A stretch of 39,258 nucleotides of DNA from an uncultured Deferribacteres bacterium (GCA_964014485.1 CAXHAT010000061.1:1-39258), one strand, 5' to 3'. Positions 1-39,258 are shown, counted from the first letter of the stretch. Numbers and translations are program-made. The notes: generated by a model from the letters alone, not told the origin.

Positions 1-97
1 ACAAACGCACCCAATCGCCTTCCGGGCCATAAGCCTTTTCAAACGCTTCCCGCGACCCCGACTTGACGCGATATTTCCAGACGTAGACGTAACTCAT
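1..97 (-). CDS. Partial CDS (runs off window edge), probable antibiotic-biosynthesis-monooxygenase (ABM)-like dimeric alpha/beta barrel protein
   Basis: Manual translation MSYVYVWKYRVKSGSREAFEKAYGPEGDWVRL...; ATG at 97-95 overlaps the stop codon of the VOC gene (ATGA coupling). Not in the ORF track. Confidence 0.55.
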   Translation of the reverse strand, partial: MSYVYVWKYRVKSGSREAFEKAYGPEGDWVRL

Positions 98-492
98 GAC
101 GATTTTTGGGGCGGCGGCTCCTGACCAAAAAGCAGAATGTGCCCGTCGGGATCGATGATTTCAAATTCCTTCATACCATAAAACCTGACCGATAACTCAC
201 TGGCTTGCCAGCCCTTTTCAACGACGGAAGCATGGAGCGCGCTAACGTTTTCCGGATAGAAATAATAAACCGCCTGCGGGTATTTGCCGTCGGTTTTCCT
301 GGAATAGGTCGGGCTGGCGAGCATGAGTCGGGCGTTGCCGTTTTTCAGCGCCGCCCAACCGCTCTTGCCGACGTCGTCCATGCGATCAACGACTTCAAAG
401 CCTAACAAGTCACGGTAGAATTTGATCGATTTCTGCACGTCATCGCACATCAGCATGGGTCTGAGATCGTGCAACTGCGTTGGTTTTTTCAT
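94..492 (-). CDS. VOC family (glyoxalase/bleomycin resistance) protein
   Basis: Motifs PMLMCDDVQKSIKFYRDLLGF and FYGMKEFEIIDPDGHILLFGQ; GGAG RBS upstream. Confidence 0.9.
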   Translation of the reverse strand: MKKPTQLHDLRPMLMCDDVQKSIKFYRDLLGFEVVDRMDDVGKSGWAALKNGNARLMLASPTYSRKTDGKYPQAVYYFYPENVSALHASVVEKGWQASELSVRFYGMKEFEIIDPDGHILLFGQEPPPQKSS

Positions 493-590
493 CGACTTGC
501 TCCATTCTTTTTTTCGTTTAATTCTTCAAATACAACCGAGATTCCGCACACAAGAACAAGAATTGGAGATGGAAACAATCTCTTTCTCTC

Positions 591-828
591 ATTAGCCGCG
601 CGCTTCAGCGCGTGGACTTGGTCAGGCGCTCTTCTTTTCCTGGGGCTGTCCAAAAACATGAAAAACGCCCGTTTTACGTCATTCCCGCGCAGGCGGGAAT
701 CTTTTAAAAACAACGACTTAGAGATTCCCGTCTACGCGGGAATGACGTGGAAATCAATGTTTTTGGACAGCCCCAGGAAGAGGGGATGAATTTGCGCTCA
801 TTCCTACGCGCTGAAGCGCGCAGCTAAT
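591..828. repeat. Triple-nested inverted-repeat element (REP pair enclosing a MITE-like shell enclosing a GTCATTCCCGCG-type REP pair)
   Basis: Outer IR 591-616/802-828 (ATTAGCCGCGCGCTTCAGCGCGT); middle IR 634-659/757-782 (CTTTTCCTGGGGCTGTCCAAAAACAT, 1 mismatch); inner IR 676-702/722-748 (ACGTCATTCCCGCGCAGGCGGGAATCT, 2 mismatches). Confidence 0.9.
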
Positions 829-941
829 AAAAATCTCCTCGCATCATCTACCTTCCCCTGTGAATTTTGAATTCGCCAACAGTATCCTTCAGGGCGGCGG
901 CAAGAGCGTCCTTCCCCTTCTCCCCGCCACGCTAGCGCGGC

Positions 942-1198
942 CTAACCCTTACCCATAAGTTGGGCTGGGCGGTTTGAAAAAAGCCCTCGTATAATGAAAG
1001 TGCTCGAACGGCCGCGCCTTCTTCAAAGCCCTGAAAGGGCGGCATAATGCAGCGTCGAAGCCAGGACGGCGATTTATTTCGCCCTTTCAGGGCTTTGTGA
1101 AAACAAAATTGCCTCGGATTTCCAGGGCTTCGCCCTTCGCTATTCCATTCCGCTCCTTTGGAGCTATACACTTGCCCAGACTTATGGGTAAGGGTTAG
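942..1198. mobile_element. 257-bp non-autonomous MITE with IS50/Tn5-like 19-bp terminal inverted repeats and 8-bp target-site duplication, carrying REP-like palindromes
   Basis: Perfect TIR CTAACCCTTACCCATAAGT at 942-960 and 1180-1198; direct repeat AGCGCGGC at 934-941 and 1199-1206; internal AAAGCCCTGAAAGGGCG / CGCCCTTTCAGGGCTTT pair. Confidence 0.85.
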
Positions 1199-1236
1199 AG
1201 CGCGGCGGGGAGAAGAAAAGTGTGATTTTACCAAAA

Positions 1237-1262
1237 CCCCGGCTTGAAACCCGGGGCTAATG
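1237..1262. repeat. Single REP-like hairpin (TAGCC + hairpin type)
   Basis: CCCCGG-CTTGAAAC-CCGGGG followed by CTAATG; the reverse complement starts CATTAGCC like the repeat at 591. Confidence 0.6.
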
Positions 1263-1496
1263 AAAGGCAAAACCTCATCAGGCGCAAAAGACGTCTTGCA
1301 GCCGAACTAAAAATGTCGAAAAAGCGCTCTTTCAACAAATGATTTCAAATGTGACAATTGACGTGCGGAATATCGGATAGATCAGTTTGTTTATTAGTCT
1401 GGCTCAAAAACGGGAATGTTGCATTGTCGATCAAAATCCGCACGCCGGGCGTTTGCAAGCGTCCGGCGTGCGATAGATCAGAAACAAGCGATTCGA

Positions 1497-1868
1497 TTAA
1501 TTATTCGGCGGCGGCGCGCCCGGATTGGATCCGATGGATTGTCCTCCGGCGGCCCCCGGCGCGTCAGGTTTGGTGTGTTGCACCTCGCCGACAAACGCCG
1601 TGCGATAAAACGCCGACCAGGCCGCTTCGGCAGCCTGTTTCGCGCCCGAAAAAAGATTCAGGAAAAAACTTCCCGTTTCCTGGGCGATTCCGGTGAATTC
1701 TTCATCAAACTGCAAATTGTCAGTCTGACCTTGATCCGCCATAGCGGCGCTTTGCGATTGATAATCCGGCTCAGGATCGAGCGGTCGGTGAGGCGCGTCC
1801 GGCTGGGCTTGCAACGCCGTGCTCATAGCCAGAAAACCGAAACATGTCAGCAAAAGAGTTTTTTTCAT
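1497..1868 (-). CDS. Small secreted hypothetical protein (123 aa), Pro/Gln/acidic-rich termini
   Basis: Start moved to MKKTLLLTCFGFLAMSTALQA (Sec signal peptide-like) with GGAG RBS upstream. Confidence 0.7.
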   Translation of the reverse strand: MKKTLLLTCFGFLAMSTALQAQPDAPHRPLDPEPDYQSQSAAMADQGQTDNLQFDEEFTGIAQETGSFFLNLFSGAKQAAEAAWSAFYRTAFVGEVQHTKPDAPGAAGGQSIGSNPGAPPPNN

Positions 1869-1958
1869 CACATTCTCCATTTGTTGGTTGAGAATTTTAC
1901 GGACTTGACACGTGTCGGCGATTGAGACCGCACAATTGAAAGAAAGATTCGCAAACGT

Positions 1959-1984
1959 ATGTCCGAAAACGGGTTTTCGGACAT
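1959..1984. promoter_or_regulatory. Palindromic operator candidate GTCCGAA-N8-TTCGGAC
   Basis: 12-bp perfect IR ATGTCCGAAAAC-GG-GTTTTCGGACAT about 90 nt upstream of the 1868 start; same core motif at 10038-10061. Confidence 0.6.
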
Positions 1985-2059
1985 GAGCTCGATGCATGCG
2001 CTGCCATCTCTCTTAAGCGCTTAGCTCATCGGATCTGAAATATTCATCACGAACAGAAA

Positions 2060-2097
2060 CGGTTTGCATTGACAAACCGCAATCTGTAAATTATAGC
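2060..2097 (+). promoter_or_regulatory. Putative sigma70 promoter with overlapping operator palindrome for the TA operon
   Basis: TTGACA at 2069-2074, 17-bp spacer, TATAGC at 2092-2097; IR CGGTTTG-N6-CAAACCG (2060-2079) covers the -35. Confidence 0.5.
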
Positions 2098-2159
2098 CAG
2101 CATTGAATTTTTTGTTTTATACAGATTTTTGTGAACTGATTTAAAGGCGCTTACTGATC

Positions 2160-2462
2160 ATGAACGCCACATCCCCTCATTCTGATGTTCTAACGCTGGA
2201 AGAAGCGGCGGATTACCTTCGAATCTCTAAAGAGCTTATTAGAGAGCAAGCTCTTAAAGGGAGAATCCCTGGCCGGCGAATCGATCAACATTGGCGGTTT
2301 CTAAAAAACGCGATCGACGAGTGGCTGCGAAATTACACAGGCCGCGATTTGCTGATGAACCAGGCCGGAGCGCTGGCTGATGACGCGACTCTGGCAGCAC
2401 TTCGCGATGCGATCTATCTTGAACGCGAACGGCCAGAATCCGATTCTCAAGTCGTTTCTTGA
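2160..2462 (+). CDS. Excisionase-type helix-turn-helix (HTH_17) protein, putative antitoxin
   Basis: VLTLEEAADYLRIS...GRIPGRRIDQHWRFLKNAIDEWL; TGATG overlap with the downstream PIN gene. Confidence 0.85.
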   Translation: MNATSPHSDVLTLEEAADYLRISKELIREQALKGRIPGRRIDQHWRFLKNAIDEWLRNYTGRDLLMNQAGALADDATLAALRDAIYLERERPESDSQVVS

Positions 2463-2881
2463 TGCATCTTATCGATACCGATATTCTCACACACCTGCAT
2501 GCCGGGCGGCCCCGCGTGGTTAGGGCGATGGAACAACTTGACGATCCTGACGCATGTATAACCATCGTTACGCAGATTGAACTTCTTCGAGGCAGGTTTG
2601 ATTTTCTTCTGAAAGCTTCGACAAGCGATGAACTGCTTCGAGCGCAGGCTTTGCTTCGGCGCACGCAAGAATTGCTCTCTCAAATCATCATAATCCCGTT
2701 CGACGAAGCGGCGGCTTCTCACTTTGATCGTTTGCGCAAGAACAAAAAGATGAGAAAAATTGGACGAGCGGATTTGATTATCGCCAGTATCGCTTTGGCA
2801 AATCATGCAACGCTTGTTACTCGAAATCTGCGCCATTTTAAACAGGTTCCGGGGTTAAAAATCGTCAATTGGCTGCCGTAG
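2462..2881 (+). CDS. vapC: PIN-domain VapC family toxin
   Basis: HLIDTDIL, ITIVTQIELLRG, ADLIIASIAL, TLVTRNLRHF motifs. Confidence 0.92.
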   Translation: MHLIDTDILTHLHAGRPRVVRAMEQLDDPDACITIVTQIELLRGRFDFLLKASTSDELLRAQALLRRTQELLSQIIIIPFDEAAASHFDRLRKNKKMRKIGRADLIIASIALANHATLVTRNLRHFKQVPGLKIVNWLP

Positions 2882-2936
2882 TCAAAACTGCTTCACCCTC
2901 CCTGCCTTTTCTTAACTGTTTTCTTGCGTTGAATTT

Positions 2937-4970
2937 CTAATCCACTCCCAGCTTTTTCAAGAATCGTTTCGCACCACCATTGTCCGGATTGAGCGCCAAA
3001 GACTTTCGGTAAAAATCAATCGCCCGTTGCTTGTCGTCGCTGACCATGTAGGCTTCCGCCAGACTGTCGTAGACGTTCCAGGACTTTGGGAACAACGCGA
3101 CGTTCGCTTGAAAAACGCGAATTGCCGATTCGTACTCGCCGGAGCGCAGATAGCGATACCCTGCGATGTTCATGCGGTGTTCCAGCAGCATTTTTTTGTT
3201 TAAATTGGCCTTGTTATCCGTCAAAAATTTAAGCGCCGCTTCGAGTCTTTGTGATTCGATTGCCCGGATCGGCTCCGAAGGGCCAAAGAGTAATAAAGGG
3301 CCGATTTCGCCGCCGCTAATGTTGCCGCCGTCGATGATTGCGAGGGGATGTGTGTATTTGTCCGGGAGACGGGGAAATTTTTTCTCTACGCCTCGCCAGT
3401 CGAAGACAAGCGCTTCGATCCGGCCGTTCTCAAGTTTCGCTCTTGTCATCGTCACGCCGGAAATGTCCGTCGCAAACACTTTTTCGTTGAGCGGATAGAG
3501 ATCAGATTTGAAATTTCCCAACCAATTTGGGCCGTCAATATGGTCGGTGACGGTAAAAGAAAGCCGGCCGCCGTTCTGTTGTAATTCGAGAGTTTGGTAC
3601 GGGCTGAAGCGATAGCGTCCGACGTATTTCCGCGCTTCCGTGATTGGCAAAGCGGCGTTCGCGGCTTGCGATTGAATGCGTAAAATCGCCTCAAGCGCCG
3701 GGTCGTGACCTTCAAGAAAATCCTTATACGCAAGTTCAACCGGCAGATCCGGTTCGATCCAGCGTCGCGCGTCTTCGTCGATACTGCACTGCCACCAGCG
3801 TTCGGAAATATGAACCTTCAGTTTTGAGTTCGGCAGAGTTACGATTCGCGCGTCGCCGAACAAGTTGACGCCTTGGCCGGAAGGTTCGCCGACAAATATC
3901 GTCTTGCTGCGATTCTCCAACATGCCGCAAGCCAACATAGCGGCAGAGTAGGTTTTGGCGCTGATGATCGTGAACAAGCGATCTTTGCGGTTGATTTTTT
4001 GGTGGCGGCTGATCAATTCCACCAAAGGGACGGCGATGTTGGCGCTGCCGCCGCCGTTCGAGCGCAAATCGAGTACAAAACGGTCAAATTCATTGGCGTC
4101 GACAAAGCGCTTCAACCGTCTCGCGAATTCGACCGAAGTTTCGCCGTCCGGTTGATCGCGCATCACGTCCATATAAACGAACAGCGTTTTGCTGTCGGCG
4201 AGATAATTGAAGCCGTAGTACTTTTTTTTGCGGTCTTTCAAATCGTTCGCGCCCCACGGAACATTAAGGCGTTCACGCACTTCCTCGCTGCTTCGCCAGG
4301 TTTCGTGCTCGGCGTAGGGAATTGGCGAAATATTGAGCGTAAATTGCTCGCCGTTATCTTCTTCAAAAACAAAATTCGTCGCGCCGATTCTTGGGATAAT
4401 CTTTTCCGCTAGCAGCAGTTCCGCGATGGGCAAATGACGGCCAAAACGCACTTTTTTGAAAAAATCATTTTCTGCGCTCATCAGCGGATGGAGCGCGAAA
4501 AGCACGGAGTCGACCTGTGTGTCGTGAACTTTGATCAGCCTCGCGCCGATAGCTTTTTCGAAAGGCGGTTTGGCGGCGCGGATAAAAAAGCCGTCACTGA
4601 AATACTCGCCGAAAATCGGAAAGAAATGAACGTCAGCGTTCTGCTGCGTTGCGCTCATACCCGAATGCCCGTCTTTGAGTAGGACGGTCAATTTCATCAA
4701 TTCGGCCAGACGCTCCTCTGGCGATAAATCGGGCATGGAAGCGTCAAATTTTTGCACAGCGGCGCTCAGTTTTTGCGGCGAAATCAACGCATCGAGATCG
4801 CGATGCACCTGCCGCATCGAATCGGCGAGCGCTTGCAAATCATCGCGCCATTGTTCAACCGTGAGCGTACGCCAGGGCGCTTTGGCTTGCGCCCAAATAG
4901 TGGAGAAACCGCTAATCGACAAAATGCCAAAGAAAAAAAAAGTAGCGATCACAAATTGTTTTTTAAGCAT
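2937..4970 (-). CDS. Secreted S41-family peptidase-like protein with C-terminal TPR
   Basis: Signal peptide; DGHS, VLDLRSNGGG, TYSAA, FVGEPSG, IEPDLPV motifs; C-terminal NVYDSLAEAY...YRKSLALNPDN TPR. Confidence 0.85.
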   Translation of the reverse strand: MLKKQFVIATFFFFGILSISGFSTIWAQAKAPWRTLTVEQWRDDLQALADSMRQVHRDLDALISPQKLSAAVQKFDASMPDLSPEERLAELMKLTVLLKDGHSGMSATQQNADVHFFPIFGEYFSDGFFIRAAKPPFEKAIGARLIKVHDTQVDSVLFALHPLMSAENDFFKKVRFGRHLPIAELLLAEKIIPRIGATNFVFEEDNGEQFTLNISPIPYAEHETWRSSEEVRERLNVPWGANDLKDRKKKYYGFNYLADSKTLFVYMDVMRDQPDGETSVEFARRLKRFVDANEFDRFVLDLRSNGGGSANIAVPLVELISRHQKINRKDRLFTIISAKTYSAAMLACGMLENRSKTIFVGEPSGQGVNLFGDARIVTLPNSKLKVHISERWWQCSIDEDARRWIEPDLPVELAYKDFLEGHDPALEAILRIQSQAANAALPITEARKYVGRYRFSPYQTLELQQNGGRLSFTVTDHIDGPNWLGNFKSDLYPLNEKVFATDISGVTMTRAKLENGRIEALVFDWRGVEKKFPRLPDKYTHPLAIIDGGNISGGEIGPLLLFGPSEPIRAIESQRLEAALKFLTDNKANLNKKMLLEHRMNIAGYRYLRSGEYESAIRVFQANVALFPKSWNVYDSLAEAYMVSDDKQRAIDFYRKSLALNPDNGGAKRFLKKLGVD

Positions 4971-5025
4971 CCTGACTTTAGCTTACTCAAGGAGTTTACC
5001 GAACGAATGAAATTGAAGGCAGGTT

Positions 5026-5352
5026 ATGTACTCGATTGTTGTGCGCCGTTCGCGGCAAAACGGCGGATTTGCCGCTTCCGTGCCAATGCTGCCTGGTTGT
5101 CGAAGCCAGGGCAAAACGGAAGAAGAAGCTTTGAACAAAATTCGCACGGCGATTGCCGAGCATCTGAAAGAAGCCAAAATTGTCAGAATTCAGATCGAAG
5201 ACGACGCACTTCCCGCTGAAAACCCGTGGCAATCGATTGCGGGCATGTTCGAAGATGATCCGGTTTTTGAAAAAGTTGACCGTGAGATTAGAAAAAACCG
5301 CCGCGGTGTTGACAAGGAAACCCGGATTCGCCTGGATTCTTGTCGAAAATGA
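5026..5352 (+). CDS. HicB-like antitoxin family protein, no adjacent toxin
   Basis: ASVPMLPGCRSQGKTEEEALNKIRTAI HicB-type N-terminus; C-terminal NPWQSIAGMFEDDP. Confidence 0.8.
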   Translation: MYSIVVRRSRQNGGFAASVPMLPGCRSQGKTEEEALNKIRTAIAEHLKEAKIVRIQIEDDALPAENPWQSIAGMFEDDPVFEKVDREIRKNRRGVDKETRIRLDSCRK

Positions 5353-5436
5353 GACTCATGAATTATTCTGATTACGGTCTTTTTGTCCCGTATGATCTGA
5401 TAAACCAGTCTGTGCTGGATATTAAATGTCACGCTG

Positions 5437-6303
5437 TTATAGGCTTGGCGTCCAGTCACGGTTCTCGTTCTTCGTCAGTTGTTTAAGTCGTCGGCTAACC
5501 AGATCGAGAGCGTAAATCTCCATATCGCCGTCTCGATCCGACGCAAAGAAAATGCTGCCGCCGTCAGGAGACCAGACCCCGCCCCAATCGTTCGCATTGT
5601 GTTCAGTCAGATTCTCGATTGTTCCAGTTTCTAATTTGATCCGAAGCACATCGAACTGATCAGTCCGAGATCTGACGAGGATCTCTGTGCCGTTCGGAGA
5701 CACTACGGGAAATCCCGCACGAGGCAGCCCGCTCACAACTACCGACCGATCTCCGGTTTTCAAGTGGCGCCGCATGAGAGACGTCGCCGATCCGGAACCG
5801 GCAATGTAGAAGAGTTCGTCGCCGTCTTTGTTCCAAGCTGGGGTAATTTCTTCCACCGACGGAGTGTCAGTCAGACGGCGCAAGCGCCCGCTATCGATTT
5901 CCAGGACAGCAATATCATGAGTTCCGTTATCACCTGACTGCAAAGTGACCGCCAGTTCGCGTCCATCCGGAGACCATGCCAGGCCAAAATCCGCATCCGG
6001 CGTCTCGCGAACCAACTTCTTTGCTGAACCATTAACGGCCATTCGCCATATGGCAACTTGCCCCGAACGGTCGCTAATCCAGGCGATTTGTTTGCGATCC
6101 GGCGAAAGCGCTGGAGCCTGATCCTTTCCACGATGCTGCGAGAGGTTTACCTGCCGCCGACCATCCGATTGCATCGAATAGATTTCCCTATTTCCGTCGC
6201 GATCCGACACAAAGACCACAACATCTTGACTCAAGCTCGACGGCGGACAGACGCCCGCCAGCACGAACAAGCTCAGCAGTCCTGCGATTCTTCTTCTCAT
6301 CAT
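5437..6303 (-). CDS. Secreted TolB-like beta-propeller (PD40 repeats)
   Basis: FVSDRDGNREIY, SPDRKQIAW, WSPDGRELA, WSPDGGSIFFASDRDGDMEIY; start moved to MMRRRIAGLLSLFVLAG signal peptide. Confidence 0.85.
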   Translation of the reverse strand: MMRRRIAGLLSLFVLAGVCPPSSLSQDVVVFVSDRDGNREIYSMQSDGRRQVNLSQHRGKDQAPALSPDRKQIAWISDRSGQVAIWRMAVNGSAKKLVRETPDADFGLAWSPDGRELAVTLQSGDNGTHDIAVLEIDSGRLRRLTDTPSVEEITPAWNKDGDELFYIAGSGSATSLMRRHLKTGDRSVVVSGLPRAGFPVVSPNGTEILVRSRTDQFDVLRIKLETGTIENLTEHNANDWGGVWSPDGGSIFFASDRDGDMEIYALDLVSRRLKQLTKNENRDWTPSL

Positions 6304-6418
6304 ATCTCTTGCACCTAATTGAAAACAACGGTCGTCCGGGGTTAAATTAGTTGAATAACATAGCCATAAATGACTTGATCTCCGCATCAGACATCATGTT
6401 TGTTCTCAACCGGTACGC

Positions 6419-8188
6419 TTACCACCGGCGATGCTCGACGAAATTCCGCCATGCTTCCGTATCGACGATTTCGATTTTCTGCAGTACTAACTTGCCGCTC
6501 GTGTAGCCGAATTCGTCCGGCAGATCGATTTGGTACTCCACAAAATAACCATCCTTTTTGCTCACCCAAATCACGCCGCCGCGATTTTCCAACCCGGCGC
6601 CGTCAATTGCGTACTTGCGGCATAAAGTCCCCTGACGCAGTTCTTCACCGGCAAACACAACTTCGACCGACCCTTTGTTAACAAAGCGCGGCCTGCCGCC
6701 GAGTTGAGCGAAATCGGCAATTCCAACAGCGAAGGATTTTTCCGGGTCGATGAGGTAAGGAAAACTAAAATTCAGGCTGGCAAAATCGAAATCATAGCTG
6801 TGCCAGGGAAAACGTTCGATGGTCAGCGTATCCGACGGGTTTGCGCCAATTTTTACCGCAACTTGCCCGCCCGGCAGCGCGTCGAGCGTGGCGGCCAACG
6901 ATCTCCGACCGCTGGAATTGATCTTGTAGGATTCGAAACGCCGAACCGAAAACGTCTCCCAATCCACTTCAGCAACCACCAGTGACGCCTGAGCGTCGTC
7001 TGCACGCCATTTGAGCGACTCCAGCCGGTCTCGCGCCGCGACGTAGAGCGAAATATTGCCGCGATTACTCCCGTCGATGTTTGATTTTTCGTAATGATAC
7101 ACCGCGCCGATTTTGATTTTATCTGGCTCATATCGAAAAAATGGAATCGTCGATTCCGCATCTCCGGAAGACGAGATGACGCCGTGCTTTTTCAGCCAGG
7201 CGCCGACAATTTCGTCGGTGCGCACAGGCTTTCCGCTTTTGACGTTATTGAAGTTATGATCAGCGCCCTCGATGACATGAATTTCATGGTTTGCGTGACC
7301 CGTCTCAATCAAACGCTTTATTGTCGCGATGGAAGCGTTGGTCGGGATGACCGTGTCTTCCGTGCCGAAAATCCACAGCATCTTAGCAGTCGCCGAGCGC
7401 AAAGTTGGGGCGGGATCGAAACCATTCGGGCCGTTGTATTTCGCCATCAGACGATCCGCCTCCGCGACTGAGACTTCACCGCCGGTTTCACTGCCGAGCA
7501 GCAGCCTTTCATGATACGCCTCTTCACCGGCGGAAAGCGGCGTGCCCGCGAAAATAACAATAAAGCTCGCATCATCGGCTTTCGAAGCCGCAAGCGGCAT
7601 GATCCACCCCGCTTGACTGCCGCCCAAAAAACCGATGCGCGCCGGATCGACCTCGCTTTGCTTTTTCAACCAGTTCAGCACCGCCCGCGCGTCGTTCGCC
7701 AATTCGTCAAAGATGGCTTCACTTTTTTGAACGGAGAACCGCCTGAACGTGCCGGTCGATTCGCCGACGCCTCTTTTGTCGTAGGCCAAAACCGCCATGC
7801 CGAAGTCGAGGCAGAGCCCCGTAAAAAAACTGACCTCGTGCCTTGTGCTTGGGGCCGAGCCGTGAACGATGACGACGGCGGGCAATTTTCCAACCCGATT
7901 TTTCGGAAGATAGAAACTGGCGCGCAGGCGCACGTCGTCGGATTCGATCCACACGTCCGTCGTGTCCACGGCGCGGCGCTTCTCAACTTTCGGCGTCGCT
8001 TTTTTTGCGATCAGGTTCATACCGCAAATGCGACACGTTCCCGGCGCATCGTATTCGTCGTCGTGGCAATCGACATTGCACGGCGGGCAGACGAAGACTT
8101 CTTTCGCCTCTTGTTGAGCGTTAATTTTAAACGAGAAAGCGGACGACAAAACGATGATGACAGCGAGAACACGGATAAAATTGTTCAT
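6419..8188 (-). CDS. Secreted alpha/beta hydrolase (S9-like) with N-terminal Cys/His heavy-metal-binding-like motif and unknown C-terminal domain
   Basis: Signal peptide; CPPC..CH...PGTCRICGMNL; VHGSAP, YDKRGVGES, GGSQAG nucleophile, GTEDTVIP, GADHNF. Confidence 0.85.
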   Translation of the reverse strand: MNNFIRVLAVIIVLSSAFSFKINAQQEAKEVFVCPPCNVDCHDDEYDAPGTCRICGMNLIAKKATPKVEKRRAVDTTDVWIESDDVRLRASFYLPKNRVGKLPAVVIVHGSAPSTRHEVSFFTGLCLDFGMAVLAYDKRGVGESTGTFRRFSVQKSEAIFDELANDARAVLNWLKKQSEVDPARIGFLGGSQAGWIMPLAASKADDASFIVIFAGTPLSAGEEAYHERLLLGSETGGEVSVAEADRLMAKYNGPNGFDPAPTLRSATAKMLWIFGTEDTVIPTNASIATIKRLIETGHANHEIHVIEGADHNFNNVKSGKPVRTDEIVGAWLKKHGVISSSGDAESTIPFFRYEPDKIKIGAVYHYEKSNIDGSNRGNISLYVAARDRLESLKWRADDAQASLVVAEVDWETFSVRRFESYKINSSGRRSLAATLDALPGGQVAVKIGANPSDTLTIERFPWHSYDFDFASLNFSFPYLIDPEKSFAVGIADFAQLGGRPRFVNKGSVEVVFAGEELRQGTLCRKYAIDGAGLENRGGVIWVSKKDGYFVEYQIDLPDEFGYTSGKLVLQKIEIVDTEAWRNFVEHRRW

Positions 8189-8214
8189 TATTTCCTCAAA
8201 TCAGGGAGCTATTC

Positions 8215-8444
8215 AATTTTGTGACTTAACGCAGAGACGCTAAGTTCGGAGAGCTTCGCGGAGTTTTTAAGACAAGAGTTGAAAACCCTGCTCATGGTTT
8301 TTTGGTCGCTTGGTTCTGATCGCCCCGAATTCTCAAATTGGTTTTTTTCGGCGTTACTCAGCGTCCTTTGCGTTTTGTAAAGTCTTGCCAAAAAGCTTGT
8401 GCTCGAATACTTTTGTCGAGTACGGCGGAAAATGACTTAACAAA
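8215..8444. repeat. About 230-bp dispersed repeat, copy 1 (AACGCAGAGACGC-type)
   Basis: Homologous in inverted orientation to 12748-12986; 24-bp identical block 8385-8408 vs 12784-12807 and CTTAACGCAGAGACGC at 8225-8240 vs 12961-12976. Confidence 0.85.
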
Positions 8445-8446
8445 CA

Positions 8447-9178
8447 CTAAAGCCTGACCAACTCAATCGTCATATTTTGCTCGAGCACGTCGATTTTGAC
8501 GATGCGTCGGGGCGTTGTTTGCGAGACGTAAAAAATGTTGGACACGCCTTGCGCGCCATTCTTCAGCAATGCAACCGGCGTCGTCTCGAACTCGCCCGCC
8601 GCGACTTTAACGCGCTCCGATTTTCGAACTTCAAATCGCACCTCCCAAATCTGGCCGGACAGGGCGCTGAATATTTTCATCGGCTGCTTGCGTCCGGGGT
8701 TTAGCTCCAGCGAGGGCAGCATTCCGACAAAAATTTCGCGCGGCGTCGTTTCAGCGTAAAGGCTGTCAATCTCAAAAACTTTTGATCCGCCCTTGCCGTC
8801 TTCGCGAACGATCTTGCCCTTGGCATGGCCCGCTTGCCAGGAAATGTTGTTCGACAGTTTCCAGCCCTGCGATTGGCTCGCCATAACGATGTCGAAAGTG
8901 TAGCGGCTGAGGGTTTTAGAATCGACTTCCATGACGGCGTCCTCGCGTATCTGACCGTCGAGAATGGAAACGTCCTTGAACACGATTTCGTCCCTGCCTT
9001 TTTCAACCTCCCAGCGCCAACTGCCGACCTTCTTGCCGTCGATGAACATTTGAAATGAATCGACGCGCGTTTCAAGATGTTTCAAATTGACGGGAAAGCC
9101 GTGCCAAAATTGTTTTTCCTGCGCAAAAGAGGTTGCCGCAAGAGCAATGACTAGCGAAACAAGGAAAACTTTTTTCAT
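8447..9178 (-). CDS. Secreted protein, DUF3108-like
   Basis: MKKVFLVSLVIALAATSFA signal peptide; C-terminal ERVKVAAGEFET motif typical of DUF3108. Confidence 0.65.
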   Translation of the reverse strand: MKKVFLVSLVIALAATSFAQEKQFWHGFPVNLKHLETRVDSFQMFIDGKKVGSWRWEVEKGRDEIVFKDVSILDGQIREDAVMEVDSKTLSRYTFDIVMASQSQGWKLSNNISWQAGHAKGKIVREDGKGGSKVFEIDSLYAETTPREIFVGMLPSLELNPGRKQPMKIFSALSGQIWEVRFEVRKSERVKVAAGEFETTPVALLKNGAQGVSNIFYVSQTTPRRIVKIDVLEQNMTIELVRL

Positions 9179-9190
9179 GGGGACGCCTGT

Positions 9191-9949
9191 CTATTGGGGT
9201 TCCGGAAAATGAAACGTCGTGCTGAACGAATTGAACTTTGCAACGCCGGATTGAAAATAATGCACGTTCTTTTTGAAGGCTTCGCTTTGCAAATATTTCT
9301 GATGCGCTTCTGGATTCGGCCATTCGGTGATGAGGATAATGTCAGGCGGCGGCGAAGGCTCGAGAAAGGAGTGGTAGGAAACGCCGGGCAATTGCAGGAA
9401 ATATTCGCCGCCGAGTTCAGAGACCGTTTGTTTCATGCTGTCGCGGTATTTCTTGAAATCGCCGGGATTGTTCTTGTTCAGCCACAAAAACGAGACGTTG
9501 TAGGTTCTGCCTTGTTCAAAAATCAACGTTATGTCTTGCTCCACGAGCGCTTGGCAGACGCGCAATTCGTCCCAGATTGAAGCGCGCATTTTCTGTAGTT
9601 GCGGCCATTCCGGATGGTTTTCGAATTTTTTATGCGCTTCCCGGTTTGGCCAAGAGAAAAAGCTCATGGCCGGGTAAGGCTTGTAGTCACCGGTGCGGAA
9701 TTTTTCAATGACAAAACTGCCTTCCTCTTTAAAGCCGAGACCGGCGGCAATCGGAAACATTTTTTGAAAATATTGTCCGCGCAATTGTTCGGCTTCCGGA
9801 CCGCTTTTGGTGATTGAAGTGATCAGGCTGATTAACTGGCCCTTTTTGAGATGCACTGTCGTGGTTTGCTGTGCGAGAAGAGGTGCAGCGTTCAGAGTAA
9901 ACAAAAGCGCTGCGACGAGTACGTTTAGACTGCGGGATCGGTTCTCCAT
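9191..9949 (-). CDS. Secreted protein with tandem DUF1330-like (dimeric alpha/beta barrel) domains
   Basis: Two repeats ending WPNREAHKKF and EWPNPEAHQKYLQSEAFK; AAGGAG RBS before ATG 9949. Confidence 0.65.
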   Translation of the reverse strand: MENRSRSLNVLVAALLFTLNAAPLLAQQTTTVHLKKGQLISLITSITKSGPEAEQLRGQYFQKMFPIAAGLGFKEEGSFVIEKFRTGDYKPYPAMSFFSWPNREAHKKFENHPEWPQLQKMRASIWDELRVCQALVEQDITLIFEQGRTYNVSFLWLNKNNPGDFKKYRDSMKQTVSELGGEYFLQLPGVSYHSFLEPSPPPDIILITEWPNPEAHQKYLQSEAFKKNVHYFQSGVAKFNSFSTTFHFPEPQ

Positions 9950-10037
9950 CAAAAGTCTCCTTCGGAAAATAAACAGGTCGAGTGAACTTGTGTGGAAGAA
10001 CAGACCTGGATTTGGGCGGGAAGTTTCCGCGGTTGAC

Positions 10038-10061
10038 GTCCGAAATCGTCCGTTCGGACAT
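10038..10061. promoter_or_regulatory. Palindromic operator candidate GTCCGAA-N8-TTCGGAC, second copy
   Basis: GTCCGAA-ATCGTCCG-TTCGGACAT between the AraC gene and its downstream gene, about 90 nt upstream of the 9949 start. Confidence 0.6.
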
Positions 10062-10086
10062 TGATTTGGAGAGTTGATCCGTAAAA

Positions 10087-11190
10087 TCAGTTTTGCTCGC
10101 CGTCCTTGTATTCCTTCGGCGTCATGTTGACGTATTTCTGAAACAGGTCGTGGTAGGTCGAGCGCGAGCGAAAGCCGGACTCTTCGGCGAGGCTTTGAAT
10201 AGTGAAATTGTTGTTATCCGGATCACGCAGTTTGGCCTTGAACGCTTCGATGCGCATTTCATTAATAAAATCGTGAAAATTTTTCTTTAAGCCTTGATTG
10301 AGGAGAAAAGATATTTGTTTGGTATTGATCCCCGCTCGCCCGGCAAGATCATCAAGTTTGAGCGCAGGCTGTTTGTACAATTCATCACGCTCGACGATTT
10401 TGACGAGCGCCTCCAGTTGCTTTCTTTCTTCCGGCGATAATGCGCGCGCCTGTTTTTCGGAAGTCGGCATGACTGGCGTCGGGCGGAATTCCCGCTTGAC
10501 ATAACCGGAATAGCCGATCCAATAAATCACGACGGACATGTAGAGATAAATCGGGTAGTAAGCCGAAGAGCCGTTGAAGGATTCGAAATAGCGGATTGAA
10601 ACATCCAGCGCATAGAACGCCGCCCAGAGCAGCCATCCGATGCAAAGAGCGACGGCGAGGTTGCGCAGCCAGGTTAGAGCTTCGGTCTTGTCGTCCGAGA
10701 AAAAATTGCGTCGCCAGATTTTATACTTTGCCAGCAGTTTGAGCGTAAGGGAGGTGTAAGCGCCGACCGAAATCAGGCTGAAGAATTCTTCCAGGGGTCT
10801 GTAATGATTATTGTGAAAAGCAAAAACCGCTTCAGACTGGACAGCGAAGCAGATCGCGTAGTAGAGAAAGTTCAGCAAAAACGGCGTGAAGTGGATGAGC
10901 AGCGCGGTTCGTTCGGTTTGCAATCCTATCAATGTTTTGGCATAAAAGTAAAAGGCCGGGCCGATCAGAAAGAAAAAAAACGGGTAGAAATGTAAGGCGG
11001 GGAGCCTTTCGAACAAGCCAAGATCGAAAAGCATCATTTTTAAGGTGTTCAAGGAAAAGGCCAGCAGCAAAAGCGAGAGCAAGCCGTTGGCCTTTGACCG
11101 CCGCGTGATGTTGATAAGCGCCGCCAACAGAATGCCTTGAAACGTGCCAAACAAGATGAGAAGATTGAAAAAATTAAATTTGAGGCTCAT
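10087..11190 (-). CDS. Membrane-anchored AraC-family transcriptional regulator
   Basis: Multiple N-terminal TM segments; C-terminal LYKQPALKLDDLA...NFHDFINEMRI...LAEESGFRSRSTY..FQKYVNMTPKEY. Confidence 0.92.
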   Translation of the reverse strand: MSLKFNFFNLLILFGTFQGILLAALINITRRSKANGLLSLLLLAFSLNTLKMMLFDLGLFERLPALHFYPFFFFLIGPAFYFYAKTLIGLQTERTALLIHFTPFLLNFLYYAICFAVQSEAVFAFHNNHYRPLEEFFSLISVGAYTSLTLKLLAKYKIWRRNFFSDDKTEALTWLRNLAVALCIGWLLWAAFYALDVSIRYFESFNGSSAYYPIYLYMSVVIYWIGYSGYVKREFRPTPVMPTSEKQARALSPEERKQLEALVKIVERDELYKQPALKLDDLAGRAGINTKQISFLLNQGLKKNFHDFINEMRIEAFKAKLRDPDNNNFTIQSLAEESGFRSRSTYHDLFQKYVNMTPKEYKDGEQN

Positions 11191-11366
11191 AGAAATGTTG
11201 CTTGTTCGTTAAAGGAAGTTCAATTGGGAAATAGCGGATTTGGTTATTTTCTATGACTTGCCCTGTCGTGATTGCGTTTTATTATTATTGCCCTTCGGCG
11301 CCTGTTTCAAAGTCAGGGGCAAGTTACGCAAACCTCTCGGCGTTGTTTGAAGTCGAGCGTAAATTA

Positions 11367-11541
11367 ACCCAAGTTGTGACCTAAAGTTAGAAAATGGAGT
11401 GCAAGGCTTGCCTTGCGATTCCGTCGTCGTTTTTTTGTTTAAAACATCCTGATTTTGCTGTGAATTTTTTGAAAAGGGGGTGGAAGGCAAAGCAAGCTTT
11501 GCACTCCTCGTCCCTTTTCAAACGAAAGTCACGACTTGGGT
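11367..11541. mobile_element. 175-bp MITE with ACCC-type (IS982-like) TIRs and 7-bp target-site duplication, carrying a REP doublet
   Basis: TIR ACCCAAGTTGTGAC (11367-11380) vs GTCACGACTTGGGT (11528-11541), 13/14; TAAATTA at 11360-11366 and 11542-11548; inner IR GGAGTGCAAGGCTTGCCTTGC (11396-11416) / 11487-11507. Confidence 0.8.
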
Positions 11542-11638
11542 TAAATTAGAAAACGGGACATTGAAGTTTCGTCATCACAAAGTCCTGGCAAAGAAAGAAA
11601 TCACGGAAAATTAGCCTGGAATCAAAGGAGGAGATGAC

Positions 11639-12055
11639 ATGCCGGAAAACATTCAATCGAAGGCAAGGCTTGGCTCGTTTGAAGATTTAATGAATGAAAT
11701 CGATGCTGATGCGGCTCCTGTTGTCGAACAGATTTCGCGACGGCTGAGGGAAGTCGTCTTGGCGGGCTTTCCCGAAGCGGTTGAAGTTGTGCGGCTTGGC
11801 GAAGGCGCTGCGTCTTATGGCATTGGCGAAAAAAAGATGAGCGAGGCGCACGTTTACATTTTGCCCTACAAGAAACATGTCAATCTTGGATTTTTTCACG
11901 GCGCCAATCTCGTCGACCCCGCAGGATTGCTCGAAGGAACTGGGAAAAAACTTCGGCACATCAAAATCCGCTCTCTTGAAGCGGCGGAAAATCCGGCTGT
12001 GAGTGATTTGATCGCCGCAGCACTGGCGGAACGGCGGACGGTTTTGGGGAAGTGA
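11639..12055 (+). CDS. DUF1801 (YdhG-like) protein
   Basis: HVNLGFFHGANLVDPAGLLEGTGKKLRHIKI motif; AAGGAGG RBS. Confidence 0.88.
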   Translation: MPENIQSKARLGSFEDLMNEIDADAAPVVEQISRRLREVVLAGFPEAVEVVRLGEGAASYGIGEKKMSEAHVYILPYKKHVNLGFFHGANLVDPAGLLEGTGKKLRHIKIRSLEAAENPAVSDLIAAALAERRTVLGK

Positions 12056-12122
12056 GTCAAAATGCACCAAAACGGTCGTCTGCCAATTCACAAATCATTA
12101 TTGCGATTGAGCTTATCCTGCA

Positions 12123-12719
12123 TTACGCCGCCTGCTCTAACTCCGCCCGAAAGAGAACGCCTTTCCCGCGGCGAAACGTATGTCCGGGAAGCGTAAAATC
12201 TTGGCTGAATTCAACGAACCCAAACGCTTTATGAAGTGCAATCGACCCTTTGTTGCGAACGTTTGTGTAATAGTAGACGGCGTCCGCCCTTTTGGCAATC
12301 CATGCAAGTCGCGCTTCACACAATCGGCGGCCAATTCCAAGCCGACGGTATTCCGGCGCTACAATCGATCCGGTCAAATACCACGCTTGCGGCATGCCGA
12401 CGCAACCGTCTATTTCTTTCGTTTTGAGAATCTCACACTTGCCATATCCCACGACTTTCCCGCCAGACGTTGCCGCAAATATTTGAAGTTCGGCGGGTTC
12501 GCGCTGACTGATAATCAGCTTTTGTTGAAGCTGAGGCAGTATTTCAGAAACCTGCCGGTCGCGTTGTACGGAAATGAGTTTTGCGATCCCGCCCAATTCG
12601 TCACTGGTTGCCTCCTCGATGACAATGGACTCGTTAGTCGGACGTGCCACGGCTACTTCATGAGACGTGATGAAATTCTCGTTCAGGGTCTTTTCGGAGC
12701 TTTCAATTTTTTCCAGCAA
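12123..12719 (-). CDS. GNAT family N-acetyltransferase
   Basis: IVAPEYRRLGIGRRL acetyl-CoA motif, NKGSIALHKAFGF; TTG start with GAGGA RBS. Confidence 0.88.
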   Translation of the reverse strand: MLEKIESSEKTLNENFITSHEVAVARPTNESIVIEEATSDELGGIAKLISVQRDRQVSEILPQLQQKLIISQREPAELQIFAATSGGKVVGYGKCEILKTKEIDGCVGMPQAWYLTGSIVAPEYRRLGIGRRLCEARLAWIAKRADAVYYYTNVRNKGSIALHKAFGFVEFSQDFTLPGHTFRRGKGVLFRAELEQAA

Positions 12720-12747
12720 GCAATTCCTCGCGCGATGATGTACTCAA

Positions 12748-12986
12748 TTTGTAAAGTCATTTGCTGTCGTATTCTACAAAAGCATTCGAGCACAAGCTTT
12801 TTGGCAAAACTTTTCAAAACGCAGAGACGGAAAGGACGCTGAGAAGTGCAGAGAAATCCTGGTTTTGAATTCAATGTTGCAGAAAGCTCAAGTACAAGAA
12901 CCCAAAAACATGTCTCTAAATTGTTGTTTTCAAAAAACTCCGCGAAACTCTCCGATCTTTGCGTCTCTGCGTTAAGCTACAAAGTT
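12748..12986. repeat. About 235-bp dispersed repeat, copy 2 (inverted relative to 8215-8444)
   Basis: Same evidence as copy 1; ends conserved, centre divergent. Confidence 0.85.
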
Positions 12987-13094
12987 GGGTCAACCGATTG
13001 TTCTAATCACATCTCCGGCTTACAACATAATGATTTGTTTCGAAAGACTTAGTTCCTGCTCCATCCTGCAATCTCGTCTAAAAAACCTCCTTTC

Positions 13095-14771
13095 TTAAAA
13101 CCCCTTCGCCTTCCCTTTCCCGCGCGGATCAGCGCCGCCGGTAAATCGAATTGGTTTTCCGTTTCCATCATATTCAATCGCCAAACCATGCGCGTTCCCC
13201 AAGCCTCTGACGGTGCGGATTTTATGCCCCATCGCTTCCAGTTCGCCTCGAATCGCTTCGAAAATCTTCTCTTCCACTGCGATTTGATCAGGCTCAATAA
13301 AACTGATGCGCGGCGCAGCGATGGCTTGCTGAATATCCATTTCAAAGTCGATAAGATTCATCACCATTTGCGGCACGGTCTGACCGATGGTGTGGCCGCC
13401 GGGCGTGCCAATCGCAACCCAGGGCTTGCCGTCGCGGAGAATGATGGTCGGGCAGTCGCCGGAAAGCTTGCGGCGACCGGCGTGAGCATCCATCGGATTG
13501 CCTTTTGGTTCATATGTGCAATAAGCCAGCGAATTATTGAGCCAAATTCCCGTGCCTTCCGGCATGATACGGCTGCCGAATGAATTGCCCAAAGTCTGCG
13601 TTGCGGAAACAATATTGCCCCACTGATCGGCAGCGACAAAATGCGTCGTATGCTGCATTTCGGCGTTGGAGAACTGCGTCGGCGGCACGAACGGCTTGGC
13701 TTGCTCGGCATTAATTTGCTCAGTCTTTTCTTGCCAATATTCTTCGGAAAGCAGCATGTCCAGCGGCGGCGGATTGAAATCCGGATCGCCTGCATAGCGC
13801 AAACGGCTCCAGAAAGCGTGCTTGGTGACTTCGGCAAAATGATGCAGGTAGGCGGTTGAGTTGTGGCCGAAAGATTGAACGTCGAAGCGGCTCATCAAGC
13901 CCAGCCGAACCAACGACGGAAATGCTGTGGACGGCGGAGACGCTGTGATCACCTCGCAGCCGCGATAATCGATGCTGATCGGCTGCCACCACTCGCCCTT
14001 GCTGTCTTGCAAATCCTGCAAGGCCAGAAAACCCTCGGCTTCCCGCATGGCCGCATCGATTTTCTGCGCCAATTCGCCGGTTTGGATAACCGATGCACCT
14101 TCTTCAGCAATGAGGCGAAAAGAAGCCGCCAGGTCTTTTTGCACCAGCAGATCGCCCGCTTCTAACGGTTCGCCGTCTCTGCCGTAAAACGTCTTCGCGT
14201 GCTCGGGAAATTCGGGGAAGGCGCGCTCAATGAGAAAGGCGTTGCGTTCGTCCAGTTCAAATCCATTCTCAGCCAATTCAATCGCACTGCCAAACAGTTT
14301 TTCCCAAGGCAGTGACCCAAAACGCTCGGACATTGCATCCCAGGCTGGCACGTTGCCCGGGGTAGAAACCGCCTTTGCGCCGCGACGATTTTCTTCATAA
14401 TTTGGCGTTGGTTCGCGCATCAAATCGGAGTTGGTCGCCTGCGGGATTTTGGCGCTGCTGTTGAGAAAACGTGTTTCTCCGGCTTCGGCGTCGTAGACCA
14501 AAATCGTCCCATAGCCGCCAACGCCCGACATCATCGGCTCGACGACATTGAGCGCCGCCGCAATCGCAATCGCCGCATCGAAGGCGTTGCCGCCCTGTCG
14601 GAGAATCTCCAGCCCGGCTTCCGTCGCCAGCGGATGCGCCGAGCTGACCATGCCTTTCGCGCCGACCGCTGGTGCTAACTGCGCATCGGATGATTCAGGA
14701 TTTGATTGCTGCTGGCAGGCGGTCAGCCAGAAACATAAAAGAGGAATGATTGCGGTGAGTTTGCGAGTCAT
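13095..14771 (-). CDS. ggt: Gamma-glutamyltransferase family lipoprotein
   Basis: GGNAFDAAIA, VVEPMMSGVGG, autocatalytic HTTHF, NSFGS, GTPGG, GGADPR; lipobox LTAC after MTRK start. Confidence 0.93.
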   Translation of the reverse strand: MTRKLTAIIPLLCFWLTACQQQSNPESSDAQLAPAVGAKGMVSSAHPLATEAGLEILRQGGNAFDAAIAIAAALNVVEPMMSGVGGYGTILVYDAEAGETRFLNSSAKIPQATNSDLMREPTPNYEENRRGAKAVSTPGNVPAWDAMSERFGSLPWEKLFGSAIELAENGFELDERNAFLIERAFPEFPEHAKTFYGRDGEPLEAGDLLVQKDLAASFRLIAEEGASVIQTGELAQKIDAAMREAEGFLALQDLQDSKGEWWQPISIDYRGCEVITASPPSTAFPSLVRLGLMSRFDVQSFGHNSTAYLHHFAEVTKHAFWSRLRYAGDPDFNPPPLDMLLSEEYWQEKTEQINAEQAKPFVPPTQFSNAEMQHTTHFVAADQWGNIVSATQTLGNSFGSRIMPEGTGIWLNNSLAYCTYEPKGNPMDAHAGRRKLSGDCPTIILRDGKPWVAIGTPGGHTIGQTVPQMVMNLIDFEMDIQQAIAAPRISFIEPDQIAVEEKIFEAIRGELEAMGHKIRTVRGLGNAHGLAIEYDGNGKPIRFTGGADPRGKGKAKGF

Positions 14772-14879
14772 TTTTTCCTTGGTCAATAATTTGATGCTGC
14801 ACGCTAATTTCTATGTTAGCCGCGTAATATCAGTTAATGAAATTTTACTCGGCAGTCCCGCGGTGCAACCGGTTTGTAA

Positions 14880-15013
14880 TACCATTTTCCTCGATTGCAC
14901 GTTCATTCCCTAACTGTCATTCTGAAAGAATCTTTGTTGTCCTACGCTCGCGATAACAAAGATTCTTTCAGAATGACAAGGCGGGAAAGGCTAAAAAATC
15001 AAGGAAATCGGTA
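14880..15013. mobile_element. 134-bp MITE-like element enclosing a perfect 24-bp palindrome
   Basis: Ends TACCATTTTCCTCGATT / AATCAAGGAAATCGGTA flanked by TAA on both sides; inner TGTCATTCTGAAAGAATCTTTGTT (14915-14938) and its exact reverse complement (14955-14978). Confidence 0.7.
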
Positions 15014-15079
15014 TAAGAGTAAGAGAAGGCGCGATATGATGAAGCCATTCTGAAGCTGATCGATGCTTTGTGATTCATT

Positions 15080-16018
15080 TTACTCTGCGGTAACCCAGTA
15101 TGCATCCACCATAAAATTACGCCCGCCATAACCGTCTCTCATATCGATGAGACGGGGAGAAATAAAATTCACGTGCGGCTTTGTATCCAGATTGCATCGC
15201 TCCAATCGTTGCAGAACGCCGTCTTTGACCTGCACGTTGAACGATTTTACGATTTCATCCTTTGCCTTGACGATCACTTTGTAGTCGCCGTCATTTTCAC
15301 AAAGCATCGATTTTGTAAAACTCGTTTCTCCAGCGCTTGTTTTTTGCTTGAAGGGCACGCGCAGGAATCGCCACTTACTTCCGCTGACCGATATCGACCT
15401 GCTGCTCAGCGCAACCTCCTTTCCATCGCGCATAATATAGACCGTGCAGCTTGCAGCATTGACGCCGTCAGGCAGTTCGCGATTGCAGCTCCACCAGTAA
15501 AAAAGCAGCGGTGAATCAGGCTTGTCGATATTGTCGCCCAGGAACCCCAGCGTATTCCAGGGGCCTTCGCGGGTGAAGTTTTTCCGAGGATTAAAAGGAT
15601 CTCCGCTGCTTTCAACTTTCATGCTGAAAGGCAGTGAAGTGACGGTTTTGCCGCCAACTTTGATGGACATGACGTATTCTCCCGGCTCTTCCACCCGAAC
15701 GCTCCCGGGATGACCGCTGGGTGCCCGCAACCCGGCAAAAGCGGGATATCCGTCCCATCGTTCTAACCGCATCGGAAGAATGACCACTGGACTACCGCCG
15801 GGCTTGGTGATCACAAACTCCACGGGCTGATCGTCAGCAGGAGGAAAGACAAGCTGAAGCTTATCAACCATGAACCCGCCGTTTTGATTGTAAAATCCTA
15901 TGCCCAACAGCGAAGCGTACTCAGCGGCAGGGGCGTAGTTTTGAGCCATAACTCCCTGGACGGAAATAAGCATCCATCCCAAGATCAACTTCACTTTCCA
16001 TTTTTTGAATTGTCTCAT
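15080..16018 (-). CDS. Secreted hypothetical protein (beta-rich, no recognisable family)
   Basis: 312-aa ORF, signal peptide-like N-terminus ending VMA-Q, GAGG RBS. Confidence 0.75.
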   Translation of the reverse strand: MRQFKKWKVKLILGWMLISVQGVMAQNYAPAAEYASLLGIGFYNQNGGFMVDKLQLVFPPADDQPVEFVITKPGGSPVVILPMRLERWDGYPAFAGLRAPSGHPGSVRVEEPGEYVMSIKVGGKTVTSLPFSMKVESSGDPFNPRKNFTREGPWNTLGFLGDNIDKPDSPLLFYWWSCNRELPDGVNAASCTVYIMRDGKEVALSSRSISVSGSKWRFLRVPFKQKTSAGETSFTKSMLCENDGDYKVIVKAKDEIVKSFNVQVKDGVLQRLERCNLDTKPHVNFISPRLIDMRDGYGGRNFMVDAYWVTAE

Positions 16019-16344
16019 GGATTAATTTCCTCAGACGCGTATTGATTTGATTCCCGAATCGTGGCAATATTTGTTTTGGAGATTAATTGTATGATGCTGC
16101 CGGAGCGGCGGAATGTCAATCGAAAATGATCAAGCAGTTTTCGCAGATCTCAAAAAACGATCAGGCTGTCGCGCTTGTGAAGTCATTTTTGCCTTTTCAG
16201 TAACGCTTTGAAGAAGGAGAGCGGCAAGGCGGGGCTTTGTGGTTCGAAGAATTCCCGGAGAAGACACGATTTCTTTAGAAAGCAAGCCCGTTTGCACAAT
16301 TGGAATCGATGGTATTTCACAAATCGGCGTAACTCTATGAGTTT

Positions 16345-18699
16345 TCAGTACCTCCTCTCATAAATTTCATCCAACGTCAAGCCCTTTAAATGCTCCACGA
16401 ATTCCGCCAGGTTTTTGATCGACACTGCCCACATTTGTCTACCCTTTTCGGCGGAAGCTTTGGTAGGGTCTCCCATCACGCCGCTATTCGAGATTTTTGC
16501 TGTTCGCGCATACCAGTCGACGCTGCGCTTTGAGCTGAAGTTCAAATAACGGTTTGAATAATGCGGCACGAGCTTTTTGGCTTTCTCCATGCGCACCAGG
16601 CCTGGCCTGATCGCCAGGGATGTGCTTGTTTCGATCTCGCCGGCATGTACGTCACTCGCTGTCTCAGCCATCGCTTCGATATCCGCATCGCTCGTCTCGC
16701 CAGAGTCCACACAGGTGAAAATATGCGCGTCGCGGTTGATCATCTGGGCCGCAAACTGTAAGGTCGCTGCATTGCCGCCATGCCCGTTGATGATAACGAG
16801 TTTTGTTATACCGTTGCGTGCAGCGCTCATACCGACCTCATAAACAATACGCGCCATTGTCTCGTTTGTGACGCTAATCGTGCCGGGAAAATCGTCGTGA
16901 TGATACGAAACGCCATACGGAATTAACGGCAAAACCAGCGGCTTTGGGTTACTGCAAGCTAACGCAACCTGCTTCGCCAGAAAGTCCGCATCAAAAGCAT
17001 CCGTATCCAACGGGAGATGCGGTCCGTGCTGTTCGATTGCGCCGACCGGCAACAGAGCTATATCGACTTCTTTGAATCGCTCCTTCGCCTGCGGCCATGT
17101 CAATTCGCCAAGCAGGTAATTATTCCTTTTGCCATCGCGGCCGGATTCTCCCGCAGAAAATTCGAGTTGGGTTTCATCTCCGGAAACAAGCTGTTCAGGC
17201 CGGTATAAAATGGGGTCACCGATGATCTCGAAATCGACCCACTTGCGTCCGATCCGTTTGACGGCGCCGTCAGCGTTAGCGTAAAGCTTCCAATACAGTT
17301 TTTGCCGCAAATCCATCGGGATGATTTCGACTGGCGACTTGTCCGGATCGATACGCAACTTCATGATTTCGGGACGCGCTTTCGGTTTCTTCGATGGCGC
17401 AGCTATCTTGCCCTTTTCTTGAAGCAGATAAAACAAATGCTCACTGCCGGCATGCTCCTGGTGAACGCTCTTTTGGGCCAGATCGACCATGCATCTCTGA
17501 ATTTGTTGCTCGGAATAGCCGCAATTTTTCGGATCAGCATCGAGTGCGACCAGCATACCAACGATGCGGCGGCATTTCTCACAGCGCCCGCAGGGATGCA
17601 CGTGCTCGTTTTCTTTGTGCCCCGAGTGGCAGGAAATCTGGTGTTGTTGCAAATCCGGATAGCGCTCAACAAGCATTTTCTCGATCAGCAATTCTGAAAG
17701 CGGACGCAGCAGTGAGAATTGTATGACGCCCCACTCCTTTTCATTATAATACCGCGTCAACGCGCTGTCGAAGTATCGGCTCTGATCGAACAGCCCGTTG
17801 TAATGCGTGATGCCGTGAAAAGACATCCGTACGGTCGTATCGAATTCATCGCCGATCACGATTCGTCCGATGCCGCGTTTGCGCACCAACGGCAAAACTC
17901 CGAAAAGAAAAACGCCGACAGTCCACAAGCGGATGGGATATTCATCCGCGCGAATGTCGGCAAAGTCCGGGCGTACAAACGGCAAGTGCCGCAGCATCCA
18001 TGAGAATACGCGATCGGAGTTCGTCCAAACACGGCTTGTATTTGGTTCGTTTGCGGCAAAATAACGGTATGCGTTTAGCGCCGTAAACCAGTGCCTGCCC
18101 GACTCATTGACGAAAATCGCGTGTGTTTCGCACTTCAGCTCTTTGAGCAAGCCATAGCTCAAAAGGCTGTCCTTGCCGCCGCTGGAGAGTACAACATAAC
18201 GGTTGTCCTCGGTATACCAACCATAGAATGGTGCGGCGCTTTTTTCATCAGCGCTGCCGGTTTCGAATACCAATTTTGCGCGCAGATAATTTTTCTTTTT
18301 AACGGTGGGTAACGAGCGCGCGTCGCCGATAAGGTATGGATTCTCGTGCAAGAACTTGATAACATAGATTTCTCGCGCGGTATTTCTCGCCATTGCTTCG
18401 AGAAAGCGCTGGTCACTGCGGTCGAAAGCGCCTTTAAAAACGATTTCATCGCAGAACAGGCCGTAGTTCAGCGCCACCTGTGCGGCCATCATGCTGGCGA
18501 GATTTTGCGACGCCCAATCAGACGAGTCGAAAACGTCCTCTTCAAATTTGTAAACGAATTCAGTCGTCTCTTTCGCATCACCATTCACAACAGTGTATGG
18601 CGCCAAAACACGTCTTTTTTCGACGACAACCGGGCCAACTTCCAGCCGGTCGAATACGCGGAGAATGCGCAGGGGGTCTTGTTCTAATTTTGTTTTCAT
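16345..18699 (-). CDS. Fusion protein: N-terminal PP-loop adenylating domain (MurL/QueC-like) plus C-terminal creatininase-family amidohydrolase
   Basis: SSGGKDS PP-loop, FSLLRPLSEL, SCHS...HPCGRCEKC; C-terminal LPVGAIEQHGPHLPLDTD, GVSYHH, INGHGGN, HAGEIETS, GVMGDP. Confidence 0.85.
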   Translation of the reverse strand: MKTKLEQDPLRILRVFDRLEVGPVVVEKRRVLAPYTVVNGDAKETTEFVYKFEEDVFDSSDWASQNLASMMAAQVALNYGLFCDEIVFKGAFDRSDQRFLEAMARNTAREIYVIKFLHENPYLIGDARSLPTVKKKNYLRAKLVFETGSADEKSAAPFYGWYTEDNRYVVLSSGGKDSLLSYGLLKELKCETHAIFVNESGRHWFTALNAYRYFAANEPNTSRVWTNSDRVFSWMLRHLPFVRPDFADIRADEYPIRLWTVGVFLFGVLPLVRKRGIGRIVIGDEFDTTVRMSFHGITHYNGLFDQSRYFDSALTRYYNEKEWGVIQFSLLRPLSELLIEKMLVERYPDLQQHQISCHSGHKENEHVHPCGRCEKCRRIVGMLVALDADPKNCGYSEQQIQRCMVDLAQKSVHQEHAGSEHLFYLLQEKGKIAAPSKKPKARPEIMKLRIDPDKSPVEIIPMDLRQKLYWKLYANADGAVKRIGRKWVDFEIIGDPILYRPEQLVSGDETQLEFSAGESGRDGKRNNYLLGELTWPQAKERFKEVDIALLPVGAIEQHGPHLPLDTDAFDADFLAKQVALACSNPKPLVLPLIPYGVSYHHDDFPGTISVTNETMARIVYEVGMSAARNGITKLVIINGHGGNAATLQFAAQMINRDAHIFTCVDSGETSDADIEAMAETASDVHAGEIETSTSLAIRPGLVRMEKAKKLVPHYSNRYLNFSSKRSVDWYARTAKISNSGVMGDPTKASAEKGRQMWAVSIKNLAEFVEHLKGLTLDEIYERRY

Positions 18700-18813
18700 T
18701 ATTTTTCTCGTTGAGGATTCTCATTTACACCGTGTTTTAGTTCGGCGACGATAGTGCTAAAATGCCCGCTCCTCTCCCAGGATCACTCTCGATAGAGCGA
18801 GGTGTTATTGGAA

Positions 18814-19917
18814 TCATAAGCTCATATTATGAATGCTCTTGCGTGCTTTCAAAAACGGTTGCAGCGCTTCGACAATCTTATCCGCGCCATCGAATAGTAC
18901 ATCAACTAAGGGAACGCGAAACTGCTCGTAGATTTTCGCGCAGGCCCGGATGGTCTCAGCGCGGGTCATATCTTCGTGGTTGATTGTAATCGCCACAACC
19001 GGCTTTCCGGAGATCAGCTCCAAGGCCTGAATTTGGTGATCGAGCGGGTGCAACGTGTAGCCGGGAAAACCATCATATTCTTCTCGCGCCGGGGCATGCT
19101 GCAAAACGATCACATCCGGCCGTGCCGCTGCGATTGTTTCGTAGCCGCCTGGGTAGGCCGGATTGAGCAAACTGCCCTGGCCTTCGATCACTATGGCGTC
19201 CGGATTTTGCTCACTCCAGGCGCGCCACACGGCATGCTCGATTTCGCCCGACATAAAATCGCTGACAAGGGAATCCATCATAATAGAATAGCGCGCGCCT
19301 TGCAGCCATGCCGTCTGGCCGGTACCGACCATTTCCGCAGAATATCCCGCGGCATGCAGCGCATCGATGATAATCCATGCAGTCGTGCGTTTGCCGATGG
19401 CGGAGTCTGTGCCGAGAACGGCAATTTTGAGAGACTCGACCTCTTCGATTTTGCCGCTAAAGAAATGCAGTTCATTTCGCGGCGGGGTTTTGCGAATGTC
19501 ACGGATTTTGACTTGATGGGTTTTTGCCAGTTTTGAGATGGCTGCATCTTCGGAGAGAAAATCATGCAAACCTGAATCGATATGCAGACCTGCGTAAATT
19601 GCTTTCATCACATCACAGCGTGTTGTTATATCTATACGGCCACCGTCCGGCGCCAAGCCAATAACGAAATGTGTTGCTGAAAAGCCTTTTGTTTTGGCGT
19701 CAGCAATCGCTGCGGATAACCCGCCGAATACCGGGATACCATTTGGTTTTTTGTCCAATATCTCGCCCGCATCCGCACCGTCAAAACGCGAATCGATAAC
19801 CGACAGAACACGGTAGCGCTGCGTACGCCGGACGAGACCATGCGCTGTTTTGCCGTTCGTGGTGTTGAATGCCCCCTGGCAATAGACGATAGCATTGCCT
19901 TCCGAAAGTGGCTTCAT
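18814..19917 (-). CDS. DUF1611 family protein (DgcN-like N-acetyltransferase / P-loop fold)
   Basis: GKTAHGLVR, SGLHDFL, GTDSAIGKRTT, GTGQT, IEGQGSLLNPAY, RPDVIVLQHAP motifs; ATGA overlap with the upstream gene. Confidence 0.9.
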   Translation of the reverse strand: MKPLSEGNAIVYCQGAFNTTNGKTAHGLVRRTQRYRVLSVIDSRFDGADAGEILDKKPNGIPVFGGLSAAIADAKTKGFSATHFVIGLAPDGGRIDITTRCDVMKAIYAGLHIDSGLHDFLSEDAAISKLAKTHQVKIRDIRKTPPRNELHFFSGKIEEVESLKIAVLGTDSAIGKRTTAWIIIDALHAAGYSAEMVGTGQTAWLQGARYSIMMDSLVSDFMSGEIEHAVWRAWSEQNPDAIVIEGQGSLLNPAYPGGYETIAAARPDVIVLQHAPAREEYDGFPGYTLHPLDHQIQALELISGKPVVAITINHEDMTRAETIRACAKIYEQFRVPLVDVLFDGADKIVEALQPFLKARKSIHNMSL

Positions 19918-20993
19918 GAATTTCTCCCTGTGAGTATAGCGATATACCTGTCGCTCGGTAGAGATTGTTTTTGATGTTGTTGCATTAAGGCGACCAGTCC
20001 GGCAGTCGAAGCCGGTAAGACGCTCAGGCCTTCGTGAATGCGAATCTGCTTTGCAGTCGTGAGCATACTTTTGTCACTGGCGTTTGCCGCCCACCCTTCG
20101 GTTTCGTGAATGGCTGCCAACGCAAAATCGCCATCGATGGAGCGCCAATTAATAAGCGGCTCGTTAACCGTAGTTTCGCGGATGCGGGATGGTAAAAGGT
20201 CATCACAAGTCGACAAATTTTTCAGCCAAGCCTGGATGATCGGATTTTTTCTGTAGGATGAACCCGCGATGATTTTCGGCATGCGGGAGGTTTTGCCGCG
20301 GCGGTACAAGCTGAGAAAGCCTTTGTAAATTCCGGCCAGGGTTGTGCCGTTCGAAACCGGCACGGCTACCATCGCCGGCGCATCTCGAAGCTCGTCGTAA
20401 ATTTCATAAGCGATCTCGCCATAAGCCTTGAGCTGCAATACAGTATTTGCGCCGCCAGGATTGGCGTCATAAAACTCACTTTTTTCTGCCGTCTCGCGGG
20501 ATTTCTTGACGGCATTTTCATAATCTCCCGGAACACGCATAATCTCAGCGCCAAGTCGTTGTATCTCGTTGAGGCGCCCGGTATGGTACTGCTCGGGGAT
20601 AAAAACCACACACCGCAAACCCGCAAGCGAAGCCGCTAATGACATCGCTGCGCCATAATTTCCGCAAGTTGCGATGGTTACTGTGTCGAAGCCGCGCCGC
20701 AGCGCGTCCATTGCCTGGGCGAAGGCGATGCGGTCTTTTTGCGTGCCGGTCGGGTTGCCGCCGTCGAACTTCAGGTAAACCTGCCGCAAGCCAATCTCCC
20801 GCTCGATATTGCGTGCACGTGAAAGTAAGGTGTCACCGACCTCCGAATCTATAATATCTTCATACGCCTCCAGCCGTTCTTCAACCGGCAGCGAAGTATC
20901 AGCAGCAATTTTTTTCTGAACCTGCAAATGATCGCTAATTTTTTCGTCCGCAGGCGAAGCGTCGTCTAAAAGTTTCAAGCTTGTGTTTTCCAT
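19914..20993 (-). CDS. Fold-type II PLP-dependent enzyme, threonine-synthase-like
   Basis: LKFDGGNPTGTQKDR (PLP lysine), ATCGNYG, VPVSNGTTLAG, EGLSVLPASTAG, ILTG. Differs from canonical thrC motifs (SFKDR, ASTGNT). Confidence 0.88.
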   Translation of the reverse strand: MENTSLKLLDDASPADEKISDHLQVQKKIAADTSLPVEERLEAYEDIIDSEVGDTLLSRARNIEREIGLRQVYLKFDGGNPTGTQKDRIAFAQAMDALRRGFDTVTIATCGNYGAAMSLAASLAGLRCVVFIPEQYHTGRLNEIQRLGAEIMRVPGDYENAVKKSRETAEKSEFYDANPGGANTVLQLKAYGEIAYEIYDELRDAPAMVAVPVSNGTTLAGIYKGFLSLYRRGKTSRMPKIIAGSSYRKNPIIQAWLKNLSTCDDLLPSRIRETTVNEPLINWRSIDGDFALAAIHETEGWAANASDKSMLTTAKQIRIHEGLSVLPASTAGLVALMQQHQKQSLPSDRYIAILTGRNS

Positions 20994-21104
20994 ATAAATA
21001 TTTTTTAATGCGGTTTGCTATTGGTTCAATTTTATAATTGTGGTTCTGAACTTTCGAATTGAAGAATCTGCGATAGTTATTTGAATATTCTTAGCCGATT
21101 TTTT

Positions 21105-21303
21105 AAAAAACCACAGGCGTGCAGCCAGTGGCCGGGAGCTGGGGGGACTCCAGGGCAGGGGATGGAACTACACGCCTGTGGATATTTGGTAAAAATTACG
21201 TGTGGCCATAGACGGCATTAGCCAATCTATGTTGAGGGTAATGGAGCGTTTCCGGTCACACGTAATTTATATGGAGCTCTTACCCGCGACCACAGGCAAG
21301 AAC
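21105..21303 (-). ncRNA. Candidate structured RNA / 3' UTR element with three hairpins ending in a U-tract
   Basis: Stems 21276-21303 (12 bp with 4 G-U pairs on minus strand), 21193-21207/21254-21268 and 21111-21126/21166-21181, followed by T6; C-rich loops. Confidence 0.45.
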
Positions 21304-21319
21304 TGATGAGAAGGAATGC

Positions 21320-21691
21320 TTATTCTTCGTCAACTACTTTGTAACTTGTGATATTGATGGATTTGGTGCCAAATTCATCTTCGGTTACCTCGCCGGTCGC
21401 TTCAACAGTCTGGTCAACGAGACTCAGCAGCTCGCGGCCTTTGTCGTTGTCTTCAACAAGATATTCCTCAGTGACAACCACCGGCTCTTCTTCTTCTTCG
21501 GGTTCCACCTCGATGCTGACAATGATCGCAACGCTTGTCACATTATCATCATCATCCCAAGCTGAAGCAGCAACAACGCCTTCGATGGTGACTTCATCGG
21601 CTTTCGTATTTTTTTCGAATGAGTGAGCCAGGGCTGCGAGGTAGATCAGCGCAAAAAGGCCGATCACCAGGGTCAAGAGTTTTTTGTACAT
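21320..21691 (-). CDS. Small, very acidic exported or membrane-anchored protein, probable OB-fold
   Basis: Start moved to MYKKLLTLVIGLF (GAAAGGA RBS); VTIEGVV..WDDDDNV..EEYLVEDNDKGRELL..VEATGEV pattern. Confidence 0.7.
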   Translation of the reverse strand: MYKKLLTLVIGLFALIYLAALAHSFEKNTKADEVTIEGVVAASAWDDDDNVTSVAIIVSIEVEPEEEEEPVVVTEEYLVEDNDKGRELLSLVDQTVEATGEVTEDEFGTKSINITSYKVVDEE

Positions 21692-21802
21692 TTTTAGTCC
21701 TTTCAAAAAAAGTTTAGCTCAATTTTATTAGTTACGAAATGATCTCTCGCCAGCCTATACTGGCAAAAAGCCTCTATAAAAACTGTTGCAGGTCAGGTGA
21801 TT

Positions 21803-23748
<1,946 letters not shown>

Positions 23749-23770
23749 TTTTGCTTCCTTTATGTTGTGG

Positions 23771-23896
23771 TTATCCAATGTAGTAGCCCGAAAAGTAACT
23801 GTTCAACCAGTCTTCAACAGACCATCTCACTATTTCGTGCTTCTTGATGAGAACTCTCAACTCTTGCTGAATCAGATCAATATCCAACGTTGCCAT
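23771..23896 (-). CDS. Possible 41-aa small protein immediately upstream of groES
   Basis: [41 protein letters not shown]; lies between the sigma54 promoter and groES; the nearest GAGGAG is unusually far (21 nt) from the ATG. Confidence 0.35.
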
Positions 23897-23945
23897 CTGG
23901 TGATTTGAGACGAAAATCTCCTCTTCAGCAATCCACGTACCCAAG

Positions 23946-23962
23946 ATCAAAGCGTGTGCCAA
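23946..23962 (-). promoter_or_regulatory. Sigma54 (-24/-12) promoter candidate for groES-groEL
   Basis: TTGGCACACGCTTTGAT = TGGCAC-N5-TTGA (consensus TGGCAC-N5-TTGC, one mismatch at -12). Confidence 0.65.
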
Positions 23963-23977
23963 ATCTTCTTATGTTTT

Positions 23978-23990
23978 TAACAAGTTGATT
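23978..23990 (-). promoter_or_regulatory. IHF-binding site candidate
   Basis: AATCAACTTGTTA is an exact match to WATCAANNNNTTR, located between the promoter and the upstream palindromes. Confidence 0.6.
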
Positions 23991-24086
23991 TTTAAAGGCT
24001 TAAATTGAAAATGCGTACTAAGGCATTGAAAAAGTTAGCTTTAATGGATTTGGCACGCGGTAAGTTGAATGGAAAAAAGAGTAGAA

Positions 24087-24184
24087 TTCTCAGTTTGGGA
24101 AAGGAAGGCGAATAACGGGAGGCAAACTTTCTCAATACGAGAAAATGAAGTCCAAAGCAAAGGAAAGCCATATCAAAATGAGAA
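24087..24184. promoter_or_regulatory. Three evenly spaced enhancer-like (UAS) palindromes TTCTCA-N3-TGAGAA
   Basis: TTCTCAGTTTGGGAA (24087-24101), TTCTCAATACGAGAA (24129-24143), ATATCAAAATGAGAA (24170-24184); spacing 42 and 41 bp. Confidence 0.6.
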
Positions 24185-24204
24185 AGGGGAAGCAGGACAA
24201 AAAG

Positions 24205-25566
24205 CTATTTCTTATCGAGCCCGTACTCTTTGAGCTTGCGATAGAGCGTTGCCAAGCCGATTTGCAGAGTCTTGGCGGTTCTGTTCTTGTTGAATTTGTG
24301 ATATTGCAATGTCCGCTCAATTGCTGTTTTCTCAATTTGTTGCAAGGACATGCCGATTTCCAGGTTAAATTTTTGAGCTTGCCAGCTGTGTTCGACGTCC
24401 AGATTCGGAAAAAGTTGCGGTGGCAAAATTACATGCTGACTCAGGACAACGGCTCGTTCAATGGTGTTTTCAAGCTCACGAATATTTCCTTTCCACGGAT
24501 GGCTGCACATTTGCTTCAGGGCGACCGGATCTATGCCAAGCACGTGTTTTTCATTGAGCTGGTTGTACTTATCAATAAAGAATTGGGCCAAAAAAGGAAT
24601 ATCTTCCGGTCGTTCGCGAAGTGGCGGCATGGTAAGAGAAATGACATCTAGGCGGTAATATAGATCCTCCCGGAATTGCCGGTTCGCAACTCTTTGTTCG
24701 AGATTGGTGTTCGTGGCCGCAATGATTCGTACGTTCACTTTAAGCGTATCCGTGCCGCCGAGCCGCTCGAATTCCCTGTTCTGCAAAATGCGCAATATCT
24801 TGACCTGCGTGGAAAGCGGCATATCGCCGATTTCATCCAGAAAAACCGTGCCACCTTCAGCCAACTCTATTTTGCCCTTTTTGCGACCGGTCGCCCCGGT
24901 AAATGCACCCTTCTCATAACCAAAAAGCTCTGATTCAAACAGGGTTTCCGGAATTGCACCGCAGTTGACTTTAACAAAGGGTTTGGCGGCACGCTTGCTA
25001 TAATAGTGAATTGCCAAAGCTGCGAGCTCTTTGCCCGTTCCGCTTTCCCCTGTGATTAGCACAGTGCTTCGCGACGGGGCGATTTGTTTGATGAAGTCGA
25101 CAACCTTCTTGAATTTTTCACTTAAGCCGATTAACAGCGGCGCACCTGGCTCTGATTCCAGGATACGGCGTAACTGTTCGTTTTCCCTGCGCAACAAAAT
25201 TGTCTCTGCAGTCCTGTCAAGAAGCTGTTTGAGCTTTGCAATACGTATCGGCTTGATGATATAGTCGTACGCGCCCATTCGCAGCGCTTCGACTGCCGTC
25301 TCCACTGAACCGAAAGCAGCCATGACAAGTGTGAAGATCTCTGGCTTATTTTCCTGCAAATACCGCAAAATTTCCAGTCCGGTTCCGTCTTTCAGGTTGA
25401 GTTCGGTAACGACGATATCGATTCCTCGGGTATTTATGAGTTCAATGGCTTTGTTTCGGGACGAGGTAGTCAGAATCAGGTAATCACTACGCTTCAGGCC
25501 TTTTTGCAAGCCATCCAGTGAATCTTTGTGGGAGTCGATGAGAAGTACGGTTAGTTTGTCCATCAT
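24205..25566 (-). CDS. Sigma54-dependent NtrC/AtoC-family activator with degenerate receiver domain
   Basis: GESGTGKE, ESELFGYEKGAFTGA, FLDEIG, FREDLYYRL, WKGNIREL and Fis-type HTH; receiver reads LLIDS, IVVTE, VMAAF, IIKP. Confidence 0.95.
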   Translation of the reverse strand: MMDKLTVLLIDSHKDSLDGLQKGLKRSDYLILTTSSRNKAIELINTRGIDIVVTELNLKDGTGLEILRYLQENKPEIFTLVMAAFGSVETAVEALRMGAYDYIIKPIRIAKLKQLLDRTAETILLRRENEQLRRILESEPGAPLLIGLSEKFKKVVDFIKQIAPSRSTVLITGESGTGKELAALAIHYYSKRAAKPFVKVNCGAIPETLFESELFGYEKGAFTGATGRKKGKIELAEGGTVFLDEIGDMPLSTQVKILRILQNREFERLGGTDTLKVNVRIIAATNTNLEQRVANRQFREDLYYRLDVISLTMPPLRERPEDIPFLAQFFIDKYNQLNEKHVLGIDPVALKQMCSHPWKGNIRELENTIERAVVLSQHVILPPQLFPNLDVEHSWQAQKFNLEIGMSLQQIEKTAIERTLQYHKFNKNRTAKTLQIGLATLYRKLKEYGLDKK

Positions 25567-25627
25567 CAAAATATCTTATTTTGATTTTGCATTACATGTT
25601 TATGATAGCTCTACTTTTTGAGGATTT

Positions 25628-26176
25628 CTAATGGTGTTTACTCGCATGCGCAACAATCACTTCATGGGTAATTCCCGTTATCTGCTTCCACAGCGTTAAC
25701 CAGGCTGGGCTGAACAACTATGTGAGTAAAATGACGGCAATTATTGTCTGGTAGCCTTAATGGCTGATCATTTCCATCTGAAGCCAAATGCAGCATTTAC
25801 AAAGCTGAATGCAACGGTTTGGGAAAGAAGAGCTTCCGCGGAGGAGCTTTTTCGCCAGGTACTTCGCGAAAGCCGCTTGATGATCGTGTTTAGAAGTGTA
25901 TTCAGAGTCAATGTGACGAGCACCAAACTTAGGATCATCAGCCAACTTTCAGCAAAAATTTGATATCAACCAGGATGCCTATTGAAGCAAAAATCAGGCA
26001 ACAAAGAGAACGTGAAACGGCTCAAGGCTCTTTGTGATCCATTGTGTTTCCCTGGCAGCGGCAATGATGATTCCAGGAATGAAGGCGCCTGGAGCCGTTG
26101 ACAATTCCAGCAGTCTCGCGACACGCGCAGAACCGAAACACGGTAGGAAAGCTGCAAAAACTTGTATTTCATGATC
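25628..26176 (-). pseudogene. Degraded C-terminal part of a cation:proton antiporter (CPA2/Kef-like)
   Basis: Joining frames gives DHEIQVFAAFLPCFG..LELSTAPGAFIPGIII..ETQWITKSLEPFHVLFVA / LIFASIGILVDIKF / ..ALLSQTVAFSFV.. / GYQTIIAVILLT*LFSPAW, with several frameshifts and stops. Confidence 0.7.
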
Positions 26177-26232
26177 ATGCTTAAGAATCGCTCTAACTAT
26201 TTATTCACCGGTGAATATCCGGCTCGAAAAGT

Positions 26233-26290
26233 TTCCATATATAGGAGCTGTTCCTAATAATAGGAACTTTTTTGTTTCCATTATTAGGAA
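26233..26290. promoter_or_regulatory. Cluster of three TTCC-(AT-rich 7-8)-GGA(A/G) palindromic sites
   Basis: TTCCATATATAGGAG (26233), TTCCTAATAATAGGAA (26251), TTCCATTATTAGGAA (26276). Confidence 0.45.
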
Positions 26291-26535
26291 CTTTTGGGCG
26301 GTGAGCGCCTCTCGAAACCTTCCTCTGTAAAGATATTTTTTCCATTATCCACGATGCGATTTTCAAACCCTAACGCCTTAACTTGCTTGTAAGGCAATTA
26401 CCAGACTTTTCCTTTCTGTTCCATTGGCCGTCCGCCGATTTAACGGCTTTGCCAACTTCAATTTCGCCGTACTTCACTTCCGGCATTTTTCAAGTAATTT
26501 TCTTCACAAGCCAGATTCAGGCTTATCCAGTTCAA

Positions 26536-26775
26536 TCAGGTGACAGGAGCAAAATCTCGAACTTCATTTTCGATCTGATCGCCGAGAGCGTCTTCAGCAA
26601 GATCGAGATCATGGTCCATTTGCAATCCAAGCCAGAATTCCGGCGGCATGCGGAAATACCTGCCCAGGCGAAGTGCAGTATCTGCACTGATTCGGCGTTT
26701 CCCGAGAACAATCTCATTGATCCTGCGCGCCGGGACGCCGACGCTCAGAGCGAGTTTGTTCTGACTGACAGCCAT
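26536..26775 (-). pseudogene. higA: HigA-family addiction-module antitoxin, N-terminally truncated, no higB
   Basis: SQNKLALSVGVPARRINEIVLGKRRISADTALRLGRYF..PEFWLGLQMDHDL; lacks the usual N-terminal HPGEIL segment; in-frame stops just upstream at the MITE junction. Confidence 0.75.
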
Positions 26776-26782
26776 TGCCTGT

Positions 26783-26966
26783 TACTACGACGTTAAGGAT
26801 GCACAGTGAAAAACATGCTAAAGCATGGACTACAAACGACAGTGCGTCCTTTCCCTCTAAGCGTAGAGAAAAAGCTCGGTCGTTTGTAGTTCAGCCTTCA
26901 GGCTGTCTCTTAAGTGCTCCCACATACGAATTGCCCCGTTTTTGAGGCTGACTTAACGTTGTAGTA
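26783..26966. mobile_element. 184-bp MITE-like element carrying a GTAG-type REP doublet
   Basis: TIR TACTACGACGTTAAG (26783-26797) vs CTTAACGTTGTAGTA (26952-26966), 14/15; inner REP pair 26814-26840 / 26879-26905. Confidence 0.7.
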
Positions 26967-29375
26967 TTATTCACATTTTAAACTCTCCACTGGATTCACG
27001 CTCGCCGCGCGGACGGCTTGCCAGCCGACTGTAAAAACCGCAATCAACAATGCCGCGCCGCCTGCAAGCGCTAAAATCCACCAGCCGACGTCGGTGCGAT
27101 AGGCGAAGTTCTCCAGCCAATTGTTCATCGCGAACCAAGCAATCGGCCAAGCGAGGAGATTGGCGATGACGACCAGCCGAACAAAGTCCTTTGAAAGCAG
27201 CGCCGTGATTTTGATCGTGGTCGCGCCGAGCACTTTGCGCACGCCGATTTCCTTGATGCGCTGTTCCGCAGCGAACGCCGCCAGCCCAAACAGGCCGAGA
27301 CAGGCGATCAAAATGCTCAACATGGAAAAAACGCCGATTGCTTGCCCCCACGCTCGCTCCGTTTGATAAAGCCGGTCGAAATTTTCATCGAGAAAGAAGT
27401 ATTCGAATGGAACGTCCGGGAAGAATTGCGCCCATGTGTTTTCCAGCCCCGCGAGCGTCGCGTCGAAGTTTTCCGGGCGCAGTTTCAGGGAAATGTAAAA
27501 ATACCAGTACGGCTTGATCATAAAAATCATCGGTTCGATGCGCCGGTGCATCGACTCGAAATGAAAATCTTCCACCACGCCGACGATATGCCCGCGCCGC
27601 TGCTCAAATGGAAGCGACGGCGAGCCGGTGCGAAATTCCGTATCCATGATTTTTCCAAGCGGCGCTTCCCAGCCCAACTCGCGCACCAATGCTTGATTGA
27701 CGAGGTACGCTTCAGTAGAGTCCGTCGCGATGCGCTTGTCCAGCGTCCGACCCTGCAGGAGTTGAATGTCAAACGTTTGCATAAAATCCGGATCGGCGGA
27801 GACGGTGGAAACGCGCCAGGGTTCGTCGTCGTTTTGCAACAGCCCGCCCTCAGGCTTGGCCGTGACGCGAATGCTCAAATCATTCGACGGCACGTGCGAC
27901 GAAACCGTCGCCTGACGCACGCCGGGAATTTTGAGCATTTCATTTTTCAGGAGTTCAGGGTTGTCGCGAATTTTGCGCGCCTGAGGGATGACCAGAATTT
28001 GCTCTTTGTTAAACCCAAGCCGCTGATTTTGCACGAATTGCATCTGGTTGCGAATCACAATCGTCCCGGAAATCAGGACGATGGCGACGGCGAATTGCGT
28101 GACGACCAACGCTTGTCGGAAAAAAGATTTTTGCGTGCGCTGAGAGCCGCCTTTCAGCGCATGAGCCGGACGAAACGCGGAGAGAAAAAACGCCGGGTAG
28201 CCGCCGGACAAAACGCCGACGCTAAAAGTGAGTGCGACAATCCCGGAGAGCAGGAGGATGTCTTCGCCATACTCAAAAGTCAGCCGTGCTTGCACGAATC
28301 GACTAAAAATCGGCAGGAAAATTTCGACCAAAAACAGAGCGATTGTTGTCGCAATCGCGGCAATGAGTAACGATTCGCCAAGAAATTGTTTGATCAACTG
28401 CCCGCGCCCGGCCCCGGAAACTTTGCGCACGCCAATTTCCTTCGCGCGATTCAGCGAGCGCGCCGTAACCAGATTCATGTAGTTGATGCAGGCGACCACA
28501 AGAATCAAAAATGCGATGACTCCCGCGAGAACAATGTACGTCCGGTCGCTGTTTGGCGCGATTTCGCCGCTCAACTGCGAGCTTAAATGAATGTCGGTGA
28601 TCGGCTGCAGGCGAGCGAGAACGTCGGTGTAGTTCTCCCGCCTTTCTTCGCCTAAATGCCGGGCGACAAAGTCGGGGAATTGCGCTTCAAGCGTCGCGGG
28701 CGCGTTGTTTTCGGGCAGCAAAACGTACGTTTGCGCGAAAGTCGCCGACCAGTCTTGCAAGAAGAATTCCGGCCATGCGGTCTTGGTTGATTCAAAGGAG
28801 ACGAGCAAATCAAAAGTAAAGTGCGAGTTTGCCGGAACGTCTTCGAGAACGCCGGTGACGAGCAAATCGTAGTATTTTTCTCCCCACCGCAATTGTACCT
28901 GCTTGCCGACGCTCTCTTCTTGACCGAAATACTTCTCCGCCAGCGTTTTTGTGAGCACGACTGAGAACGGCTGCGTCAACGCTGTTTTCGGATTTCCGGC
29001 CAGCATTTTGAATGAAAAGATTTCCAGCGCTTCAGCGTCCGCCCAGAACATGCCGTTTTCGAAAAAGCTCTCCTCGCCGACGCGAATGAGCGCAGGCTGG
29101 CGATCTTTGCGAAAACGGACGGCCTGAACTTCCGGGAAATCGTTGTTCAACGTCGGGGCTAGACGGAAAGCCGTCGGTGCGGCGTTTTCCCGCACGACGC
29201 GATAGAGACGGTTGGCGTTTTCATGATACTCGTCGAAGCTCGTTTCGTGACGGATAAACAGAAACAGCAAAATGAAACACGCCATCCCAACGGCAAGCCC
29301 GCCGACGTTGATGAGTGAGAAAACGCGGTTTTTGAAGAGATTGCGAACGGCGATTTTCAGGTAGTTTTTAAACAT
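26967..29375 (-). CDS. ABC transporter permease, MacB/FtsX family (duplicated)
   Basis: MFKNYLKIAVRNL, ACINYMNL..RAKEIGVRKVSGA, IACLGLFGL..QRIKEIGVRKVLGA, NPVESLK. Confidence 0.96.
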   Translation of the reverse strand: MFKNYLKIAVRNLFKNRVFSLINVGGLAVGMACFILLFLFIRHETSFDEYHENANRLYRVVRENAAPTAFRLAPTLNNDFPEVQAVRFRKDRQPALIRVGEESFFENGMFWADAEALEIFSFKMLAGNPKTALTQPFSVVLTKTLAEKYFGQEESVGKQVQLRWGEKYYDLLVTGVLEDVPANSHFTFDLLVSFESTKTAWPEFFLQDWSATFAQTYVLLPENNAPATLEAQFPDFVARHLGEERRENYTDVLARLQPITDIHLSSQLSGEIAPNSDRTYIVLAGVIAFLILVVACINYMNLVTARSLNRAKEIGVRKVSGAGRGQLIKQFLGESLLIAAIATTIALFLVEIFLPIFSRFVQARLTFEYGEDILLLSGIVALTFSVGVLSGGYPAFFLSAFRPAHALKGGSQRTQKSFFRQALVVTQFAVAIVLISGTIVIRNQMQFVQNQRLGFNKEQILVIPQARKIRDNPELLKNEMLKIPGVRQATVSSHVPSNDLSIRVTAKPEGGLLQNDDEPWRVSTVSADPDFMQTFDIQLLQGRTLDKRIATDSTEAYLVNQALVRELGWEAPLGKIMDTEFRTGSPSLPFEQRRGHIVGVVEDFHFESMHRRIEPMIFMIKPYWYFYISLKLRPENFDATLAGLENTWAQFFPDVPFEYFFLDENFDRLYQTERAWGQAIGVFSMLSILIACLGLFGLAAFAAEQRIKEIGVRKVLGATTIKITALLSKDFVRLVVIANLLAWPIAWFAMNNWLENFAYRTDVGWWILALAGGAALLIAVFTVGWQAVRAASVNPVESLKCE

Positions 29376-29406
29376 TGCTCATCCTAAAAATTGATTTTTA
29401 CGCTCT

Positions 29407-29603
29407 CTACCTGACACTTTTTGTAAACCGCCTTTTCGAGCCGTTGAAAGGTCCAGTTTTGTCATTCTGAAGGAATCTTTGTTATCGCCCAGTACGGATC
29501 ATGCTCAAAAGTTCAGGGGTTGGATCAAAAAAGATGCTTTCAGCATGACAAATCCGGCCTTTTTCGCCGGTCTTAGAAGGCTACACAATAAAGTGTCAGG
29601 TAG
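29407..29603. mobile_element. MITE-like element enclosing a GTCATTCTGAA-type palindrome pair
   Basis: Perfect 14-bp IR CTACCTGACACTTT (29407-29420) / AAAGTGTCAGGTAG (29590-29603); inner GTCATTCTGAAGGAATCTTT ... AAAGATGCTTTCAGCATGAC, same family as 14915-14978. Confidence 0.7.
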
Positions 29604-29865
29604 TGAATTTTTATGTCATTCCCGCCTTCGCAGAAATAGCAATTATCGAAGGCGTAAATTTCTTGCGAATTTCACTCTCCCGTACATTCTGCCTTCGCAA
29701 AATTTTTGCGAATATCTCTGTGCTTACCTTGATTTTAGCCACTCTCTCAAATCCATGTTTTTAAAAGCCTTGTCATCCGGAAAACGCCTTGATTCTTTTT
29801 ATGGCGCCGGCTTTGAATAAAGGGGGCGTAAACAAAATGCTTCGAACCAAACATGAGGATAGATC

Positions 29866-30597
29866 ATGAAAACGATGTTTACGTTGAAAGTTAATGACAG
29901 TGAAGACGGCGTTTTAAAATTCGGTATGCCGGAAAACGACCGCGAGATGAAAGAAATGTTTGATTTTCGCTACCGGGTTTATTGCGAGCGCGGCTATGTT
30001 TCGCCGAGTCAATCCAAGAGCGACGTCGATGAATATGACCGCAACGGCTGCTGTCAGTACTTTATCGCGAAGATGGGCGACCAGATTATTGGCACGATGC
30101 GGCAGATTCAAAACAAGGCGCTGCCGATTTTCAATTATTTTAGTTTTCCCGATCCTGGCAAGGAATCAGGCGCGCCGCCTGCGAATAGCTGCGAAATCGG
30201 CAGGTTGATTGTGAGTCACAAAGGTGCGGGGTGTACGGGAGTGCTGCCGCGCGGGTTGGTCTCGCTGTTTTTGATGAAGTGCGCCGCCGAATATGCCAAA
30301 CAGAACGGGATAGGTTTGAGCTACGCTTTTATCAAAGCGAAATTGGAGCGCAAAATGAGAAACCGGAAAATGCCGCTCAAATATATTCGAAATTACGAGC
30401 AGTCCTGCTCGCCCGATGATCTTTTGTTTGATTACTTCTCCAATCCCAAAGACCCGGTGCATCCGGTCTATTTTTTAACCCATGAATTCGACCGTTACCT
30501 GAAGCGCATCATTAATCGCGTCTTCTTCGAAATCAAGAATGGAATCGAGTACAGAATTCGGCAAAACCTGATGACGAAAGTTCTGTTTGGGCGTTAG
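29866..30597 (+). CDS. GNAT-fold acyltransferase, N-acyl amino acid synthase (FeeM)/LuxI-like
   Basis: FRYRVYCERGY, DVDEYD, IIGTMR, CEIGRL motifs; GAGGA RBS. Confidence 0.7.
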   Translation: MKTMFTLKVNDSEDGVLKFGMPENDREMKEMFDFRYRVYCERGYVSPSQSKSDVDEYDRNGCCQYFIAKMGDQIIGTMRQIQNKALPIFNYFSFPDPGKESGAPPANSCEIGRLIVSHKGAGCTGVLPRGLVSLFLMKCAAEYAKQNGIGLSYAFIKAKLERKMRNRKMPLKYIRNYEQSCSPDDLLFDYFSNPKDPVHPVYFLTHEFDRYLKRIINRVFFEIKNGIEYRIRQNLMTKVLFGR

Positions 30598-30879
30598 TGA
30601 TTTATTGCGCAAGGCTTCCAGCGCATTCGGCGCAGCTCTATAACGGATTGCACGGCGAAGAGGATAACGATAGCATGTGCTGCGACGAACGCCTCGTCGC
30701 AGCCTTTTTTGTTGAGAGAGAATCACCGTCAGAGCGATGCAAAATCTTGCCGCGCATTTTTGCTGGAGAAATGCCTGCTCGACCCAGGCTGGTTTTACAA
30801 GGACGATGATAGAGCACGGTTTCTGGGCTGAAATGCGGCTGTTAAATTGACTCTGGTCAAGGCGTCTGTATTTTTCACC

Positions 30880-31155
30880 TGCTCGCCGCCGCCCCTGGCT
30901 TTTGAGTCCAAGCTGCGAACCTGAAAGACCTTCGTATTTCTTCGTCAATGAGTCCGGATTGGCTGCATGTTCGCTCCAGGCGCCCAGCATCAACTTTAGA
31001 CTCTCAGCGTCCTCCGGATATTGACTCTTGTCATCCGTTTCTTCGATCCAGTCATCGAGTATTGCCGCGTATTTTTCCCGAACCGCTCCATTCTCAGCCT
31101 CACCCGCCAGATTGTTCAGTTCGCAGGGATCGTTTTTAAGATCATAAAAGTAAAT
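30880..31155 (-). pseudogene. Isolated C-terminal fragment of a sulfatase
   Basis: Frame reads YFYDLKNDPCELNNLAGEAE...ILDDWIEETDDKSQYPED..LKLMLGAW, the sulfatase C-terminal signature; no start codon or catalytic N-terminus; lower boundary approximate. Confidence 0.65.
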
Positions 31156-31157
31156 GC

Positions 31158-32345
31158 TTATCGGATAGCGACAAGCTGTCGCTTAACAACCTTTTCATCG
31201 AGTTCGACGCCCAGTCCGGGCCCGGTCGGCGGCGTGATGAAGCCGTTCTCATACCGGATGGGATCCATTAAAATTTCACTGTGCAGATCGGTATAGTTGT
31301 ATTCCTGGATGAGGAAGTTAGGCGAGCATGTATTGAGCTGCAGCGCAGCGGCAAATGCGACGGGGCCGCAGTACATGTGAGGCGCAATCATGGCGTAGTG
31401 GGCTTCCGCGATCCCGGCGATCTTCTTCGATTCAAGAATGCCGCCGCACTGCCCCACGTCGAGTTGGATGATTTGGGCGGCTTGCTTTTTCAAAAGCTCG
31501 GTAAACTCAAACTTGGTGACCAAACGCTCGCCCGCCGCGATTGGGATATTTGTGTGGGCGGCCACGCGCGCCATCTCGTCCACGTTTTCCGGATGCACAG
31601 GCTCTTCAAAGAAATACGGGTCGTAGGGCTCAAGGATTTTCGCAAGGCGAATGGCGCCGGCCGTACTGAACTGACCATGACCGCCAAACCCGATCTCAAG
31701 CTTGTCGCCAACCGTGCGTCGAATGGCTTCGAAAATGCGGCCCACCTTGCGCATGGTCTCCAATGAATAGTCAAAAGGCCCTCCCACTTTGTACAATGGA
31801 TCCATCTTCGCGCAAGTAATCCCCTGCTCGACCAGCGCGACAGCTTGTTCACCGGCAACCTCCGGCTTGTCAATGGCTCCTGGCGGCTCGAAATACCCGT
31901 AGGCCCTTAACTGATCGTGGACGCGTCCTCCCAACAGATTGTACACAGGCTGCCCCGTGACTTTTCCGATGACGTCCCAGCAAGCCATTTCAATAGCGGA
32001 AATGGCTGGCATGGCGTAGAGCCCGGGGCGACGATGGTCATGCACGGAGGCGTACAGATTTTGCCAGAGATGTTCAATATTAAAGGGGTTTGTTCCAACG
32101 ACGTGACGCTCACATAATTCATGGATCAGACTGATTTGTGAGTCCAGCTTGGTCACGCCGCCGGTTGGACGTTCCCCCAATCCGATCACGCCCTGATCAG
32201 TCAACAGTTGGATGAACAACCACTTCGGCTGTCCGGCGTAAGGCGGAATGTTGTCAATCAACATTGTTTTTACCCCGGTCACTTTAATTTTCTGTCGGTT
32301 CAAAATCGGGGAATTACTGGTTGCTGCATTCGTGATTTTATTCAT
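31158..32345 (-). CDS. Mandelate racemase/muconate lactonizing enzyme family (enolase superfamily, acid-sugar dehydratase-like)
   Basis: AISAIEMACWDVIGK..PVYNLLGG, KMDP, GGHGQF, FEEP, AGER, APHMYCGP, LIQE, PTGPGLGVEL. Confidence 0.92.
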   Translation of the reverse strand: MNKITNAATSNSPILNRQKIKVTGVKTMLIDNIPPYAGQPKWLFIQLLTDQGVIGLGERPTGGVTKLDSQISLIHELCERHVVGTNPFNIEHLWQNLYASVHDHRRPGLYAMPAISAIEMACWDVIGKVTGQPVYNLLGGRVHDQLRAYGYFEPPGAIDKPEVAGEQAVALVEQGITCAKMDPLYKVGGPFDYSLETMRKVGRIFEAIRRTVGDKLEIGFGGHGQFSTAGAIRLAKILEPYDPYFFEEPVHPENVDEMARVAAHTNIPIAAGERLVTKFEFTELLKKQAAQIIQLDVGQCGGILESKKIAGIAEAHYAMIAPHMYCGPVAFAAALQLNTCSPNFLIQEYNYTDLHSEILMDPIRYENGFITPPTGPGLGVELDEKVVKRQLVAIR

Positions 32346-32451
32346 GTTTGCTCAGATGCCAAGTAGATTATAAATAGAACTGTGCCGGTCCATGCGCATT
32401 TTTCTTAAACTTATTTTGAACCTGAGAATTAACGAACGTTGCGCCATCTCA

Positions 32452-32671
32452 GGGGCAATTTTAAAAAGTCCCGCAGGGGCGGTCGAAAGTAGCCCGGAAG
32501 TTCACTTCCGGGGAAGACGACGTTTTGTTTTTTGTCGAGTCCCGCCAGGGACGGTTGAAATTTTATCGCGTCCAGTCTCAATCGTCCCTGACGAGACTTG
32601 AAATCATAAGAAACCATTGGTTCCAGGCGATTTATCGCCTGGCTATTATCAAGGACTTTTAAAACAGCTTC
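32452..32671. mobile_element. MITE-like element containing several REP-like hairpins
   Basis: Imperfect ends GGGGCAATTTTAAAAAGTCC / GGACTTTTAAAACAGCTTC; inner TAGCCCGGAAGTTCACTTCCGGG, GTCCCGCCAGGGACG / CGTCCCTGACGAGAC and CCAGGCGATTTATCGCCTGGCTA; right end is homologous to 39122-39204. Confidence 0.7.
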
Positions 32672-32766
32672 TTGGACTTTTCCACAAAAATTGCGAGAAC
32701 GTTTATGTCTGGCGACCTAAAAAATTTCCTGCGGAATGACAAGGCAGGGGCTTTCCAAATACGCTC

Positions 32767-33564
32767 TTAAACACCCAATTTTTCCAGGATGCTTTCGCGG
32801 TATGAGCGGCTTAGGCGCAGTTTTTTGCCGTTTTTCAAGAGCACAAAATAGTCGCCGTGGTCTTTGGGCAGGAGCGTTTCGACGAGATTCAAATTGACGA
32901 TTGTTGAGCGGTGGATGCGCGCGAATTTTTCAGGATCAAGCTGCGTTTCCAGGCGGTTCATCGTGTCGCGCAAAAGGTGGGTTTTCGTCTTGGTGTGCAA
33001 TTGCACGTAAACGCCCGCCGCATCAATCCATTCAACTTCTTCGGCGGGCACAAAGCAAATTCTGCCGGCGCTTTTTACCACGAAGCGTGCATTGCGCTCT
33101 CGTTCTTGCATTGCGACCTCTTCGGCTTGCGGCGGCTCCTCTTCTCGCAAGAGACCGAAAATTCGCTTTTGAAACGCTTCCGCGCGTTCTTTTTTAACTT
33201 GCGAGATCGCGCGTTCGAGCATGGTTTTGAACCTGTCATCGTCGAAGGGCTTGAGCAAGTAATCGAGCGCATGCACTTCAAAGGCGCGCAGAGCGAATTG
33301 GTCGTAAGCCGTTGTAAAAACGATGATTGGCAGGGGGGAGCCTTCGAGTTCCCGCAAAACGCCGAAGCCGTCTAAATCCGGCATTTGAATATCCAGAAAA
33401 AGAATATCGACTTGTTGCTGGAGCAGAAAACTCACGGCTTCGACTCCGTTGGCGCATTCGTGAATCGCGCTTACTTCGGGACGAATTTTTAGCAGATTTC
33501 GAATGCGGTTGCGCGCCAGAATTTCGTCATCGACGATTAAGAAGTCGAGTTTAAACTCTCTCAT
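32767..33564 (-). CDS. LytTR-family response regulator
   Basis: LIVDDE, LFLDIQMP, FTTAYDQFAL, DYLLKPF, FARIHRSTIVN, LSRSYR; start probably MREFK. Confidence 0.95.
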   Translation of the reverse strand: MREFKLDFLIVDDEILARNRIRNLLKIRPEVSAIHECANGVEAVSFLLQQQVDILFLDIQMPDLDGFGVLRELEGSPLPIIVFTTAYDQFALRAFEVHALDYLLKPFDDDRFKTMLERAISQVKKERAEAFQKRIFGLLREEEPPQAEEVAMQERERNARFVVKSAGRICFVPAEEVEWIDAAGVYVQLHTKTKTHLLRDTMNRLETQLDPEKFARIHRSTIVNLNLVETLLPKDHGDYFVLLKNGKKLRLSRSYRESILEKLGV

Positions 33565-33617
33565 AATTATGTGCTGCATGTGTTGTGTAGGCGTATTGCA
33601 ACAGGCTTCTACGAATT

Positions 33618-34727
33618 TCAGCTATTCTGTAACGGCAAAGAAATTCTCACCTCAAATCCGCCGCCTTCCCTGTTCCCGCAATCCAGCGAAAAATCATCGC
33701 CGTACATTTCCGCCAGGCGCGATTTTGTATTGGACAATCCCACGCCGTCGCCGTTTTTCGCGTTTGTTCCGTTGGCCGCGCCCCGCCCGTCGTCAGCAAT
33801 CGCAATCTCTAGGCGACCGTTTTCCGTCTGAATGGAGATTTCGATTTTGCCCGCCGTTGATTTCGGGGCAATGCCGTGACGCACGGCGTTTTCGACCAGC
33901 GGTTGCAGAATTAAATTTGGCACGCTGGCGGAGAGCGCTTTTTCCGAGACGTTTTTGGTGATTTTCAAACGATCCTGGAAGCGCACTTCTTCGATGGCGA
34001 GATAATTTTCCAGAAACGACAGCTCTTCCGCCACGGTTACTTTTTGCTTCGCAACGTGATCCAAAGTCAGGCGCAAAAAATCACTCAGCCGCGCGATCAT
34101 CGTGCGTGCGGCGGCGATGTTTTCGTCCATCAGCGAGGAAATGGCGTGCAGCGTATTGAACAGAAAATGCGGGTGGATTTGCATTTTGAGTGCGCTGAGT
34201 CTTGCCTCAGCCAATTGCCGCTCCAGCCGCGCCATTCTGAGGTCGCGCTCCTTGTTGCGATAATAATAATCGATGGCGCGACCGACGCCGTGAAAAACAA
34301 GGTAGATTGCGGCGTCCCAAGTGAAGCGTCCGGCCAAAGCTCTGGGGTATTGTTCGACGAAGGCGGCGAATGAAAGCGAAGCGTGAAGCGCCAGCGGGTG
34401 TATCAGCTCATAAATCGTGTAAACCACATTGTTTAGCGCCGAAAAAACGAGCCATGCCAGCACATGGATCGGCAGGTTTCTCAGCCAGGTTTCTTTTGTG
34501 AACGGGAACCGGCGGCCCAGCGCAAAAACTACGGGCACAAGAGCGGCAAGGGCAAAAAAGCGGAACGCCTGCACCGCCAAGTATTTCCAGTAGGCCACAT
34601 CCACGCCTTCCCGCAGACCCATGTAATAATATTCCTGCGCAGACATCAGCGCCATGAACAGGAAGAAGCCGAGAATCAGGCCATATTTTTTTAATGCGGC
34701 TTTTTGAAGGCTTGTCACAGATTTCAC
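33618..34727 (-). CDS. LytS/YehU-type sensor histidine kinase
   Basis: N-terminal TMs; LKMQIHPHFLFNTL, LQPLVENAVRHG, DDGRG, GVGLSN. Confidence 0.95.
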   Translation of the reverse strand: MKSVTSLQKAALKKYGLILGFFLFMALMSAQEYYYMGLREGVDVAYWKYLAVQAFRFFALAALVPVVFALGRRFPFTKETWLRNLPIHVLAWLVFSALNNVVYTIYELIHPLALHASLSFAAFVEQYPRALAGRFTWDAAIYLVFHGVGRAIDYYYRNKERDLRMARLERQLAEARLSALKMQIHPHFLFNTLHAISSLMDENIAAARTMIARLSDFLRLTLDHVAKQKVTVAEELSFLENYLAIEEVRFQDRLKITKNVSEKALSASVPNLILQPLVENAVRHGIAPKSTAGKIEISIQTENGRLEIAIADDGRGAANGTNAKNGDGVGLSNTKSRLAEMYGDDFSLDCGNREGGGFEVRISLPLQNS

Positions 34728-34971
34728 CGAAAAAAGCGTGGTTGCACCGTTGGTTTATTGCTGGAAGCGGCATGCGCCCAGACCTCGAACTTGCGTCCGT
34801 TTAATGAAGAGCGACAAATAGATTCGGCGTTCAAGAAAACGTCGCTTTTCTTTAAATGCAATTTTGATCATCCAGACTCGGTGCGGTTTTCTGGCTATTT
34901 TTAGTGGTCAGCGTTAAGTTTCTCACTCGGCTTTTCAAATGGTTTTCAATAAAAAATCGAAGGAGTAAACG

Positions 34972-35619
34972 ATGCTAAATTACGTTTGGATGGCGCTGCT
35001 TTTGATTGCGTTTGTGACGGCGGCGGTCAACGGCAAGGTGCCGGAATTGGGCAAGGCGGCGGTGGAATACGCCGAGATTTCGGTTACCATCGCGCTGGGG
35101 TTGATTGGCATTATGGCGTTGTGGTTGGGAATCATGAAAATCGCCGAGGACGCCGGGTTGGTCAAGCTTTTGGCGCGCATGATCAAACCAGTGACCAAGC
35201 GATTGTTTCCTGAAATTCCGCCTGACCATCCGGCAATGGGCGCAATGTTGATGAACCTGGCCGCCAACTGGCTAGGGCTTTCCAACGCTGCGACGCCGCT
35301 GGGCTTAAAAGCGATGGATGAGTTGCAATCGCTGAACAAGTCGGATGACACGGCGAGCAATTCGCAAGTGCTTTTTCTCGCGCTCAATACGGCGAGCATT
35401 ACACTGATTCCTGCTACGATCATCGGCGTGCGCGTGGCGCAAGACTCACAAGACCCGTTCGGCATCATTTTTACTTCGATCTTCGCTTCAACTTGCGCCA
35501 CAATAGTCGCGGTGATCGCCGCGAAGACTTTGCAGCGTTTGCCGATGTTTAAGAAAAGCAATCCGGCGCTATCGCAAGCCGCCAACGGGAACGATGAAAA
35601 AGGTCAAGACGAGAAGTGA
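34972..35619 (+). CDS. spmA: SpmA-like nucleoside-recognition (Gate) membrane protein
   Basis: MLNYVW, ALWLGIMKIAEDAGL, RLFPEIPPDHPA, LGLSNAATPLGLKAM; AAGGAG RBS. Confidence 0.9.
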   Translation: MLNYVWMALLLIAFVTAAVNGKVPELGKAAVEYAEISVTIALGLIGIMALWLGIMKIAEDAGLVKLLARMIKPVTKRLFPEIPPDHPAMGAMLMNLAANWLGLSNAATPLGLKAMDELQSLNKSDDTASNSQVLFLALNTASITLIPATIIGVRVAQDSQDPFGIIFTSIFASTCATIVAVIAAKTLQRLPMFKKSNPALSQAANGNDEKGQDEK

Positions 35620-35693
35620 GAATGCTCAAACTCGTCTTACTGGAAGCATCTTTTTTGACCTTAACGGTTAAGTGCATCGCTCACGTTTGTCTG

Positions 35694-35717
35694 GATTCCC
35701 GCCTGCGCGGGAAAGAC
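35694..35717. repeat. Single GTCATTCCCGCG-family REP copy between spmA and spmB
   Basis: GATTCCCGCCTGCGCGGGAAAGAC is the near-exact reverse complement of 678-701. Confidence 0.7.
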
Positions 35718-35789
35718 ATGCACATCAGCATGTGGCTGGGTGAATTTGATTTTTTACAATGACATTCAAGATTGATGAAGGAAAGATAA

Positions 35790-36344
35790 ATGGAAGATTT
35801 CAGCACATTTTTTCGCGAAGCGACGCAGGTTATTTCTGCGTGGGCGATCCCGGTTCTACTCGTTTCCATCCCGCTCTACGGTTTCTTCAAAAAAGTCAAA
35901 GTTTACGAGAGTTTTGTGGACGGGGCAAAAGAAGGTTTTAACGTCGCGATCCGAATTATCCCATATTTGATTGCGATTTTGGTTGCCATCGGCATGTTTC
36001 GCGCTTCAGGCGCAATGGATTTTTTGGCCTGGGTGCTGTCGCCGATCACGGAATTGATTGGGATGCCCGCCGAAGTTCTCCCCGCAGCGGTGATGCGCCC
36101 GCTCTCCGGCAGCGGCTCACTCGGCATTATCACGGAATTGATTAGCACGCACGGGCCGGACAGTTTTATCGGCAGGCTGGCCTCGACGATTTACGGCAGC
36201 ACGGAAACGACGTTTTATGTGCTGGCGGTTTATTTCGGTGCGGTCAGCATCAAAAAAACGCGCCACGCCGTCCCGGCTGGGTTGATCGCGGACGTCGCCG
36301 GAATATTGGCGGCGGTTTTTATTTGCCACTTTTTGTTTGGTTAA
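35790..36344 (+). CDS. spmB: SpmB-like membrane protein
   Basis: KVKVYESFVDGAKEGF, RPLSGSG, HGPDSFIG, GSTETTFYVLAVYFG, KKTRHA. Confidence 0.92.
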   Translation: MEDFSTFFREATQVISAWAIPVLLVSIPLYGFFKKVKVYESFVDGAKEGFNVAIRIIPYLIAILVAIGMFRASGAMDFLAWVLSPITELIGMPAEVLPAAVMRPLSGSGSLGIITELISTHGPDSFIGRLASTIYGSTETTFYVLAVYFGAVSIKKTRHAVPAGLIADVAGILAAVFICHFLFG

Positions 36345-36739
36345 ATTTGAAAATAAACAAGGTGGGCGTAGTGGAGAGCGACAAATAAGAAAGCGGAAGT
36401 TCTGAGCGTAAGCTTGTTTGAGCTCGACAGATTTTGAGCAATGGTGAAGCCTGAGAATATGTGGATCAACCAATAAATGAGATAACAAAAACTGGCTAAA
36501 ACAATGGCAAAAAAGAGCGGGCTAAAGAAAAAAGCCTGCTCGATCCGGAATTCCGCGAGTGCGGTCAAGCTTCGACCGCCGCCGCAAGCCAAGCAGGGGA
36601 TTCCAGCAAGCAGTTTCACCGGGCAAGTAAGGCTCAGGAGCGATTTGTGAGCCTGGAAGTAGGCAAATCCCGTGGCTGCCAAGACGCTTAGCATGACGCC
36701 CGGCCAAAAATCGCGCCTTTTTGCGAGCCAAGCACTCAT
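36341..36739 (-). CDS. DUF2752 domain membrane protein
   Basis: CPVKLLAGIPCLACGGGRS..AFFFSPL; ATG 36739 overlaps the upstream stop (ATGA). Confidence 0.8.
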   Translation of the reverse strand: MSAWLAKRRDFWPGVMLSVLAATGFAYFQAHKSLLSLTCPVKLLAGIPCLACGGGRSLTALAEFRIEQAFFFSPLFFAIVLASFCYLIYWLIHIFSGFTIAQNLSSSNKLTLRTSAFLFVALHYAHLVYFQI

Positions 36740-37593
36740 GCGCCTAACATTCTTGTTGCAAGAACTGCCGTAAGGCAACAATAAGTGAGCAAAGGTGCGA
36801 GCACTGCGAAAAGCGCTTTGCCGTGTACGGTTTCGTGCCCTTCGCGCAAGCCGATCACTGTGATATAGACGCCGAAAAAGATAGCGATGAACGGCCCGAG
36901 CAGCGGAATGGCCATAAAAACCATCACGCCGGAAGTATAAGCTGAAACGCGAAAAGTTGTGATGAATCCGTTTTTTGCCCCTCCGGTCATCATTAGCATG
37001 ACGTGCAAAACGATGGTTGACAGAAAAAGCCCCAGCACGACGTACATCGGAATGAGCAAAAGCTGGTCTTGCGGCGACGTTTCAGCGCGTGCGGCGAGCA
37101 GAGCTTGAAATGCGTCCTGATAGAGCGGCGGCATTTGATCCATCGACGATTCCAGAAAGCCGTAGAGCTTTGATTCCCAGAAAATGGAGAATAAATTGCC
37201 GACGGCGATGAAGATAAAACCGTAGAGAAACGGCAGGCTGATGCGCCCGCCGAGCGGCAGGTTTTTGAAAAAATTGACGGCGTTAAACAGCGACTCAGTC
37301 CAGGTGCCCGTGAGTCGCTGAAGGATGCTCAGCTCTGGCCGATTTTCCCATGCAATGCCAGCGCGTCCCTGAGGCTCTTCTTGCGTTTGGGCGGGTTCAG
37401 GCGCAGGGAGCGGGGCGGAAACCGGAACGGATTCAGCGGTTTCTTCAGATTCCGGTTTGTTCTCGTCTTCAATAATCGCCGGCGCGCCCTCGACCTTCGG
37501 GTAGAGCTTGACGCCGCAAAACGGGCAGAAATTGGGTTTGAGTCCTTCCGGAATGTCCTTGCCGCAAATCGGGCAATTTTCGTATTCGACCAT
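36736..37593 (-). CDS. Zinc-ribbon plus Yip1-like membrane protein
   Basis: CPICG..FCPFCG zinc ribbon, Pro/Glu linker, IAWE, multiple TMs with GFITTFRVSAY. Confidence 0.8.
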   Translation of the reverse strand: MVEYENCPICGKDIPEGLKPNFCPFCGVKLYPKVEGAPAIIEDENKPESEETAESVPVSAPLPAPEPAQTQEEPQGRAGIAWENRPELSILQRLTGTWTESLFNAVNFFKNLPLGGRISLPFLYGFIFIAVGNLFSIFWESKLYGFLESSMDQMPPLYQDAFQALLAARAETSPQDQLLLIPMYVVLGLFLSTIVLHVMLMMTGGAKNGFITTFRVSAYTSGVMVFMAIPLLGPFIAIFFGVYITVIGLREGHETVHGKALFAVLAPLLTYCCLTAVLATRMLGA

Positions 37594-37789
37594 ATATCGA
37601 AATCCTGGTTTTGCGAGGAATATCTATTTCGTGCTTAAAAATCGTCGCCCAAGCTAGAGAACGCAGAATAAAATACAAGGCAAAAAGATCGTTTGAGCAG
37701 GAGTCGGCGTGAGAAGGTTGCTTTGGAGGGAAATACAATAAAGGCGAAGGCCAAACAAAATGCGTCGGCCTTTTTGCAGAGGAGATTCT

Positions 37790-38179
37790 TTAGTTAACGT
37801 CTTGCGCTCGCGGCTGGAATTGCGTTGCAACGCGCTCCAGTACAACGTCTTCTTTGAGCGGATAATGCAGCACGTCGTCGCTGCCGGTGGAATAGGCGCG
37901 CTCAGCGTCTTCTCCGCCCATCTCACCGAAAACGGTGATGATTTTGAGCGCTTCATATTTCTTTTTAAGGCGCTGAATGGTTTTGTCGACGGATTTGCCG
38001 CTGGCGCTGTAACCACTGTAATCCGCGTCGAGAAAAATGAGCTCGGGCTTCTTGCGGCGAATCATGCGCATAAGCGTCGGCTCGTCTTCGGCGATTTCCA
38101 CGCGATAGTCTTCGCAGAGTGCGAGATATAAGCGCATTTGCGCTTCGAGTTCTTCGTTCAGGATAATGATCCGTTCCAT
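37790..38179 (-). CDS. Single-domain response-regulator receiver, atypical
   Basis: CheY-like pattern (KPELIFLD, GSDDVLHYP) with the conserved Lys and Thr/Ser apparently replaced. Confidence 0.7.
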   Translation of the reverse strand: MERIIILNEELEAQMRLYLALCEDYRVEIAEDEPTLMRMIRRKKPELIFLDADYSGYSASGKSVDKTIQRLKKKYEALKIITVFGEMGGEDAERAYSTGSDDVLHYPLKEDVVLERVATQFQPRAQDVN

Positions 38180-38298
38180 TATTGCGGTTCCGTGTTGTCT
38201 TCGCAGTCATTTTCCGTATTCACGCTCAGTAACTAGTGGCGCCGCGAAATGAATGCGTAAGGTTGGGAGAATATTTTGCAAGAAATGCAACAGAAAAG

Positions 38299-39069
38299 TT
38301 AAGATTTTTTGTCGATACTCCCAATTGTGACGCATGTATAAACAATGAGCATCTGCCCCGGTCCGTAGAGCAGCCAAATCACGTCGCCCATCATGTGAAA
38401 GCGCGCGCCGGTAAATAACTCGGCGGCGAGAATGAGATCGCTCAAAAGGAAGAAAGTCGCACCCAGTGCAAAAACGATAAATTTTTCGTTTAGCATAGCA
38501 AGACCTGTTGCAACGCCCGCCGTTGTCGCCAAGAGCAGGGAGTAGGGAAGAGCGGCCCAATGCAAAAACGACGCTTGTTGCCCGCGAAAAACGACAAAAT
38601 ACCAGCCCAAGACGCCGATCAACAGCCAGACCGCCCAAACAACAAGGCGCGTTTTTTGACCGCCCAAAGAGAGCTTCCCGCCGACGTGCAAAGCCGCCCA
38701 AATATAAAACATATGACCGAGCCCGAATGAAGCCATGCCGAAAATCACATGGTTCGAAACCGAAAATTGCCGCGCCATGAAAAAGTCGCCGAGGCACCCC
38801 AAAACCATGCCTGCCGCGATGAGCCTGCTGAAGCGCAAAAAAGCTGAATCCTTATGTTTGAATGTGAGCGCCAGAGCGGCTGCGATGAGCATGATTGAGG
38901 AAGCGAGTCGCGCCCAGGTCGGCATTCGATGCATGGCTTCAGAATCATATTCGCCGAAAATGAAGCCGCCAAAGAGAAAAACGCCCCAGAGCAAGAACCA
39001 AGGTGAGTGATTCGTGGGTTTGAAGTTAGAGAGTCGAGAAACTGAGAGCGTGTTCTGTTGCATGATCAT
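38299..39069 (-). CDS. YhhN / lysoplasmalogenase family membrane protein
   Basis: LGCLGDFFM, GMASFGLGHMFY, GATFFLLSDLILA, WLLYGPGQMLI. Confidence 0.88.
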   Translation of the reverse strand: MIMQQNTLSVSRLSNFKPTNHSPWFLLWGVFLFGGFIFGEYDSEAMHRMPTWARLASSIMLIAAALALTFKHKDSAFLRFSRLIAAGMVLGCLGDFFMARQFSVSNHVIFGMASFGLGHMFYIWAALHVGGKLSLGGQKTRLVVWAVWLLIGVLGWYFVVFRGQQASFLHWAALPYSLLLATTAGVATGLAMLNEKFIVFALGATFFLLSDLILAAELFTGARFHMMGDVIWLLYGPGQMLIVYTCVTIGSIDKKS

Positions 39070-39121
39070 TACCAGGTTTGGAAACTAGCGCGACATGACT
39101 ATCTTGAAAGATAATATTTTT

Positions 39122-39204
39122 AAGAGGCTGTTTTAAAAGTCCCGTAGGTATGTTTGATAATAGCCAGGCGATTTATCGCCTGGAACCGATGGTCTCTTAT
39201 AATC
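39122..39204. mobile_element. End of a MITE/REP element of the same family as 32452-32671
   Basis: AAGAGGCTGTTTTAAAAGTCC...TTGATAATAGCCAGGCGATTTATCGCCTGGAACC matches the reverse complement of about 32600-32672. Confidence 0.75.
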
Positions 39205-39258
39205 TGATGTTACGCGCCAGCTTCATAATACAGCAACCTTTTATCAAAGTCATTCGGC

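Follow-up and report, generated by a model that had tools for sequence, protein, structure and literature searches.

A reduced copy of a widespread four-gene cassette, carrying a MurL-fold domain fused to a creatininase-family hydrolase

Results

Organization of the operon

The window, by which we mean the whole stretch of DNA analysed here, comprises 39,258 nucleotides from an uncultured Deferribacteres bacterium (GCA_964014485.1, CAXHAT010000061.1:1-39258). Its minus strand carries three intact open reading frames (ORFs) at 19914-20993, 18814-19917, and 16345-18699, exactly as given in an earlier note made from the sequence alone. The features of the locus are as follows.

21105..21181, minus strand: hairpin with U-tract, likely terminator (RNA fold)
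19914..20993, minus strand: gene 1 (P0001), fold-type II PLP enzyme, threonine-synthase paralog, 359 aa
20736..20738, minus strand: Lys86 codon of gene 1, predicted PLP Schiff-base lysine, motif TQKDR (aligns with the K of SFKDR)
19914..19917, minus strand: ATGA stop/start overlap of genes 1 and 2 (ORF coordinates and sequence)
18814..19917, minus strand: gene 2 (P0002), DUF1611 protein, DgcN-like, 367 aa
19384..19413, minus strand: P-loop-like GTDSAIGKRT of gene 2, residues 169-178 (invariance in 20 homologs)
16345..18699, minus strand: gene 3 (P0003), fusion of a MurL-fold PP-loop domain and a creatininase-family hydrolase, 784 aa
17170..18699, minus strand: MurL-fold ATP-pyrophosphatase domain of gene 3, residues 1-510 (AlphaFold2, hhalign, Atlas)
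18166..18183, minus strand: PP-loop SGGKDS, residues 173-178 (invariant in 20 full-length homologs)
17572..17631, minus strand: Cys cluster SCH...PCGRCEKC, residues 357-376, predicted Zn site (invariance and alignment)
16396..17106, minus strand: creatininase-family metal-dependent amidohydrolase domain, residues 532-768 (PF02633)

Genes 1 and 2 share 4 nt, the minus strand reading ...aat tcA TGA agc..., with the ATGA at 19917-19914, and genes 2 and 3 are spaced 114 nt apart. ORF coordinates and sequence confirmed that the three genes are co-oriented and the first two coupled, as previously described. The catalytic motifs are also intact, as the earlier note had reported, and are furthermore invariant among homologs. 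Between gene 1 and a small ORF at 21320-21706 lies a hairpin (−39.1 kcal/mol, z −5.69; 0 of 200 shuffles equally good), a likely terminator marking the operon's upstream limit. Together, the three genes constitute a single real operon. Control by sigma-54 was considered and rejected: sites with at most two mismatches were not enriched (15 found vs 21 expected), the single −24/−12-like site with one mismatch lies at 23946-23961, upstream of groES, and the strong terminator-like hairpin parts this chaperone block from gene 1.

A threonine-synthase paralog and a DUF1611 protein

Gene 1 matches the PALP family (PF00291) at 181.8 bits and NF004996/PRK06381, named 'threonine synthase', at 431.4 bits (cut-off 266). 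The latter match gives a name only, and we know of no activity established for the NF004996 subfamily. Against the thrC model TIGR00260, gene 1 fell below the cut-off (113.1 bits vs 167.1), whereas a separate canonical thrC elsewhere in the genome (locus C38) reached 239.7 bits, compared with 113.4 for gene 1 in the genome search. This agrees with the earlier assignment of gene 1 as a threonine-synthase-like PLP enzyme. Gene 1 shares with ThrC the fold-type II PLP fold, an overall alignment to four solved structures (E 3e-27 to 1.6e-21), and the lysine motif, Lys86 being aligned with the Schiff-base lysine (SFKDR) in the four solved threonine synthases. It differs in the loop STGNT of ThrC, which reads TCGNY in gene 1. 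Additionally, an HMMER alignment to 1uim, gapped in this region, places Gln at the position of T. thermophilus ThrC Arg160, which we take to be the phosphate-binding Arg for O-phosphohomoserine.

Gene 2, the only DUF1611 gene of the genome, meets both Pfam gathering scores (DUF1611 PF07755, 207.2 bits; DUF1611_N PF17396, 74.7 bits), and its solved relatives are 2g0t, 2obn, and 7xrj. With the DgcN model NF041892 it scored 153.7 bits, far under the cut-off of 480. In the P-loop-like segment, G169, T170, D171, S172, A173, G175, K176, R177, and T178 are invariant across 20 homologs. Proteins in which DUF1611 is fused to the MurL-like N-terminal domain of gene 3 also occur (P0249, plus one ORF in locus L016). 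They parallel the MurL::Mur-ligase fusions in Atlas, in that a bond-forming enzyme would be joined to an epimerase of the new C-terminal residue.

The MurL-fold and creatininase domains of gene 3

Full-length homologs of the gene 3 fusion number more than 100 (61-72% identity), and in some genomes of the same phylum the two halves of the fusion are separate adjoining genes. No Pfam model matches residues 1-510 (hereafter the N-domain), which AlphaFold2 modelled with a pLDDT of 89.4 and a pTM of 0.90. We compared the N-domain by hhalign with seven MurL-like proteins, two of which adjoin a Mur ligase; the MurL-like genes were drawn from another phylum, in which 9 of 301 genomes supplied them. 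The comparison gave a probability of 98.3% (E 2.6e-14, 303 columns), or 99.5% once an intermediate sequence was added. In an Atlas structure search, the TM-score to MurL clusters was 0.70-0.71 over residues 6-500, with MurL_N named for the aligned part, and MurL-family clusters made up 27 of the 30 nearest feature hits. The N-domain is a member of the MurL superfamily by fold and homology, and the earlier MurL-like call was borne out. It is a distant one: the MurL equivalog NF041275 scored 26.7 bits with the whole of gene 3 and 22.6 with the N-domain alone (cut-off 700). A MurL profile search of the window's own genome and 14 control genomes gave no match, and a search of shorter proteins for standalone N-domains returned mostly contig-end fragments of the fusion among the 120 matches listed.

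The top PDB entries in Foldseek were QatC (9y01_B, E 3.9e-5), QueC (2pg3, 4.4e-5), and Cap9 (9nto_B, 7.5e-4). The QueC Pfam model PF06508 reached only 13.9 bits (cut-off 22), over residues 352-377; the PP-loop domain sides with MurL and does not group with true QueC, in line with the earlier view. SGGKDS aligns to GGGKDS in MurL-like proteins, and the invariant C357, C370, C373, and C376 align with SCN...C..C.KC of the same proteins and with the weak QueC match.

Residues 532-768 match PF02633 at 240.7 bits, above the gathering score, and E556, H558, D567, H640, and E688 do not vary among 20 homologs; some of these residues presumably bind metal. The closest named models are all below cut-off (MftE TIGR03964, 158.4 vs 172; creatininase TIGR04448, 109.6 vs 235), the IolN model gives 80.7 bits vs 245, and the best E-value among solved creatininases is 2e-17. 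All three domain assignments of the earlier note hold.

A four-gene cassette in more than ten phyla

Eighty loci, distributed over more than ten phyla, have this same gene order, beyond what chance would give. As had been anticipated, the genes keep together in other genomes, with PALP in 65 and DUF1611 in 61 of the 66 related loci assessable upstream. Directly 3' of the fusion, a gene for a dipeptide-epimerase/DgcA-like enolase is present in 50 of the 59 fully assessable loci and in 8 of 10 in the window's own phylum. The full order of this widespread, horizontally scattered cassette is PLP enzyme, DUF1611, MurL-like::creatininase fusion, and dipeptide-epimerase-like enolase. The 59 loci divide into 50 with all four genes, 5 with PALP and the fusion, 3 with PALP, DUF1611, and the fusion, and 1 without PALP. 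The window operon is a reduced copy lacking the fourth gene, and the three-gene form is a rare derivative (3 of the 59 loci elsewhere). The earlier note had predicted mutual exclusion with dgcA and had suggested that the fusion could replace an enolase-type racemase. Neither idea held in general in this survey; fusion and enolase gene usually occur side by side, and the window departs from this rule.

DUF1611 and the enolase gene occur together (both in 50 loci, neither in 5, DUF1611 only in 3, enolase only in 0). The PLP enzyme and the fusion form the constant core of the cassette, while DUF1611 and the enolase gene come and go as a pair. Paralogous DUF1611 and enolase genes adjoin elsewhere in two genomes, as in DgcN-DgcA. 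In de novo clustering, any fifth gene was limited to at most 11 of the 80 loci; the genes that recur nearby encode a YitT-family membrane protein, CorA, GroEL, and sigma-54 activators. A search of the literature outside subscription journals returned no description of this cassette, and MurL-homolog terms led only to a MurL minireview.

The missing fourth gene

The operon contains no DgcA-like gene, as previously stated, and no ortholog of the cassette epimerase was found in the window's 97%-complete genome. The best genome match is 34-37% identical, and cassette epimerases are at least 45.5% identical to one another (median 64%). The only enolase-superfamily gene of the window, at 31158-32345, was rejected as a partner: it is galactonate-dehydratase-like (292.9 bits, NF010624), about 25% identical to cassette epimerases, and unrelated to the cassette. 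We also rejected a decayed epimerase 3' of the fusion, as a tblastn search with 56 cassette epimerases against window positions 12000-16500 gave noise (best E 0.012, 27 aa). The gene in the epimerase's place, at 15080-16018, has a signal-peptide-like start, no family match, and no homolog in the 80 loci.

Substrate features of the operon epimerases

In 48 of 52 operon epimerases, Glu stands in the alignment where B. subtilis YkfB has Arg24, a residue that presumably binds the Glu side chain. Having Glu rather than Arg at this specificity position argues against a glutamate substrate; judged from this residue, glutamate looks unlikely, and the cassette amino acid is probably not acidic. The operon epimerases also keep an invariant DxD (D318, D320) aligned with D321/D323 of YkfB, which we assume bind the free N-terminal ammonium, so that a dipeptide fits better than an N-acetyl amino acid. 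Their nearest solved structures are dipeptide epimerases (3jva, E 2.2e-73; 1jpm, E 1.9e-70).

Discussion

Our leading model, to which we give somewhat less than an even chance, is that the cassette would carry out acylation, ATP-driven activation or inversion, and deacylation. The DgcN-like DUF1611 protein would N-acylate an amino acid. The MurL-fold domain would then use ATP to adenylate the free α-carboxylate of the N-acylated residue, as proposed for MurL, making Cα labile and thereby driving inversion one way. The fused creatininase-type metallo-amidohydrolase would strip the acyl group to yield the free inverted amino acid, which the ThrC-paralogous PLP enzyme would produce or use. In most genomes, a reversible enolase-type epimerase may act on the same or a neighbouring acyl/dipeptidyl intermediate; this step is absent in the window, so any inversion there would fall to the MurL-like domain alone. 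The MurL literature describes a proposal that MurL adenylates the α-carboxylate of an N-acylated terminal Glu and then epimerises it (PMC8788868).

The earlier note had suggested a similar acylate-epimerise-deacylate pathway, of which the three domain calls and the linkage stand and the replacement of the enolase racemase does not hold in general (the two coexist in 50 of 59 loci). Speaking for the leading model are the conserved operon and cassette, the relation to MurL, the fusions of the N-domain with DUF1611 and with the hydrolase, and the joint occurrence of DUF1611 and the enolase gene, as in DgcN-DgcA. The hydrolase role is supported by the best named model being the peptide-cleaving MftE. 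Counting against the leading model are the far too low equivalog scores for DgcN (153.7 vs 480) and MurL (26.7 vs 700), the invariant DxD of the operon epimerases, which suits a dipeptide better, and the nearest solved folds, QatC, QueC, and Cap9, which are amide-forming ligases rather than epimerases. If the MurL-like domain epimerises, the enolase-type epimerase would look redundant in those 50 loci, which favours another chemistry for one of the two. In addition, the five loci with the fusion and the PLP enzyme and no DUF1611 nearby indicate that the hydrolase is not strictly dependent on DUF1611 acylation.

A bolder form of the leading model, which we consider doubtful, holds that the MurL-fold domain generally epimerises, at the cost of ATP, the residue at the C-terminus of an N-acyl amino acid or peptide. 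Joined to its own deacylase and supplied by a DgcN-like acyltransferase, it would lead irreversibly to a free D-amino acid (or from D to L) without any PLP racemase, and gene transfer would have carried this route among the bacteria and archaea of sediments; the window's three-gene form would demonstrate that the enolase-type epimerase is dispensable for it.

The dipeptide-epimerase DxD and the structural neighbours QatC, QueC, and Cap9, all amide-forming QueC-family enzymes, could instead point to protection, ligation, and deprotection. DUF1611 would acylate, a QueC/Cap9/QatC-type PP-loop ligase would pass the adenylated carboxylate to ammonia or a second amino acid, and the creatininase domain would deprotect the product, an amino-acid amide or free dipeptide, whose C-terminal residue the dipeptide epimerase would invert in four-gene versions. 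Every enzyme would have one non-redundant job. However, profile and structure comparisons place the domain nearer MurL than QueC, the cassette has no conserved glutaminase or second gene supplying an amino acid, and the window lacks the dipeptide epimerase. QatC/Cap9-type defence models were also unmatched (0 PADLOC families among the six proteins scanned), and we rejected a defence-system reading on the same result. We regard the ligase chemistry as possible but unlikely.

A catabolic salvage role seems improbable to us. Imported D-amino acids or D-residue peptides of sediment necromass would be converted to L-amino acids by irreversible racemisation of the DgcN-DgcA type with the cassette's own deacylase, and the PLP enzyme would degrade the product. 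The DNA of this stretch is contained in runs labelled marine metagenome, most related loci are, by record title, from sediment-type MAGs, and DUF1611 and enolase pairs exist as a separate module. Two sources describe the DgcN-DgcA pathway as catabolic and common among marine and sediment microbes (PMC12363236, PMC10845958). Nevertheless, neither a peptide or amino-acid uptake system nor a catabolic regulator is conserved beside the cassette, where the YitT-family protein, CorA, GroEL, and sigma-54 activators recur instead; the ATP outlay would be costly, and the window has no DgcA-like partner.

That the genes are unrelated housekeeping neighbours (a real threonine synthase, as the PRK06381 score of gene 1 would name it, a stray DUF1611, and a creatinine or formamide hydrolase) is scarcely credible, given the linkage across more than ten phyla, the ATGA overlap, the domain fusions among partners, the canonical thrC elsewhere in the genome, and the Gln at the ThrC Arg160 position.

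If the leading model is true, it would represent a new ATP-driven way of inverting amino acids, and would assign roles to four little-understood families: the misnamed 'threonine synthase' subfamily, DUF1611 beyond DgcN, the unmodelled MurL-like family, and a creatininase subfamily. The general-epimerase reading, if true, would extend this kind of enzyme beyond peptidoglycan synthesis for the first time. How D-amino acids turn over in marine sediments is still an open question in ecology. The window offers a natural experiment in which the enolase epimerase has been lost and the other three genes are intact, showing which steps can stand alone.

Comparison with known systems

The creatininase family (PF02633: creatininase, MftE, ArfB, IolN) shares with gene 3 the full-length domain and the invariant His/Asp/Glu positions, but gene 3 is under every equivalog cut-off and is fused to the MurL-like domain.

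QueC, Cap9, and QatC share the PP-loop core and the Zn ribbon with the N-domain (Foldseek E 4e-5 to 2e-3; TM by target 0.68-0.74 for QueC and Cap9), and QueC-family chemistry is carboxylate adenylation. In contrast, the resemblance to QueC does not go beyond the fold, identity is 13-18%, and the N-domain has extra N-terminal (~160 aa) and C-terminal (~120 aa) subdomains.

The DgcN-DgcA system (NF041892, NF042940) likewise pairs DUF1611 with an enolase resembling L-Ala-D/L-Glu epimerase and needs an amide hydrolase to finish. Nonetheless, both proteins fall far short of the equivalog cut-offs (153.7 vs 480 and 161.3 vs 400), the cassette adds an ATP-dependent MurL-like domain and a PLP enzyme, and its epimerase has Glu where a Glu-binding Arg is expected. 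The window operon further lacks the cognate DgcA-like partner.

To our knowledge, no other protein of the MurL fold has been characterised, and MurL itself is known solely from an alternative route to peptidoglycan. It resembles the N-domain in fold and domain order over ~425-470 residues and in the PP-loop GGKDS, the NE/DE motif, FS.L.PL, and the Cys cluster SC...C..C.KC, and each is fused to or beside an enzyme that would make the N-acylated substrate. Unlike MurL, the N-domain is joined to a creatininase-type hydrolase, and the 24 scanned ORFs of the window contain no Mur ligase domain. With respect to the MurD2/MurL pathway, no adjoining MurD-like ligase was found, and MurI exceeded its cut-off in 4 of 5 cassette-bearing genomes (the window's own not among them), so we rejected the cassette as a substitute for glutamate racemase. 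The substrate of the cassette is probably not Glu. The cassette, a different and very widespread setting, combines a distant MurL relative with components of the DgcN-DgcA pathway for D-amino acids.

Operon organization in the window

The three genes form a real operon, which is a reduced copy of a widespread cassette. Three minus-strand ORFs were found at exactly the positions that the earlier note had assigned to them, and all of its domain calls (PLP enzyme, DUF1611, MurL-like, and creatininase-family) were confirmed.

Features of the operon and its surroundings
12123-12719, minus: GNAT acetyltransferase, downstream
13095-14786, minus: gamma-glutamyltranspeptidase (GGT; 427.3 bits), downstream
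15080-16018, minus: 312-aa secreted-looking ORF with a signal-peptide-like N-terminus, downstream, at the position of the fourth cassette gene
16345-18699, minus: gene 3, fusion (784 aa; creatininase-family domain at residues 532-768, 240.7 bits)
18814-19917, minus: gene 2, with both DUF1611 domains (367 aa; Pfam domain matches)
19914-20993, minus: gene 1, fold-type II PLP enzyme (359 aa; PF00291, 181.8 bits)
21105-21181: long hairpin, then a U-tract, upstream (-39.1 kcal/mol, z -5.69)
21320-21706, minus: small acidic ORF with a signal-like start, upstream block
21803-23425, minus: groEL, upstream block
23464-23778, minus: groES-sized ORF, upstream block
24205-25569, minus: sigma-54 activator, in the directly upstream block (21320-25569)
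29866-30597, plus: FeeM-like N-acyl amino acid synthase (PF21926, E 3.6e-10), some 9 kb away from the operon

Genes 1 and 2 are joined by an ATGA, in which TGA is the stop of gene 1 and ATG the start of gene 2, while 114 nt separate gene 2 from gene 3. Residues 1-510 of the fusion (the N-domain) gave no Pfam match. The hairpin and U-tract part the operon from the upstream block of sigma-54 activator, groES, groEL, and small ORF. One -24/-12-like site, TGGCACACGCTTTGAT, lies at 23946-23961, ahead of the groES-sized ORF. The FeeM-like gene adjoins a MacB/FtsX-type permease gene (26967-29375).

Conservation of the cassette

More than 100 full-length homologs of the fusion were found, at 61-72% identity. 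A scan of a genome collection matched at least 600 stretches. Relatives are encoded in 553 of those listed, and the 80 best loci were retained. Going by their record titles, these belong to metagenome-assembled genomes of Calditrichota-, Gemmatimonadota-, Desulfobacterota-, Planctomycetota-, Acidobacteriota-, Bacteroidota-, Zixibacteria-, and Latescibacterota-type, among others. By BLAST, 69 of these best 80 loci had the PLP enzyme, 67 had DUF1611, and 66 had an enolase-superfamily gene. A strict count took in only loci whose fusion is flanked by at least 2400 nt upstream and at least 1100 nt downstream (59 loci), with a threshold of at least 40% identity to a cassette epimerase; the other 21 were left out solely for too-short contigs. 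All four genes were present in 50 of the 59 loci, the PLP enzyme and fusion only in five, and the PLP enzyme, DUF1611, and fusion in three, and one locus had no PLP match. The PLP enzyme and the fusion are the constant core of the cassette.

The DUF1611 and enolase genes travel together (both in 50 loci, neither in five, DUF1611 only in three, enolase only in none). The fusion and the DgcA-like racemase gene coexist in 85% of the assessable loci, so the mutual exclusion with a DgcA-like racemase predicted in the earlier note fails. Given this coexistence, the proposal that the fusion replaces such a racemase is, as a rule, not supported. In two genomes with an enolase-less cassette, a paralogous DUF1611 gene (36-39% identity) adjoins a paralogous epimerase gene (37-40%) elsewhere (G472:C1:3758741-3760904 and G474:C2:433337-435471), so the two genes appear to form an independent module. 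In one further genome, an epimerase with 62% identity is encoded on another contig.

When all neighbours were clustered de novo, no additional gene occurred in more than 11 of the 80 loci. The commonest further neighbours were a YitT-family membrane protein (11), CorA (10; a cluster named from its GMN motif alone), sigma-54 activators (7), and GroEL (6, within 8 kb of the cassette in these best 80 of at least 553 loci). The YitT gene lies directly 3' of the fusion in four of the five two-gene loci. The YitT-family protein has a DUF2179 domain and follows the epimerase in those four-gene loci where it occurs, and a DUF5698/DUF2179 protein occurs in five further loci (neighbours of this type: L064, L066, L074, L075, and L079; also L004, L015, L019, L048, and L072). 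It is possibly a transporter for the cassette product. Genes of the magnesium-transporter type are found repeatedly in the vicinity of the cassette: a gene resembling CorA, with a YGMNF motif, in L003, L009, L023, L032, L046, L055, L056, L068, L073, and L080, and a CNNM/CorC-type gene in L078.

Small-ORF homologs were found in four of the 80 loci and in L111, a locus from the window's own phylum with the same upstream layout (sigma-54 activator, small-ORF homolog, then cassette). The chaperone/sigma-54 block may reflect a link to a stress regulon or inherited synteny. Downstream, GGT and GNAT are not conserved with the cassette (one and none of the 80 loci, respectively).

The fourth gene and its loss in the window

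The gene after the fusion is nearest to dipeptide epimerases. Against the Thermotoga-type L-Ala-D/L-Glu epimerase model, its representative P0123 (locus L002) scored 232.1 bits; the DgcA model gave 161.3 bits (cut-off 400), and its best solved relatives were 3jva (E 2.2e-73), Bacillus subtilis YkfB (1jpm, 1.9e-70), and 3rit. In 52 cassette epimerases, the KxK motif and the DxD motif (D318 and D320, aligned with D321/D323 of YkfB) are invariant, as are the metal ligands and second Lys; 48 of the 52 carry Glu at the position that aligns with Arg24 of YkfB. We take Arg24 to contact the Glu side chain of the YkfB substrate, and the DxD motif presumably binds the free N-terminal ammonium. If these roles hold, the alignment would predict a dipeptide-like substrate with a non-acidic C-terminal residue.

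Neither a cassette-type epimerase gene nor a remnant was found 3' of the fusion in the window. The 312-aa ORF at this position had no Pfam, NCBIfam, or PADLOC matches and no relatives among the 80 loci. In the window's genome (97% complete, 465 contigs), the best match to the cassette epimerase has 34-37% identity and lies on another contig beside an S9 peptidase gene; identities among cassette epimerases range over 45.5-99% (median 64%). Within the phylum, the fusion was detected in 18 of 167 genomes (10 of 105 high-quality genomes). Since an epimerase ortholog (51-70% identity) lies directly downstream in eight of the ten own-phylum loci fetched, the three-gene form of the window is a derived loss. 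In four of these eight, the two halves of the fusion are separate neighbouring genes (L107, L108, L112, and L115), and one has no creatininase match; in the remaining two loci, the N-domain is accompanied by neither creatininase nor an adjacent epimerase ortholog (creatininase-less loci: L113, L114, and L116). The fusion of N-domain and creatininase is therefore not obligatory.

Assignment of the individual domains

An AlphaFold2 model of the N-domain, built from a 30-sequence alignment, was confident (pLDDT 89.4, pTM 0.90). Foldseek against solved structures placed QatC, QueC, and Cap9 on top (E 3.9e-5 to 2.3e-3, 13-18% identity), so the core is of the QueC PP-loop type and carries a Zn ribbon. 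Because MurL was not found among these PDB matches, MurL-like genes were gathered from nine of 301 genomes of another phylum, all below the 700-bit MurL cut-off. The two top-scoring genes (full-length matches at about 300 bits) adjoin a Mur-ligase gene, as in MurD2-MurL pairs. An hhalign comparison of the N-domain profile with seven MurL-like proteins gave 98.3% probability (E 2.6e-14, 303 columns), and adding one intermediate sequence raised this to 99.5% (E 7.5e-23, 394 columns). In an independent feature search of the ESM Atlas, MurL-family clusters made up 27 of the 30 nearest, with predicted-structure TM values of 0.70-0.71 for alignments running from residue 6 to about residue 480-500 and MurL_N named for the aligned part. 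These matches indicate that the MurL-like call was right at the superfamily level. The fusion is, however, not a MurL ortholog (26.7 bits versus the cut-off of 700), and no Mur ligase is encoded in the window. MurL is described as a one-way ATP-dependent epimerase for which adenylation of the alpha-carboxylate of a terminal Glu is proposed (PMC8788868).

Gene 1 scored above the cut-off of the NCBI PRK06381 "threonine synthase" model (431.4 versus 266 bits) and below that of the thrC equivalog (113.1 versus 167.1 bits), and a canonical thrC lies on another contig of the genome (239.7 bits). Lys86 aligned with the lysine that forms the Schiff base in solved ThrC structures. The ThrC loop STGNT is TCGNY, and Gln aligned, in a gapped stretch of the alignment, with Arg160 of Thermus thermophilus ThrC, which presumably binds the substrate phosphate. 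Gene 2, the sole DUF1611 gene of the genome, scored 153.7 bits against the DgcN model (cut-off 480).

Possible function

In the reading that still explains most features, an amino acid would be acylated by the DgcN-like acyltransferase, the product activated or inverted by the MurL-fold domain, and the acyl group removed by the fused amide hydrolase. The features it accounts for include the DgcN-like acyltransferase, the fusion of the MurL-fold domain to a putative bond-former on one side and to an amide hydrolase on the other, and the parallel with the MurL::Mur-ligase fusions in the ESM Atlas. This logic is weakest in that two epimerases appear redundant, which makes a ligase model a serious rival: the substrate would be protected, ligated, and deprotected, and the free dipeptide then epimerized, avoiding this redundancy. 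A role as a glutamate-racemase substitute is ruled out by the presence of MurI in four of five cassette genomes. The defence-system models of PADLOC gave no matches to the cassette proteins.

A literature search, with subscription journals mostly outside its coverage, found no paper on the cassette. The window adds a natural three-gene variant, and the survey an explicit count of the coexistence of fusion and enolase-type epimerase. Standalone N-domain homologs of 460-520 aa exist, as do DUF1611::N-domain fusions: P0249 (DgcN-like residues 73-352, N-domain 377-854) and a single ORF in L016.
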